DNA of 62,959 nucleotides, counting the filler, from Licmophora abbreviata (taxonomy: Eukaryota), in NCBI GenBank assembly GCA_900291995.1. It is 16 parts of 16 records of this genome, joined end to end, with 100 filler letters (N's around TTAATTAATTAA, not from the genome) between each part and the next. Parts side by side here need not be neighbours in the genome. Positions count along the whole stretch, not along the records: positions 8,264 to 11,631 come from OLMU01004297.1; positions 11,732 to 15,970 come from OLMU01004299.1; positions 16,071 to 17,646 come from OLMU01004300.1; positions 17,747 to 22,326 come from OLMU01004301.1; 12 more parts are not named here. One strand, written 5' to 3'. The stretch's first letter is position 1; each line of letters starts with the position of its first letter. Made by a program: the position numbers and the translations under genes. Under the pieces are notes generated by a model. That model saw only the letters and a program-made list of their open reading frames with translations, was not told where the DNA came from and made no database searches. This document shows positions 1-62,959 of this stretch, piece by piece.

Positions 1-160
1 AGATCTTCTTCAAAGACACGACTGATGACCTTTCAGTCCCGGATGGCATGCCATTCCTGTCGCCAGACAGGCCACTCGAAAATAAGTGTGCTCGAAAAGC
101 ATGTTGTAGTAACTTGAGAAAACAGGTAGACCTTCATGAAGTCCTGCATCGTTTCTTTCA

Positions 161-2737
161 TCATCTTAGCAGGGGCATTGTGTCGACCGTGGCGGTTTTG
201 GTTCCACTTTCGCTGCTTTCTTCCTGAAACCAATTCAAAATAGCCTGGATGGACTTAAAGGTCAAAGGCTTCCCCGCAACGATGTCCAGAACAGCATACT
301 CGTCTTCTCCTGGGGCTTCGTCCGACACAGTCGACAGCTCCGACGCTACCACACTCTCACTGCTGTCTTGCTGTGTACCCCCACCATCTGACGTTTTAGA
401 CAGCGTGTCACCCGCCAAAATCCCGTCGTACGAGAGCTTTCGGTTCTCCATCTCATGCTGTAGACCTTCCAAGTCCGCCGTGATCATGCAGATGAATACG
501 CGAGGACCACCCCGCTCCTTTGTTATCCTCCGGATGGACTCTGTAGCAGTGATCCCACATGTCAAAGGCATATGCCAGTCCATCAGAAAGAGTAGGACAT
601 CCTCGCAGCTCGATTGTTCCACCAGCTCGATTGCCGACTGACCATCGTACAGAGGTACGATCGGAAAGCTCGTCGACCGCGACAACATCTTTGACATGAC
701 TTTGACGTTGATCGCCGTGTCATCCACTACTACGACTTTTAAGTCCGCTTTCGAAGATTCAGTTGGACTTATGGGGCTCTCCGTTTGGCGAAGAGACGAG
801 GCGGTGCAGTCGACGCCACTGTTTGCTCCATCGCGTGCCATCGGAATTCGCTCGTTCAACATATCTTGGTCGCGTTTCGACGCACCCATCCTTGAGACCG
901 CTTCTATACTTTCCACGATACCGGAACTTTTGTCGCCACCTGACGCTTGTCCCAATAGTGCGCCGCGAAAACTCTGCGTCATTCGTTCGATTTGAAGCGG
1001 ACGTCGAAAGACAGCGTAAGCATCACTGGATTGTGTGGCAACTTCCCGAAAGTTCTTGCGATGACAATATACAAATACAATCCATCCCATCTGTTTTATC
1101 CGGGATATTGCGTCCCGCAGAGCGTCTCGATCCTTGGAGTCACTGGCCAGAAAGACCACACGGCAAGTTGTGTCTCCGGTGCTGGTCCCCTCTTCCTCTT
1201 CTATGATATCGAGTACTTCTTCCAGCGACTGCACACAGCTGACGGAAGCGGAAGGCGGCGCTGTCGACTCGACAATACTCCGACAAGATGTCAATGACTC
1301 TTGCTCCGAGTCTGCAATAACAATTCGACACGACTTCGTTTCGTTCTCAGCAGATAGTTGGCTTCCGCGCGGTCCTTCCAAAATCTCCTCTTCTTTCTTC
1401 ATCGACAGCGAAAAGTAAAATCGAGCTCCTTGGCCCCGCTTGCCTTCTACCGCAATCTTTCCGCCCATGAGTTCGACAAAGTCTCTGCAAATGGCAAGTC
1501 CTAGGCCTGTGCCCTTGTGCCGACGCGATACGGCTCCCTGCTCTCCTTGATGAAAGGCTTCAAACAACAATTCTGAATTCTCTTGTTCTATCCCCACACC
1601 CGTGTCCTGCACTTCAAACCGGCAGTGCAGCATATCGCCTGTTTCATCCTTACTCTGAGTCGTCTTTACACGAATCGTAATACTCCCTCGCTCTGTGAAC
1701 TTCAAACTGTTCCCCACGAGATTCAGCAATACTTGTCGCAGTTTAATTTCCATTCCTCGGACCATGGCGGTGCTATCTCCATCATATTCGACTTTGAGTT
1801 CCACCCCTTTGGCTTCCACCGATGCCGTATAGAACTCCGCCACGCCATCGATACACGAGGCGAGCAGAAAGGGCCTCTCTTGCTTGTTGTTGTTTCCTGC
1901 ATCTGACTTTGCAGCCATCAGTACGTTGTCACATATATTGAGGATGGTGGATAGACACCTCTTGATTGTCATGGCATTCTCCATGTCCATCTCTGGCATG
2001 GTCTCGGATGCCGTCAAGAGTTCGACACTCCCGACCATGGCATTGAGGGGAGTACGAAGTTCATGAGTAACACGATGCAGGACATCTCGTCTCATATCCG
2101 CTAGATCCGACGCCGACTTGGCTGCCTTGGCATGCAAGCGTAAGGAGTCCTGGGACTGACGGACAATAATCGTTAGGATAGAACCATTGCCAAGAATCAA
2201 CATGAGGAGAGGAACGAGTCTGTCTGCAATGATCGTCCCCCTGTCGTTGGGGTCTAGCGGGTCCGAGGTGCAATGGCCGGAGAGATCGACGACGTAGAGG
2301 ACTAGAGTAGCTGCCAGCACGCCGACGGTGGAAACAGCCACAGCGCGGGAGGTACGAAACAAGAATCCACTGGCACAGGGGATGAATCCATAGATCGCGG
2401 GGACCAAACAAGCGGAACATCCTTGATTGAGCGAGTGCCTCAGAATCAGGACCGTCAAGACGCACATTAAGGCAGCCATTTGCTCCAGTATACTGGGGAT
2501 GATGAAACTAGACAAGATCCCAAATAAGCTCACGAAGGCTGGATTCAGCAGCTGCGAAGGGTCTTCGCCTCCAATGTAGCCGAACACAGCCCCTGCTGCA
2601 CATCCCACGACAAGAACGCGCCGACTCCAGAGGCACACCTGTTCGACTAGCTCTTGCTCGACAATATCGCGTAGCGAGTCCTGCTTGTCGACTGAGCCAG
2701 AGCTTCTTGCTGTCTCACTGCTTCTTGATGACAGCAT
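161..2737 (-). CDS. Membrane-bound hybrid sensor histidine kinase (TM region, HisKA, HATPase_c, degenerate receiver, receiver)
   Basis: H-box VTHELRTPLNAM, N-box LRQVLLNLVGNSLKFT, G1 VQDTGVGI, F-box LFEAFHQ, G2 GTGLGLAIC; receiver VVVVDD...FLMDWHMP...ITAD...GKP; several N-terminal hydrophobic helices. First in-frame ATG at 2737 (ORF track starts at TTG 2770). Confidence 0.93.
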   Translation of the reverse strand: MLSSRSSETARSSGSVDKQDSLRDIVEQELVEQVCLWSRRVLVVGCAAGAVFGYIGGEDPSQLLNPAFVSLFGILSSFIIPSILEQMAALMCVLTVLILRHSLNQGCSACLVPAIYGFIPCASGFLFRTSRAVAVSTVGVLAATLVLYVVDLSGHCTSDPLDPNDRGTIIADRLVPLLMLILGNGSILTIIVRQSQDSLRLHAKAAKSASDLADMRRDVLHRVTHELRTPLNAMVGSVELLTASETMPEMDMENAMTIKRCLSTILNICDNVLMAAKSDAGNNNKQERPFLLASCIDGVAEFYTASVEAKGVELKVEYDGDSTAMVRGMEIKLRQVLLNLVGNSLKFTERGSITIRVKTTQSKDETGDMLHCRFEVQDTGVGIEQENSELLFEAFHQGEQGAVSRRHKGTGLGLAICRDFVELMGGKIAVEGKRGQGARFYFSLSMKKEEEILEGPRGSQLSAENETKSCRIVIADSEQESLTSCRSIVESTAPPSASVSCVQSLEEVLDIIEEEEGTSTGDTTCRVVFLASDSKDRDALRDAISRIKQMGWIVFVYCHRKNFREVATQSSDAYAVFRRPLQIERMTQSFRGALLGQASGGDKSSGIVESIEAVSRMGASKRDQDMLNERIPMARDGANSGVDCTASSLRQTESPISPTESSKADLKVVVVDDTAINVKVMSKMLSRSTSFPIVPLYDGQSAIELVEQSSCEDVLLFLMDWHMPLTCGITATESIRRITKERGGPRVFICMITADLEGLQHEMENRKLSYDGILAGDTLSKTSDGGGTQQDSSESVVASELSTVSDEAPGEDEYAVLDIVAGKPLTFKSIQAILNWFQEESSESGTKTATVDTMPLLR

Positions 2738-3221
2738 GATGAAAAGTCGAGGGGAGCTGGAGGTAAGCAAGTTGAAAGTACTTCAGTGCTTTTTGAGCTG
2801 TCTCTCTCGTGATGGTTGCAATGGTGTCGCGTCTTCAAAAAAGAAAAGAGTGGGCTCAGGGGAAATAACCCTACCTCTACTGCGGCATACCAGTGAGTTG
2901 ATCGACTCTGTTGGGTTCGGCGTCATTGACGGTGGTCGATCTCCTCAGCATGACAACACTAGTAAGAGCGATCGTCCCTGGGACTGCACTCACTGTTTCT
3001 CCACCTGCCTGGAGAGACTACAACGCTCATTATTTAGTAGCTAGTTAACTCTTATCTTGTAGGTACCACTGGTACGCAGCTCTATTCTCTCTAGCAGTAC
3101 CAGGTACATAGTGATGCCGTTATAGTGTCGTATGCATATCACAACAAAAAGTCAATTCATTCACTCTTTTTCCCTCTTGTTTCATCATTCGCGTCTTTTC
3201 TTTCCTTTCTGGTTTCTCTCC

Positions 3222-4403
3222 TCATCTGATGTCATTCCGATCGACGACGCGCCATTTCCGCAAGACTCCCGCGACGACGCGTTGCTTCGGAGTCGTCGAG
3301 GCTTTACTAGTAGTAGAAGCAGTAAGATTCACAGTAGCATTCGACGATAGCATTGTTTTGGTTGGACTGGATGGTGGTGACCTCCTCGTCGAGACGGACC
3401 AGAGCGCTCGTTCCACCGTAGCTTTGGACAGTTGGGGATGATATACGCTGTCTTGCTCCGTCGTTTGGATATAGACTGTACGCGTAGAATCATCCATCCA
3501 AAGCGATGTGGGACACGGTGTCTTGTACTGACACGTGGGCACCGCAAAGAGTTCTCGCTGGTCTTCGCCATTGAGCACATGGTGTTTGCTTTCGTTGGTG
3601 TGGAGTGTAGTTTCATCGTGTTGTTGAGTCGTCAAGACAACATCCGACGCTCTTGTAAACGTGGTGGGACGACCCACTACCACAGTCACTGTCGTCTTTT
3701 GCTGGTGGCTGTCCTTGTCGTTAATCGTGTCGCTGGGGTTGGTCACTTCTTGTTGCACACGGGCCATCAAGGGATGCGACGGGCACTGAATTCCAACATA
3801 CTCATGATTGTCATGTTGAGTAGTATGCAGGAGTGCATTTTGTTTCCACCAGTCACCATTTTTGTTATCAACTCGCACGTAGATTGGCATCGGTCCCGGC
3901 CAAAAGCTTCCCGCCAATTGTGTCAAGACTTCCTGTGCTTCGCACAGCCACACTGGCAACTGTTCCATTGTTGGATGACGCAGTGCATAGGGCTTCGGTG
4001 GGGACCAGCACCATGAGAGGGAGGAGGGTGCTCGAGGATGAATGTAGACAAACAAGGGTGTATCTTTAAAATCCGGTGCCACGGATGACTCTTGTGGTTG
4101 TAAGGTGATGGTGGTACATTTTGTATAGACGGATTCGGTAGGAAGAATGACTGTTTGGTTGGCTCTCAACAAGCGTGCTGCTTTGCAAACACCCTGAATG
4201 GTGGGTGGAAGTACTAATGATGATTGTTGTTGTCGTTCTTGTATACAAGAAGAAGAAGGCTGCTCAGGGGAGGAACAAGAGTGCTGGTCTCCAAGAGTCG
4301 CGGCAGTATTAGTAGAAGGACTCCTAGGAATAGAACTAGCAGTAGTAGTACTGGTCTGCTGTTTGTATAATATAATAATGTGAAAGAGAGAGAGGGAGTG
4401 CAA
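3222..4403 (-). CDS. Divergent Sua5/YrdC (TsaC)-fold protein; 5' end uncertain (possible upstream exon within 4440-4661)
   Basis: KAARLLRANQTVILPTESVY, FWPGPMPIYV and VGIQCPSHPL match the YrdC/Sua5 motifs AA..L..G..V.FPTETVY, FWPGPLT and VAVR.P.HP. The ORF starts at TTG; an acceptor-like CAG near 4356-4360 suggests an upstream exon. Confidence 0.65.
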   Translation of the reverse strand: MHSLSLFHIIILYKQQTSTTTASSIPRSPSTNTAATLGDQHSCSSPEQPSSSCIQERQQQSSLVLPPTIQGVCKAARLLRANQTVILPTESVYTKCTTITLQPQESSVAPDFKDTPLFVYIHPRAPSSLSWCWSPPKPYALRHPTMEQLPVWLCEAQEVLTQLAGSFWPGPMPIYVRVDNKNGDWWKQNALLHTTQHDNHEYVGIQCPSHPLMARVQQEVTNPSDTINDKDSHQQKTTVTVVVGRPTTFTRASDVVLTTQQHDETTLHTNESKHHVLNGEDQRELFAVPTCQYKTPCPTSLWMDDSTRTVYIQTTEQDSVYHPQLSKATVERALWSVSTRRSPPSSPTKTMLSSNATVNLTASTTSKASTTPKQRVVAGVLRKWRVVDRNDIR

Positions 4404-4973
4404 TCAAGGATGAGAGCAGAGGTCGTGCGCATTGTGAAATCAAAAAGTTCCTCTCTCCGTAGACACAAGACTGAACGTTTTCCTCCTCCTCTGGTATCCT
4501 GCGTTCGTTCGTACCAGAGTCGTCCTTGGAAGAACGGGGGCCTCACTGCATGCTTTCTTTTTCTTGTGAATTCCATTGGGGAGAAAGAGCAGGCGCTTCT
4601 TTTGTTTCTTGTTGTTGCTTTGTGTAGTCGTAGTCGTAGAAGAAGAAGTCTTGCTCATCATGGTGATTGTGCTTTGACTGCCGTACTACCGGTACCTGAC
4701 TGTCTACCTGGTACTATACAGACTACAGACTAGACTGGACTAGACTACAAGCAGACTGTCTAGTAGAAAGAGCAAGGAAAGCACTGGTAGAAAGATAAGC
4801 GCCTTGTTGCAGGTTTGTTGTACTGGGTTGTCGACTACTGTAGCGTTCCTTCGTTCATGCGGTGCCGTTCCAAACAATGAGTGAGTCGAGTTGAGTGAGT
4901 GAGCGAGCGAGCGATGTGGTTGCAGTGGGATTGCAGTTGACGATGTCACAACGGTGTCCCAAGTTTGGATTGG

Positions 4974-5073
4974 NNNNNNNNNNNNNNNNNNNNNNNNNNN
5001 NNNNNNNNNNNNNNNNNTTAATTAATTAANNNNNNNNNNNNNNNNNNNNNNNNNNNNNNNNNNNNNNNNNNNN
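4974..5073. other. Artificial assembly linker N44-TTAATTAATTAA-N44 (first of 15)
   Basis: The same 100-bp linker with six-frame stops starts at 4974, 8164, 11632, 15971, 17647, 22327, 26577, 28247, 31996, 37657, 44686, 47801, 54273, 58045 and 59572. Confidence 0.99.
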
Positions 5074-6144
5074 AGCATCTTGCCTTCAAGGTACAGAAAA
5101 ATAGGGCTGAATTGGACTCTTGTCTGATGGCTGGATCTTTTTCGTGTCTGCGTAGAACTGCAGTACCGACTCTACGTGGGAGTGCTGCTGCCTTCCTGAA
5201 TGGATTGATACCTTGGTATCATATACGTACTATACCAGTTTACTCTCTCCTTACAGACTTCCACTCACTCACACATGCATTCCAATCCCACTATCCTATA
5301 CTTACACTAGGTCAAAACGACGCAACCACGACGCTACTTGGTCCGTCCCAATCAAGGCCTGGTAGGCCCCGGCGGGTCGGAGTCCATCAGCATCCTCCTC
5401 GTCGAAAAGGACAAGAACGTCTTGCTCCAGTCCTACGACCGCCTCGGACAGTCGGCCCTCGATCACTCCAAGGACAAGTTCCTCGTACAGTCCTGCGCTG
5501 TATCCGATGAGTTTAGTAAAAAGTACATGGAAGAAAAGACCAAAAGCGCCAATAGCAAGGGAATATCCGAGGCACTCACTTCCGTCTGGAACACTGTGAC
5601 TTCCTCGTCTTCGTCGGCCGTGATTAGCAACAAGAAACTGCACGTCAAACACATTGTGCAAGACACCAGCAGTGACGCTCCTGTGAAACTCATGCCCAAA
5701 ACGACGCACGACACTCCGCTCAGTGAGATTGAAAGCATGTCCCCGGAACAAATGTTTGCCGAAATTACCAATATGAGACGCAAATACGATGAACTTGTCA
5801 GTTTCAGTGTCAATCTCACGGCCGAACGAGACATTCTCAACAATACGCTCGAACAGACCAAGAGAGATTTGAACCGAGAAATGGCAGCCAGGATGAAACT
5901 GGAAAATAACACTGGCGGCAGTAGTACTAGCGGAGGACGTGCGTCTACGGATGCCAAGAGTACTGTCCTTGGAACCCTGCTTCCACTTCTTGTAGTGGCC
6001 TTGGCGTGTTTCCTGGCGGGGGTGCGCATGACCAATCAAGACAAGGTGGCCTTCTTGGAGGATGTGCCGCTCCTTTCGCCGTGGGTCTTTCCAGGGGACG
6101 ATCCTAGTGCAGCTGGTAGCGAGGAGGAGACCGTCGTCTACTAG
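5074..6144 (+). CDS. VAMP-associated protein (VAP/Scs2 family: MSP domain, coiled coil, C-terminal TM); 5'-partial, intron 5091-5310
   Basis: Removing GT(5091)..AG(5310) restores the VAP signature HLAFKVKTTQPRRYLVRPN; also DKFLVQS, a coiled coil and TM helix VLGTLLPLLVVALACFLAGV. Confidence 0.92.
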
Positions 6145-6597
6145 AGAGAGAAACAGACTACCGCAGCGGGGTAGTGCCATGTACAGTACGAAGAATCCTT
6201 ATTTTATGAAAGTACATCGGACAAGGAGGGTGGCATACGAATGAACTAAGGGTTGAACAGTCCCTCGTCGGTTGTATGGAAGGAATGCTCTGTGCTGGGT
6301 TGATCTGTGTATCTCGGTAGATATCAATATTATGACTGTGGTGGTACAAGACATGTGTTTCATGTACCTATGATAGTATTCGTCGTGATTTTTGTCTAAA
6401 GTACTGATAAGCGTGGGCGTATGCTGTGGGACCTGCAATGAACTTGTTTTTGTGCACAGAAAGTACTGTAGACCATGATTGATTCCGATGATACGAGAGG
6501 GCACCTAGTACAAGTACTCGATTTCGTCAAGGCAGACTTTGACAGATGCAAAGGAGACTCACGAGCTGGTGCTACATCACAACGCTGTATGCTTTGT

Positions 6598-7944
6598 TTA
6601 GACCTCACCAGTCAACAATGGCGTGCGTGCGCCGTCCTCGGTTGTTGGTTCCTCCCGGCCGGTCGGCTGCAACTGGTGGTGCTCGCCTGTTGCTTCCTCG
6701 TCGCCGAGAAAGTGGAGGAGTATCTGGGTCGAGGTCCAGGAGGCCATCCAAGATGCTGCCACACCGAGAGGTGGAAAAACAAATGGAACATACAAGTTGG
6801 CTCCGGAGGATTGCATGTAGTTCTGTCGGAGGGACCAAACGGGACGGAAGCCACCCAACAATCCCGCCATCAACGCACTGGTGAAGACAAATGCGACCTG
6901 CATCACCGACAGGCGTTCCTGTACTAGCTTGTGGCGACGGTCAGCGAACGCGATTCCGTGAATTGACGTGGCGGGAAGAAAGAACATACAAAAGGGCCAC
7001 CAGTGGGCTGCCGCCATGAGTAAGAGGGCAGACGCCATCAGACGGTGGATGAGAGCAAATTCCCCCGGTTTGGTCCACCGGCGACGAAGATAGGCGGCCC
7101 CTGCGTGGCCTGCTAGAAGGAAAAAGCTCGCGATTCCCGACCAGTACAGAAGAACTTCACCGTTGGTAGCGATCTCCCAGAGATTTCGGAAACGATCCTT
7201 GGTGGAAAACAAAAACAGCAGTTCACCGACACCATGCAAAAGTCCCCAAAACGTCGTGGTGTAGCCTAAAAGCCTATGAAATTCAAACCAATACTTTTTC
7301 GAGGCGACATATGGTTGCTCCCCAAGGATAAGCTTGAAAAGAACCCCTCCAGTCGGAATCATCACGAGGGCGAGATTCCACGACAGCGGATGGGCCGCAG
7401 CGAGGGACACCGTCAGGACCATTCTCGTCCATGCCACATTGATTTCCTTTAGTCCTAGGCCGAACTGGACCAGAGGGTGGATAAACCACACCACATTCAT
7501 GCCCAGCCAGACAGGTGTAAGCCATCCGACGGTCGACGAGTTCGAAACGATCGGGCCGGAATGAGAGGAGGCGCTTCGACTCCAGCACGGTGACAAACAA
7601 GCGGCAAGGACGAGTGGACCGACCCAGAAGGCAAGAATAATCATCTGAAAAGGCGTAAGAGGTCCCCAAGAGCCCTTCTCGTAACAGTACTGTCCCCCGA
7701 AGACCGTCGAATTGGGACTCGTGCAGAAGTGGTCTTGACCAGCCAAGTTGGCCAGTCCTCCCACGCCGCCGACACCACCCACATTGAAGGAAATTTGAGC
7801 ATGCAGCAGAATTTGTCGAACGGGTTCGTACAAAATGGCAAAACACAGCATAACCCACAAGGCCACGCTAAAGGGGCTCCACCACCCGGTGGTGGTACTG
7901 CTGGGAGTCGTTGAGTGAGGAGCTGTCGGTGTAAGAGGATCCAT
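6598..7944 (-). CDS. Ferric-reductase-like transmembrane (di-haem) protein lacking the FAD/NADPH dehydrogenase domain
   Basis: Multiple TM helices; two H-x13-H pairs (FHRLLGYTTTFWGLLH and IHRLMASALLLMAAAH), with LRRR before the second, as in the FRE/NOX haem domain. No HPFT or GGxGxTP motif follows. Confidence 0.75.
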   Translation of the reverse strand: MDPLTPTAPHSTTPSSTTTGWWSPFSVALWVMLCFAILYEPVRQILLHAQISFNVGGVGGVGGLANLAGQDHFCTSPNSTVFGGQYCYEKGSWGPLTPFQMIILAFWVGPLVLAACLSPCWSRSASSHSGPIVSNSSTVGWLTPVWLGMNVVWFIHPLVQFGLGLKEINVAWTRMVLTVSLAAAHPLSWNLALVMIPTGGVLFKLILGEQPYVASKKYWFEFHRLLGYTTTFWGLLHGVGELLFLFSTKDRFRNLWEIATNGEVLLYWSGIASFFLLAGHAGAAYLRRRWTKPGEFALIHRLMASALLLMAAAHWWPFCMFFLPATSIHGIAFADRRHKLVQERLSVMQVAFVFTSALMAGLLGGFRPVWSLRQNYMQSSGANLYVPFVFPPLGVAASWMASWTSTQILLHFLGDEEATGEHHQLQPTGREEPTTEDGARTPLLTGEV

Positions 7945-8540
7945 GGTATGATTGATGCCTGGCGTGTCGGTACCCGGTAGATCGAAAACTGAAAAATGAA
8001 TTCATGCGCGAAAACCATTCTCCTAAACACGGCGGGCTTGAGGCCTTTTTGTAGGCTCTTCTCGCTTCTCGAACCTATTTTGATATTTTTCTGTTCAACC
8101 TATACATATGGTCTTTGATACCACTGAGTACTGGGACAATAAGTCGAAGCGCCGGGCGGCGCGNNNNNNNNNNNNNNNNNNNNNNNNNNNNNNNNNNNNN
8201 NNNNNNNTTAATTAATTAANNNNNNNNNNNNNNNNNNNNNNNNNNNNNNNNNNNNNNNNNNNNCGGATTCGATCTGTACATGTCCGGTGCTCTCTGTTGG
8301 GTCTCTCTAGGAGGCTCTCTTTTTCCTAAACGATTGCAACCCAAACCAATGCAAGCGAGTCTCCAGACTTCAAGTTAACCAGTACGTAGTAGGCCTTATC
8401 GTTGTAGTCTACGTATCATACTACCTAGCTTCAAGTTGGCCTGGCATATAGGCTCTTTGCATAAAAGGCCTTGGCTGCGCGCGCTTCCATGATCGCTCAC
8501 AAATTGAGAATCTTTTCAATCGAAAAAGCATCTTTCCACC

Positions 8541-9961
8541 ATGAAATCTCTCTTTTCGATTCTTGCCATCTCCCTTCTCTCGATCGACCACCGTGCCGTG
8601 GCGCAGAATCCTACAGGCTGTATCAGCTACGTCACCCCTGGCGAGGACTACTTCCCAGAAAAGGTCTCTCCTTCCTTCTCCAAGCTTTGGTCTGTTTCGT
8701 ACCACAAGACCTACAAGATCGCCAAGAACTTGGAGGATGGTACGACCTATCTCCTCTACCAGTGCGGAACCGAGCCCCCTGCGAACGTCCAGGCCGATCT
8801 GACTCTGTCCATCCCCTTGCAGAACGGAATCGCACTTTCGACGACACCTCATCTTCCCCACATGGAGTTGCTTGGCGTGCGCGACGAGATCAAGGCCTAC
8901 TTGGGAGATAAGCAGTGGATCTCCTCTCCGTGCATGAACGAACGCTTCACGACGGGGGAGACCATCAACATTCAGTACCCCGACGACGAGGGTGCCATTG
9001 AGCGTCTCTACGAAGCTACGAACAAGGACATTGTTCTCTTTCACAACCCAGGTTTCAATGCCAACGTCACGAACCGCGTCTCTGCCACGGCTTGGAAGGA
9101 GCGCAACAACCATGGGATTGGTGAATGGCACAAATACTTTTCTGTCTTCTTCAATTTGGAAGCCAAGGCCAACGAAGACTTTGAAGGCATCGTTGGTCGC
9201 TATGAATGCACCAAAGGAAACGCCAACGAAATCATTTCTTCGGATGCCAAGCCCAAGGTAGTAGTTGCTGAGTTCTCCACCTTCTGCGGTGGGTGGAGCG
9301 TGGGCGCATGCCCCAACTTTTACTGCGATCTGATTCAGGACTGCTCGGCAGAAATTCTGGAGAACGACAATGTCGGCAGTATTGTCAACCCTGCGTGTGG
9401 AACGGAGCGCAACTACAAGAGCGCCAAGGAGTTCGCCGAGTTCGCCAAGGATGCCGACGTCTGGATCTATCCCGGACATGGGGACTACTACTTTGACACT
9501 GCCTACGCAGACTTCAAGGAGGAACTTGATACTATGAAGTCCGTCCAGAACAAGCAGGTCTATGATACTGTCCTCACCGCCTTGAACACCTGGTTTGAGC
9601 ATCGTTTGGTCGAGTACGGTGAGTCTTCTTTGTTCTTCCGTATAAAGTTGGTATGAAACTCGTCTAACTTCTCACCTTCTCTTCTCGCGCATCAGACTTG
9701 GTCTTGGAAGACCTCTGCAACGCAGTTGGCGCCTCGCATCCGTTGCTTCCCCACGAGCCCGGTTTCTTGCGCAACGTGTTCACCGACCCTGTTGGGGACC
9801 TTGGACAATGCGAAGACCCCTCCGTCGGTTTTGAGCTCCGTGCTGAGGAATGCACGCCGTTGGTTCAACTCTTGGAAGGGACGTCGGCAGCGCCCTCCCT
9901 GACGATGGTTGGAGCTCTCACCGTGGCTTACTTGGTGACGCTCATCGGAGTTGCCTTCTAG
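8541..9961 (+). CDS. CBA1: Cobalamin acquisition protein 1-like (periplasmic-binding-protein-like fold); secreted with a hydrophobic/GPI-type C-terminus; intron 9619-9695
   Basis: Signal peptide MKSLFSILAISLLSIDHRAVA; motifs DYFPEKV, SYHKTYKI, YLLYQCGT and EWHKYFSVFFNLEAKAN recalled as typical of CBA1 homologues. The GTGAGT..CAG intron joins EY-D-LVLEDLC in frame. C-terminus SAAPSLTMVGALTVAYLVTLIGVAF. Confidence 0.82.
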
Positions 9962-11102
9962 TTTGTGAAATGAAAGGAGTCCGAATCCATGCTGAATTCG
10001 TAGTAACATAAAACAGCTTGGAGAGTATATGTATTCATGAACACCGGACCTCATGCATAGAACGTGTCCGATCCTGGGTTGATTCCGAGCATGTTCCCCG
10101 AAGCCGTGTCGTCGGGGTATTGTAAATATACCCTGATATCCCACCATCGAGTGAAGCAAAGTGTACCCTTCCACAAGATGGATAGGAACCAAGTGGGCGG
10201 CCCAGGTCTTTCTCGATGAGTGCATGATGTAGTGTGTGAACTTATTACATCGCACCAAAATGACGTCTTGGTGGTGTAAATCATCGCCGTGAAGTCATGA
10301 TCGTGCAATCAGATTTTGAACTCTCTAATAAGTATTGATGCTGCAACACCAGGAAGATCCGCTTGGACATATCTAGGACTGACTGACTGACTCTCCGTTG
10401 TGAGACCTGCGCTCCTCTAGCGAGTTCGAAAACGGGCGAATGCGCGACTTCGTAGTCTAGAGGCCGAGTACCGGTAGACGGCGTCTCTCGTCCGCACCGA
10501 AATGGTCAATGCGATCGCGTTGATGGTGTCGTGATTTGAATGGATCGAACACATCCTACATGGTACCAGGGAGCAACGAGGAAGTTGGATGAGCATGTGA
10601 GCATGCGATTCGTCCGCCCACACCAAGGGATCCAACCGATTTAAAAATTGGACATTATATACGAGGTCAGGAAGAGATTTCTCAAAGAGCTCGTCGGTGT
10701 AGATTTCGATGAACAAAAAGGGGACGGCGCTATGATCCTATCGACGCGGTGCGAGAAAGCCGCAGTGTGATGCCACAGCCATGCGCTTGGCACAGAGGAG
10801 GAGGAGGAGGAGGGGCGTGGATCTCGCTCTCATGCTATCAGTACACAGTACTTCGAATTCATCACGGCAGCGACAGGCAAACTTCGGTTTGATGATGCAA
10901 CCAGTATTTTTCTTTTTCATTACATTGACTTAACGTGCAAACTCACTAAAGAGAGCTACCGGTGTTCTACTGGGATCTTTCGTTTTCATTCTTCTTCCGG
11001 GCTCTGTTTGCAATCATTTCTTTTTTCTTTTGCTTTCCCTACCCCTTTGCTCAAATATAGCGACATGGAACATGGATGCTGTAAGACTTGCTACTTCTTC
11101 TT

Positions 11103-11631
11103 CTACCACCACCACCAAAATTTGGATTCAGTGCGACGCCCACCGCGTGTGATCTTGCCTGTAACCGAGCCTGCATTCTCGTCGTCGTGATCGTGCGTGG
11201 GAGCTGACCCACCTTGACCACTGGCGCCTCCATAGGATGCAGGGCCACTCTTGCTTCCGCTTTTGCTTCCACTCTTGCTTCCACTTGGCCCGCTCTTGCT
11301 TCCACTCTTGCTTCCACTCTTGCTTCCACTCTTGCTTCCACTTGGCCCGCTCTTGGGGGCCGGAGCAGGTCGGGTCGGAAATGGAACGGGGCGAGTTGGG
11401 AGAGGAAAGGGAGGTGGGAAGTTGGGTCGCGTGGGGACTGGTTGGCGGTGAGGAGTATACTGAGGGTGAGAATGGGGCGTGGGAGGGTTGTTAGGTGAAA
11501 CTGGGCCAGTTCGGGTCGGGAACGGCACAGGTTGGTTTCCTGGCGAAGGTCCTGGGCCCGGGGATGGTCCTGGACCTGGGAAAGGTCCTGGGCCCGGGGA
11601 AGGGCCTGGACCTGGGAAAGGTCCCGGACCC
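11103..11631 (-). CDS. Low-complexity C-terminal fragment (GPGP[FS]P repeats, Pro-rich, KSGS repeats, ends FWWWW); probably the end of the giant VWA-repeat protein
   Basis: Frame is open from the linker at 11632 to the stop at 11103, on the same strand as the repeat protein that runs into the other side of the linker. Confidence 0.7.
11243..11354 (-). repeat. 12-bp coding tandem repeat (KSGS)n
   Basis: Plus-strand unit CCACTCTTGCTT; translates KSGPSGSKSGSKSGSKSGSKSGPSGSKSGSKSGSKSG. Confidence 0.9.
11540..11631 (-). repeat. 18-bp coding tandem repeat GPGP[FS]P, truncated by the linker
   Basis: Units such as GGTCCTGGGCCCGGGGA and GGACCTGGGAAAGGTCC repeat up to the contig end. Confidence 0.85.
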
Positions 11632-11731
11632 NNNNNNNNNNNNNNNNNNNNNNNNNNNNNNNNNNNNNNNNNNNNTTAATTAATTAANNNNNNNNNNNNN
11701 NNNNNNNNNNNNNNNNNNNNNNNNNNNNNNN

Positions 11732-14700
11732 TGATACCACAAGATACGGCGTGTCGTCGAAAACATTGAAGTCACTGCCAATGACCGGCTGCCCAAACTG
11801 ATCCTCGCCTGTAGCTACTACCAGGCCGCCTGGCTCGCTGGGCTGCACGTTCTGTGTGTACGAGCATGTGTACGTCTGTCCTGGTAGAATGACTTGTGGG
11901 ATCTGGCATATTCCCTTCCCATCCAGATCACCATGAACCTCGTCGACGAGACTTCGAATCGTAACGGAATCGATGTCAGACTCATTCTCTATTGCAATTG
12001 TGAATGTGACGCCAGTGCCTCCAGGGGGAATGCTCACTGTGTCTGCTGATTTCGTCACAGCTATACTTGGCAGCTCATCTACAATGATAACCGTTGTGAT
12101 GTCTACGTCTGTGGCTTGATTTCCTTCATCGTCGACGCCGATTCCGGTCAGAGCACTGGTCTCGGAATCACCCGTTGATCCAGTGACGTTCCCTTCAAAT
12201 GTACAAACAAATGTGTCACCTGGTGCTAGAACAACTGGGACGCTACAGTCGCCCTTGCCGTTGAGATCGCCATATTCTTCGTCGACGAGGCTTGTGATGG
12301 TGAGCGGGTCAGAGCCCACAGAGTCATTTGTCACCCATGCAATGAACTCGATCATGCCTCCAGGCGCTGCAACGCTGCTCGGACTCGCAATCTTCGAGAC
12401 GGTTATTTGCGGCAGAACGTCCTCAACTAGTGAATCGAATCCTATGACGGGATTTCCTTCGTCGTCCACGCCAGACGCAATCACGACGGCTGGTTCTGTT
12501 TCTCCTCCGTCACCTGCCATTGTCACGGGGAACGTGCATCGGTACGTCGCTCCAGGCTGGATAATTTGCGGGACGTTGCAATTTCCCTGTCCATCCAGGT
12601 TGCCGTGGACAGAGTCTTCGAGTGCTGTTATTGTGACGGGATTGCTCTCCTCGGATAGGTTCGTGACTGATACTGTGTACATGGAATCCGCGCCCGGCTC
12701 GGGTGGGACAGGAAGAGGCGTTTTGACGACAAATATTTCAGGTTTCAGATCTTCCACTGTGACAACTGATTCCCCGCTATCTGCGACCTCATTTCCACTT
12801 GGATCCGTGCCAGTTGCTGTTGTTGTTCCTCTCTCGACGTAACCAACGTCACCCGATACATCTTCGGTGAAAGAGCACATATATGTCGCTCCTGGGGAAA
12901 GGGTGAATGGGACGGCACAAGACCCCTTTCCGTTGAGAGGGCCAGAGGCGTCGTCGACAAGAGAATAGATATCAATAGGATCGGCTGCTGAGTTGGTGAC
13001 CATCACTGTGTAAACCACTACCGCACCGGTTTCTGGGACTGTCGTTCTATCGGGCACTTTCACCACCGTAATCTCGTTCACAGTCCCATCAGCAATCACC
13101 GCAACTGCGGCGATGGCTGAAGCAGTGACACTATTGCCCTCGTCATCTTGGGCCGCTGCCGTGACAGTTCCGATTTCCTCGTCTCCCCCTTTGCCAGCAA
13201 CTAGATGAGAGTAAGCACACACAAAAGTGTCTCCGGGTGAAATGATTTGGGGCACGAAACAATTGCCAGCTCCATTGAGGTCACCGTGGACGTCATCGAT
13301 GAGGCTCGTCACCGTCAATGGGTCACCATCGTTGCTTTCATTTCGAATCGATATCTCAAAATTTGTCAGTTCACCGGGTTCTGGGACTGAAGTGCGATCT
13401 GGTCTCTTTTCAATGCTCATTTCAGGCAATACATCCACGACTGTAATGACAGCTGTGTCTGATGCAGACGCTGGATTGCTTTCGTCGTCGCGTCCTGACA
13501 CCATTGTTGTGCTTGTTTGCGTATCGCCAGCAGAGCCAGTCACCATGCTGGTGTAAGCACATGACCGGGTCTCGCCTGGCTGAAGAACAACGAAGACGAG
13601 ATTGCTGCAGCCCTTTGTGCTGAGGTCACCTTCAACACTGTCGTTTAGTGCATTGATCGTGACTGGATCCCCGTCACCGGACAAATTCGTGACCATAACA
13701 GTACAAATTATCTCGTCCCCGGGCTCCTTTACAGTTGTAGACGCGGCCACCTTGGTCAAGGAGATTTCAGGGGGGGTATCTGTAATCAAGACTGATGTGT
13801 CATCAGCCGCCGCCACGGGATTGTTCTCGTCATCCTGTCCAGTAGCAGACGCAATTCCGGATACCGATGTTCCTGTCGTGCCCATCACTGTCGTCTCGTA
13901 CGAGCACGTATACGTCCGTCCTGGATCGATTACCCGGGGCACAGAGCAGCTCCCTTGTCCATTGAGATCCCCGTCGATGCTATCGGTCAAGGAGTTGATG
14001 GTAACAGGATCGCTTTTCCCGCTCTCGTTGGAAAGTTCGACGGTGTACGTCACAGTACCGCCAGGCTCGTCAACAGACATCACATCAGACGACTTCTTCA
14101 GACTGATGACAGGGTCAGCGTTGACAATTGTTACGGAAGTGCTGTCTGAGTCGGTCACTTGGTTCAGTTCATCGTCCTCGGCAGTCACAGTGACAACCCC
14201 GGTTTCAATTGAGCCAGCAGTGCCTGATACTTCTTGCAAGTAGTCGCAAGCATACGCCTGCCCGGGGAGAAGAGTCTCACTTAGAATGCTTGTGCAGGTT
14301 CCCAAGACACTCAAATCTCCGTGCTATGTAAGAGTGCAGGTGAAGTATGCTGAAGTTAGAAAAAGCGTGTTCGACGAGACAAACATGTTTTCAATGGCAA
14401 AGATTCTCACCTGGCTGTCAACTAAGCTTTTCACAAAAATCGGCTCCTCGGAGTCGTTCATTACTTTGACAGAGAAGCTGACGAGTCCTCCTGGTTCGTT
14501 AATAAGGGAGGTCCCGGCTGTTTTTTGCACGGAGACTGCTGGTAGAGTGTCTTCAATCACGATTGTTCCCGTGTCTGAAGAGAATACGAGATTACCTTCT
14601 TCATCTGTACCATCTGCCGTCAATGTACTGGAGAAAAAATCCCCCGCATTTCCGGACACGTTTCCAATGAAAGCGCATGTTATTGATTCGCCGGGAAGGA

Positions 14701-15970
14701 TCGTGAGGGGCAGCGCGCAGCTGCCAAGCCCGTTCAGGTCACCAAACTCAGTGTCAACTAGGGTCGTGACATTCAAAGAATCACTTGATGTAGGCGAGGT
14801 ATTTTCGATGGTGACCGTGAAGACCATTTCCGCTCCTGGCTCTGGGATCGTTGGTACATCAGGAGTCAACTGGACACTTAGGTCAGGCAGCACGTCTTCG
14901 ATCGTCACTTCTGTAATATCAGAAGCTGTAACCTGATTTCCCTCTTCGTCCTCTCCGGTAACAGTGGCGTTCCCTTGCGACACAAAGCCTACAATTCCTG
15001 CCACGAGGGCATCGTACTGACATTCATAGATTGCGTCCGGTAATATGACGAAAGGGACAGAGCAATTACCAAGAATGTCAAGGGGGCCATCAATCGAGTC
15101 TACCAAAGAAAGGATCGTCAAGGCGTCCCCGCTTCCAGAAAGGTTCTCAACACGAACCATATAAGTCACGTTTCCTCCCGGTTCTGGCAATCTCGAATCA
15201 CTGACAGATTTATCGATTGTGATTCTTGGAAGCGTGTCGATAATTTGGACGACATCGACGTCCGCTGCCGATACAGGAGTACCTTCGTCATCGGTCCCAG
15301 CGGCGGTTATCTCTGAAATCCATGTTGACCCAGCGTCCCCGGCGACAGATGCGACGAACGAACAAGAATAGACTTCACCAGAGACAATCGCTTGGGGGAC
15401 CACACAATCACCAGTGCCGTTCAGAGGTCCATATTGGCTATCGATGAGCTGGTCAATCCGAACAGGATCAGTTTCATTCGACAGATTCTTAATCTCCACG
15501 GTCCATAATATGGGCGCACCAGGTTCAAACACAGTTGAGCTGTTCGCGATGTACTCTACTGAGATACCGGGTACGGCGTTAAGGATCTCAATGATTGTCT
15601 CGTCAAAGGCCTGTGCCGGATTCCCTTCGTCATCTGCACCTTGTACTGTAACTGTGCCGTTCAAGATATCTCCACCACTACCACTCTGTGGAGCTGTGTA
15701 TGTACAGCTGTAGGATCCGCCAGGCTGAATGATGATTGTCAGCTGTTGACATGTTCCCTTGCCACCAAGCGGACCATCAATGCTGTCCTCGAAGCTCGAT
15801 ATCGTAACAGGGTCCCCTGCTGGACTGTCGTTGAAAATCTCAACAAAGAAGTCGACGTCATCCCCTATCTCCGGAATGCTCGTTGGGTCCGCCGTCTTTT
15901 CGACTCGCATGACAGGAAGCGTGTCCTCGATGGTGACTATTGCGTCATCGGCTGCGGAAACGGGGTTCCC
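11732..15970 (-). CDS. Giant secreted repeat protein, segment 3 (about 12 Ig-like DUF11/DUF7507-type repeats); intron 14324-14410
   Basis: Repeats of about 115 aa: I.V.K.A....V.EPGG.V.F.V.V.N.S....VTI.SL.D...G.L.G.G.C..P..I.PG..Y.C......G..G.......TA.G.DDEGN.V. The GTGAGA..TAG intron joins LVDSQ-HGDLSVLGTC in frame. Confidence 0.9.
15607..15970. repeat. 364-bp near-identical direct repeat, copy A (copy B at 16187-16550)
   Basis: Sequences match at offset 580, with one mismatch seen (15908 C vs 16488 G; Met vs Ile). Confidence 0.93.
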
Positions 15971-16070
15971 NNNNNNNNNNNNNNNNNNNNNNNNNNNNNN
16001 NNNNNNNNNNNNNNTTAATTAATTAANNNNNNNNNNNNNNNNNNNNNNNNNNNNNNNNNNNNNNNNNNNN

Positions 16071-17646
16071 CGCCCTTGATGGCTCCAAACTGATAGAGGG
16101 TGCCACGGACGGATAGTCTGATGGCCCTTGGGAGGTTGATGGACTCAAAGAGGGATCCCTTGTAATCTGAATCAGTGTCGTGTCGGAGGCCTGTGCCGGA
16201 TTCCCTTCGTCATCTGCACCTTGTACTGTAACTGTGCCGTTCAAGATATCTCCACCACTACCACTCTGTGGAGCTGTGTATGTACAGCTGTAGGATCCGC
16301 CAGGCTGAATGATGATTGTCAGCTGTTGACATGTTCCCTTGCCACCAAGCGGACCATCAATGCTGTCCTCGAAGCTCGATATCGTAACAGGGTCCCCTGC
16401 TGGACTGTCGTTGAAAATCTCAACAAAGAAGTCGACGTCATCCCCTATCTCCGGAATGCTCGTTGGGTCCGCCGTCTTTTCGACTCGGATGACAGGAAGC
16501 GTGTCCTCGATGGTGACTATTGCGTCATCGGCTGCGGAAACGGGGTTCCCCTGCTCGTCTTCTCCCATCGCCGTACTCGTGCTGGTCTCGGTGTCGCCCA
16601 TACTTCCGGTGACAAGGCGCTCATATGCGCACGAGTAGGTACCAAAGGGCTGAAGTGTCAGAGGGACGCTACAGTTTCCTTTTCCGTCCAGATCTCCGTG
16701 AGTGTCGTCTGTCAAGTCGGTCACTGTGACAAGGACGGGGTCGTTGTTCTGGATCTCGACGACAAAAGTCACATTTGCAGCGGGCTCCGTGATGAGATTG
16801 GGCAGTGCAGTCTTGTTCAGGGTCAGCGCGGGGCCGGTTGAAAGGACTGTAACTGTTGCGTCGTCCGATGCAACGACCTTGTTTCCGTCGTCGTCTCGCC
16901 CGGTCGCGGTTGCAATGCCAGTCTGGGTTGTTCCAACATCGCCTATAACGGGGAACTCGTACGCACACACATAAGAATCTCCGGGTTGTAGAGTGAGTTC
17001 AATGGTACAGTTCCCGGTCTGGTTCAGGTTCCCGTGCGCCGTATCGGTCAGGTCTTCAACGATGACCGCTTCGCCCGTCTCGTTGTTCCAGAGTTCGATG
17101 ATAAACTCCACCAAACCTCCTGGCCCATCAATCGTCGACTGCGTGGCGGTCTTTCTGATGCCAATCATGGGAAGCGTGTCTTCGATAGCGACAGTGGCGC
17201 TGTCAGAGGCCGATACGTTGTTGGCGTTCTCAGATCTCCCACCCGTTGCGGTGACGGTGCTTGTGCTGACGTCGCCAGCATTTCCGACGATGGGCCACAT
17301 GTACTGACAGGTATACGAAGCCATGACGGGAAGCACTTGCGGCAAGATGCAGCTACTCTCCGAGAGGACACTGGCGTCCAGGTTCCCTGCCAAGTCGTCA
17401 AGAAGGCTGAGAAGTGTCATTGGATCGCCACCCCCTGAATCATTTGTCACGACAACTGTGAAGTTTACTAGCTGCCCTGGTTCCGGAACAACTGGTGTGT
17501 CAACGGTTTTTTGCACCAAAATATCGAGGCCATATGAGGGAGCTTGTGAAACTGATGGAGACGAGGAAGGGTTGCTTGAAGGCTGCATGCTTGTCGATGG
17601 TCCCGAGGATGGGACGCTCGACGGAGCGCTGGAAACCGAAGGACTT
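16071..17646 (-). CDS. Giant secreted repeat protein, segment 2 (4 Ig-like repeats flanked by PSxxPS linkers)
   Basis: Frame is open across the whole contig; same repeat consensus; both ends lie in Pro/Ser repeats. Confidence 0.9.
16187..16550. repeat. 364-bp near-identical direct repeat, copy B
   Basis: Matches 15607-15970. Confidence 0.93.
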
Positions 17647-17746
17647 NNNNNNNNNNNNNNNNNNNNNNNNNNNNNNNNNNNNNNNNNNNNTTAATTAATT
17701 AANNNNNNNNNNNNNNNNNNNNNNNNNNNNNNNNNNNNNNNNNNNN

Positions 17747-20700
17747 TGTAGTGGATGGAATCGAGCTAAGGGATGGTGACAATGACGGGACTGAGGTTGG
17801 ATTTTGGGAGATCGAGGGGCTTGAGGAGGGATCTCTGGAGGGCTGAACACTTGTCGACGGAGACAACGATGGGTGGTCGGAAGGAGCTTGGGAACCAGAA
17901 GGGCTTGAGGATGGCGCCCGCGATGGCGCAGATGAAGCCGACGGTGCTAGGCTGGGTGATGTTGACAGACTTGGCTGAGAACTCGGAGAAAGTGAGACGC
18001 TTGGTGTACTACTTGGGATCGTCGAGGTGCTCGGTGATGCGGATGGTTCTGAATAGATCAGAACTGTCGCGTTTGCAGAGTCGCTCACAGGTGCGTCATC
18101 GTCGTCTTTCCCTGATGCTAGGACCACATCTATATCCTCGTCGTTCGGTCCACCTACGACATTCCTTTCGAACGTGCATGTGTACGTATCCATGGGGAAA
18201 ATAGTCACAGGTAGGGTGCAGCTTCCCACATTGGCGAGACTGAAAGCATTTTGTCCGTTCACGCTCTCAGTCAGAGTATCCAAAATAACAGAGTCGACAG
18301 TTGAAGGATTGAAGACCTCTACGGTGAAGTTCACGGATCCTCCGGGGACAGGAATAATATCAGGGTCTGCTCTCTTCGACACAACGATTCCTGCAGACGG
18401 GATATTCTGAATCTCCACAGTCGCATTCGAAGAACCTGTTACCAAGGCGCCATCGTCGTCAATCCCCGAAGCGGTTACTGTGTCTAGCTCCGTATCAAGG
18501 TAGTTCCCTGCGACAATCCTCGTAAACGAGCACGTATAGGACGTCCCTGGCTCCATGATCTGAGGCACCGTGCAGTTACCCTGCGAGTCCAGATTCATGA
18601 TGTTACCACCTTCGACCAGATCCGTAAGTGAATTGATGATAACCGTATCCACGGTCGATGGATTGTAGATGATGGCAGTGAACGTAACGTCATCCCCCGG
18701 TTCATTGGGGAACTGAGGAGAAGCCAGTTTCGTCACTACGATTCCAGCCGATGGTACGTCGACTATCGTAACAGTTGCGCTGCTACTGCCAGAAACCTGG
18801 ACCCCATCATCGTCGACTCCAGAAGCAGTTATCGTATCAGTATCAGTATCGCTAGGGACCCCCACGACCTCTCGCGTAAACGAGCATGACCACGAGCCTC
18901 CCGGAGAAATGCTCAGGGGAAGGTCACATGTTCCAGTACCGTTCAGATCCATATTCATACCACCCATAAACGAGTCGGTGAGTTCGGTTATATCAACCGT
19001 GTCGACACCCGAGGGGTTGTCAATCAAAACTGTGTACGTGATCGTTCCTCCTGGTTCGTTTATCGATACTGGATTGGCCGATTTTGTTACAACAATACCC
19101 GCCGAGGCGACATCAGCAATCGTAACATTTGCCTCCGAAGAGCCTGAAACAGGCACCCCATCATCGTCCTCACCAGACGCGGTCACCGTGTCAAAGTCTA
19201 CGTCTCCTGGATCTCCTGCAATGTTTCGAACAAAAGTACACTGATAAGTCCCACCTGGTGCAATCGTCTGGGGAAGCGAGCAGCCATTTCCATCCAAGCT
19301 AACTGTTGTCAACACTTGATTTTCATAGTAAGCATCTTCGAGAACCGTTATTGTGACCACATCTGCCGACGATGGATTAGTGATCACAGTTGAGAAGGTC
19401 ACTGGGCCACCAGGCTCATCAATCAGTGGCGTCATGGCTACCTTCGACACCTCGATTCCCGCGGACGCAACATCTCCCACGGAGACAGTTGCGTTGGCTG
19501 TACCAGAGACAGGAACAGAATCGTCATCGGCGCCGGAAGCTAATACAACATCCATCTCAGTGTCTCCAGCATTACCAGAGACAAATCGCGTGAATGAGCA
19601 TGAGTACAAATCCCCTGGGTCGATTGTCTGTGGCACAGAACAGTCTCCAACTCCATTCAAGCCAGTCGCGGAGCCACCATCGATGGTATCGGTGAGGGTA
19701 TCGATCACAACCGTGTCAGCTGCAGAAGGGTTGATAATTGAAATGGTAAAAATTACATTTTCACCTGGTTCCGATACCATTGTAGGATTTGCAGACTTCA
19801 TGACCATGATGCCTGCAGAGGGGACATCAATAGTGGTGACCGCAGCCTGGGCTGTTTCGGAGACAGTCTCGCCATCGTCGTCTTCTCCAGACGCAGTGAC
19901 GATGTCCGTCTCGATGTCCAGTGGCATTCCAGTGACATTTCGGGAGAATGCACAATAGTAAAAATATCCCTGAGGTGCATCGATCTGGGACATGAGGACT
20001 TGAGGGGTTGCACATGAACCTAATCCATTCAAGGAAAACGCTTGACCACCGTCGATTGCGTCGGTGAGTGAATCAATCGTCACAGTTTCACACGAATCAT
20101 TGATAATTCCCACTGTGAAAGTCACAACTCCTTCAGGCTCGCTCACTGCAGTAGGAGAAGCGCTCTTCGTGACGGTAATGGCGGGGGTGTCATCCACCGT
20201 GATAGTCGCCGAACAAGTGGCGGTTCCACAGTCACCAGTTACCGTGAGGGTAACCACAGTGTCACCCATACTGTAGGGTCCTTCGTTGTCAATCCCAACA
20301 GAGTAAGCGTTTCCATTACTGATAGTTCCACTCGTAATGTCATTCAAGAAAGTTTCCAAGTCAGGAGGGGTGTACGTGCAGTCGTCCGTGTCGCTGACAT
20401 CCACCGTGATATCGTTACAGACAGCCGTCGGAGGCGAAGCAGTTACGGCGATTGATGCTGTGCATGTATCAGTAGCTCCGCAGATATCCGTGGCAGTGAG
20501 CGTCACCGCGGTCGAACCGACGAAGTAGGGACCAGGGTCGCTCAGTGACAGTGTGAGGCTATCATTGTCGGTGCTTGAAGCGCCAATGAGATCGGCAAGG
20601 GCTTGGACATCGGGAGGTGTATATTGACACATACCGTTGGAAAAGCCATTCGAAGCAAATGATTGATCCGCACAGCCTGCAGTAGGATCTTCGTTGGTCA

Positions 20701-21726
20701 CAGTGATGGTTCCTGTACAGATTTCGCAGTAGCCCATCGTGTCGTTCTTCACTAGGTCGACGTCAGTAACACCAAGCGCAAAGGCGGTAGTTCCAGGAGG
20801 ATCGTATTCAATCGACAAAGGGAGACCATTGGGACCAATATCTGGACCTTGCTTGATGACATCTGACGAAAGCGTTGCTGTGCAGGTGCCCTGGTCGTGT
20901 GCCACTACGATGTCCTTGCAGCCGATTGGGATTTCGGCAACGCATGCTGCGAGGACATCTTCTATGACAACTTGGGTCAGTGCATTGTTGGCAAAGTCAA
21001 TGAGACTGTAGGTATTTCCATTGAGTGCAATTCCTGCATATCCTGGATAGGTATTGTCGAAGACGCCACCGGTATTCCCACCACCGCTTTCCTCGTTCGA
21101 AACGATGGGAAAGATATATCCGTTGTTCGTGTCGAGAATGGCATTGAGTTCTGCAAGGCTGTCGTAAGGATCGAGATCTCCATTGGTTTCGACATCTGTA
21201 AAGATGAGGGCGCAGAAGGTCCGAGGCTGAGTTGCAAAGGACAGGCCCAGGGTGTCGTCTGCTGACTGTCCAATGGCAGTGTAGCCAGGCTCGATGCTGC
21301 CATCGGCCTGAAGCAGGTTGAGGTTCGCAATAAACTGTGCCTGATCACTGGTGAAGTCTCCATGAGCGATCGGCAATCCGCTGTTTGCAGATCTTCCAAA
21401 ACCAACAACGGCGACCTGAAACTGGTCGTAAGTTGCGTTGACGAGCGCATCAAAGACAACCTGTGTGTTTGACTGCATCGTAGCCTGCTCGTTGCCCATA
21501 CTTCCGGACTCATCGAACATGAAGATGATGTCGCTCGACGTATAGGCTTGCGTGCAATCCTGCGCATCTGTGTGATAGAGTTGATGTAAGAGGAGGAAGT
21601 GCATAATGATTGGTTGGTGTTTTGTTGACTTGGGTCGATATTCGCCATATTGATTTGAATCTTACCACTCCTGAAGACGGCCGAGAAGACGGTCAGTAGA
21701 CCGACCGCGGCGTTCAGAAACTTCAT
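17747..21726 (-). CDS. Giant secreted repeat protein, segment 1: signal peptide, VWA domain, 3 HYR-like domains, 6 Ig-like repeats, Pro/Ser linker; intron 21568-21665
   Basis: Exon 21726-21666 encodes MKFLNAAVGLLTVFSAVFRS; the GTAAGA..CAG intron joins in frame to DAQDCTQ. VWA MIDAS motif DIIFMFDESGSM; HYR-like VGSTAVTLTATDICGATDTCTASIAV. Confidence 0.92.
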
Positions 21727-22553
21727 ACTGCTTCGTCGATGGTCTCCTGGCCAATGGACCGAATCCGTGGATTGAGTCTCTAGACAAGAGATTCAATTTG
21801 GTCACGCCGGCAAAAGTCCAACAAGTGCAGTGAGTGTGTCCCAAACGTCGCTCGCTCACGCCGTCCTAGAACAAACGCAAGGGCTAGACTCTCCACTGCA
21901 AACGATTTAAATCCTTTCTTTCTTTGTGGCCTCTTCTGTTCAAGATATGATACACATCAACCAACGAGGAGCGAACTGCAATAGTTTTTAGTGTGTGATG
22001 ATATTGTGATCATGTTGCCCTGCAAGACATTTGTAAACGACGTCGATTTGAATGAGATCATGACAGTGTTCATTTGAAAACATTCAGCTCTGAGGAGTAT
22101 TTCAATCGACTTCGAGGTAATATACAATTTTATGTTTGAATAAAACGAATATGACAACGGACGACTTTCTTTTCTTCTATCATTCCATTTTAAGCTTAAT
22201 CATTCATTAATGTCTTAACTCAGATTCAAATCCTTTTCAGCGGCTAAAGCCGCTTCGGCTAGTCCGTGTTCCCTCGACTGGCCTATTCTTCGATCGAGTA
22301 CTGTCTGCGCGCGTAGCGCGACAGTGNNNNNNNNNNNNNNNNNNNNNNNNNNNNNNNNNNNNNNNNNNNNTTAATTAATTAANNNNNNNNNNNNNNNNNN
22401 NNNNNNNNNNNNNNNNNNNNNNNNNNCTCTGGCCGGCCTGCTCGGTGCCACTTCCCAGCCTACAGTAGCCAGCCACCCAGACTGCCGTCCTCCGACATTC
22501 CAACATGTCCAGAATTTGTACGAGCTATAGAATCTCCTGTGAGCTCTGGGACG

Positions 22554-24150
22554 ATGACTTTCCCACAATCGATCCCTCAGACAAGATATGATACAACACG
22601 CACACACGGCATGACAGCACCAACCATGACGACGACGACGAGGTTTCCCCGATGTCGCCGTTCGACCATTGAACTAACACAGAAACCCTGGAGAATACGC
22701 TTGGGCGTGTCTTGGATCCTGCTCTTCGGATTTGTTAGCTCGCTGGGCCAGGTTCTGGCCGAGAAGACTCCGGGAATACCTCCTACGCCCAAGGCATCCG
22801 GTTTCGCACACGAAACTGCAATTCAGCAGCCCTCGTCCTCGTCCTCGGCCCCTGTCGTCACTGTCTACGAGACGGAAGTCTACGATGACTCCAAGCAGGA
22901 CTGGATTGGAGCGCAGCCTTCTCGGTGGACGCAGCCTTCTATCGCTGGAGGAAGTTTGGAATCCTCCTGCAACCCACCATCCAAGCTCCGCCCACCGCCT
23001 CACCTCCAGTTCGAAGGCGACTGGAAGATTGTCACCTCTCACACGAGGGACAAACTGGGGTGGGCCCATAGCTATACGAGTCGCAATAAGCCCCCCACGA
23101 GGCGACGAACCTGGCTGCGCACGCTTGCCCCCGTCCCCCTGCTACCTGTTCAACAACAACAACAACAAGCAAGCAAGGGCAACGTCCGCGATGACTCAAA
23201 CGTCCACTCGAAAACGACAGCGAACTTCACTTCTTTCCACCTACACAAGACCTGTCGTTACGGCATGGGGGCTACTACGCGATGACTACAATTTCAAGGG
23301 ATTCGGTTGGTCCTTTTACAAGTCATTCCTGTTTAGAGAGTCGTTCGGATTAGCCTTTCGAATACCATTCACCCTCAATTTTGATTTCATGGAGCGAAAT
23401 GTTCACATTCCCAGTATATCGTCGAGCGTTGCCTTATTTTATCCCTCCATGGCGGTCATTTTCGTGAATGCAAGTCTCAATGTCGACTCCTTGAAGTGGT
23501 GTTTGAAATATGGAATGCTAAAGGTCAAAAGGGTCGTCGCCTTGTGTACTGTGGTGTTGATTCGGATCCTCTTGCGGGTACTCTCTCTTCCTCTTTATCC
23601 AATGACCAAAAGAGAATATCTGATAAAGCCACCAACAATGCCAGTGGCATTCTTGGTTCCACCTCTATCGTACCAGCTTGACGTTTCGGAACGCCTGGGG
23701 ATGAGCGTCTCATGGCGGGTCAGTCGGACACGCGGGTACGAATTTCGGGTGAGCTATTGGCATTCCTACTTGCCGACATTACTCTATGCGCAGCAGGTGA
23801 TACAACAAACATTACGCTTGAACCACGTGTCGAACACTTTGGAATCGCAGAAATTGAAAAACTGGCTTCGGAGGCACACTGGATCCTTGGGCATGTCGAC
23901 CGGTGGACCAACACCTGATCCGCCGCACTACTCGTGCAGTGCGTGCTTGAGTCTAAGTGGGTTTCATTATCGGCGAGAAAAGAACAAGAGAGGGAGCCCG
24001 ACGATTCCATCGAATTCCGCTGTGTTGCCAGAGCCGCCGACCACGCCAGGGGCGATGGACGCGACTGTCAGTGAGTCGGCCTCGCCTGATGAGCGAAATG
24101 AGCAGAGCAGTTCATCTGTCGGCTCACTGACAGGAGTCAAGGTAGGATGA
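22554..24150 (+). CDS. Dysferlin/Pex24-like (DysF) domain membrane protein split over two frames (frame switch near 23150-23220)
   Basis: Frame A (to 23285): hydrophobic segment, then VYETEVY...W...WT...FEGDWKI...DKLGWAHSY...RRRTWLR (DysF-like). Frame B carries a protein-like hydrophobic C-terminal region from about 23170 (LRDDYNFKGFGWSFYKS...). Start codon uncertain. Confidence 0.6.
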
Positions 24151-24469
24151 ATTACGAATTACGGTACTTGGACCTTGTACCGGTATACGTAAGCATGACG
24201 GCTATCATGCTCAGGGAATGATCCAAGGAAGAACCTTCTCGCACTAAAGTAGAGCGTCTTGAGGCCCGCCAACTGAATCATATCATACTAGTAGTCTATG
24301 CTACGAGTATGATACACTTTATGTCACGATCCAACCGACTATGCATGCGAGCTGGCGTTTACCTTTTGCCATAGGTCGAGCTCGCACTGGAATTGGGTTC
24401 CGAATCTCGGAAATTTGTCGTTGTCCCTCCATGACACCACCACCCTCATTGCGGTCGTTTGCGAGGAAG

Positions 24470-26038
24470 ATGATTGAGAGGTCCGCACGCAGAGCGCTCT
24501 CGGCTCTCACTGCGCAGGAAAGAAGATTCCATGGGAGCCCCAAGGCGCACGGCAGGAACATTAATGGCGCCATGGTGCCAGCACAGGCGCATGACGCGTC
24601 GAGCGCTCCCGCTTCCGACGAAGTACTGCAAGGGGAGGTGCTTGATCTGGCGGTAGATCTCCGCTCGCTGCGACCTGGAGATCGTCTGGATATTCCCTAC
24701 GAGCTGACTGTGTCAGATTCCTTGAGTGAGTTCTGGACGTCTGCCTTCTATTCGAATGACAGGATACACACCTCTCGTCCCTTCGCGCGCCGCATGGGTC
24801 TTCAAGACAAGGTATTGCCCTTTCCTCTCGCCCTCTTCTTGACATCGTCCATGAGTCACGCCGACGCAGCCAAGGTGCAGGTCGGTTTCGGGCATGTCAA
24901 GTACCTTTGGCCAGCTTTTTCTGGAGGTACGAGTGGTTCCATGTCGCACGTGATATGATGCAATATGCAATGTCGCCTTGATTCTCACACACTCTCATTT
25001 CAGATTCATTCCGAAAGTCGTTTCAGGTTGCGAGCGTACGTAACACCTCTGATGGAAACCATTCGGTACGTTTATACTTTGTCAACTCCTACTGTGGCTA
25101 CCATCCGGCCCTCTCGCCCTCGTTACTGTTCTCGGTTCTCGCACACGTATTCTTCGAGCAAGTGGCCCACTCACAAACTTTCTCTTCATGTACGATGATT
25201 CAGGTCATTCATTTCAATTGCGATTTAATCAACCAAAGAGGACGAGTCTGTATGCGCGCTGACAAGCGAATGCTCTTTGAGCTTCCTCTGCCTCAGTCGT
25301 CCTCGTCAACAGTCAGTAGTACCTCCTCTGAGGAGACGCATCTCTTTCGCGACCACCTCCTCTCGAAAGCCGGTATATTGGGTGAGCTGGGCAGTCACTC
25401 TCTGGCAGCTCTGCGCCCGGGACAGTTGATCCTGCATTCGCTCCAGCGTTCCTTGACCCAGTCCATGGCGCAACAGCTTTCTAGTTTGGCCCGCCTGACC
25501 CACGAGCGCCACTTTGATACTCGCAAATATGATGTGGGAGAAATTCTCATTCCTGGTGGACTGGTTCTGGGACTCACCATGTCCGCCGCGAGTCGCGACC
25601 TTCATGAAACACTGTATGAAGAACTTGTCAATGTGCAATATGTGAATAGCCTGCATCCAAACAATCTAGTAGGAGGTGAGTTCCCCTCCGTACCGGCAAA
25701 CCATGTCCTACAAGATAGACCTAAGAATCTCTTCTCTTTCTCGCGTCTGCTCAAACTTGCTTTCAGCAATCTCTTACATTGAAACGGTGGATGAAAACGT
25801 GCCAGGAGACTTGGAGTGCTTGACTGTACGAACGATCGGCGTAAAGAATATCGATGTCAAACGAGACTTGTGTGGTGTCGACCTGCCGATCGACCTGTTT
25901 TGCGGGGATCCCATGCCTCCCAAGACCATAGAGCATGTCTGCAAGACAATGTGCCCGAAGTTGAGTCAGAAAATAGTTGTTGTCATTGAGCGGAAGCTCA
26001 TTCGACAGTCGCCACACGAGCAAATCTTCTTGCTATAA
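24470..26038 (+). CDS. Double hot-dog/MaoC-fold hydratase, mesaconyl-CoA (2-methylfumaryl-CoA) hydratase-like, probably mitochondrial; introns 24927-25003, 25066-25203, 25676-25766
   Basis: All three GT-AG introns splice in frame. Motifs IHTSRPFARRMGL, GFGHVKYLWPAFSGDSF, RNTSDG..SVIHF..DLINQRG and HFD.......ILIPGGLVLGL resemble recalled bacterial Mch motifs. Arg-rich N-terminus MIERSARRALSALTAQERRFH. Confidence 0.75.
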
Positions 26039-26676
26039 AAGTCACCACGTTACCTGGCGGTACAGGAAATTGTTGCCTACCGGTACATGATACGACAATA
26101 CATACATGTCAAAGAGGGGCTCCAGTAAATGATGCCGGGTCAGATGGTAGCTGTAGAGCTGAAGACGATTCAGGCGTAACAGGTACCCAGTGGTAGTCAC
26201 AAAACTCTAAAATCTAGAACAATACTCGTTGTAAACATACACGCAAACACAATGCTTGTAGAAGCCTGGTCTACTCTACAGCCAACCCGGCTAAAGTATC
26301 TGTGTAATTTGGCCACTGGTACCGGATTCGACTACAGAAATCAGCGGCATCCCTGGATGGTATTCGGCGAAAATGCAATGTACAGGTATGTGTATGAATT
26401 CTTTTTGTTTCTCCTCGCACTGCACTGGCTATCGGCCCTGCTCACACACTGTCTCTAGTATAAAAATTACAGATCAAAAGAGCAAGGCACCATACTTCGT
26501 CTGAGTTCCAGTTATAGAAAACACTCATCAAGAAAAGCCCCCGATACTCTCATCTCTGCGATAGAGCGAGAGGGGTNNNNNNNNNNNNNNNNNNNNNNNN
26601 NNNNNNNNNNNNNNNNNNNNTTAATTAATTAANNNNNNNNNNNNNNNNNNNNNNNNNNNNNNNNNNNNNNNNNNNN

Positions 26677-26998
26677 CAAGGATGGCTCATTGCTAGAGAA
26701 CAAGCATGTAGTGCCTGACGGCGATCCGGACCATCGCGTAAAACTGAAGGACTTCGAATTGACGGGAGCGGTCCCACCCGGTGCCCTCGCTTATCCAACA
26801 TACAAGGTGGCTACCCTGATAGCTGCTTCCAGAGATATTGAGCTGCATGTATTGCATAACACATGTCATGACACATGTCACTTTGGATCGCGACAAGATG
26901 GCAATGAACACCGTGGCGGCTGGGCCCTAGAAGAAAATTTATGGGTCTTCTACCCAAAGACGTGGGCCGTATTGGACTGGGACAGTCGTATGCGGTGA
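26677..26998 (+). CDS. Possible 3' fragment of an unknown protein
   Basis: Frame is open from the contig start to the stop at 26998; no recognisable motif. Confidence 0.3.
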
Positions 26999-27430
26999 GG
27001 TGAAAAACTAAAAGCTGCTACTACCAAAGACAAATTACCTGAGTTGTGAAAATTTTGCTGAGACAAAGATCGATCAATATTCAAAGGATTCATATTTCTG
27101 CTGTCGAATGGTGCGACAATGAGTAGAAACATATGGAGGCGGGTCATATGCGTGGGCAAGGATGTTTTATTACAGTAGTCAATTAAGACCTATTTTCTCA
27201 GATGGGATACAATTTCTTAAAGAAGAATCGATCACAATCGGAAGGATCTTTGTGCCCTGCTATCGAGTGCTTAATTGCGTAGAAAAACATAATGGCGGAC
27301 CACATGCGTGGGCTGGAATGTTTTGCTAAAATCATCAACTTAGACAATTTCCTGACATGGGAAACTTTGTCGTTAAAAAGAATCGGTTATAATTGATGGG
27401 AGATTTTCGCTTCTCTCGATTATCGTCTTT
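26965..27430. repeat. Degenerate tandem repeat, about 157-bp period, about 3 copies
   Basis: GTAGAAAC..GGCGGGTCATATGCGTGGGCAAGGATGTTTT (~27123) aligns with GTAGAAAAAC..GGCGGACCACATGCGTGGGCTGGAATGTTTT (~27279); ATCGATCA..AAGGAT..CTGCT.TCGA.TG recurs at ~27069 and ~27227. Confidence 0.7.
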
Positions 27431-28552
27431 TTTCTCCTGAATCGAATTGTTCCAAGTGTTGCAGAACATTCACCGAAACGTGATTGACTACTCTAGGAAG
27501 CTGTTTGATTTCTCACGTAATGGAATGGAAAGCATATGGCCGTACGGGTGCGCTTATTTCCAATCTTTATATTAGTATATTCTCGTCTACTAAACCTGAT
27601 CGTTTGCTTTTCAGTCTCTAGCGTTCATTCTATCTAGAAGAAGCGACTACTTACAAAACCAGTGGAGACCTTTCTTTCCAGTAACTGACCAATGGGCATA
27701 GAAGCACAGTCGCCCTCTCAGGCGTACGGTACCGGTAGGCTATTCGCCGTACGATGTACTCAGAACTCAACCTCTACGAAGGCGTCTTACCTTGCAACAA
27801 TCCAATTGGGTCGGGGGCGTTGCCAGATTGTCTTCTTTTCTTCGAAGTACAGGAGTCTGCTGTTTCACAAAGCTGCGAACCCATATCCGCTTAAGTGGCG
27901 GGGCTTGGCTGCGCCAGTGTAGCGATCTCGTCATTTTCAGTGTAGAAATAGTATAAGACCTGGAGAGACAAAAGGAGGACATGTTGTCAACAGGTGCATT
28001 GCGCCAAGGCAGGCACATGCGTCCCTTCCGGCAGGCTCGTCTTGGGTTGAAGAGGAAATATTCAGAGCGACAGGAATGCAGGATTGCCGTCCGCCGTCTA
28101 AAGACCTGCAAGGTTCGTAGAGGTCGGAGGTTGCTGCAAATGATATTCCGACCAGATTCTTTCGCAGGAGGTGCCGCGTCACGCGCCATGGGGAATTTGT
28201 TAGTGACTACTACTACTACTACTCTAGATAACAAATGTACGATGACNNNNNNNNNNNNNNNNNNNNNNNNNNNNNNNNNNNNNNNNNNNNTTAATTAATT
28301 AANNNNNNNNNNNNNNNNNNNNNNNNNNNNNNNNNNNNNNNNNNNNCGGAGCAAAAGTGAGAGAAAAATGAGCCGCGCTCCGGCATAGCTGCGTTATACA
28401 AGTTCAAAAGTATGCTGCTATTCGTGTTTAACATCTGAAATAAAAATAGGATCAACAACTCTGAATAGAACATTCCCATTCAATTCCGTCCGATCAAGGG
28501 TGCTTCTAAAGCATCCACGTGTAACTGAGATTTGTCCGTGGGGTCTGTGTGT

Positions 28553-28570
28553 GACTCGACTCACTCGACT
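28553..28570 (+). promoter_or_regulatory. Candidate upstream element GACTCGACTCACTCGACT
   Basis: Exact 18-mer also at 50645-50662; lies about 120 bp upstream of the GT64 ATG. Confidence 0.35.
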
Positions 28571-28687
28571 GCTTTGCTTTGAACTTTGAACTTCGAAGCC
28601 CAACAACAACCGGCCAGTGAGAGACACACGTTGTCATCTCTTAGTCGAGATCTACTCGACGTTACAAGCTTCGAAGCCCTGACTGGA

Positions 28688-30238
28688 ATGATGCCGACGT
28701 CTTCGAGAAGGGTGGCGAGTCGGAAGACTGCTCTCCGTGCTCGGGGGCGCCATTTTCAGCGGGCTCTCATCGGAACCACTCTCGTGGTGGTTGCCGTGAC
28801 ATACTACTTTGCACTCACAAGCATTTCAGAACTCGCACAGCAAGGCCCTCCTCCTGTACCCGTCAGCTTGGCCGATCGAAGCCGAGAGCAAGCTACGTCG
28901 ATGAGGATACCGGTACCGCATGGTGGCGAAGCCTTCGGGGGTGGGATCGCAGCCTCTGGTATCACCGGGAACCCGACGAACCGGCATCTTCCATTCGGAT
29001 TTCGCATGCTACTGGAACGAGCCGTTCAGATGCGGAATCGATGCAACAGACTGAACCTCCCACTGGCCAGACCGTCACTCGATGGGAACTTCACGGACCT
29101 GCCGGACTTTGGGATCATCGAGGCGCTGAGCAACTATCGACCTCCTGAATCTGGAGAAGCCCGAGAATGGCAATGTGAAGCGCCCCCAGAAACAGAATGC
29201 AATGAAGAGCGATTCACTGTTATCTTCATGGGTTATCGCCCTGACCGTTTGCTGAAGCTGAGGACACAGCTGTTCGCAATGACATCACCAGAATGGAGAG
29301 GACTGGTTGCCGAGGTGATCCTTGTGTGGAACGGGGAACGAGAGCTCACGGAAAGCGAGGACGGCATTCGCATCGCGGCACTAGCAGACGATCCTACTCG
29401 TGAATTTCGCATGTTCTTTCCACTGAAGGAGGGCTTCCCGAACGATCTGATGAACCGGTACCACCCGAGATTCGATGTCGCGACAAAGGCAATACTGTTC
29501 TACGATGATGACGGTCCATTCTACAGTCAGGCAGCCATTCTGGCTGGATTCGAACTCTGGAAGCGCAACTCCAACGCCGAGATAGGCGCCATGGCCAGGA
29601 GGATCGACCTGTCGGAGCGTCAAGAAGCCGAATATCAGTCATTGCCTCACGATGAGCGTCATTTCGTATCGCAATGTCGGAATATTGGGGATGAAGGCCT
29701 GTACAACTTCCAGTCCTTTGCCCAGTTTGGAGCCCGCATGGCTCTACCCTCCGGTTCGTTCCTCCATCGGAACTTCCTATGCTTTCTGTGGCATCCGGCT
29801 CTTGAAGAGGTTCGTCGTTTTGTGAGAGCACACCCTGTCCACCCAGACGATGTCACCGTGTCTACCATCGTGAGTCACGTGAGCGGCCGAGCGCCGAAAG
29901 TCTACCCTAGGCGGATAAACCCCAAGCGAGTCGGAGAAACAGATATGGAGATCAAGAGACACAAGCAGGAGCGAATGAATGCCTCGCAGTCTTTGCATGG
30001 ATCGCGGCGGAAACTTCTATGGGCAGACGGTGATGCCGGAGAATGGTCCAGGAAGAGATCGTCGGCGGTGAGCTCTCTGATTTCGTACTTTGGAAGTATT
30101 AACTCTGGGTCCCTTGGCTGGTGCTATGGTACAGCATATCACGACCCGCAGGACGACACTTGCGTTCCCGAGTTGGCTCGTTTCGGGATGGTACCCTGGC
30201 TGACAGAAGAGCATATGGCCAAATCCACGTGCCCATGA
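28688..30238 (+). CDS. Glycosyltransferase family 64 (EXTL2/EPC1-like), type II membrane protein
   Basis: N-terminal TM ALIGTTLVVVAVTYYFAL; GT64 motifs FTVI...R..RL, EVILVWN, NDLMNRY.P, TKAILFYDDD (DxD) and FELWKRN. Confidence 0.88.
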   Translation: MMPTSSRRVASRKTALRARGRHFQRALIGTTLVVVAVTYYFALTSISELAQQGPPPVPVSLADRSREQATSMRIPVPHGGEAFGGGIAASGITGNPTNRHLPFGFRMLLERAVQMRNRCNRLNLPLARPSLDGNFTDLPDFGIIEALSNYRPPESGEAREWQCEAPPETECNEERFTVIFMGYRPDRLLKLRTQLFAMTSPEWRGLVAEVILVWNGERELTESEDGIRIAALADDPTREFRMFFPLKEGFPNDLMNRYHPRFDVATKAILFYDDDGPFYSQAAILAGFELWKRNSNAEIGAMARRIDLSERQEAEYQSLPHDERHFVSQCRNIGDEGLYNFQSFAQFGARMALPSGSFLHRNFLCFLWHPALEEVRRFVRAHPVHPDDVTVSTIVSHVSGRAPKVYPRRINPKRVGETDMEIKRHKQERMNASQSLHGSRRKLLWADGDAGEWSRKRSSAVSSLISYFGSINSGSLGWCYGTAYHDPQDDTCVPELARFGMVPWLTEEHMAKSTCP

Positions 30239-30816
30239 AGGTACTGTAGTCTGTAGTTTTATGCTGATTAAACCTTGAAGAGGCACAGTCTCTCTCAAGT
30301 GAGCCACTTCGAAGAGGGATCAGCCTGGCCTCTATGTTTGAGATTTCGGATCTCGTACTTCTTAGGGGATGGTTTGGGGACTGAGTCGAATGATTCCAAT
30401 CTCAATCCCATCTAGACATCACACACAAACTCACACACTGCCATTGAAGTGGATCATTCTGATTCTGTTGCCTCTTGTTTTCGAGTTTCCGCTTTCTTCT
30501 GGCCTTCCAGGTTGCTAGCACTCGTCCTACCCACTCACAGGAATGACAAGGATGGATCGGATACGTGGATAGAGAAGAAAGCCTCCAAATTTGAGAACAA
30601 ACGAATTCGAGAACTGAGGTGAGAGCACCTTCGTACTGAATCTACGTAGAATCGAATAGGGAATCTGCATGATGTATGTATGCTGTGCAGGATTCGATTC
30701 ATTCGTTCCCGTTGTTGATAACGCTCTTTCTTTCTTAATTTCTTTGCATTCTTTGTATGGTTTCTTCTACCGCCAAACTTCAAACTTTAGTCCTTACTAT
30801 ATATCAAAATATCAAC

Positions 30817-31809
30817 ATGAAATACTTGGAAGACGAGAAACTCTCGGAACTGACGTCCGAACTGACAGATGCGACGCTGGGAGGAAGCCGTGTCATCAAT
30901 GGAAGACTCGAAGCCTTCATCATGAAGCGCGCGGGGACCGACAAGAAGTACGCCCATGCCCTTGGAGAAAGATACGTGGCGGAGATGGAACTGGTGGAAA
31001 CCGAGGTGGCCACGTACCAGCACTTGATTCAGCGCCACACCACCGACGAGCTTCAGCGTCCGACTACCGGTAGTACCCCTCCCGGTAAAGAAAGACCTGA
31101 CTCTACTCGGAAACGAAGTCAGAGTGTCGGATTCAATATCGACGATCCTCCTACACAGCTACAGCCTCCTCCTGCGAAACAACGTCCTTCCCGTGCCAAC
31201 TCCTTTGATAGCTCGGGAGCTACGCCCTCACTGCTCTACCCCAACTCAGCACTCGGCGACTTTCAAGAGACAGGTACACGTCGACTCATGACGAATCTGA
31301 TTCTCACGCTCAACGCTTCTTTTCCTGATTATGACTTTGGGGATGTAAGACCTGCTCACTTTACCAAAGTACCCATGGCATCTGCCGTTCGACGAATCAA
31401 TGAGCGCCTTAGCGAATTTGCCTCACAAAAACAGACAGAGCCGTCGTTTCTCAGCAAACTCTGGGCTTCGATAGACAACACCATGTCCCTGTCAGACACT
31501 GTCGTCTACTCATTCGCTCCGTCGGAACGAGATGATGACAGCTTTCTTGCGCAGACTCTGGTAGAGCAAGATGACGACGCAACGCCACTCTGGAGCTTCA
31601 ATTACTTCTTCGTTAATAAACACATGAAGCGCATCCTCTTGTTTTGCTGTGTCGAAACCATGCATAACGAGGAAGCTGTGGAAGATGCAGAAGAAGAAGA
31701 CTTTGTGGCGAGAGGATATGCGACGGATAATAACGCCGATGATGTAGACTTTGATCTCGATCCATCGGCTGACGTCGCTGGCGGCATTCCGCTACTTACA
31801 TCCACATGA
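30817..31809 (+). CDS. MAF1: Repressor of RNA polymerase III transcription MAF1
   Basis: MKYLE..., INGRLEAFIMKRAGTDKK, LILTLNASFPDYDF, LWSFNYFFVNKHMKRILLF and an acidic tail. Confidence 0.93.
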   Translation: MKYLEDEKLSELTSELTDATLGGSRVINGRLEAFIMKRAGTDKKYAHALGERYVAEMELVETEVATYQHLIQRHTTDELQRPTTGSTPPGKERPDSTRKRSQSVGFNIDDPPTQLQPPPAKQRPSRANSFDSSGATPSLLYPNSALGDFQETGTRRLMTNLILTLNASFPDYDFGDVRPAHFTKVPMASAVRRINERLSEFASQKQTEPSFLSKLWASIDNTMSLSDTVVYSFAPSERDDDSFLAQTLVEQDDDATPLWSFNYFFVNKHMKRILLFCCVETMHNEEAVEDAEEEDFVARGYATDNNADDVDFDLDPSADVAGGIPLLTST

Positions 31810-32293
31810 CAGCCATTTGGTAAAAGAGGATAAGTGCCGTGTATGTACTGATATCTGTAACATTTGTGGAACGCTTTGTTCATTTTGAGGCTCGAGCGAG
31901 GCAAAAATACTGCACACTGTAGATCTTAGGATAAGCTGTAGCTGTTGAAAGCCGTTTGATCCTTGACAAAGGATTCCCATGCTTTCTGTGTACACNNNNN
32001 NNNNNNNNNNNNNNNNNNNNNNNNNNNNNNNNNNNNNNNTTAATTAATTAANNNNNNNNNNNNNNNNNNNNNNNNNNNNNNNNNNNNNNNNNNNNGAATC
32101 GAGTCGAGTCCGCGATAGCCAGCCTGGACTCATACACGACGATGGACGCATTCATAACGTAGAAAAAAGCTAAAACAATCAAATCACGCACTAATTATTA
32201 TCCTCGTTGTAACACGGGCAATTGCAACTACAAAAAAGTCATCCTTTACACTCTCATCGCCGTACTCTGTCCAAGACCTGTTTTGGTCTCTTA

Positions 32294-34261
32294 TCACGGC
32301 TCACCTTCCTTCACCTCATCATGCGGAGCATCCACTGGGATGCTCTCATCCACTTCACGCTCACAGTCGACCTCAATCCCTTCCGCCTCCTCCTTGGGCT
32401 TGTCGAGAGTCTCCTCATCCTCGGGAGCGTCAACTTCGGCTTCTTCTTCTTCGTCCTCTTCCTTGACATCGACCGCGTGGCGCTTTGCCATGTCTTGCAT
32501 GTCAATGACGACTTTCTCCTCTGGATCGTCAGCGATCTTGGGAATGACAGAGAGCTCTTTCTCAATCAGAGTACTCAGCTTTGTGCGCTGCGCTGTTACA
32601 CCCTCCACCAGCTCTTGGCGTTCCTTCTGGGCATTGCCAATGGCATCGAACTGTGACATGACCGCAGTCATGAGAGTCTCTCGCTCTCCCAGGCTTTCCT
32701 CGACCTCTTCTTGCTGTCGCTGCAGCATGGCGGCAGCTTCCTCTTGTTCCTTCTTGAACTTTTCGTACATCTCCGTCTGTCGCTGCGCTCCTGCGAGAAG
32801 ATTGTCTTGGGTCAGAGCAGCAAGAGCCATAGTTTCTTCGTGTTTTGCGGCCTGAGCGACGATCAGCGTCTGCTGTTCCGTCATTTCATCCAGCGCCTTG
32901 GCGACAACTGCGAGCTTGCGAGTCAGCATCTTGGCTTGCGCCCTCAACTCCTCGCGTTCTCCTTCGACTGCCTTCAACCGTTCTGTGTAACTCTCGACAG
33001 CGTCGCTTTGGTCAGCCGTACTATTGGCGAGACTCGCCGCTAGAGCACTGACTTGGGCGGCAAGAGCGTGCTCGTTGTCGACCTTCTTCTTGAGCTGGGC
33101 CTCGAGGATTGCACAGGTTGCTTTTGATCCCGCCCAGTCAACCTCGAGGGCCTTGAGCTTATCTTCAAAGTGACCAATGCGCTTTCCTTTCTCCTTCTCC
33201 ATGGTTGCGATGGTCGCTAGGGCCTTCTCGAGCTTGACCTCGTTCGACGAGTTAAGGTCGGTCACCTGTTGGAGTTTCTCCTCGAGGACCACTTTCTCGG
33301 AAGAAAGAACTGCATTTTCGCTTCGCAAGACAGCCTCAAGCTCTTCCTTCTGCTGAGAGACTGTTTTTAGACTCTGGTCGACAGTGGCGATCTTGGTGGC
33401 GAGGAAGCGCTCAGTGTCTCCACGGCTAGAGAGCTGAGCCTCGAGTGAGTTGACATGATCGACCAGGACCTGCGATGTTTCCTGAGTCTTGTCAAGCTCA
33501 GCCTGCAGCTTGACGACCCTTTCGCGAAGCTCATCACGCTCAGCGAGAGTGTTGGTCTCGATGGCCCCCACCTCGAAAGCATGGCGGCTCTTCATTTCAA
33601 TGATCTTGGCGTCGAAAATTGCACGCTGTTCAGCCGTGACAGACGCACGCTCAGACGCAGCCGCAGCAGTTGCATAGTATGAAGGACCACGCTCCAGGGC
33701 GCGCAAGAAGGCATCGCGGTTAGGGCTTTTGGAGGCTTGGGCGAGCGCAAGCGGGAGGCGTCCCTTGCGGTCCTTGATGTCGACGGACTGTGGGTATGCA
33801 GCCAACAACAAGTTCACGATGGCCTCCGAGCTACCGGTTCGAAACGCAAGGTGAAGAGGCAGCATTCCTTGATCATCTTTACACTCAGATCCAGCAGGAA
33901 AGGCACATAGGAGGGCCTCGACAACGTCCTCGGGGGCATTGAAGATGATGGAGGCATGCAAAGGAAGCAGCCTCCAGCGGAGCCTTCCGTCCTTTTCGAA
34001 GCGCGAGACCCAAGTCTTGGCCTCGTCTGGATTCTCCCTGGACAGGATGAGAGTTGCTCCCCAGTCGCGCTTCTGAAGAGACTGGTAAAGCATGGTAGGG
34101 TCGTCATCGAAGTCGCATTCGAAGGCTAATGCAGCTTCGACAGGAGGCTCAACTCGTTTCTCGTCTCCTTCCGCTCGCGGCGTCGGAGCCTTGTTCTCCT
34201 GGTCAACCAGCACATGAGGCTCCTCGTCGACATGGAGCTCGGGGGCTTGCACAGGCGCCAT
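32294..34261 (-). CDS. Ankyrin-repeat plus long coiled-coil protein (ECD[FY]D..T.LY family)
   Basis: ECDFDDDPTMLYQ, WRLLPLHASII, DDQGMLPLHLAFR and KDRKGRLPL ankyrin-like repeats, then about 400 aa of heptad-rich sequence and an acidic tail. Confidence 0.88.
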   Translation of the reverse strand: MAPVQAPELHVDEEPHVLVDQENKAPTPRAEGDEKRVEPPVEAALAFECDFDDDPTMLYQSLQKRDWGATLILSRENPDEAKTWVSRFEKDGRLRWRLLPLHASIIFNAPEDVVEALLCAFPAGSECKDDQGMLPLHLAFRTGSSEAIVNLLLAAYPQSVDIKDRKGRLPLALAQASKSPNRDAFLRALERGPSYYATAAAASERASVTAEQRAIFDAKIIEMKSRHAFEVGAIETNTLAERDELRERVVKLQAELDKTQETSQVLVDHVNSLEAQLSSRGDTERFLATKIATVDQSLKTVSQQKEELEAVLRSENAVLSSEKVVLEEKLQQVTDLNSSNEVKLEKALATIATMEKEKGKRIGHFEDKLKALEVDWAGSKATCAILEAQLKKKVDNEHALAAQVSALAASLANSTADQSDAVESYTERLKAVEGEREELRAQAKMLTRKLAVVAKALDEMTEQQTLIVAQAAKHEETMALAALTQDNLLAGAQRQTEMYEKFKKEQEEAAAMLQRQQEEVEESLGERETLMTAVMSQFDAIGNAQKERQELVEGVTAQRTKLSTLIEKELSVIPKIADDPEEKVVIDMQDMAKRHAVDVKEEDEEEEAEVDAPEDEETLDKPKEEAEGIEVDCEREVDESIPVDAPHDEVKEGEP

Positions 34262-35130
34262 GGTGTTGATAGATCAGCGAGCAGAAAGCTTTCTTTATGA
34301 TGAGTGCACTGACAGCAACTTTGCGATGAATGCACGAGCGGCGATTCGATGGCGAGTGATTTTGTGAGAATTTCGGCGAGTTCGTGTTGCTTGCGAGTTT
34401 AAAAAATATCAATTATCGCCGGAATACTATTCTATTTAACGAGTGATTTTTAATATGTATACAGTGTCAAATAATGTTATTTATGTAGTCGCCGAAATAG
34501 CGTAATTATGGCCTTCTAGCTGCCCGCGTTCGACGACTAAATAGATTCCCCGTGACGGTACTCACATGCCTCATGCCGGTAGGTCCATCATACCCGTACG
34601 AGTACGACGGTCCTGCTCGATGCATTTGTTGATCGAGAATGATGAATGATTGAATGATCGCTGATGACCATCAACACGGTACGAATATCATACCGCTTTT
34701 ATGTATTTACTATTTACTTCTCATGCGAGGCCTGGGGTTAGGGTTATTGCAGCTCGGAAGAGCGCCACTGGCACTTCAACTCTATGTATGAATGTGCAGA
34801 ACCCAGCAATGGTTTCTAGAGCACTTAGTAAAATAATGTGTACTGGTACGGATTTCCGGCAAAATAATCTCATGAAAATGAGCACAGTAGGCCTGGCCTA
34901 GTTACATCTATAGTACCGGTACCTCGTAGTAGGACTGTTTATTAAAATACGAAGTACCGATGCGGTTAGTACCCTAGAGACCTGGAAGACCACATCACGA
35001 TATCCACGGCCGGTCAGCCTCTACAGACACAAGCAAAAGCACCCCCCCCCCCCCCCCATCAATGTACGCAACAACCGTGAAAATAAGTCAATCTCCTTTT
35101 CAGTCGTACCCCCATGGTACTGTTTGGGTT

Positions 35131-36918
35131 TTATCCTTCAGCATCTAGCAGGTCATCAAGATCATTTTCTGCTTGTCCAGCTTTAGTTGCGTCTTTCAGA
35201 ACCGAGTAGTAAGACTCATCTGTAGAACCGGACTCTGAAATCTCGAGGGTACGGAGCGATGCGACTGGAAGTAGCTCTCTATAAGTGGAAGAATGAAGCT
35301 GACGGATGTGAAGAAGATCAGAATGCTTTTTTGCAACTCTATCTGGGATTGTTGTCATCTCTTCTCGAATGAGAGTACTAAGACTCGCTCGCTGATCATG
35401 CACCTCTTCCAGGAGTCGGAGTCGATCTGCCCGTTTCTGTTGGATGGCCTGACACTGCTCAAATGCATTTCGCATATTCTGCTCTCTTTCGACCTGGCAT
35501 CTCCCGATGTCATCCTCGATGTGCTGTAGGGTCTCGAATAGCGTATCCTGTTTTCTGTTAAGGTCTTCCAGTGACTTTTCATCTCGCCGCATTGCAGCCA
35601 TACAATTATTCTGTACGTTAATTGCTTCAACAATGGCCTCCTCTCTCTCCATGGCAAGGTCGTATACATCTGCTTGGTGTGCCGTCATACTGTCAAGGGC
35701 TTGAGCGACGGAGGCAAGCTTCTCGATCAACAGTTTCTGGTCTTCTGCGAGATCGTCTCGTTCTCGTTTGAGAGCTTTGACTCGGTTCGCGTAGACACCC
35801 GTGGTCTCTTCAGCGCCTCTCCTAGTCTCAGCGAGGAGGGCCTTCAGATTGCTCCTTTCGTCCATGAGAATAAGCTCTGACTCCGTCTTCTCATCAAGTT
35901 GAGCTTGGAGTCGCGTATTGGTGGTTCTTATCGCAAGCGCTTCTTGTTCGTGAATCTCAACCGTCTCAGCATATTCAGCTTCCTTCACCTCACGCTCTTC
36001 GGCCATCTGTGTAATTGTCTGTTCCGCGGTAGCGAGTTTCATCTCCCGGACAACATGGCGATCTTGTAGCTCCCGACATTTCCGTTCCCATTCCACTCTC
36101 TCCTCAGAGGCAACCGCGATTTCCGATAAGAGCGACGCTTTGATCTCGTCCTTCTCCCTACTTAAAGCCTCTAGATTTTCATTTGCGATTGCAACCTGGT
36201 CGGATAGCGACTCTTCGATTTGTTTCTGTTTGATCTGGTCTCGCTTGAGCGAGTCCACTCTGTCAACTAGTAGGTGGGACGACTCATTGTTTTGTTGGAG
36301 ACGCGTTTCAAGCTTTGAGATTTTTTCCTTGTATTCCGCTAGATCCTGTTCGTTTTTGACCATAAGAGCATTCTGTAAAGCATCATGCTCTTCCTTTGTC
36401 CTGGCTACAAGATTCCTTGAGCTTGACTGCATCTGACAAAGCTCCTGTTGAAGTTCGACGATTTGCTTCCTGTGCGTGTCCAACTGGTCTTCATGTTTCT
36501 TCTGCGCGTCGACCAGATCACGCCTATGTTCCGCTTTAATTCGGTCCTCGGCTGCTCTGGAGCTTACCCTTGCTTCGTACAGCTGATTCTGCAGCTCTGC
36601 GATCTTTCCCAATAACTTCTCTGATAGCATATCGGATGACCCTGTTGAACCCTTTTCGCCCAAAGCTATCTGGCCTGGCAAATCGTCACGCCCTTCCTCA
36701 GGCGCCTTTGCGAACTTGCGCTGGGCGTTTCCGTCCTCTACCTTGGCCACTGACGTAACTTGCATCTCGGAATCGCGTCGTGCACGGAGACTATCAGAAC
36801 CCCGAACGCCCTCGACAATGACCCTGTTCAGATTTGTTGCGGTCGGCGCACCGACAGATCGAGCGAGTCCCACCTCTTCGTTACCTTCCATCGCTAGTCC
36901 CCGATTGTGGCTAGACAT
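35131..36918 (-). CDS. Coiled-coil protein, tandem paralogue of the C-terminal part of the 32294-34261 gene, with no ankyrin repeats in the ORF
   Basis: Aligned blocks ESSHLLVDRVDSL/ETSQVLVDHVNSL, KLASVAQALDSMT/KLAVVAKALDEMT and QRASLSTLIREEMTTIP/QRTKLSTLIEKELSVIP. Confidence 0.82.
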   Translation of the reverse strand: MSSHNRGLAMEGNEEVGLARSVGAPTATNLNRVIVEGVRGSDSLRARRDSEMQVTSVAKVEDGNAQRKFAKAPEEGRDDLPGQIALGEKGSTGSSDMLSEKLLGKIAELQNQLYEARVSSRAAEDRIKAEHRRDLVDAQKKHEDQLDTHRKQIVELQQELCQMQSSSRNLVARTKEEHDALQNALMVKNEQDLAEYKEKISKLETRLQQNNESSHLLVDRVDSLKRDQIKQKQIEESLSDQVAIANENLEALSREKDEIKASLLSEIAVASEERVEWERKCRELQDRHVVREMKLATAEQTITQMAEEREVKEAEYAETVEIHEQEALAIRTTNTRLQAQLDEKTESELILMDERSNLKALLAETRRGAEETTGVYANRVKALKRERDDLAEDQKLLIEKLASVAQALDSMTAHQADVYDLAMEREEAIVEAINVQNNCMAAMRRDEKSLEDLNRKQDTLFETLQHIEDDIGRCQVEREQNMRNAFEQCQAIQQKRADRLRLLEEVHDQRASLSTLIREEMTTIPDRVAKKHSDLLHIRQLHSSTYRELLPVASLRTLEISESGSTDESYYSVLKDATKAGQAENDLDDLLDAEG

Positions 36919-37440
36919 CTCTTGCAAGTCAATAGCGGCACTACTATCGAGGAGGCGTCAAGTGAACGTGGGGTACGTGTCAGAGAAGGAGAAGTACAGG
37001 TACCAGTTGAATTGTCTTGTGATGTGAGACGGAAACTTCGAAACTTCGGTATGCCGCCCAACGGATGCGTTCCAACGCGTCGGCGAGCCGCTTTGTTGAA
37101 GCAGATAGTATCACTGTTAAATAAAACTGGCATACAGATATGCAGAGTATTTGCAAGTACGCTTAAATGAACTAATGTATCATTTTATACATCCTGTCGC
37201 TTACTACATATTCATGTACATAGCTGTACCGGGTATGATAGGAACCTGGGTATTCATATCGTACGAGCTATGATACATACGAATCCCTTACTGTCGATTG
37301 TATCGACTAGTTCGACTGATTGCGTCTTCTCAAGCCGGCAACCCGATGTTCACTGTGATTGCAATGTGAAGCGTGAGGTCTGAGTGATGATGGATCGATC
37401 GAAAGATACTTTTTTCCAAGATATCATACTTCCTCCAAAG

Positions 37441-38378
37441 ATGATTGCCATTTCGGGTCTTCTTGTCTGGTTCCTCGTCCTCCCCTGCTCCGCCTTTGTC
37501 CGGGGGCGCCCCCTGGGGGCTGAGGGCTCTCGAATCGTCCAACCGACTTTTCGCAGCATCACTGCTCCCCCGTCCAGCTTGCGAGTTCGAGGCGGATCGG
37601 ACTCATCACTCAGGGCAGCTTCAGACTTCTCTGGTGCCGCTCGAGTCTTGTTTCAANNNNNNNNNNNNNNNNNNNNNNNNNNNNNNNNNNNNNNNNNNNN
37701 TTAATTAATTAANNNNNNNNNNNNNNNNNNNNNNNNNNNNNNNNNNNNNNNNNNNNTGCCGCTCGAGTCTTGTTTCAAAATATGGTGAGTCCGTCTGCGC
37801 TTCTCGCTGGAGGCTTGGTACCCCTGGGGTTTATTGCCCCGCCGATTCAAGGTGACAAACAAGTCCACAAGAATCTTAGGAAAATATACTATGTTCTCTC
37901 CGTACTCTCGCTAGCCAATGAGCTGACAGCGATAGTATATGCCACCGTGGCGGCGAACAAGCTTACCGAAACCGTCATCGCGCCCGCTTCTTCCACGTTC
38001 GAACTTATTCAGGGTGACTTCCAGCTCGAATGGGTGGCAACCAATGTCCATTTCCTGTTGGGCCTATTCGGCTTCCTCGGTCTTATTGGCTTGCGCGCCT
38101 ACACAATCTTTCCAGTGAACCTCAAACTACCTTGTGCCGGCTTTGTTGTGTCGACGCTGCTGCTCATGTGCAGTATTGTAAACCGAGGTGTCCAGGAGGG
38201 AGATCGGTCGGGTTCGAAACTTGGACTCTCGTTTGGATCGTTGATCACGCGCTACTTCGTCCTGTTAGCCAAGCGACTCTACAACACCGGAGGCATTGTA
38301 CTTGGAGCGTCGATGTTGCTCGGTACCGTGTCGTCGATACTTGCCGTACGAGCGCTGTTGACTGCCGAAGGAGATTAG
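37441..38378 (+). CDS. Plastid-targeted multi-pass membrane protein of unknown function (spans a linker; the contigs overlap by 22 bp)
   Basis: Signal peptide ending PCSA^FV (ASAF-type), then a Ser/Arg-rich transit peptide. TGCCGCTCGAGTCTTGTTTCAA occurs at 37635-37656 and 37757-37778, so the halves merge in frame (AARVLFQNMVSPS). Several TM helices. Confidence 0.82.
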
Positions 38379-38553
38379 GGGATGCTGTCGAGAGGAATAA
38401 GACATCACAGACACCAAACACGTTTTGCTAAACTCACAGTCCCAGAAGTCTCGATTTTATAGAGTGCTTTAAGTTCTTTTCTACACGGCGCTTCATGGCT
38501 TTCACCATTAGAGTCTCATCCGACACATCCTCCACGCGCTCGGATAGTCTACC

Positions 38554-39398
38554 TTACTTCTTTCCCTTTTTCTTGAAGATGTTCTTGAGGCCCTTTTTGC
38601 TAGAGTCTAACGATGGAAAAGAGGACGGCCCCGCGTTAATGCATTTTCCACAATGATGACGAGTGTGAACAGCATCTGATAGCGGCACTTACTCTTCTTG
38701 TCCAACTTTTCTTTAACCTTCGCGAGCTCTTGTTTGGTTTGACGTTCGTTCTCGACAAGGTCCCGCGTTGATCGTTGCAGCTCGTTGAACTTTTCCTTTT
38801 CCTGTTCTAGAGAAGCCTCCACCTCCTTTGCCTTTTCAATCTCCGAAGAACGCTGAGCCTCGTATCTTTCTTGGAAATCATCTGTGTAGGTGTTGATGAT
38901 GTTGTAAAGAGCCTCGTTCGATCCAAAGGGAGCACACGCCAGCGGCTCGCGGTCCTTGTGTCCCTTGGCGCGGACAGCATTAGGGAATTTTTCAATCAAC
39001 GCCCAGATGGTCTCCACGCTAGCACCATGTCGGAACGCCAAGTGAAGAGGGAGATTTGTCTGGTCATCGATACATCGAACGCCCTTTGGGTAGGCCTCGA
39101 TGAGTGCGGTGACGACATTGGTCGGCGCCCTGAAGAGAAGCGCTGCATGCAGGGGAAGCTGCGTCCAACGCACGTTTCCAAGAATATCGTATCGTGTGAC
39201 CCAGGTACGCACTTGGTCAGGTTTCATATAGTAGTCAAGGGCATACCGCCAATTCTTGTCTTCGAGTGCTTCGTACAGCTTCGTAGCTTGATCGTCGTAG
39301 TCGCATTCCAGAGGCTCCTCTTCTTCCTCCGTATCCTCCGTGACAGCTTTGGCCATTGTCTGGTCCGCGCACGAGAACCATGATGTGTACAGCGACAT
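38554..39398 (-). CDS. Ankyrin-repeat plus short coiled-coil protein (same family) with a polybasic C-terminus; intron 38607-38692
   Basis: ECDYDDQATKLYE, WTQLPLHAALLF and DDQTNLPLHLAFR. The GTAAGT..TAG intron gives terminal exon NSSKKGLKNIFKKKGKK*. Confidence 0.85.
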
Positions 39399-39802
39399 GT
39401 TAGAGAGGGCGACCGGGACAGCAACTACGACTCCAAGCGAAGAAGCGGCGAAATCACTACTTTGTGAGCGAAGGCAAAGCCATCCTGCAACAACCGATCC
39501 ACAACGAGCGCTTTCGGCGATGCGCTGGCGTCTTTTATTGGATTAGTGAGTAAACGTCTCTAAGAGTTATGATACATTTGATATGATAAAAGAGAGGAAG
39601 ACACAATTTTGTCAAAAGGGACTCTTATAATGAGCTACTACTCAGTACTGAAGGTTAAAATGAGGAAGCAAAGTGAAAAAATGGTGGACGCATGACGGAC
39701 CACACGCTGGTACCCGCCTCCATGGTGAGGCGATGTAAGACTATTCAATAAAAGCATCAGCCACAGGCCACAGCTTTCCTTAAGGGTGGTTTCTTCAGCG
39801 CC

Positions 39803-40927
39803 ATGAGTAGTGAAGTAGAATCGCGGCATCGCAAGGAGCTCAAGGCTCTGGAGGGCGAAAAGCGAGCGGCGTTGAAAAAAGCCAAGGGAACAAAGGGCAA
39901 AAAGGCCAAGGAGGCCCTGGCGAGGTAGGTGCGCGCTTGCAAGCATGTTGCGAGTATGTAAATCTACACTGCTACTTCTTATGATTCAAGAAGTATAAAG
40001 TATGTTGTGTCAGCTTAAGTTCATTTTGAATTTGTTTCCATGTCGCTCAGCGTGGAAGAAGACTATGCCCAGAAGCTTGCCGATCTTCGATCAAAGCACA
40101 AGGAGGAGCTGACCGCATCTGGGGACGGAGATGCTGGCATCGTCGATGATTCTGAGCCTGTCACTGACTCGCTAGGGCCGGATCAGTCTGCAGATGCAAT
40201 CAAAGAAGTACCAGAACAAGAGGACTCAGCTGCATCTGCTCGAGAGCGAAAGCAGGCAAAGGCTCGTCGCAAGCGGGAAAAGCAAAAGCAACTTCAGCTC
40301 GAGAGAGAGGCCGAGCAGGAACGTGACTTGAAAGATCCTAATACGGCCCGACGACTCGAATTGGAAATATTGAAGACAAAACTTGATCCACTGCAACTCG
40401 AAATCCGTGAGGTGGCGAGCGACGGACATTGTTTGTATCGAGCTGTGGCTGCACAAGTGAATGAAAAGGACTTTATGGAAATTCGTACGTATGATTAGAG
40501 GACGACCTTTGCTTCTGGTTTGACCCAATCAAGCATTTTTCATTTCTAACTGGACCGCGTCGGTTTTGGGAAAAACCATACAAACTATCATTACACAGGG
40601 AGACTTTGTGCACAGACACTGGAGCAGCATGAAAGTGACTTTAGTCCATTCTGTGAGTTCGGTGAGGGCGTGACCAGCTATTCGCAGTACATTGACCGAG
40701 TCAAGAACTCTTCCGATTGGGGCGGACACGTCGAGCTGCGAGCACTCAGTCTGGTACTGCAAAAGAAAATTCTTGTGTACTCCGCTCAGCACGTAGAACC
40801 TCTTGTCATGGGAGAAGAGAATTCAGAGGCAGAACCCATTCGCCTGTCGTATCACTTGCACTACTATGCTTTGGGGGAGCACTACAATCATGTAATACTC
40901 AAGAAAGGCGACGACGATCAGTCCTAG
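39803..40927 (+). CDS. OTU-domain deubiquitinase (OTUD6B/Otu2-like); introns 39925-40050 and 40485-40598
   Basis: N-terminal RHRKELKAL; catalytic DGHCLYRAV, WGGHVEL and LGEHYN; both introns splice in frame. Confidence 0.92.
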
Positions 40928-41072
40928 AGTGCAGCAGTCTGTCTGAAGCAAACTTGGGTGCAAGAAATCATGATGTTAGTTATGTAGAAAGCGTTCCTCA
41001 GACGCTAGTATTTTGCTAGACCGTGTTGGAAACCTCGACCCAAATCACAAAGTTTCATTCGTCTTTTGCCTT

Positions 41073-44000
41073 TCAAGAAACCTGGGACAGGCGCCATGCC
41101 CCGACGGTATCATCCCATCGTGTGTTCGAGGGGGCGCGACCGCGTGGACGAATGTATTTTCCCGACCCATCTAATTCCGCTGGCTTTCGGGGTGGAAGCC
41201 ATTTGTCGACTCCAAAGCTGTCGTCATCACTGCTCGAGTCGGTACCGACAGGATTGTCGGATCTGTGGTTCAGGACCGACGCAAAAGGAACGCGAGAACG
41301 AAGGCGGATGCCTCGTTCTTCCTTTTTCGTTGAGGACTTCGCAGCTTCCCCCATTGTCGCTACGTCGCATGCAACTTCGCTCAAGCGCTTCCGACTGATG
41401 CGGGTTACACGCGGGGTTGTATCTTCTTCTTCCTCCTCACTTTCCGGTTCTTCTTCGTCCTCGTTTTCGCTGTCGTCAGCGTCCTCGTTTGGTTCTTCCT
41501 CTTCCTCCTCCTGCTCTTCCCGAATGATTCGCTCGTAGCTCTCTATCATTTCTTCCTTGTTCTTCTGAAGCTTGGTGAAGTCGCCACGGGCTTTCTCCAG
41601 CTGATCCTTGAGCGATTCTATCTCCACTGTCTGAGAGGCGAGCGCTTTTTTGTGAGCATCCCTGAGGATCTCGGTCTCTTGGGCGTTCGACTTCATCTTC
41701 TCCAAGTGTTCCACCTTGATATTGGAGATTTCGGACACATGCTCTTCTCTCATCCGCACCATCTCTTCCTCACATTCCTCGACTTTGTCGATCAGCTCCG
41801 AGATCTGCTCCTCAGCTTTTTCCATCTTAACCTTCCGAGCAGTTTGGGGCACAATGGAATTCAACTTGAGTTTCGTTTTGAGACTATCGATAATATCTTG
41901 GAGCTTCTCGGTGCGGCGTCTCATCTCATCTTCCATCTCTGACGCAAGTTCCAAGCGAAGACTTACTTCCTGCTGTGAGTTCTGCTCCTTTAGAGCCTCA
42001 ATTTCGGCGTTCGCAAGGGACAGAGAAGTTTGGAGCCGCTTGACCTCCTTATCATGCGAGGCTTTAGCTACAAGGTCGTTCGCCTTGGACTTGTCGCTAG
42101 CGGCGTTGACGAGGGCTCGCGAACTACCAAAACGAAAGGCCTTTGGCTTCTTGTCTCCATCTCTGGACGACGTTTTGAAGGCAGGAGGAGCAGCGGCGAT
42201 GGCGACAGGCGGCTTTCGCCTCTCGTTCATCGGCTCGGCCTTGCGCTTGCGGGTGTTGTCAACTACGTGTTTTTTCGGCGAGAATCTCTTCGGGGAGAAC
42301 TTCTTGACGAGCTTTGCAATTTTGCTAGACTTGGATTCGAAGGCACGTTCCTTTCCAAGGTTGGCTCGCTTCAACGGACGCCCATTGTAGTCATGCGTTG
42401 GCTCCAGGTTGTCACCCATACCCTTGCGTTTGCGCATGTACTCCCCTTGAGTGATCTGAACGTTCTTCGAATCACTCGCATACGACAGGACATGCTGGGT
42501 CTCGTCAAAGTCGGCGGCGCAGGGATTGACATTGACAATCATGGAGGTGCGGCTAGCAGACCGTCCTGTCAAGTGGTTCATGAAGAGGTGAGTAAGCTTG
42601 GACTCACGCCACGGCATGACGGCGGCAGATGCTGAACCAGACTGGTTTTCGCGCATTACAGAAAGGCATCGCATGAGCTTCATCAACGAGCCGTTAATGA
42701 GAGCCGCTTCCTTCTGTCGAGCAGACCCATTCGCCATTCCAGTGCGCTTAGATCGCTCGCTCCCTGCCAAATCAACAATCCACAGTGTCACGGTGTTCTC
42801 CACGCTGCTAGCCACGTGAGAAGCCTCCTCGTCTGTCGTGTATCCATTGTCGACACCACCACCGTCAGGATAGTTCTGCCCAGCAACGGCGGCATGAGCT
42901 GAAGAGCGTCTAGAAATCTCCAATTGGCATATGCAGTGCGATCGACTGGAGTCAGCATTGATGTTGTTGGAGGATGTGTGGCGTTTGGTCTTGGCCTTGT
43001 CGGCGAGCGCCATTCCATCAGCGACACTATTGACACGATGCTTGGCGAGCCCACGGACAAATGTTTGACCACGACTTTCTCGAAGTTTCAGTGGGGCGCT
43101 CCCTCTTCCTCTGAAACGAAAGGAAGTGCTGGAGCTTGCAGCCTCGTTCGGAAGCAGGTCAAAGATGTGCTCGTTGTAAATCTCCAAGTAACTCAGACGC
43201 AGCTCGTAGTGATCGGCTCCTTCCATGTGCGCAAAGATGTCTTGCATTGCTCGAGGGATGATCCCCCACTTGGTACTAGACGGCTTTCCATGAGCATCAC
43301 CCATCATGGTATAGGTCTTTCCAGCATTGGTGATGCCGTACGCAAAGAGAAGAGCCGATTCTCCAGTCATATTGTTCTTGTCGTTGGGAAAGAGTCCGCT
43401 GACCAATGGAGAAGCTACAACATTGTAAATATCTTGCTGGTTCTCCTCTGGACCAAAGACCTGATGAAAGTCGAACTCCTTGATGCCCTTGATAGAGGCG
43501 TCGTCGTCACCGCCGCGCGCGACCTTGGCAGCATTCGAGTCGAGAGGAGGGTACGTTCGAATGGTCGTGCCTGCCATGCTGGAAGGCTCGACGACCTCGA
43601 TTGTGTTGTTGATATTGTTGTTGTCTGCCGCCGCGGTCTTACTGTGGGACGGCAAGGGCCGAATACGAAGATACACTGCAAGCGGAATGGATTTTTCAGC
43701 GCGAGGACGCACAGCACGGGGAGGCAACTGAGTCGTCTTGATGACTCGTTGTTTCGCCGACTTCTCCAGCTTGGCCACATGCTGCGAGACTACAGAGCTC
43801 TTCACGACATTGCTGGAGTACACATGCTTGTCGAAGGTTTCGGACAGGTTCTTGCGTAGCGTCATGGCAACGGCGAAATTGAACTCTTCGCTGCTCCGCG
43901 ATGATTCCGTGTCGTCGTTGTCGCTTTCTTCTTCCACGACGACGGTAATGTCGTGGACATGATCGTCGTTGTCGTTGTCGTTGTCGTTGTTCGGGTCCAT
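41073..44000 (-). CDS. Kinesin motor protein, kinesin-6 (KIF20/KIF23-like)
   Basis: VYLRIRP, P-loop YGITNAGKTYT, SSRSH, DLAGSER, PWRESKLTHLF and MIVNVNP; coiled-coil stalk. Confidence 0.92.
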   Translation of the reverse strand: MDPNNDNDNDNDDHVHDITVVVEEESDNDDTESSRSSEEFNFAVAMTLRKNLSETFDKHVYSSNVVKSSVVSQHVAKLEKSAKQRVIKTTQLPPRAVRPRAEKSIPLAVYLRIRPLPSHSKTAAADNNNINNTIEVVEPSSMAGTTIRTYPPLDSNAAKVARGGDDDASIKGIKEFDFHQVFGPEENQQDIYNVVASPLVSGLFPNDKNNMTGESALLFAYGITNAGKTYTMMGDAHGKPSSTKWGIIPRAMQDIFAHMEGADHYELRLSYLEIYNEHIFDLLPNEAASSSTSFRFRGRGSAPLKLRESRGQTFVRGLAKHRVNSVADGMALADKAKTKRHTSSNNINADSSRSHCICQLEISRRSSAHAAVAGQNYPDGGGVDNGYTTDEEASHVASSVENTVTLWIVDLAGSERSKRTGMANGSARQKEAALINGSLMKLMRCLSVMRENQSGSASAAVMPWRESKLTHLFMNHLTGRSASRTSMIVNVNPCAADFDETQHVLSYASDSKNVQITQGEYMRKRKGMGDNLEPTHDYNGRPLKRANLGKERAFESKSSKIAKLVKKFSPKRFSPKKHVVDNTRKRKAEPMNERRKPPVAIAAAPPAFKTSSRDGDKKPKAFRFGSSRALVNAASDKSKANDLVAKASHDKEVKRLQTSLSLANAEIEALKEQNSQQEVSLRLELASEMEDEMRRRTEKLQDIIDSLKTKLKLNSIVPQTARKVKMEKAEEQISELIDKVEECEEEMVRMREEHVSEISNIKVEHLEKMKSNAQETEILRDAHKKALASQTVEIESLKDQLEKARGDFTKLQKNKEEMIESYERIIREEQEEEEEEPNEDADDSENEDEEEPESEEEEEDTTPRVTRISRKRLSEVACDVATMGEAAKSSTKKEERGIRLRSRVPFASVLNHRSDNPVGTDSSSDDDSFGVDKWLPPRKPAELDGSGKYIRPRGRAPSNTRWDDTVGAWRLSQVS

Positions 44001-44318
44001 CACGGAAGCAGCAGATCAGGAGGAGGCTGTGATGCAGGCAGCAACAAGAAAGAGAAGGGATGTGCGTGTTGGATCGTTCGTTGATGTCGTGTTGTGATTT
44101 TACGAGTATGTTTGGGAACGAAAGTTTGAATTGAGTTTGACGGCCAACACGTAGAAACTGTACTACAGGCTACACGAACATGAGTAACGGTCGTGAGTCC
44201 GTCCGGCGCCCGTGCGAACTTCCGAGTCGAGCTGAGTCGAACTGTTCGCGCTCAAGTTACCGCTTACTAAATCAAACCTGTGGTGCGTTTTGTGTGAGAC
44301 CGCACATCGAAGGTGACC

Positions 44319-44894
44319 ATGTTGGAAGTTACGGCATATCTTTTGTGCAAACTGGGAGGCAAGGCCGGCAGTGAGGCCGACATCAAGGCTGTACTGGAGG
44401 CAGCCGGGGCAGAAGTGAACGAAGAGGCTTTGTCACAACTGACGGGAGATTTGGGCGACAAGGATGTCGAGGAACTGCTCAAGGACGGAATGGAGAAACT
44501 AAAGGACGTGCCAATGGGAGGCGGCGGCGGTGGCGGTGGAGGAGGCGGCGGTGGAGGAGGAGGCGATGGTGCTGCTGCAGAAGAAGAGAAAGAAGAGGAG
44601 GAAGAAGGCAAGTTTGGTTGTGAATGTCAACGACAGCCAGAACACGCACTACCCGCAAGACTACTTTTGCTGTCATTGATTCTTTNNNNNNNNNNNNNNN
44701 NNNNNNNNNNNNNNNNNNNNNNNNNNNNNTTAATTAATTAANNNNNNNNNNNNNNNNNNNNNNNNNNNNNNNNNNNNNNNNNNNNATGATTTCTCACACG
44801 TTTGCATCGTTCTTACTCGTTCGTGATTGCAGAAGAAGCCGAGATTGGAGGAGGTATGGACATGTTTGGCGGAGACGACGGGGGTGACTACTAG
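44319..44894 (+). CDS. RPLP2: 60S acidic ribosomal protein P2; GC-AG intron 44608-44832 containing a linker
   Basis: AYLLCKLGG...DIKAVLEAAGAEV...KDVEELL, Gly hinge and acidic tail; exon 2 reads EEAEIGGGMDMFGGDDGGDY* in frame from donor AG/GCAAGT. Confidence 0.9.
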
Positions 44895-45286
44895 AAAAGC
44901 ATATCAAACACTTTAGTTTGCGTCCGCTTTCGTTTCGTTGTGTTTGAGTGTGTGTTGTTGTCGTCCTTAGTGTTGAGAGGAAGATGTTTCATGAAGAACT
45001 GGTATTCGATGCAGTTCTGATCATGCACAAACTCAGGGTCGGGCACCAACAGCGTATATCGAGTCGAGTCCTAGCGTGTGGGTTTACGTGATTGGGGAGG
45101 GAGGGACATTGCTATCATATATCATTCACGTAGTCTACGTGCAATGAAAGGAAAAGCCGCCAACACTATCAAATACAGATTGTACCTATTTCCAGAGGGA
45201 GGAGCGGTTTGGGTAACGATGGTCCACTACTACCGCAGCGCGAGCAACATTGTGTGGCTTTCGTTCACACTGCCGGCTCCATATGT

Positions 45287-46670
45287 CTAACAACACGACC
45301 CAGCCGTACTCGCTCCCTTACCACTGCTCGCAGCACTCATCTCGCTACTGCCATCGTAGGGCATGCTACTGCCGCATCCCTCAAAGATTCCATAATGCGT
45401 ATCGAAATCACCCACAAACTCAAAATGCTCCTTGAGACTGGTCTGTGCCAACATATTCCACGTGTTTCCACAGACCGTCATGAACTTTCCAGTCTGAAAG
45501 TAGTGATGCTTGTCCAGCAACCACCCCGCCGGATAGCGAGGCAGACTGCCCTTGTATCGCACAGCCTGTCCATAATCTTCACAATGAGGTTCGAGGGAAT
45601 CCAACTTCCACAGGCGGTAGGTGGCACTGTAGAATTCCAATGCTGCTCCCGAGCCGCACTCACGAATGGTCCGTTTGACTGCATCGTTTTGAATGGTAAT
45701 GGGACTATCCTCGACGAGTCGAGGATCTCGAAAGCCCACCTTGCGCGCAAGATTTTCAAAGTCATTCCAATACAAGGCTCCCGACAAGCACTCCCCCCAG
45801 AGCACAGGATCGTCTCGGAGTGTCTGAGGCACACGACTGTTGGAATAGACATCGGAAAAGTACAATTCACCACCCGGTTTGAGTAGTTTGAGACAATGCT
45901 GGAGCACTGCCTCCTTGTCTTGACATAGATTGATAACACAGTTGGAGATGATGACATCAAAGGTTCCTTCCTGGAGTTCTGTAATTTGATCGAGGGTCTC
46001 CAGCTTGCCCTTGTAAAATTGTACGTTATCAAAGCCAAATTTCGTCTTGTGATATTCTTGCGTCTCGATTGCAACATCCAACTGTTCCTGCGTCATATCC
46101 ACTCCCACCACCTTTCCTTGAGTCCCCACCAGCTGCGACGCAATGTAGACATCCCTCCCTGCCCCACAGCCCAAGTCGAGTACAGTCTTGGCGGTGAGAT
46201 CGTATTGCGGGAGACAGAGTCCACATCCATAGTACTTTTGAAGGACGGTCGGATGAATGTTGGAAATACACTGTTGAATGTAATCAGGAGGAGCACCAGC
46301 AGTGCAGCAGGCGTTGGTTTGCAAGTCGTCGGACGTCTGAAGCGTCTTGCCGTAGTAATCGCTCACTTGATCGTGGAGGAGTGAGGAGGAAGAAGAAGAA
46401 GATGGACTGGTGGTTTCGTCGACTGCTTAGACAAAAACGAAAGTGATAAAGTGATGAATGAGACCAACGAGAAAGAGTTGGTAGACATTTTCAGTGTTCA
46501 AAAAAGTACGTACCAAACAACAAGGGTTCGTCGCTGCGGGTGGCCGCCAATTTCAGAAATTGGCTACTGCTGCGAAGAGGCGTGAATGCCACTGCTGCAT
46601 TCTTATTTTTGATAGTCTGATGGACCGAGATGAGGCCCACGACAACCGTCGACGAACGTAGAGTCTTCAT
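45287..46670 (-). CDS. arsM: Arsenite S-adenosylmethionine methyltransferase (ArsM/AS3MT); intron 46423-46513
   Basis: DYYGKTL, NACC, YYGCG, VLDLGCGAGRD, IISNCVINL, WGECLSGAL and C-terminal CC. A phase-1 GTACGT..CAG intron links an upstream exon starting MKTLRSS at 46670. Confidence 0.92.
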
Positions 46671-47168
46671 ATTCAATAGAATGTGATTCTTGTAGTATCG
46701 TGCTAGACTACGATTGATTGCAATGATTGATGAAACAATCAATCGACAAGCTGTTTCTCTCTCTTTTCTTGTTGGACACGTCAATCGATCGATGATTGAG
46801 CAGAACTCCGAATTCCATGCGACCATGTTGATATTTATATTAACGATATTAATCATTGAATAGTTATACTGAATACATCCTACAGACATAAAGACGGTTG
46901 TTTCTATCATTGTCGGCATTGTCTGTACAAAGAATACCAACAGCTACGTAGAAAACAATAGAAAATGAATCGGCGATTGACCCAGTTTTGCAACGCATAC
47001 GTCCACGAACACGATCGATCCGTAATAGGTATGGCGAGATCGACGATGAGAGATTGGAAGTCAAGTCTGTTGTCGTGTTTTCAACCAGTAGTAGAAGAAC
47101 GAAATACTCCTACTAATTACAACACGAATTGCAGCACCACTCGCAGTTTACCCAAGCTCCATTCGACC

Positions 47169-48493
47169 ATGAGTCCTCCCGAGTCTGCCACCGACGTGCA
47201 AGCCCCCGCACCAAAATCACCGACTGAAACAGAAAGCCTGTCGCCCACTGCTACGAGATCACCCGCATCAACGCCATCAACAACGCCAAAGGCAACAACA
47301 ACGACTGCTCCACCACAGCTGGAGTGCGACTACGACGTGAACCCCACCTACTTGTACCAAGCCATCGAAGCCGCCCAGTGGGAACACTGCAAGACCATTC
47401 TCGTAGAATCCACCAACAAGCACGAACAGACCTGCACCTGGGTGGTCCGGAAGGAACCCAATGGAAAACTCAGGTGGAGACTCCTCCCGCTCCACGCCGC
47501 CGTCATCTTCAAGGCTCCTCTCGACATTCTAGAAACACTCTTGCAAGAGTACCCGACTGCCGCACAGCTCAAAGACGACCAGGGCATGCTGCCTCTCCAC
47601 TTGGCCTTCCGCAACGCTGCTGCCTGGGACATTGTCGAAGAGCTCCTCACCGCAGACCCCACCGCCATCCACACCAAGGATCGCAAGGGCCGAATCCCCG
47701 TGCACTGCGCCACCTCCTCCTCCCAAATGGCCAAACCAGCATCGGTACTCGAACTCTACACTCAGATTGCACTCGGCGCCGAACGCCAACGCAACGCCAA
47801 NNNNNNNNNNNNNNNNNNNNNNNNNNNNNNNNNNNNNNNNNNNNTTAATTAATTAANNNNNNNNNNNNNNNNNNNNNNNNNNNNNNNNNNNNNNNNNNNN
47901 AATGGGAACAGCAGCAACAAGGTCTTCAAGTCCAGCTGGACGAGACGCAAGAAGCACTCCGAGAGTCCCATCAACAGTTGCTCGAAGCGCGTCAAGAACT
48001 AGTCGAAAAACAAGTCATGGAAGAAGAACTCACCCTCAAACTCACCCAAGTCACGGAAGCACTGCAGCGTGTCACGGAAGCACAGCAGTCGCAATCCAAA
48101 CTCGAATCCACCAAGACGCAGCAACGAGAACGATTGCAATCGGAACACAATGAAGAGTTGGTGGCCCTCGTGCAGACCTTGATGGAGCAGAATTTCTCCA
48201 TCAAGGCCATGTTGCAGAAATCGCATGCGGAAGCTTCATTGAAACTGTCCAAATGGAAAGAGGGTGTAGAAATAGCGACGCATCCAAAGAATGGCATCGT
48301 AGCTCCTCCTCCACCACCACCGCCGAGTAGTGAACTGTCTGTCACGGACATTCCGCATGCCAGTACGGGCTTGAGTACGCCGTCGTTGCGGCAGGCGGGA
48401 CCAGTCATGTCCAGTGACATGAGCAGTAGTACCACCATGATGCGCAAGGGTGATTCCACCAAGGTGGATCCCATTGGAACATTGAATGAGTGA
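47169..48493 (+). CDS. Ankyrin-repeat plus coiled-coil protein (same family), interrupted by linker 47801-47900
   Basis: ECDYDVNPTYLYQ, KLRWRLLPLHAAVIFKAP, DDQGMLPLHLAFR and KDRKGRIP; a Gln/Glu coiled coil continues after the gap. Confidence 0.83.
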
Positions 48494-48598
48494 GGTGTGG
48501 AAGAAAGGAACGAGTGCTGCCTACTCTCTCTTGTAAACATGCATTTTGAACAGTGGTAATCGTTAGTAGGAGTCCTATGCGTATTCTACTCTAGAATA

Positions 48599-50515
48599 CT
48601 AGCCACGTCCAACAAACGGCATGTTTGTTGCCATGACGGTCAAGTGCAGTACATTTGCTTCCAACGGAAGGTTCGCCATTGTCCAGAAAGTCTCAGCTGC
48701 ATCGTCCATGGTCATCATGGGCTCTTCCAGATGGGATCCATTCGCTTGAAGGGCTCCTTGTCCAACTTTGTTGGTAGTCAAGCTGATCTCACTCACAACA
48801 TTGCCAAAGTCAATTTGTCCACACGCGACATTGATCGCACGCCCATCAAGCGCAATGCATTTCGTCAGACCAGACAGTGCATGTTTCGAGGTCGTGTAGG
48901 GTGCAGAACCCGGCCGTGGAGTGTGAGCCGAGATGGATCCATTGTTGATGATTCTACCACCACGTCCGCTGTCGGCCATGAGCTTCATGGCGGCACGTGC
49001 ACACAAGAAGGGACCATAGACGTTGGTCTTTAATACTCGTTCAAAGTCTTCCACTTTCGTTGCTTCCACGCTTGCCGCAGGACTTGCGATTCCAGCATTG
49101 TTAAACAAGAGGTCGAGTGTGCCGTATTTTTGCCGGACAAGTTCAAAGAGCTTTTCCACGTCCCCTTGCACTGTAACATCCGTAGGAACACAGCAGTATG
49201 CACTGCTGGAGGACTCATTCTTAATCAAGCGTGCAGTTTCCTCCAGAGCTGACCTTCGTCTCCCCGCAAGTACCAAGACATTCCAACCTCCCTTGGCAAG
49301 ACGGATCGACACGGCACGCCCAATCCCGCTTCCCGCCCCCGTAACAACCGCCACCTTGGATTGCATGATGGGTGCTCCCATCGGTGCAGCAGCAGCATCC
49401 TCCACACTTGGTATGATTTCGATTCCCGGCGCAATCGCAGACGGAAAATCTGCAATATACTCTCGCACCAACAGTTCCGCCGTGGGAGCCGGTGGTATAC
49501 CCAATTGAATCGCCCGCGAGGCATCAATCTTCGTCGGAAAGCTTCCCACAATCTTGTTCAAACCATCATCTTCATCTAGTGGATAAGTAACGGTTCCCAA
49601 TTGGGCACGCGAGGACTCTGCGACAACCTTGAATCGCAGAGCATCCTCCAAGTCTCCGAGAGAGAGTGCTACTGCAGGCAAAAAGACGGTCCGATCAAAG
49701 CCGAGCGTCGTATCAATGGTCTCCTTCAGTGCATCGTGCAAAATTAGCATGGCCTGGATCGCTGCACGCTTGCCCGTGACGGCATGAAGCAGATTCCGAG
49801 CAATGGGTAAAGCAGTAGTACTTGTATTTGCATTCAGTGGTTCACGAACCACCGCACTGAAACAGGATGTCGTGGCAGCGTTGGGCGCTCCCGCCCGCAC
49901 CACAATGGTGGGCAATCGGAGACCACGAGCATCGACAAAGCCTCGTCTCGTATAGTCCGCCAAGAGGAGTTCACAACACGCCTTGGTGGTTCCGTAGGTC
50001 GTATGTGGAGTCGCCCGGGTGGAATCGCAAATCACATCATCTTTGGTAATATAGTCCGTGTCGGCTCCGGCTCCAATGGTGGCGCCGGCGGAAGCAAAAA
50101 TGAGTTTGACACGCTCGCTGCTGTTTCTGTTGTGAAAGTCCCGAGCGGCTTCCAGGATATTCAAAAAGCCAAACAAGTTTACATTCATGCACAAATCAAA
50201 GTCCCGTTCTCCATCGCCACTCATGACGGCACCAAGATGGAAAATCGAGACATGACTGTTGTCAGTATGGTGATCCAAAAGAAGACTCTTGCAAAAGGAG
50301 ACTTCCGCGACACTGCCAGTGACTCGCGTGACAATCCCAGAGTCTTCCAGGGCGGGAAATAATATGCTGGAAGGAAAGCGCACGTCGGCAAGAATGATTT
50401 TCGAAATGGAAATTGACACTTTTTCTGATTGAATCGATCCACGACGCAACAGTTCATTGGCAAGACACTGACCGAGAAAACCGCCACCGCCCGTCACGAT
50501 AACAGTGGCCATCAT
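48599..50515 (-). CDS. Fusion of a D-erythronate dehydrogenase (DenD)-like extended SDR and a classical SDR
   Basis: N-half: VTGGGGFLG, IFHLGAVMSGDGERDFDL, YGTTK, GFVDARGLRLPTIVVR.G.PNAA...S.VVREPL. C-half: VTGAGSGIG, LFNNAG, GGRIINNGSISAHTPRP, YTTSK, ACGQIDFGN, ending TVMATNMPFVGRG. Single open frame, no introns. Confidence 0.88.
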   Translation of the reverse strand: MMATVIVTGGGGFLGQCLANELLRRGSIQSEKVSISISKIILADVRFPSSILFPALEDSGIVTRVTGSVAEVSFCKSLLLDHHTDNSHVSIFHLGAVMSGDGERDFDLCMNVNLFGFLNILEAARDFHNRNSSERVKLIFASAGATIGAGADTDYITKDDVICDSTRATPHTTYGTTKACCELLLADYTRRGFVDARGLRLPTIVVRAGAPNAATTSCFSAVVREPLNANTSTTALPIARNLLHAVTGKRAAIQAMLILHDALKETIDTTLGFDRTVFLPAVALSLGDLEDALRFKVVAESSRAQLGTVTYPLDEDDGLNKIVGSFPTKIDASRAIQLGIPPAPTAELLVREYIADFPSAIAPGIEIIPSVEDAAAAPMGAPIMQSKVAVVTGAGSGIGRAVSIRLAKGGWNVLVLAGRRRSALEETARLIKNESSSSAYCCVPTDVTVQGDVEKLFELVRQKYGTLDLLFNNAGIASPAASVEATKVEDFERVLKTNVYGPFLCARAAMKLMADSGRGGRIINNGSISAHTPRPGSAPYTTSKHALSGLTKCIALDGRAINVACGQIDFGNVVSEISLTTNKVGQGALQANGSHLEEPMMTMDDAAETFWTMANLPLEANVLHLTVMATNMPFVGRG

Positions 50516-50644
50516 GCTGCTGGAGTAGACAATGTGTGATACGAAGTACTAGTCTAGAGTGTTTGTGTTGAAAGTTGCGTTGTTGAATGTGGTTGAAATT
50601 GAAACGCACGCGATCTTGTGTGTTTCGCGCCATCTTCGTTGTGC

Positions 50645-50662
50645 GACTCGACTCACTCGACT
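50645..50662 (+). promoter_or_regulatory. Candidate element GACTCGACTCACTCGACT in a 359-bp divergent intergenic region
   Basis: Exact match to 28553-28570; flanked by further GACTC-like units. Confidence 0.35.
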
Positions 50663-50874
50663 CTCATGACTCGACTGATTCGATTCCTACGAATCAATCG
50701 ACTTTGACGCAGCGTCGGACTGACGATGCAGAAAATTGAAAATTGAAAATTGAAAAACCAAAAAACAAAAAACGACACACCATGATGACAGGACGAAGGA
50801 CGACGACGATCTCACAACAACAAACACGCAACAACAACAAAGATCGTCATCTTCCAAACTCCTAGGCCACAACT

Positions 50875-52125
50875 ATGAAACCAGAGTTGGGCTTGGCCAT
50901 CGTAGGATGCGGTCAGATTGTGACTCATCATGTTGCTGCCATCATGACAGGGACAAATCCTGATACTCATCCGTTTGTCATTCGAGCCCTCGTGGATCCA
51001 TCATCCCACCGACGACAGGTCATTCGCGACTTGTTAGTATCCTACACGCAGGATCAGAAAACTGGTACCTCTGTTGCTGAGTTCGACCGTCTTTCAGAAT
51101 TGCTACAAGACCCGACTGTCCTTGCTACGGTCCACGTTATTTTCATTGCCGTCCCTCATGACTTGCACGAACCACTGGCCATGGAGGCACTGAGCAACAA
51201 CAATAATAAGATTGTAGTCATGGAAAAGCCACTGGAAAAGACATTGGAAGCTTGCAATCGACTTGTACAAGTATCATCATCGCTACAACAACAACAATCC
51301 TCTGCTTCTACATCCTCCTCCGGCAGCATGCTCATTGTAGCGGAACAGTCTCCCTATTGGCAAGAAGTCGTCTTGGCCAAGAAATTGGTTCAACAACCAC
51401 AAGAAGCTACTACTACTTCAATTGGAACTGTTGTTTCTGCCGCAGCCTACTATTATGAATCCATGCGTGACAATATCACCTCGGGTGATACATCACTGAA
51501 AGGAGGTCTGGGGTGGAGAGGATCCTTGGAACGAGCGGGGGGCGGTATTTGCATCGATGGTGGTTTGCATTGGATACGGCCTTTACGAGAAATCTTGGGA
51601 GGTCGTATCAGCAGAGTTGTGGGTGTCACGAGACGCAATTTGGCACCCCAACTGCAGTGTGAAGGAGAAGTCTTGGCGCATGCATTGTTTGAAATTGAAA
51701 CCACAGAAGAACCACCAGAAAGTGCCTTGTCGCAACCCAAGGGATCAGGACCACTCGTGGCAACCTATTCGTGCAATCTGTTGGCGACAGCACCCATGGC
51801 GCACGATGTCTGTCCGTACTTTCGAATTACTGGGACACAGGGTGAACTGGTCATTCATGGAGATGGCTTGTTTGTAGAAAAGCCGGGTGCGGGAGGATTG
51901 AGACTCTACAATGAAGAATATCCATTGGGTAAGGAGCTCTTTGATTCCAAGCGAATGGGAGGCTTCTTTTTAGGATTTGCGGCCTTATGGCAAGAAATTT
52001 ATAGAATTTGTGTCGAGGGAGATCAGGAGGCGGCTCACGAGACGGTTGTCCGCGCGGCGGATGATGTGAAGACTGTGTTGGCATTGTACAGGAGTAGTGC
52101 AAGTGGACAGTGGGAATCTACTTGA
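50875..52125 (+). CDS. Gfo/Idh/MocA-family NAD(P)-dependent oxidoreductase
   Basis: LAIVGCGQI, IAVPHDLH, VVMEKPL and WR...RAGGGICIDGGLHWI; no introns. Confidence 0.88.
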   Translation: MKPELGLAIVGCGQIVTHHVAAIMTGTNPDTHPFVIRALVDPSSHRRQVIRDLLVSYTQDQKTGTSVAEFDRLSELLQDPTVLATVHVIFIAVPHDLHEPLAMEALSNNNNKIVVMEKPLEKTLEACNRLVQVSSSLQQQQSSASTSSSGSMLIVAEQSPYWQEVVLAKKLVQQPQEATTTSIGTVVSAAAYYYESMRDNITSGDTSLKGGLGWRGSLERAGGGICIDGGLHWIRPLREILGGRISRVVGVTRRNLAPQLQCEGEVLAHALFEIETTEEPPESALSQPKGSGPLVATYSCNLLATAPMAHDVCPYFRITGTQGELVIHGDGLFVEKPGAGGLRLYNEEYPLGKELFDSKRMGGFFLGFAALWQEIYRICVEGDQEAAHETVVRAADDVKTVLALYRSSASGQWEST

Positions 52126-52508
52126 CTGACTACGAGTGAGTCTGATTGTGATCTGTAGGATGGTGGATAGACTATCTACAGTACCGGTACAGTACTGCAA
52201 CAAGCTATGATAGGGTGGTGCCAAAAACACTGATGTAGCTGATGCATAAGCTACGGAATTGTGATACGCATTGAACTGGAGTCTAGCTAGGTTCTGCACT
52301 ATGTTCAGCCTTACAGGAGAGAGTCTATACGTCCCCCCTACGAGCCGTAATAACGACTGTAACTCGAGACGAGATGAGATTCGATCCATGCCGTGTTGTC
52401 GGCGATGGCTCGTTTTTGGATAGAATCTGGAACTCAGCGTGGAAAAAACGGTGCGCGACTCTGCCATTTTCGTCATTGCTCAACCTGAAAAAAAACCAAA
52501 ATACAATC

Positions 52509-53683
52509 ATGTACAATGATGACTTGGCGACGCCGCTCCTCGCTGCACAAGGCTCCAAGGAGGACGTACGTAATGACGAAGAAGAGGGAGAGTTACGAAA
52601 CCGTGGTGATGCCGATGAAAACGATGGAGAATACGATTCAAACGAGGTCAGGGATCATGATGATGATGGCGGACCAGCATCGTGGCCTGTGGCAGCATGT
52701 CATACAGGGGCTTTTCTGACACGACCGCTTTGTCCAGAACCTGAAGACTGGTCGGATTTCTCCAGGGCAAAGCTTAGACTACTCAAATTTCTTGCTGTCA
52801 CTCTTCTTGGGATCGTCGCAACGCACAGATTCGTGACGTGGATGGTACGTTCGCACAAGGGACAGCCTATTTAGACTGACTAGCTACATCCCTAGATTAG
52901 ACCAAGCCGACATCACTCACACGCCCGCGCCATCCTTGTTTCTCATTCAAGAACTGGGANCATCGGACTGGTCTCGCGCTTTGTGATGTTTGGCTGTACG
53001 AAGGAAACTTGATACTTCTCGACCTGTTTGTGTTCTTTGTCGTAGGTCGCTTGCATGAATCGACGGGCGTCGATCACGTGGCCTTTGTATCAGTCATGCT
53101 GCTGAGTTCGTTGTATACGTCCGTGATTCCGAATCTTTCCTTTCTACAGCATTCCACTACGTTGTATGAGATCTTTTGCGTTTGGCCATGGCAGCTGTGG
53201 GTCTTTGCCGCGGTCTTGGTACTGCCAGTGTGTTTGGGGGTGGCGGTACTGCATGTGCGGTTCTGTCTACGACAGGGTTGTCTGTTGGAGAAACTTTCTG
53301 ACTTCGTGATCGCACTCCTTTTATTCCTGCTTCCTCCAATACTTCAACCGTCTTTTGAGTTTCACCACTACTATGCCGGATGGTTGATTGGAATGCATTG
53401 CAATCTCGACACCTGGTGGAGTAAGCTGTCCATGGGCTGGTGTTGGGGACAGTATGTCAATGGCATTGCCGTGTGGGGAAGAGACCCTATCTTGGTTTGT
53501 GCGTTTGCTAATTACATTGGTAAGCGGCAGCACTGCTTCATGGACGAGGGTGCCAACGTGGATGAGTCATCCTCGTGTTCCTATTGGGTCAACTACAACG
53601 ACGGACCACCCGCGCGTCCGCACAACGACTGGAGGAACTGCTCAGCGACATCCACGGACAGCATGTGGTCGATGGCTGGATGA
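52509..53683 (+). CDS. Multi-pass membrane protein of unknown function; intron 52845-52951
   Basis: The GTACGT..AAG intron joins exon 1 in frame to the 53009 ORF; several hydrophobic helices and an FHHYYAGWLIGMH motif. Confidence 0.72.
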
Positions 53684-53919
53684 CTTGTATAGTGTTATCT
53701 TATGAGTAGCCTATGTACGACTTAGACTAGAGTCGCCATTGAATGTGTACTATATGAAGAGACAAAGGATAGCTAGATATTCGAGGTGCAGGTCAAACTT
53801 CACGAGCTCTGAAAGACGGTACAAAATCTTCCATCTAATCTTCTCTATTTGAAATGTTCGGAACGACACAACAACCATCGCACCCTCACTCCTTCTTGTC
53901 TTGTTCTTCTTGCTCCACT

Positions 53920-54881
53920 ATGCGCATTCTGGCTACCCCACTGCTCTCGTGCTGTCTACTGATTGTTGTGAACCAAGTGCCATCAGTTTGGGCTTCCACG
54001 CTACTTCTGGATGACGTGTTGCAGTCAAGCGGTTTCACGCCCGACGACATCCGTCAAGTGCGCGACGGGAAACTGATTCGGGGAGTGGTGGAATCGACGA
54101 CGGATCTCGAACTTGCCGTCAAGTTTGCCTTCTTAGTGAAGGCTCCGGCGAGTGAGCTGAAAGAACTTTTCTTGTCTTCAGTACACAAGAAAGAAGTCGA
54201 TCTTTCGGTCAATGAGCTGGGCCACTTTCTGCATGAGGATGGGTCTATTGATCATCTTTCGGACCTCACGCTNNNNNNNNNNNNNNNNNNNNNNNNNNNN
54301 NNNNNNNNNNNNNNNNTTAATTAATTAANNNNNNNNNNNNNNNNNNNNNNNNNNNNNNNNNNNNNNNNNNNNGGCGAAAGGGGCTCTCCGGTATTCCTCA
54401 GTATGCGCGTTCCAGCAAGAAAGAGTACGATTCCGGCAAGGAGCTTCGACACAAGACGAAACTTGCCATGCTGAAAAAGTACGCCCCGGTGTTTCACAAG
54501 TACTTGATAGACTATCCGAAATCCAAGCCTGACGGTTTGGAAGAGACTTACTCTTGGACGAACAGCGACATTGACGGAAAGCCCACGATCGCTCTCGTTC
54601 ACAAGATGGGTCTCCTTCGCGACGACTTTTACGTCTTTTGCGAACGACACTACTATGTGAGTCGTTCGCACAATAGCATGCAGGGGATCGGGGGTGCCTT
54701 TCCAGTGGAGGACGGCAACACGGTCGTGTTTTACGTGGCGCGCACGTCGACCGACCAAGTCTCGGGCTTTGGAGGAGCGACCAAGCGGAGCATCGGGGCA
54801 CGAGTGATGGGATCGAAAATGGCCGAGAACTTTGACAGAGCGCGGCGTATCACAGCAAAACGTCAACAAGCGGAACTTTGA
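53920..54881 (+). CDS. Secreted protein of unknown function resembling bacterial hypothetical proteins; spans linker 54273-54372
   Basis: Signal peptide MRILATPLLSCCLLIVVNQVPSVWA; after the gap KGLSGIPQYAR...ERHYYVSRSHNSMQ...VVFYVARTSTDQVSGFGG. Confidence 0.7.
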
Positions 54882-55075
54882 CAGGAGCGCGACTCATGAA
54901 GACCGGCCTCGAAAACATGCGTTGTGGAAAGATCAAAGACATGCAACTGTAGATATTCTTGGAAGAAACGCACGCACACACACACACACATTCACTGTTT
55001 ACAAACACTAGCTAGCAGGTTTCATCCACCTAATTGAAGCGAGCATCTCTCCTGCACGCGCTGTGATCAAGACGA

Positions 55076-55770
55076 TCATTCCGACGCAACGGCCTCTGGC
55101 TTCAGTGTAAAGATATTGTCTTCCTCTGGTACATCCTCATCCAAGAGATTCTTGATGACTTCCAAGACAGCCTGTATACTATATCCTCCCTCTTTCACAT
55201 TGACCTTGGCCGGATCGTATCCTGCTTTTTTGAGCGCCTTGTTGAAGTTTGCCTCCGAAAAGTCCACTCCGTCAATGTGTTTGAGACGGACAATAAGAGC
55301 GTCTACTTCCTCCGGGTCGATGATGAAGTCCCGATCGTTGTCGCTTCGCATGACCACTCCAATCAAGTTTTGAATCACTTTGGCTTCAAGACTCTCCTGT
55401 GTGTTTGTATGGAAGAGTGAGTCAGTTTACGTAATTCGTGAGTCGAAGATTGGTGTGAGTACTGTGCGTATTCAGTATGGTCTCTCGTATGTTTTCCCTC
55501 GACAAAGCTAGGCTTCTGGAGCCCGCCTGATGATGCGACGCACCTTGACTTGTTCCTGAATCTTCCTGTACTCTTTGACCTGGGTGACTAGTTCGTCGAC
55601 AGATCGGCCCTGAAGGACGCTAATTTCCTCTAATTTCGCCTCGGTCGCCTTGAGTTTCGCGGCACTGTCCTCAAGCTGCTCGTTCTGTTCTTTCAGTCTG
55701 TCGTTTTCATCTTGCAGCTTGTTGACCTCTTCTCGCATCTCGTTGATCATCAAGCAAGCACAGCAGCTGC
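55076..55770 (-). CDS. Coiled-coil protein with a D.D.D (EF-hand-like) loop; intron 55397-55543; 5' end unresolved
   Basis: The GTGCGT..CAG intron joins QEQVK to ESLEAKVIQNLIGVVMRSDNDRDFIIDPEE in frame; upstream exon(s) not identified. Confidence 0.6.
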
Positions 55771-56329
55771 CCAGGATGTTTTTGAAGAGTAGAGACATGG
55801 TCAAGAGAGCAACAGAGAGACACGCAGGTAGTCTTTAAGGTTCGCTCTCAAGACAAGTGAAGAGTGAAAGGGGAGTGTGTCTGTGTTGTGTACGATAACA
55901 GTCATCCGTGCCGTGCCATCAGTCTTGTTGCGGCTGATGGCAAAAAGAGATGTCTGTCAGTCTGTCTCCTCTTTCCGAGCGGGAATGTCGCAGTGTTCTT
56001 CAACTTTGGCACAGAACCGCAGCACAAAATTCAAAATTCGAGAAAGGCATCTTCTTTCTTCTTGGCACTCTCTCATTTTGTGTGGCATGTGGAGGCTGCG
56101 ATCCTTTCCATCTGCTGGACAGACCTCTCTTCGTGGTACATATCATAGCCTCTAGAGGTGACTTAGAAGTACGATACCGTTAGTTGTGTAGGTCGAACAA
56201 AGAGAAACATACCGAGTACTACTCTACTACACTACTACTACAGTAGCGAGCAGACGACTACAAAGTCTACCATTTACACTTCAAGATCTAGCCGTCTCTC
56301 ACAACGGGGAACGCGCTGCAGGGCAAAGC

Positions 56330-57764
56330 ATGGCCCCAACCAAGAAAGAAAGACAATCTGCTGAATTCGCAGCGTCGAAGAAAGAAAGCCTTCGCAGAGA
56401 GGCGAGCAAGAAGTATGCTACTACGTTGGTCGCCAAAGCTTTCGAGGACTCCAAGCTGCCGGACAATCAATCCAAACTACCGCGGTTTGAGATATCCGAG
56501 GTCAAACTAGGCGAGCTTCTAGGCTGTGGCGGATTCTCCACTGTCAAGGAGATCCGGTCCTTTGACATTCAAGGAGCCGCGACGACTCGATGGAAAGCCA
56601 GAAAACGAGGGGGAGAGGATCCTCAAGTCGAGCATGAGAGCCGAACGTTTATTGCCAAAAACTGTATTCGGCGAACAGGAGACGCCAGATACGCACTCAA
56701 GGCCTTGTCTAAGGTGACACTGGAAGATCCAGACAAGCTCTGGATTGGAATGCTTGGCCTGGGTCTCGAAACGAGGTTCTTGTCTGCCGTTCGACACCCC
56801 AACATTATCAAATTGAGAGGCGTTGCTACCGTGAGCTTTGCGGACGAAGGATATTTCCTAGTATTGGATCGACTCTATGATACGCTTCTGGAGCGCTTCG
56901 AAAAGTGGAAGTCAAAGACAAAGAAGTACAAGGGCTTGGTCGGAAAGCTGAACGACCGAAAAGGCCGCAAGGCGGCTGCCTTATTGGAAGAGAGACTCCT
57001 CGCTGCGTTGGACCTATGCCGTGCAATTGACTTTTTGCACTCAAACTGCATTCTCTACCGAGACATCAAACCTGTGAATATTGGATACGACGTGAGGTCT
57101 GAGTAAGTTGTCTGTATTCATGATTGGCTAAACTGCGCCGCCTATGCCTGCCCTTGCGCGTGGTTTGGCTTTGCTGGTGGTCTGGCGCCACGTGCCGGGC
57201 TCAATCATGAACTGCACTCATCCTCTTCCTTCTCACTGATTACCTTGCAGCATCAAGCTCTTTGACCTCGGAGTGGCAAAAGAGTTCCACCCCGACCGTC
57301 GTCTCCCAGATGGCACGTACCAGCTGACGAAAATGACAGGAAGTATCGTGTACATGGCACCCGAGGTTGCTCTGGGCAAGACCTACTCGGCGACATGCGA
57401 CGTGTATTCCATGGCCATTTTGCTGTACGAGATGCTGACATTAGAGAAAGCCTACCCCTTTACATACACGCTCAGAACGTACAAGGAGAAGGTCCACTTG
57501 GGCGGAAGCCGCCCCAATCTGGATGGAATGCCCTTATCACGTCAAGTCAAGTCGATTTTAAAGAAGGGATGGCATGCAGATCACGTCCGAGAACGCCCCA
57601 CCATGGCACAGTTTTCCAACATGATCGAGGAGGAGATTGTGCGCACGCGGGACGATGGCGACATGAGTTTTCTCACCAAGAGCGCTCGCTCTTCTTGCAG
57701 CATTGGATTTGGTGTCAGGATGACGACAACCATGACGGCAGTGGACGAGGTGAACGGGCAGTGA
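56330..57764 (+). CDS. Protein kinase (TKL-like, diatom-type); intron 57103-57250
   Basis: LGCGGFSTV, YALK, HPNIIKLRG, YRDIKPVNIG, DLG, GSIVYMAPE and DVYS; the GTAAGT..CAG intron gives DVRSDIKLFDLGVAKE. Confidence 0.92.
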
Positions 57765-57955
57765 TGAGTATGTGTGTGTTGCTATATGCACTATATAGCT
57801 AGTATTTATGATTGTTAGTGTCAAAGGAATGATACAGGCAGTAAGCTTCCTAGTACAATTTTGACCGTGTTGACTTCTCTTTCACTAGGATAGATCGGAG
57901 GATAACTATGTTAGGTCCATGTTGCGTGTTAGTGCTCTCAAAAGGAAAGACGTTA

Positions 57956-57975
57956 GACTCGACTCGACTCGACTC
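57956..57975 (+). repeat. (GACTC)4 pentanucleotide microsatellite
   Basis: GACTCGACTCGACTCGACTC near the contig end. Confidence 0.8.
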
Positions 57976-58434
57976 TCCTAGGCTACACCGGGGGTAGACG
58001 ACCGACCGAGGGAGAGAGTGACGGCGCGGACGTCTCAGTCACTGNNNNNNNNNNNNNNNNNNNNNNNNNNNNNNNNNNNNNNNNNNNNTTAATTAATTAA
58101 NNNNNNNNNNNNNNNNNNNNNNNNNNNNNNNNNNNNNNNNNNNNTCATCGCCGTCATGACACAATGTGGAGCGATCGCGATTGCGCACAATGGGCGTTCT
58201 CCTTACAGGTACTTCTAATATCATACAGTTACGACACGTATCACGACTGCCTTTGCCTTTTAGAAGTTCAGTCTACAAGGTAAAGAAAGTATCATGTGAT
58301 ACCTGGTATCATAGCAGCCAGAAATGGGACCGTCATTGATAGCCTACGTAAAATACTGAAGTCTCTGATACGCGGTTGCACCAAAGTTATTCTCCATACA
58401 CTTGCGTATCGAACTGACATCTCTTCTACCGATA

Positions 58435-59571
58435 CTACGCTGCGACAGCAGCAAGTACCGCTGAAAGAGCTTTCATTTCCTTGGATTGCTTTTCGAAGGC
58501 CTTAGTTTCATTCTCACAATCACCAACGAGGTCATTCACACTTCCGTCTTCGGCAGCCATCAGCATCTGCAGACTTTCTCGACGCTTTCTGGATTCTTCC
58601 GCCATGGCAGTGCTCCGACCCTGAACTTTTTCGACGACCCTCTGCTGTTCATTCATTATGCCAGCCAGTGACAATGACAAAGTACCCAAGCGACCGTTCA
58701 TGTTGTCGACCTTGAGTTTGTTCAGGTTGCGTTCCTCGGTAACCTCCGCGAGCTTCGATTCCCACAAGGTGTCCTTCGCAGCAAGCATCGACTCGTACTC
58801 CTTCTTTTGCTCTAAAAGACTGGCTTCGAAGCTGGCTCTCACTTCCTCTAGATCAGCGGTGAAAGTGCTATCCTGTGAACCAAGCTGAGTGTCGAGCTCT
58901 TCTTGCTTTGCCTCGATTAGAGACTTGAACTCATCTTCTTGCCGGACAAGTTCCTCCTTTACTTTGACAATCTCATCTTCCTTTTTGAGAGCACAAATTT
59001 TTACGGACTGCAACTCGAGCGCCATCTTATCGAATTCCTCCTTCAACGATTCGTAGCGCGCATGCATTATTTTGGCATGCTCACGGCTCTTCTGCAACCA
59101 TGTAGCCTCACGCGCTTCTTGCTGAGCCTTGAGCTCAGTCACGTCATGACGAAGACGATTTACAGTGCGAGGAGAGGAAAGAACAGGAGTAGAGTTCTTG
59201 TTGTATGATCGGCCTTCCGTAGTTGAGATGGTCTGGAGACTCTCGCTGAATTGGGCGAACGTGAAGTCTGCACCCGAACTCACTCCCTCGACCTTCGATC
59301 TTTTCACCCAGCCACTGAGAACCGTCACGACGGCGTCACGACGAGGATATGCCCCATCAAGAGCCAACATAAGCGGGGTGTTGCCATCGGCATCTTTTGC
59401 GTTCAGAACATCAGAACTTGCGGCGAGAATCATGTCAATGATGGCAACGTCCGACGGCCCCCAGCAGGCAAGGTAGTGGATAGGAAGCATGCCGCGAGGG
59501 TCGGCCGACTTGCTAGCCTCGGGGTAGTGTTCCAGCAGCAGACGCACGATTTCTTGGGAGGCTTGATTTCC
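58435..59571 (-). CDS. Ankyrin-repeat plus coiled-coil protein, 5'-partial
   Basis: DPRGMLPIHYLACWG and KDADGNTPLMLAL, then a long heptad region. Confidence 0.82.
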   Translation of the reverse strand, partial: GNQASQEIVRLLLEHYPEASKSADPRGMLPIHYLACWGPSDVAIIDMILAASSDVLNAKDADGNTPLMLALDGAYPRRDAVVTVLSGWVKRSKVEGVSSGADFTFAQFSESLQTISTTEGRSYNKNSTPVLSSPRTVNRLRHDVTELKAQQEAREATWLQKSREHAKIMHARYESLKEEFDKMALELQSVKICALKKEDEIVKVKEELVRQEDEFKSLIEAKQEELDTQLGSQDSTFTADLEEVRASFEASLLEQKKEYESMLAAKDTLWESKLAEVTEERNLNKLKVDNMNGRLGTLSLSLAGIMNEQQRVVEKVQGRSTAMAEESRKRRESLQMLMAAEDGSVNDLVGDCENETKAFEKQSKEMKALSAVLAAVAA

Positions 59572-59671
59572 NNNNNNNNNNNNNNNNNNNNNNNNNNNNN
59601 NNNNNNNNNNNNNNNTTAATTAATTAANNNNNNNNNNNNNNNNNNNNNNNNNNNNNNNNNNNNNNNNNNNN

Positions 59672-60150
59672 CTGCACCGACGATGTCATCTGCGCCCTCA
59701 TCTGCACCCACAGCGTCACTTGCTCCCACATCTGCACCAACGATGTCGTCTGTGCCCTCATCTGCACCCTCATTTGCACCCTCATCTGCACCGACGATGT
59801 CTTCTGCACCAACGATGTCGACTGCACCGTCATCTGCGCCGTCATCTGAACCGTCATCTGTACCCACGATGTCTTCTGCACCGTCATCTACACCAACGAT
59901 GTCATCTGCACCTTCATTTGCACCGTCATTTGCACCCACGATTTCTTCTGCACCGACTACAGCATCACCGTCTATGACGCCATCCACCACGAAATCTCCG
60001 TCAGTGGAACCGTCCGTGTCGGCTTTGCCTTCTCTTAGGCCGTCCACGTCTCTGCAGCCCACCACGTCGGCGGCACCTTCACAACAGCCATCAGTGTCCA
60101 TTTTGCCAACAATTACAGCGGCTCCCTCAACGTCATTTGCTCCTACAACG
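59672..60150 (+). repeat. Coding Ser/Ala/Pro/Thr tandem repeats (TCATCTGCACC units)
   Basis: Repeated TCATCTGCACC and ACGATGTC units; the contig breaks inside the repeat. Confidence 0.85.
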
Positions 60151-61548
60151 ACACCCGTGACAAGTGTGGAGATGAGGCCCAGTGCTGGTTCTGAATGCTG
60201 GAACAGTACAGGAGAGGCGACGCTTACTGACCTTTTCTACTTCCTTACCGACCCTGCTTTCGATGCCAACGTGAGGCGTATCTACACATTCTGTCCCAAC
60301 ACCACGATCAAGATTGGATATGTTGCTCCTGGAGGGTTCATCAATATCCAATTGATTGGGGGTAATCTTCCCTTGTTTGTTGTCAATCCTAACGTTCATA
60401 TTCGATGCGGTGTTTCAGGAGTGAGCTCCAACAACTGCGTCTTCCAAGGTGGTCAGGAGCAGATCGCCACGCAATCAGATACCGTGCTGATGTCGACGAT
60501 TTTGCCCTTGGTTCCGTTCCTGGTCCCCACTCTACCGCAACTCCCTCCGCTTCCAGAAGGATACACGCCAGATTCAACTAACCTCTTGGTCGAGGGCATC
60601 ACATTCGAAGGATCTGCCGACTTCGATGCAGACGAAGAGGATCATTCACCTGTGAACTTCCCTGGTCCAGGTTTGAACATGACTATTAAAGACTGTATCT
60701 TTAAGAGCAACATTCGATCCCGAAAGGCGAAGTCGTTGGCTCAAAGTGCAATCTCCTTAAAGCGTATTCCATCGGCCCAGGTTTCAAATGGTACCTACAA
60801 TAGTCTCTCCGTTCTGGATTGTGTTTTCGAGGTAAGTATGTCAAGCCGATTGCGGAAACAAGCAGACCCCGCGGACTAACACATTTTTCCGTTATTTGAC
60901 CTACCACACAAGAATAACATGTTTCAAAACGGAGCCATTGTCACGAGCTTCAACGGCCTTGCACTGGAGAATAGTGACCCGACCCTCATCCAGGTCAACG
61001 TTACACGGTGCACGTTTTCCAACAACTCTATTGAAGGCCTGTCCTCCTCGCTCGCTATGATTCATACGACCACGCACACCACTGTTGCTGTCGAAGATAC
61101 TTGCTTCATAGACAATATCATTAAAGGTGACGACAAGCTCGCCATCTTATCCCACCTGAACGGCGTTGGATTTTATTCGAATTTGTTCGGACTCAACAAC
61201 ACGTTGACGGCACAGGACAGTAATATGACCAACACGAGCACTTCTCCCTCCATCTGTTCTGGTATCGCTCAATACACCTTGGACGCAACGCTAAGCGAGA
61301 TCAACAGCACAGAGTGCTGGGATTTGGATGCAATGGTCTGTGCTGCAGCTGAAACACGACAACGCTCTCTTGCAGCATCGAGCAACAATCATCATGATCT
61401 TCTTTTCAAGGAGATGGGAATCCTGGAGACGGGATCTTCCTACTTCCTACCAGAATCTGCCGCTGCCACCAACCATGACGGTGTTGTTGTGTTGACGCTA
61501 CTGGCAGTCATTAGTACCATGTTGATCAAGATGATGATGCAGGCGTAG
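59672..61548 (+). CDS. Cell-surface protein with (SAPT/SAPS) mucin-like repeats, a Cys-containing beta-helix-like domain and a hydrophobic C-terminus; 5'-partial; intron 60832-60912
   Basis: SAPTMSSAPS repeats; CPNTT..., IRCG..G.SSNNC, DCIFKSN, CTFSNN and TCFIDN. The GTAAGT..AAG intron is in frame. C-terminus VVVLTLLAVISTML. Confidence 0.78.
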
Positions 61549-61735
61549 ATCGAGCGAGATGGAAGAGGCCGATTGTAAAGTGGACAATCCGCTCCTCGAC
61601 GAACAAGGACAAGAATCAGAGTATCCGATTCTTTTCCACTATAGTAGTTTTCACGAACTAGGAGCTGCGTGGATGAGTCGAGTCAACTTCTTGCTACCGT
61701 ATACACATTCCTATACTACCATACCAGTATTGATA

Positions 61736-62826
61736 TTAGTACGCCATGTGCTCCTTGACTGACGCAGGATCCACCTCTCCGCTTTCAAATCGTTTCTTAT
61801 CCACTTTGGGCGCCGCGACCTTGAAAAGAGTCGTCTTTCCCTTTGGTCCTTCACAACTGACTTGCCCGTTCATGGGCAAACTACCCCACTTGCCCATGGG
61901 CGGTGGTCCGGCACTACTCTTGCACGCATTCAACAGCTCCACAGTCGTTTCCGGCGTCAGACACTCGTAATAATCATCATTCAACTGCATCATGGGAGCA
62001 TTCGCACACGCTCCCAGACACTCTACTTCCAGCAAGGTGAACATACCGTCCTTGGTCGTCTCTCCATCCTTAATGTTGAGTTCCCGCATGATTGTATTCT
62101 TGATATCTTGCGCACCGCAAATCATACAGGGCGTGGTGCCACACAATTGAATAAAGTACTTGCCGACCTTGGTACGGTTGAACATGGTGTAAAAGGACGC
62201 GACTTCATAGACGCGAGGTTTGGAGACTTCCACAATGCTGGCAACCTTGTCCATGGCTGCGACGGGCAACCAGCCGCCGTGCTGGCGTTGCGCCAAGTCG
62301 AGCAATGGAATGATGGCACTCTGCTTGTAGTTGGTGGGGTATTTGGAAAGGAGCTGAGGAGAGTGGGGAGAGTAAGGTGTCATACGGGAGGTTAGGTTGG
62401 AATGAGTCCGTCGCAAATGAGTAAAGCTCCTTACAAACGTAGACTCGACTTGTCCGAACGAGTTCGATTCTACAATCACGAGCTCTCTAGGGCAAAAAAC
62501 GAGAGACGAGCGTCATGCGGATACGCACCATTTCGACACGCTTGTAGTTTTCTTCCGTAAAGTCAAAGACTGTTTCAGGCGTATTGTCGGGAGTGTTAAT
62601 GTGCTGTCAAAGAGAGCGACACGCAAGAGCGAATATGAGATTGTTTAGGTCAGAAGGATTCATTCCGTGGCGTAGCGTACAAGTCGGTACACGTTGCACG
62701 TACAAAACTCTTGGCATGGCCCATGTTTCGGACTTGCTGGTGCTGCTTCGGAAGGCTGTTCTTCCACGCCCTTGAACCGCCTCTACCGGCAGCAGCAGCA
62801 GCAGTACGAGCGGTCAGGGACAGCAT
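61736..62826 (-). CDS. NDUFV2: Mitochondrial NADH:ubiquinone oxidoreductase 24-kDa subunit; introns 62354-62528 and 62604-62703
   Basis: Presequence MLSLTARTAAAAAGRGG; exon HINTPDNTPETVFDFTEENY; SAIIPLLDLAQRQHGGWLP, YEVASFYTMF, and 2Fe-2S ligands CGTTPC and ECLGAC. Confidence 0.96.
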
Positions 62827-62959
62827 GGCAGTGTGTTCAAAGAGAGAAACCAAGAAAGCGAAGCCAGAGGGGCGCTCCTGCTGTGTTCGTCGCCTTCGCT
62901 GCGCGTGATGTGGGCAGGGGCAGCAGACAGTCATCCTCTACACGGACGTCGGACAGACA

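Follow-up and report, generated by a model that had tools for sequence, protein, structure and literature searches.

In the diatom Licmophora abbreviata, a gene for a CBA1-like binding protein almost certainly lies next to, and head-to-head with, a gene for a ferric-reductase-like protein, and in a distant diatom a pair of the same kind stands on a contig without gaps. We propose, as a plausible but still tentative reading, that the two genes form a conserved, co-regulated module for capture-and-reduce uptake, whose cargo would be a ferric chelate or haem and not ordinary B12.

The window, by which we mean the whole 63-kb stretch that was analysed, consists of contigs of this genome in numeric order with artificial 100-nt spacers between them. 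The reductase gene, on the minus strand of contig C4296, and the CBA1-like gene, on the plus strand of C4297, are divergent (Table 1). The initial annotation described two genes facing away from each other, and both are real: an ORF of 448 aa starts at 7944 and a gene of 447 aa at 8541, the latter after intron removal and with its stop at 9961 (an alternative acceptor at 9710 is likewise frame-preserving). Its caution that the adjacency crosses a linker was well placed, as the 100 nt in question are artificial and join C4296 to C4297. Its spacing of about 600 bp between the start codons had to be given up. Only 496 nt of intergenic DNA, split by the linker, are visible between them, and three contigs have been left out of the window at its linkers (C4298, of 1600 nt and inside a gene, C4303 and C4305); a linker can therefore conceal real sequence, elsewhere in the window whole contigs, and the figure is no measurement. 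Contig numbers reflect physical order nearby, since at six of the 19 junctions between consecutive contigs the two ends overlap or a gene spans them, in one of the six through a repeat only. The C4296/C4297 junction, like the others of the 19 outside these six, had neither an overlap nor a spanning gene. DNA searches of the same genome with both contig ends matched only those ends, and two public contigs extend 135 and 183 nt beyond base 8163 without settling the junction. The closest named protein is from Amphora (77% identity).

Table 1. Features of the divergent gene pair and its surroundings, in positions of the window.
Feature	Position	Strand	Details
Putative reductase gene (ferric reductase domain)	6598..7944	-	Single exon, 448 aa; from ORF call, Pfam, model, fold and homologues
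Pro-Leu-Leu in inferred cytosolic tail	6613..6621	-	From PL[LIVM] conservation
Putative haem-ligand codons (His223, His237, His300, His314)	7003..7278	-	Two H-x13-H pairs
Conserved loop, residues 49-97	7654..7800	-	GGVGGVGG and YC motifs; from alignment
Promoter element copy	8041..8057	+	Left of the gap, some 97 nt before the reductase start codon; AGSCY-WTWT-N3/4-RRGCY dyad
Artificial linker C4296/C4297	8164..8263	.	100 nt, N44-TTAATTAATTAA-N44
Two overlapping promoter element copies	8438..8470	8438-8454 -, 8450-8470 +	Plus-strand copy with 7-nt spacer; right of the gap
Partial B12-consensus look-alike	8474..8487	-	10/14, CACGTG core broken
CBA1-like gene, exon 1	8541..9618	+	Signal-peptide-like start; class III (helical backbone) solute-binding fold
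CBA1-like gene, predicted intron	9619..9695	+	77 nt; L025 intron at the same place
CBA1-like gene, exon 2	9696..9961	+	Ends in a hydrophobic tail, residues 428-446, without a cytosolic part

Synteny elsewhere had been suggested as a check on the pairing, and it bears the pairing out, through a divergent pair on an ungapped contig and six further pairs of contigs of equal size. A scan of metagenome contigs for the reductase gave eight loci, two of them with more than 1 kb upstream. On L025, the contig of a distant diatom (11,763 nt, 40% GC), a CBA1-like gene is head-to-head with a reductase gene, their start codons about 960 nt apart and the complete intergenic region 961 nt long. Each L025 protein is about 39% identical to its counterpart in the window, and the genes that flank the two pairs differ. 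At L027, a locus of 64% GC that is probably not from a diatom, there was no CBA1 within 1.6 kb upstream of the reductase homologue. Where the DNA was not at hand, we took linkage from reductase and CBA1 contigs of exactly equal size and at least 3400 nt, matches that say nothing on gene orientation. Six sizes (3777, 5891, 8681, 10216, 22311 and 23774) were common to the reductase contigs, with 24 sizes, and the CBA1 contigs. All six matches fall among the 13 cases of two CBA1 clades, that of the window protein and that of the L025 protein, where 0.03 would be expected. Other CBA1s gave none in 83, a group that takes in sequences of insufficient length for the tree, except P0061 and its cluster, which were placed by 82% identity. 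The 18 reductase contigs without a size match are uninformative because the CBA1 lists are partial. Equal sizes of 1899 and 2277, dropped by the 3400-nt cut, reflect the chance rate among short contigs, and a near match (5891 and 5897) was excluded from the count.

As for FBP1 and FRE2 of Phaeodactylum, the divergent linkage of a binder and a reductase is conserved. All linked reductases fall within one clade of 22 (support 1.0), and the pair P0007/P0406 combines a window-type reductase with an L025-type binder. A Mantel correlation over six pairs (r 0.77, 5 of 720 permutations) was rejected as a sign of co-evolution, since shared ancestry yields the same. Searches of viral and prokaryote collections returned no relatives, four loci had no Rfam match, a profile search of solved structures gave nothing significant, and a lectin match from a sequence search of solved structures was rejected as a short-motif match.

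The two genes also share a promoter element. The intergenic region of L025 contains five copies of the dyad AGSCYATTT-N3/4-RRGCC, and a matrix trained on these five sites alone was run over the whole window. Its best match was the minus-strand copy right of the gap, and second place was tied between the copy left of the gap and a site at 39079. The chance that two of the top three matches lie within 496 of about 61,600 nt is, by simple arithmetic, about 2e-4, or about 2e-3 counting non-coding DNA only, in a test that is not fully blind because the motif was first noticed with both regions in view. The exact pattern fitted to both window sites occurs at four places in 29 Mb, two of which are these contig ends. 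Two exact patterns gave four and five genome matches, compared with three and 15 for reversed controls. The element did not serve to identify a regulon: four of six places beyond the gap flanks are in long open frames, and the other two are between genes without an evident uptake role. In this genome it marked no iron gene, nor other genes of known role. Matches with a long spacer are weak, as one of 17.8 bits fell within a bacterial coding region. In this fragmented assembly, weak searches found no clear diatom FBP1, ISIP3 or METE locus for comparison.

The reductase has a ferric reductase domain at about residues 130-340 with two extra helices at each end; its match to PF01794 is weak (E 1.3e-4, below the curated cut-off) and its model has a pLDDT of 83. 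It shows the six-helix domain, with haem His pairs on TM3 and TM5, by which the superfamily is recognized, and His223, His237, His300 and His314 are kept in 25, 25, 24 and 25 of 25 aligned sequences. By fold it is nearest to NOX5-TM, NOX2, DUOX and STEAP (Z 12.7-10.7); the top seven matches are NOX, DUOX and STEAP proteins (best Z 12.7, rmsd 4.7, 193 aligned), and Foldseek gave no match at E 0.001. Among 8000 scored candidates there were 24 close homologues of 296-508 aa, in a search that spanned 246-784 aa only. The family has 210 representatives at 50% identity, and the nearest Atlas cluster is all eukaryotic. The NOX signature, as given in the accessible part of PMC3591440, comprises an extra His four residues past the second TM3 His and a Thr-Gly in TM4. 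That His position holds Glu in 22 of the 25 sequences (Glu241 in the window) and His in none, and the TM4 Gly lacks a preceding Thr in all 25; with the signature absent, the family points to a metal reductase rather than a NOX. Nor is the first haem His replaced by Arg, as in STEAP and YedZ, since His223 is present in 25 of 25.

The ORF call, Pfam and the model revealed no FAD- or NADPH-binding domain in the 448-aa ORF. Three long relatives share the N-terminal architecture of the reductase (probability 99.5); in Pfam, P0282 matches both the FAD and the NAD(P)H domain and the other two neither. On the simplest reading, the short reductases would have lost their dehydrogenase part. No electron-donor gene was found near the reductase. 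This eukaryotic form, with four His and the domain only, is absent from the available passages of a 2013 survey of the superfamily (PMC3591440). By the helix count of the model, the conserved loop would face outside or lumen, and it is a candidate docking site or substrate cap. At the other end of the protein, PL[LIVM] occurs within the last 45 residues in 17 of 20 clade members, compared with 1.1 in shuffled tails. We take the Pro-Leu-Leu of the reductase tail to resemble a dileucine signal for sorting to endosome or vacuole.

The binder, with a model pLDDT of 92, has the fold of a class III solute-binding protein. Its fold cannot name a ligand, because siderophore, haem and B12 binders all match it with Z from 11 to 16.6 (BtuF 11.0-12.4, best 16.6). 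It has the characteristics of the CBA1 family, namely a BtuF-like class III fold, a signal peptide and no more than a single membrane anchor, and its C-terminal hydrophobic tail looks, by eye, GPI-anchor-like. Set by motif spacing and not by alignment to the Chlamydomonas CBA1 sequence, 14 of 15 placeable signature positions from the accessible part of PMC10828217 are kept; K78, P118, L136, F214, F215, N216 and E218 of the CBA1 cluster correspond to K59, P92, L111, F203, F204, N205 and E207. Of the pocket residues W255, W394, F395 and E396, three are kept and the equivalent of W255 is Val242, a departure from the canonical pocket. The same source, as far as available, places the Trp-Phe-Glu motif of CBA1 around modelled B12, and in our binder His354 adjoins this motif. 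The binder is thus a CBA1 paralog that has diverged.

We compared these positions across a tree of 198 sequences. The pocket Trp is present in 128 of 128 sequences outside the two linked clades, and F or V takes its place in 13 of the 16 members of the window's clade. In the L025 clade the Trp is retained and the pocket Glu is replaced in all 15 members; this Glu is present in 109 of the 128 outside sequences. His191, His313 and His354 are clade-specific in the window binder and may lie in the cleft. Eighteen of the 198 sequences, all of them from the two linked clades and none from the 128 outside, carry a His loop beyond the last core strand; seven of eight linked proteins have it, P0406 having no His. 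P0059 is linked, yet has both the Trp and the Glu of the pocket. The L025 clade sits within a group of ordinary-looking CBA1s (support 0.997), so the linked clades do not form sister groups; either the linkage is old and has been lost, or has gone unseen, in other lineages, or it arose twice.

The genome holds a second CBA1 copy, 42% identical, on contig C1959. Its pocket residues are all intact, and the 4 kb examined around it contain no reductase. An Amphora data set, too, contains a CBA1 of the linked type (P0049) together with another CBA1 (P0382). About 150 nt upstream of the C1959 copy is a 12/14 match, including the CACGTG core, to a B12 promoter consensus that is needed for expression and not sufficient for B12 control (PMC12538271). 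The same paper gives Phatr3_J29488 as the gene upstream of CBA1 in Phaeodactylum. No consensus site in the whole window is as good as that at C1959, and the best in the complete L025 intergenic region is 8/14. A CACGTG core occurs neither in the 961 nt of L025 nor in the 496 visible nt of the window, where part of the promoter lies within the gap. This contrast is moderate evidence only, because the motif is not sufficient for B12 control. With its intact pocket and its promoter match, the C1959 copy is more likely than the window binder to be the ordinary B12 gene.

Several known systems resemble the pair in part. In the diatom Phaeodactylum, the genes for FBP1, a class III binding protein, and FRE2, which has a ferric reductase domain, are likewise a divergent pair, with a proposed role in the capture, endocytosis and reduction of siderophore iron (PMC6876252, accessible part). 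According to the same text, FBP1 is FhuD/DesE-like and FRE2 has FAD and NADPH domains, whereas our binder is of the CBA1 family and our reductase has neither domain. Because binder family and reductase architecture differ, the module would work like FBP1/FRE2 and not be a member of that system. Candida albicans PGA7/FRP1 and CSA1/FRP2 are also head-to-head binder and ferric-reductase-like genes with conserved synteny, and function in reductive tetrapyrrole (haem) uptake at surface and vacuole (PMC9635878 and PMC13581393, available passages); however, the CFEM hemophores of Candida are unrelated to CBA1, and the fungal reductases are of a different family. STEAP1 and YedZ/MsrQ share with our reductase the missing dehydrogenase domain and the need for an outside electron donor but retain only two or three of the haem His, and probably a single haem, in the parts of PMC3591440 and PMC10659578 available, whereas the window family has four His and extra helices. 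Along its N-terminal part this family is homologous to full-length forms with FAD and NAD domains. With CBA1 of Phaeodactylum and Chlamydomonas the binder shares fold, signal peptide and C-terminal hydrophobic tail (PMC10828217, accessible part); it differs in the Val for the pocket Trp, the three new His, the reductase linkage and the lack of any visible intact B12 G-box, and it coexists with a more ordinary copy in the same genome.

In the module that we favour, a surface-anchored CBA1 paralog would bind an oxidized metal chelate that is not ordinary B12. The likeliest cargo is a ferric chelate or haem, and the new histidines may act as metal ligands. The two proteins may come together at the cell surface or inside an endocytic compartment, and the complex would probably enter the cell by endocytosis. 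Sorted by its PLL tail, the bis-haem reductase would pass an electron across the membrane, and reduction of the metal would release the cargo. Because the reductase has no dehydrogenase domain, the electrons would have to come from a separate donor, for example reduced flavin or cytochrome b5 reductase; in the available text of PMC10659578, reduced FAD or cytochrome b5 reductase can supply STEAP1. A bolder version, possible but doubtful, is that diatoms re-purposed CBA1 paralogs, perhaps twice, as His-ligated tetrapyrrole receptors (for haem or a non-standard corrinoid) that act with a hitherto undescribed dehydrogenase-less bis-haem reductase within the endocytic pathway and are driven by a promoter element of their own. 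The initial annotation had likened the pair to FBP1/FRE2, a comparison strengthened by conserved synteny and the shared promoter element and weakened by the missing FAD/NADPH domains. It had also proposed reduction of Co(III)-cobalamin, which may still apply, although the gene here is a diverged paralog and the better B12 candidate is on C1959; the other metal chelate that it allowed for now seems at least as likely a cargo.

Rather unlikely, in our judgement, is a cargo of Co(III) corrinoid (perhaps aquo-cobalamin, cobinamide or some other base-off form with a His as its ligand), which the reductase would convert to Co(II), so that an axial ligand is dropped and the cargo released; this refines the idea of the initial annotation. 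Co(II) loses an axial ligand, and such a cargo would suit the membership of the binder in the CBA1 family with most signature residues kept, the position of His354 beside the motif around modelled B12, the 10/14 consensus remnant in the window and the absence of a known CBA1 partner from the literature. Against this, pocket residues are altered in both linked clades, the CACGTG core present at the C1959 copy is missing from both promoter regions (again, moderate evidence), and the upstream neighbour of Phaeodactylum CBA1 is Phatr3_J29488, presumably a desaturase.

We think it improbable that the shared promoter only brings two proteins under the same signal to act on different molecules, or that the reductase-like protein is a non-catalytic receptor or escort. 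The missing dehydrogenase domain, the lack of a donor gene nearby and the conflict between binder and reductase trees in one pair would all fit, and fungal Frp1/2 mediate uptake of ZnMP, which is not reducible (PMC9635878, accessible part). However, the four haem His are almost invariant, the linkage persists at about 39% protein identity despite different flanking genes, and the partners in FBP1/FRE2 and PGA7/FRP1 act together on one cargo in the passages available. Least probable by far is an assembly artefact with a pairing by chance. Although the junction is an artificial linker that is not bridged by the contigs shown, the L025 pair is gap-free, six contig sizes coincide and the element is on both contig ends, and it is this indirect evidence that makes us nearly sure that the genes of C4296 and C4297 are adjacent in this genome.

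CBA1 has been described as the sole known algal B12 uptake protein, with unknown partners. Our literature search for CBA1 with a ferric reductase, which covered titles and the starts of abstracts with most subscription papers outside its scope, found no work on such a pair, and the pair is unmentioned in the available passages of 10.64898/2026.08.07.738727, 10.1101/2020.07.01.177865, PMC11439496, PMC9731442 and PMC3476827. Proteins of the linked kind may figure, without remark on the linkage, in the list of CBA1 hits in PMC10828217 and among the reductases compiled in PMC6876252. A conserved reductase partner opens the release step to testing. If the tetrapyrrole-receptor reading is true, a CBA1-family protein would for the first time have a named partner, the reductase, and the pair would give diatoms a route to haem iron, or to the salvage of other corrinoids. 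If the linked paralogs bind haem or a ferric chelate, diatoms would have an added route to organic iron. In that case the CBA1-like transcripts read as markers of B12 stress in the field would be a mixture, which the Trp/Glu/His pattern would separate simply.

Linkers in the window can conceal genuine sequence, because contigs of the same assembly (C4298, which is a piece of a gene, C4303 and C4305) are absent at linkers. Near the divergent pair of reductase and CBA1-like binder genes, the gene downstream of the reductase encodes what we take to resemble a VAMP-associated protein, and it does not adjoin the pair in the ungapped contig of a distant diatom that carries the same pair (L025). A single base close by is A in the window versus C in two public marine runs.

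Features of the window and of the wider assembly
Feature	Location	Strand	Remark
Contig C4298	linker 11632-11731		1600 nt; missing
Contig C4303	linker 26577-26676		881 nt; missing
Contig C4305	linker 28247-28346		718 nt; missing
VAMP-associated-protein-like gene	5300-6144	plus	downstream of reductase
Base difference	6399		
Very large gene	about 11100-21660	minus	spans five contigs
Ankyrin-like and coiled-coil genes	32294-34273, 38607-39542, 46962-48493, 58435-59619		labelled by eye
Promoter element	L048 (contig C2709), around 967		near-perfect palindromic copy
Open frame, 641 residues	L052 (contig C4242), 302-2224	minus	PF01497 binding domain

Elsewhere in the window, the product of the very large gene looks secreted; it carries many repeats of about 120 residues containing Cys, with spacers rich in Ser and Pro and an end rich in Pro and Gly. 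Judged by eye, the ankyrin-like genes form a clustered family and share a stretch of PLHAA/PLHLA motifs followed by a coiled coil.

The long relatives of the reductase (P0282, P0295 and P0311) have the same GGxGGVGG loop; their haem domain holds two additional helices and their C-terminal part is dehydrogenase-like. Two similar full-type ferric reductase genes, probably a tandem pair, lie on consecutive contigs (C3748 and C3749; L036 and L037). Since the assembly also contains bacterial-looking contigs of high GC and operon-like organization (C6277, C4952, C4697, C1800 and C4694; L038-L040, L051 and L054), which include an msrPQ-like pair recognized by eye, family searches in this genome mix bacterial and diatom genes.

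The additional copy of the dyad promoter element lies between two genes, neither of which has an evident role in uptake. In the L052 open frame, the PF01497 domain is fused to a further domain that, by eye, has the appearance of an ATP-using amidase, and this gene is possibly a second corrinoid-related gene.

Follow-up and report, generated by a model that had tools for sequence, protein, structure and literature searches.

The window analysed here (62,959 nt of the Licmophora abbreviata assembly GCA_900291995.1) is composed of 16 contigs of 1.4-6.9 kb each, chained by artificial joints of the form N44-TTAATTAATTAA-N44. Between positions 11103 and 21726 it contains four coding segments, all on the minus strand and designated A to D in reading order, that sum to 3,378 visible residues (A 1,294, B 525, C 1,384, D 175), in agreement with the original prediction of four same-strand segments with more than 3,300 residues. 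The three linkers which that prediction had placed within the gene are not biology: they are the non-genomic, strandless contig joints at 17647..17746 (N44-TTAATTAATTAA-N44), 15971..16070 and 11632..11731. Given their artificial nature, a single protein of 3,378 residues is deduced from contig order, without read-through of any joint.

The frame starts from an ATG at 21726 in a first exon of 20 codons plus 1 nt (21666..21726, minus strand), whose N-terminus (MKFLNAAVGLLTVFSAVFRS) is signal-peptide-like as judged by eye. A predicted intron 1 (21568..21665, minus strand; 98 nt, phase 1, GTAAGA...CACAG) brings the ATG into the main frame; of 15 GT..AG joins that are free of stops, it has the best consensus donor. 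The spliced signal peptide proposed earlier is thus recovered in an open-frame model. Segment A continues with a VWA-fold domain (20930..21541, minus strand), assigned by an AF2 fold match and sub-threshold in Pfam (VWA_2 24.6 bits, cut-off 27; VWA 18.7 bits, cut-off 23.8). The AF2 model, built from a 12-sequence alignment, has a pLDDT of 81.8, and the top 50 PDB rows from Foldseek comprise VWA-type folds only (integrin beta-I, vWF A3, LapA vWFA, CMG2; E from 4e-8), with the LapA vWFA structure 9no5 at rank 6. The putative metal-site motif consists of D18-x-S20-x-S22, D124 and, at the customary Thr position, a family-invariant Glu (E92), presumably as in integrin beta-I domains. The VWA domain had been described as MIDAS-intact; this is upheld with qualifications, DxSxS and D124 being present, the Thr site being Glu, and the domain itself being sub-threshold in Pfam. 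Next in line is a run of three HYR-like units (20180..20929, minus strand), each ~80 aa long and with Cys, defined by mutual alignment at 29-35% identity. Pfam HYR detects unit 2 only, at 18.4-20.5 bits and under the cut-off of 21.7, and PF02494 is carried by 17 of 17 head-region matches; the three HYR-like domains named at the outset are therefore retained as units and through their homologues, although sub-threshold themselves. There are 854 representative matches, many with 10-44 matched stretches.

The remainder of segment A, together with B and C, is occupied by a repeat stalk, in which our own HMM identifies 22 full units of ~113 aa and one 17-aa fragment (A 6, B 4, C 12 and the fragment). 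The six A-type CLIPPER_2/DUF7507 units (18050..20185, minus strand; HMM) retain K7, D/E43 and D85 and lead into a Ser/Pro-rich spacer of 101 aa (17747..18049, minus strand), recognised by its composition (42% S and 21% P, with as many as 28 P+S per 40 aa), in which the frame runs off the contig. Segment B (16071..17645, minus strand), open at both ends, comprises a 40-aa Ser/Pro spacer, four units (16158-17525) and a closing Ser/Pro spacer of 29 aa. Segment C opens mid-unit at the contig edge: its first exon part (14411..15970, minus strand) contains the 17-aa fragment, four full units and the start of a unit split by intron 2, and its second (11732..14323, minus strand) the remainder of that unit and seven more, open to the contig end. 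Intron 2 (14324..14410, minus strand; 87 nt, phase 0, GTGAGA...ACATAG), the best-scoring candidate, contains an in-frame TAG. Its excision joins SLVDSQ to HGDL, as in the repeat consensus. The TAG could be spliced out through 27 in-frame GT..AG pairs, of which this one gives the top unit score (127.8 vs 111.2 bits for the next). DNA bearing the intron is found in metagenome contigs too (X1 record 1 = 13939-14582). Both introns had been called in-frame; this stands for intron 2, whereas intron 1 is of phase 1.

Resemblance of the repeat to DUF11/DUF7507, originally put forward from recall, is substantiated by Pfam, with DUF7507 (CLIPPER_2) and DUF11 (CLIPPER) both passing curated cut-offs on A, B and the two exon parts of C (best scores: DUF7507 91.2 bits vs 27 in the second part of C; DUF11 41.1 vs 24.6). 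The two Cys per repeat and the acidic G.DD.GN.V motif, both noted before, are likewise present: exactly two Cys occur in 20 of the 22 units and three in the other 2, and the motif is preserved as G91 in 20/22, D93 in 21/22, D94 in 16/22 and N97 in 14/22. It lies in a hairpin and is equally conserved among bacterial relatives. One unit modelled by AF2 (pLDDT 96.2) folds into a sandwich of the seven-strand class. Median pairwise identity among the repeats is 38%, a divergence that rules out an assembly artefact as their origin. The PSxxPS stretches said to part the repeat blocks correspond to the three Ser/Pro spacers, which reach 26-28 P+S per 40-aa window, a density of 24 being attained in 1 of 105 bacterial matches; they are probably O-glycosylated.

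Segment D offers a tentative candidate for the C-terminal tail (11103..11630, minus strand): a GPGP/Pro-rich stretch of 175 codons followed by (K-S-G-S)n and by a stop at 11103-11105. It is of low complexity (P 25%, G 18%, S 15%), a second frame is also open, and neither a Pfam family nor a transmembrane-like stretch was found in it; we assign it to the gene tentatively. The gene pieces show neither a membrane anchor nor a GPI-like end, and a wall-anchor motif is likewise missing.

Over the four ordered pieces a start codon is present only in A and a stop only in D. The frame is open at the 3' end of A and at both ends of B and C, and a Ser/Pro spacer is found at both facing ends of A and B, the one closing and the other opening inside it. 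By our own arithmetic, four contigs would fall into the correct order and strand by chance in ~2/384 cases, even if adjacent already. The contigs could also derive from at least two giant paralogues, or from both haplotypes of one locus, chained by the scaffolder, the protein then being shorter than, or different from, 3,378 residues. The artificial joints suit such an origin, as does a 364-nt stretch common to the last unit of B (16187..16550, minus strand) and the first unit of C (15607-15970), which is identical save one base and then diverges abruptly, B passing into a Ser/Pro spacer and C into more repeat units. Metagenome contigs of one sample (X1, X2) contain both continuations, the B-type with loose ends at 15585. 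The mid-unit beginning of C at a contig edge and the separation of A-type from B/C-type units into distinct clades point the same way. Recent duplication of a unit inside one gene fits the same data, however, and the single start and stop with all inner ends open, the same kind of spacer at the A end and the B start, and the consistent order and strand argue for one gene, so that we accord the multi-gene or two-haplotype origin a substantial but clearly minor share of the probability. The 364-nt stretch may represent a duplicated unit or two alleles, and the true tally may be 21 distinct units, the remaining one being a duplicate or an allele; with this proviso, the initial count of at least 22 repeats of about 115 aa is upheld. 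Three or four of the assembly fragments probably belong to one scaffolded locus, a judgement made jointly for the best explanation as a whole.

The composition of the gene is close to that of its surroundings. Its GC3 is 0.525, compared to 0.56-0.59 for the neighbours and 0.95 for a Chloroflexota relative, and its RSCU correlates better with the neighbours (r 0.45) than with that relative (0.23), the former value being below the correlation between neighbour sets (0.67). Contigs nearby encode kinesin, Maf1, GT64 and NDUFV2, of which NDUFV2 is diatom-like (5 of 5 organism-identified matches are diatoms). The named NDUFV2 matches are centric and araphid species, an affinity that leaves a role in raphid gliding without support. 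Contamination, with bacterial repeat contigs misplaced among those of the diatom, might be considered, given that A, B and C carry this gene only, that the nearest named repeat relatives are bacterial and that the source seems present at low depth in marine metagenomes; passages of an isopeptide survey caution to this effect for eukaryotic matches (PMC12617251). This we consider very improbable in view of the GT-AG segment whose removal restores the unit consensus, the phase-1 intron needed to get from the start to the main frame, the near absence of long Ser/Pro spacers from bacterial relatives, the GC3, and a head in common with GDPH-motif proteins. Intron 2 scoring and host-like composition bear out the earlier view of a host-encoded gene and, as read from the sequence, show it to be eukaryotic and intron-bearing.

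The relatives of the stalk are bacterial. Searches with the repeat, bounded like those with the head by length classes and word sharing, gave 105 proteins at E<=1e-3, and 14 of the 14 with a named organism are from bacteria (Chloroflexota, Actinomycetota and others) at 28-48% identity; LPXTG- or PEP-CTERM-like ends are common among the bacterial matches. Atlas clusters with taxa recorded are all Bacteria. GTDB species genomes contain one Chloroflexota MAG locus with 39% identity over 826 aa, its ORF (1,982 aa or more) consisting of DUF7507 and DUF11, and JGI metagenome contigs contain one locus at 31% identity and no near relative. No named eukaryote occurs among the 105 matches, the Atlas clusters with recorded taxa, or the GTDB/JGI loci. 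In the unit tree, the A-type units form a clade (support 0.97) and the B/C-type units a separate one; the 22 units are not one clade, the smallest that includes all of them having 63 bacterial units besides, and the B/C units have 2 units of the bacterial-looking P0041 nested among them. Support at the deep nodes is weak, and the tree names no donor. The repeat homology search and phylogeny, suggested as a check on the original prediction, thus place the diatom units inside bacterial unit diversity and show the stalk repeats to be bacterial in affinity. A eukaryotic (stramenopile) family of old, vertical descent, with the bacterial matches reflecting bacterial dominance of the databases, would be in keeping with the fully host-like composition, the age of the units implied by their divergence and the restricted searches, and Phaeodactylum Phatr3_J48356 is annotated 'DUF11 domain-containing' in a table of PMC12113381, so that the superfamily is not unique here. 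Against it stand the lack of named eukaryotes throughout these matches, the tree, and the isopeptide survey, passages of which report the family from bacteria and archaea, eukaryotic matches being deemed likely false positives or contamination (PMC12617251); vertical descent therefore appears unlikely.

The affinity of the head is different. P0130 (723 aa) shares 37% identity with residues 3-459 and has the VWA domain and three HYR units in the same order, followed by a PT linker and a GDPH motif. In P0225 and P0250 the motif reads GDPHFKTW/DPHFKTW, and the shorter head relatives end in GDPHFKTW or in Lys-rich tails (Lys-rich C-termini in P0197, P0198 and P0262). Invariant in the head family are D-x-S-x-S-M, G-F-G, E92 and two Cys. 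The VWA part has a single relative with a name, a partial protein encoded on a 1,963-nt contig from a Nitrospirales MAG, and the bacterial VWA+DUF7507 protein P0073 (Caldilineaceae) has 35% identity over 63 aa to the VWA start. Passages of two reports (10.1101/2023.03.06.531300; PMC7335047) describe GDPH as an adhesive-trail domain specific to diatoms. The head recurs in these other, diatom-looking proteins, and from the motifs of the P0130-type ones we infer that they are of diatoms. Recurrence in GDPH-type proteins makes the gene a mosaic of diatom-type head and bacterial-type stalk. In our best reading, the product is hence a fibrillar adhesin of a diatom, mosaic in make-up, whose bacterial stalk was acquired horizontally, and for which Trailins provide precedent. 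The original interpretation of an acquired and adapted adhesin scaffold is kept for the stalk repeats and not for the whole, which is not one piece. More generally, the domains and repeats first described are confirmed, the linkers and the in-frame status of both introns are not, and the interpretation is partly supported. The locus looks like a bacterial adhesin scaffold borrowed into a eukaryotic gene, the repeat not being known elsewhere outside adhesins of bacteria and archaea.

Collectively, the locus is probably a nuclear diatom gene, encoding a secreted surface protein of very large size that resembles fibrillar adhesins. From N to C, this protein would comprise a signal peptide, a VWA head with metal-site motif, three HYR-like Ig modules and, as its stalk, no fewer than 21-22 Ig-like domains of the CLIPPER_2/DUF7507 family arranged in blocks of 6, 4 and at least 12, the first blocks parted by flexible Ser/Pro spacers and the last two meeting in an assembly gap; a Pro-rich and Lys/Ser/Gly-rich tail possibly ends the protein. 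The array would have come from bacteria by horizontal transfer, been fused to a head that adhesive diatom proteins of the GDPH type were already using, and had its bacterial wall anchor swapped for a eukaryotic tail. An Ig-like domain spans ~4 nm, and we estimate that the VWA head might be projected 80-100 nm off the cell surface, there to bind its ligand metal-dependently in cell-cell, cell-substratum or cell-bacterium contact. Adhesion is the role we infer from architecture. A surface protein that is no adhesin (a structural component of wall or frustule, extracellular matrix, or a receptor for bacteria or gametes, with the stalk as a spacer or wear-resistant coat) has perhaps a quarter-share of the probability. 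There is no known ligand, and the Lys at every fourth residue of the KSGS repeats in D recalls what we take to be silica-associated, Lys-rich tails of diatom wall proteins, a feature matched by the Lys-rich head relatives. Structural comparison of one unit places the biofilm scaffold protein RbmA first (Z 11.2), on a par with many generic Ig-like folds. In Seminavis, according to a passage of PMC7335047, there is a response of vWD/GDPH families to bacteria. These roles overlap adhesion rather than exclude it, and the N-terminal VWA head on a stalk is the standard plan of fibrillar adhesins in passages of the isopeptide survey (PMC12617251), while the head is common to proteins with the adhesive-trail domain GDPH.

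Like bacterial DUF7507/CLIPPER proteins, the gene product has HMM membership above cut-off, a signal peptide and a tandem array behind an N-terminal adhesive-type domain, and VWA + DUF7507 architecture is known in bacteria too (P0049, P0073, P0078, P0088). The 610 bacterial units have the same Lys, Asn, Asp and Cys-pair positions (K7 0.89, N29 0.97, D43 0.95, C55 0.85, C69 0.96, D93 0.87). Column 85, by our by-eye reading of the CLIPPER construct the putative isopeptide Asn position, is Asp or Asn, with K7 and D43, in 548/610 of them and Asp in 6/6 A units here, but Gly/Ser/Ala in 16/16 B/C units. The diatom gene further differs in its introns, its long Ser/Pro spacers between blocks and an end that is not of the LPXTG, PEP-CTERM or T9SS type. 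The metagenome and metatranscriptome proteins P0130/P0272, P0225, P0250/P0276, P0217, P0197, P0198, P0262 and P0208 have the same VWA+HYR head, yet where the DUF7507 stalk would follow they go on to PT/PS linkers, GDPH(F)K(T)W motifs or Lys-rich tails. With Gram-negative RTX adhesins such as LapA and MpIBP the protein shares a VWA-type ligand-binding domain on tens of tandem Ig-like domains. RTX adhesins have their ligand-binding region near the C-terminus; the polarity here is opposite, the repeat family is another, and an RTX or T1SS signal is missing. Phaeodactylum tricornutum Phatr3_J48356, compared by its annotation line, bears the same Pfam superfamily label (table in PMC12113381). A precedent is given by the adhesive trail proteins of diatoms, which comprise Trailins, with a bacterial Choice-of-Anchor-A domain acquired via horizontal transfer, and PTS-rich giants (Zackova Suchanova et al., 10.1101/2023.03.06.531300); in the passages considered, this work likens diatom strands to RTX adhesins as well and ascribes a vWA-like domain to the trail protein Ca11384. 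The gene shows no match to the CAA domain PF20597 at E<=0.01 and no GDPH motif, and its borrowed part, known here from sequence alone, is a multi-copy Ig-like stalk, unlike the single adhesive domain of Trailins as there described. The host seems closer to centric or araphid diatoms than to raphid gliders. Common to both, to the extent covered by those passages, is the design of a secreted, very large and modular diatom protein in which Pro/Thr/Ser-rich regions accompany a surface-protein domain of bacterial type.

Fifteen identical 100-base joints, each made up of 44 N, TTAATTAATTAA and 44 N (4974-5073, 8164-8263, 11632-11731, 15971-16070, 17647-17746, 22327-22426 and nine more), divide the 62,959 bases of the window into 16 contigs of 1,427 to 6,929 bases. 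The joint core is an artificial six-frame stop spacer; a lone N is present at position 52960. The three linkers over which the original prediction had read its giant protein are joints of this kind (11632-11731, 15971-16070, 17647-17746), so that a single protein depends on the order of four contigs and any feature crossing a joint has to be inferred. In N- to C-terminal order, the coding segments are found on the minus strand of contigs A (17747-22326), B (16071-17646), C (11732-15970) and D (8264-11631). A stop-free frame runs from 21661 to the end of A and through all of B; in C it is open throughout except for one in-frame TAG, and in D it extends from the contig start to a stop at 11103-11105. 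Upon removal of two proposed introns, the stop-free translation comprises 1,294 + 525 + 1,384 + 175 = 3,378 residues, including 45 N-x-S/T sequons. A hidden Markov model (HMM) grown from one repeat unit recognizes 22 full units of ~113 residues and one 17-residue fragment, distributed as six in A, four in B and 12 plus the fragment in C. Exactly two Cys occur in 20 of the 22 units and the hairpin motif G-x-D-D-x-G-N-x-V is present, in agreement with the at least 22 two-Cys repeats predicted originally. The units are old copies (median pairwise identity 38%; second-highest pair 55%). Ser/Pro-rich spacers were likewise expected between the repeat blocks, and they are found at the end of A (101 residues; S 42%, P 21%) and at the start (40 residues) and end (29 residues) of B. 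Opposite the repeats, plus-strand frames of 208-240 aa are open at 12120-12842, 13584-14243, 14244-14936, 16140-16841 and 19332-19958; Ser/Thr/Pro-rich and of low complexity, these look like a by-product of the sense codon composition, not genes.

Contig order is constrained by a single start, on A, and a single stop, on D, across the four contigs, by open frames at all inner contig ends, by an order and strand that are right for all four, and by matching spacer types where A stops and B starts. These features argue against a chaining of different gene copies in series, a reading brought up by the repeat region of B, whose last 364 nt (16187-16550) are the same as the first 364 nt of C (15607-15970) except for one base. 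Beyond that stretch, B runs into spacer and C into further units. The abrupt divergence after near-identity, together with the presence of both the B-type and the C-type continuation among metagenome contigs of one sample, would be explained either by two alleles or paralogues or, alternatively, by a recently duplicated unit within one gene at which the assembler broke. No read-through was found at any joint of A-D; the metagenome contigs were aligned to contig C only, and none of them bridges its ends, the uncovered parts being uninformative. Sequencing runs matching the DNA comprise eight DNA-type rows from three studies, with shares of at most 0.23; none of the listed rows is recorded as RNA. 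A second gene split over a joint was sought as proof of contig order, and the six end-touching ORFs inspected carried no Pfam family. We consider it fairly probable that A, B and C are parts of one gene; the assignment of D as its tail is close to an even call, with the balance slightly against it.

The tail ORF of contig D (11103-11630, minus) consists of a GPGP/Pro-rich stretch followed by (K-S-G-S)n runs, in which each fourth position is Lys, and by a terminal FWWWW; a second frame of the same region is equally open. Segment D has no transmembrane-like stretch, and LPXTG, GDPH and RGD are absent anywhere in A-D. The Lys-rich tail presumably resembles the silica-associated Lys-rich tails of diatom wall proteins. 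Downstream of it, contig D shows two overlapping opposite-strand frames, 8424-9671 (minus, 416 aa) and 8508-9653 (plus, 382 aa), neither of them with a Pfam family.

That the gene is host-encoded, as proposed originally, is upheld by a TAG-bearing intron, by a codon composition close to that of its neighbours and by the eukaryotic genes on other contigs of the window. Intron 2 (14324-14410, minus; 87 nt, GTGAGA...ACATAG) contains the in-frame TAG of contig C, and its removal joins SLVDSQ to HGDL, exactly restoring the unit consensus. Altogether 27 in-frame GT..AG pairs remove the TAG stop-free, and the proposed pair scores best (127.8 bits compared to 111.2 for the next) with an HMM whose training included that unit. 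The intron-bearing DNA recurs in metagenome contigs, one of which spans 13939-14582 with a single difference (the sample may be the source of the assembly), and a local assembly error is thus dismissed. Intron 1 (21568-21665, minus; 98 nt, GTAAGA...CACAG), one of 15 stop-free possibilities, is predicted to be needed to link the ATG and a signal-peptide-like exon to the main frame. Both introns had been described as in-frame GT-AG introns; this holds for intron 2, and intron 1 is of phase 1. GC content of the gene is 0.523 and GC3 0.525, compared to a GC3 of 0.56-0.59 in the eukaryotic neighbours and 0.95 in the nearest relative from the GTDB; codon usage as a test of foreignness is not decisive. 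Other contigs encode a kinesin motor, Maf1, a GT64 glycosyltransferase, ankyrin proteins and NDUFV2. The best NDUFV2 match overall has 85% identity, and the five with identified organism are all from diatoms (Cyclostephanos tholiformis, Cyclotella atomus, Dactyliosolen fragilissimus, Grammatophora oceanica, Proboscia inermis; 70-80% identity). The host is accordingly taken to be a diatom with no near sequenced relative among the collections searched, and none of these results puts it with the raphid gliders. The first contig additionally bears an 873-aa frame (164-2782, minus) with HisKA, HATPase_c and receiver domains, a hybrid histidine kinase, and a 649-aa frame at 48602-50548 (minus) combines an N-terminal NAD-dependent epimerase/3-beta-HSD-like domain with a C-terminal short-chain dehydrogenase domain.

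The resemblance of the repeats to DUF11/DUF7507, originally stated from recall, proved correct: DUF7507 (PF24346) scores 34.2, 48.8, 35.4 and 91.2 bits on the four repeat-bearing pieces, all above the Pfam gathering cut-off of 27, and DUF11 scores 27.5 and 41.1 bits on two pieces (cut-off 24.6). The AlphaFold2 model of the unit at 13775-14113, built on an alignment of 21 of the 22 units, is all-beta with seven strands of at least 3 residues (pLDDT 96.2); it portrays the unit as a compact Ig-like beta-sandwich of about seven strands. Structural matches of the model in the PDB are generic Ig-like or E-set domains (RbmA, transglutaminase, complement MG, TRAP subunits; Z up to 11.2; VIA, Foldseek), and membership in DUF7507 thus rests on sequence, not on fold. 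The CLIPPER crystal structure 9ifr occupies Foldseek rank 19 (TM 0.46) and is absent from the VIA top 50; we do not read this weak match as evidence against homology. A PDB sequence search with the profile of 21 of the 22 units (intron-spanning unit left out) returned 0 matches at E<=1. The same columns are conserved in the diatom units and in 610 near-full-length bacterial units, and the acidic hairpin from which a Ca-stiffened stalk had been proposed is family-wide. In the portions available of a 2025 survey, DUF11 is renamed 'CLIPPER' and DUF7507 'CLIPPER_2' (10.1101/2025.04.25.650565; PMC12617251), and eukaryotic matches are judged likely false positives or contamination (PMC12617251).

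When 864 residues of contig C served as query in a word-index search, 105 proteins reached E<=1e-3 (28-48% identity), all but six of them with PF24346, as read from the table by eye. The 14 with a recorded organism are all from bacteria, which include Acidimicrobiia, Actinomycetota, Anaerolineae/Chloroflexota, Caldilineaceae, Halioglobus and Streptomyces. Many of the 105 terminate in an LPXTG-like or hydrophobic-plus-Arg anchor, and their units, like the diatom ones, contain about two Cys each. The GTDB species genomes contributed one locus (39% over 826 residues), from a Chloroflexota MAG (JAXLXC010000009.1; L002 3-5948); its ORF, which measures at least 1,982 aa and is not closed at the start of the locus, has DUF7507 and DUF11 units and the GC3 of 0.95. 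Among JGI metagenome contigs, a single weak locus (31%) was found, and Atlas neighbours of the stalk are DUF11/DUF7507 clusters, bacterial wherever taxa are known. A FastTree phylogeny was built from the 610 bacterial units together with the 22 diatom units. In it, the six A units group in a single clade (support 0.97) and the sixteen B/C units in an almost pure one, within which two units of the bacterial-looking protein P0041 are nested. The smallest clade with all 22 diatom units also holds 63 bacterial units, and deep supports being weak, we name no donor. The repeat search and phylogeny proposed with the idea of horizontal acquisition have placed the relatives with a recorded organism in bacteria and the diatom units amid bacterial ones, short of designating a source. 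As regards the bacterial or archaeal surface protein with sorting signal that DUF7507 denotes, the gene departs from it by spliceosomal-type introns and by having neither LPXTG nor a hydrophobic C-terminal anchor; the missing bacterial setting leaves the domain homology unaffected. The isopeptide survey (PMC12617251) was the only literature found on DUF7507. One annotation line, Phaeodactylum Phatr3_J48356, links DUF11 to diatoms, and the supplements of the Trailin preprint may list more; the other matches examined for DUF11 and diatoms involved longer DUF numbers, such as DUF111 or DUF1118, and were discarded. Literature searches linking TIGR01451 to eukaryotes found none, and those combining diatom horizontal gene transfer with fibrillar adhesin gave nothing on the DUF7507/DUF11 family.

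The Lys/catalytic Asp/Asn triad for an intramolecular isopeptide bond belongs, according to the accessible portions of the literature, to only part of the DUF7507/CLIPPER_2 family. To locate it, column 85 of the unit HMM was aligned by eye with Asn-806 of the CLIPPER construct in supplement Table S6, as contained in the part available of PMC12617251: Asn-806 in V-V-N-K-V-T-A-S-G-G-D corresponds to column 85 followed by T-V-T-A-x-G-x-D93, and the catalytic Asp in L-N-D to S-L-x-D43 of the diatom units. Lys is present at column 7 in 20 of 22 units, and column 43 is Asp in 21 and Glu in the remaining one. The presumed acceptor column 85 is Asp in 6/6 A units and Gly, Ser or Ala in 16/16 B/C units. 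Among the 610 bacterial units, K7, D43 and Asp/Asn85 occur together in 548 (K/D/D 345, K/D/N 203). On the by-eye mapping, the six A units would retain the Lys, the Asp (one Glu) and an Asp acceptor, and the sixteen B/C units would be incapable of a Lys-acceptor isopeptide bond because their acceptor position is Gly, Ser or Ala, with the Lys kept in 14/16 and D43 in 16/16. Columns 85 and 97, the latter being the Asn position of the originally described G.DD.GN motif, are complementary, Asn97 occurring in 0/6 A units compared to 14/16 B/C units and Asp85 only in A. On the by-eye mapping, the distal sixteen units would have lost the acceptor, with Lys, catalytic Asp and disulfide pair retained; as a long shot, Lys-Asp isopeptide bonds might cross-link the head-proximal A units, either in the diatom ER or extracellularly.

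The head N-terminal to the stalk was described as a MIDAS-intact VWA domain followed by 3 HYR-like domains. Pfam places no VWA model above its cut-off (VWA_2, PF13519, 24.6 < 27; VWA, PF00092, 18.7 < 23.8; N-terminal half only). The AlphaFold2 model of residues ~9-212 after the signal peptide, from an alignment with 11 relatives, has pLDDT 81.8 and pTM 0.83, and its PDB matches are VWA-type in 50/50 listed rows (E 4.4e-8 to 8e-7, TM 0.46-0.61), with integrin beta-I, vWF A3, the LapA vWFA domain and CMG2 among those listed; Atlas neighbours of the region are VWA/integrin-beta clusters. The N-terminal part of the head is thus modelled as a Rossmann-like alpha/beta VWA fold. D18-E-S20-G-S22 and D124 of the MIDAS motif are present, and the family-invariant E92 occupies the Thr position. 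The family alignment shows an invariant D-x-S-x-S-M, an invariant Glu for Thr and the Asp ending the fourth strand. Integrin beta-I domains have Glu in place of the classical MIDAS Thr. Fold, DxSxS and Asp of the described domain are present, and the MIDAS itself is a putative one with Glu at the Thr position. Three ~80-residue Cys-bearing units follow, with mutual identities of 29-35%. Pfam HYR (PF02494) is nowhere above its 21.7-bit cut-off, scoring 20.5 for the 220-aa region and 18.4 for unit 2 by itself, with no match on units 1 and 3. All 17 head-region matches of the word-index search carry PF02494 (best E 6.7e-32), and the nine with recorded organism are from Flavobacteriales, Saprospiraceae, Chitinophagales and similar, which we take to be Bacteroidota. 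The HYR-like domains are thus retained as three mutually alignable units with PF02494-bearing relatives, recognized by Pfam at sub-threshold level in unit 2 only. Phmmer of the head against representatives gave 854 matches at E<=1e-3 (best 9e-61), all via residues ~200-460 except for a VWA-only group; a PDB sequence search with the 460-aa head gave 0 matches at E<=5.

Similar in architecture is P0130 (723 aa), a homologous protein aligned over head residues 3-459 (37% identity) with the same VWA-then-HYR order and, C-terminal to it, a poly-Thr/Pro linker and then a GDPH motif. Its relatives P0225 and P0250 bear DPHFKTW/GDPHFKTW, P0217 has long PS/PT spacers, and P0197, P0198 and P0262 have Lys-rich C-terminal tails. 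Together with P0208, these are short secreted-looking proteins with a common divergent VWA (invariant DxSxSM, GFG, Glu for the MIDAS Thr, two Cys), which is extended in individual members by HYR units, PS/PT linkers, GDPH(F)KTW motifs or Lys-rich tails. They derive from metagenome or transcriptome contigs and are probably diatom adhesive or wall proteins mostly missed by Pfam VWA models. The sole VWA-part relative with a recorded organism is a partial protein from a Nitrospirales MAG, on a 1,963-nt contig. In the parts available of the literature, GDPH is a diatom-specific domain of adhesive trail proteins, often accompanied by vWD (10.1101/2023.03.06.531300; PMC7335047). Because the head recurs in GDPH-motif proteins and GDPH is diatom-specific, the gene is read, from its sequence, as a mosaic that joins the head module of diatom GDPH-type proteins to a stalk of bacterial type. 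VWA and stalk may also have been transferred together, since bacterial proteins with VWA and DUF7507 exist; four were found, one of which shares 35% identity over 63 residues with the start of the diatom VWA.

In the mosaic protein as proposed, entry into the secretory pathway would be accompanied by folding with one disulfide per stalk unit and by O-glycosylation of the Ser/Pro hinges. A metal-dependent VWA head, backed by three HYR modules, would be presented at the end of a segmented stalk on the order of 80-100 nm plus hinges, an Ig-like domain measuring ~4 nm. The Pro-rich and (K-S-G-S)n tail, if part of the gene, could tie the protein to wall or silica. Adhesion, ligand, calcium dependence and localisation are all presumptive. 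A long shot is that this represents the first well-founded eukaryotic protein with a CLIPPER_2 isopeptide-type stalk, caught in mid-adaptation of the domain to the eukaryotic secretory pathway, with cross-linked A and non-cross-linked B/C units in one molecule. If true, the A units would provide the first eukaryotic example of intramolecular isopeptide domains, and the protein would constitute a graded mechanical spring with glycosylated Ser/Pro hinges and a Lys-rich tether to the silica wall. Stalk units with and without the presumed acceptor offer a natural comparison. When an algal assembly is fragmented, giant repeat genes come to lie on several contigs and are easily mistaken for contamination.

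The protein is a candidate member of the fibrillar-adhesin class: signal peptide, adhesive domain and tandem stalk are present, and no surface anchor was found in A-D, the candidate tail on contig D included; its polarity is that of the Gram-positive-type members, with the head N-terminal and attachment C-terminal, and it differs from them in the absence of the bacterial anchor. Compared to the diatom GDPH proteins, segments A-D contain no GDPH or DPHF string in their visible sequence, though one may lie in the gaps, and the motif is found in the head relatives P0130, P0225 and P0250. Trailins, in the part of the preprint available, are diatom adhesive trail proteins whose Choice-of-Anchor-A domain was acquired horizontally from bacteria; PTS-rich repeats such as occur in other trail proteins are present in one Trailin (10.1101/2023.03.06.531300). 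The five pieces of the present protein gave no match to the Choice-of-Anchor-A domain (PF20597) at E<=0.01. CLIPPER/CLIPPER_2 stalks are described only in bacteria and archaea in the accessible portions of the literature, one systematic survey having dismissed eukaryotic matches as artefacts (PMC12617251). An intron-bearing diatom gene with 21-22 such domains would imply that a whole bacterial stalk array was acquired, joined to a head and spacers of eukaryotic kind, and retained. Trailins provide a precedent for the concept, as the only case so far documented in which diatom adhesives contain domains of bacterial adhesins. The concept is extended here to another family, and apparently to a non-raphid diatom, which speaks for attachment between cells, in chains or aggregates, or between diatom and bacterium, rather than for gliding. 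What is new compared to Trailins is the CLIPPER_2 family, prokaryote-only in print so far, and we infer the transfer of a whole multi-copy stalk instead of a single adhesive domain; new as well, as judged from the sequence, would be the fusion of that stalk to a diatom-type head and the split pattern of its presumed isopeptide acceptor.
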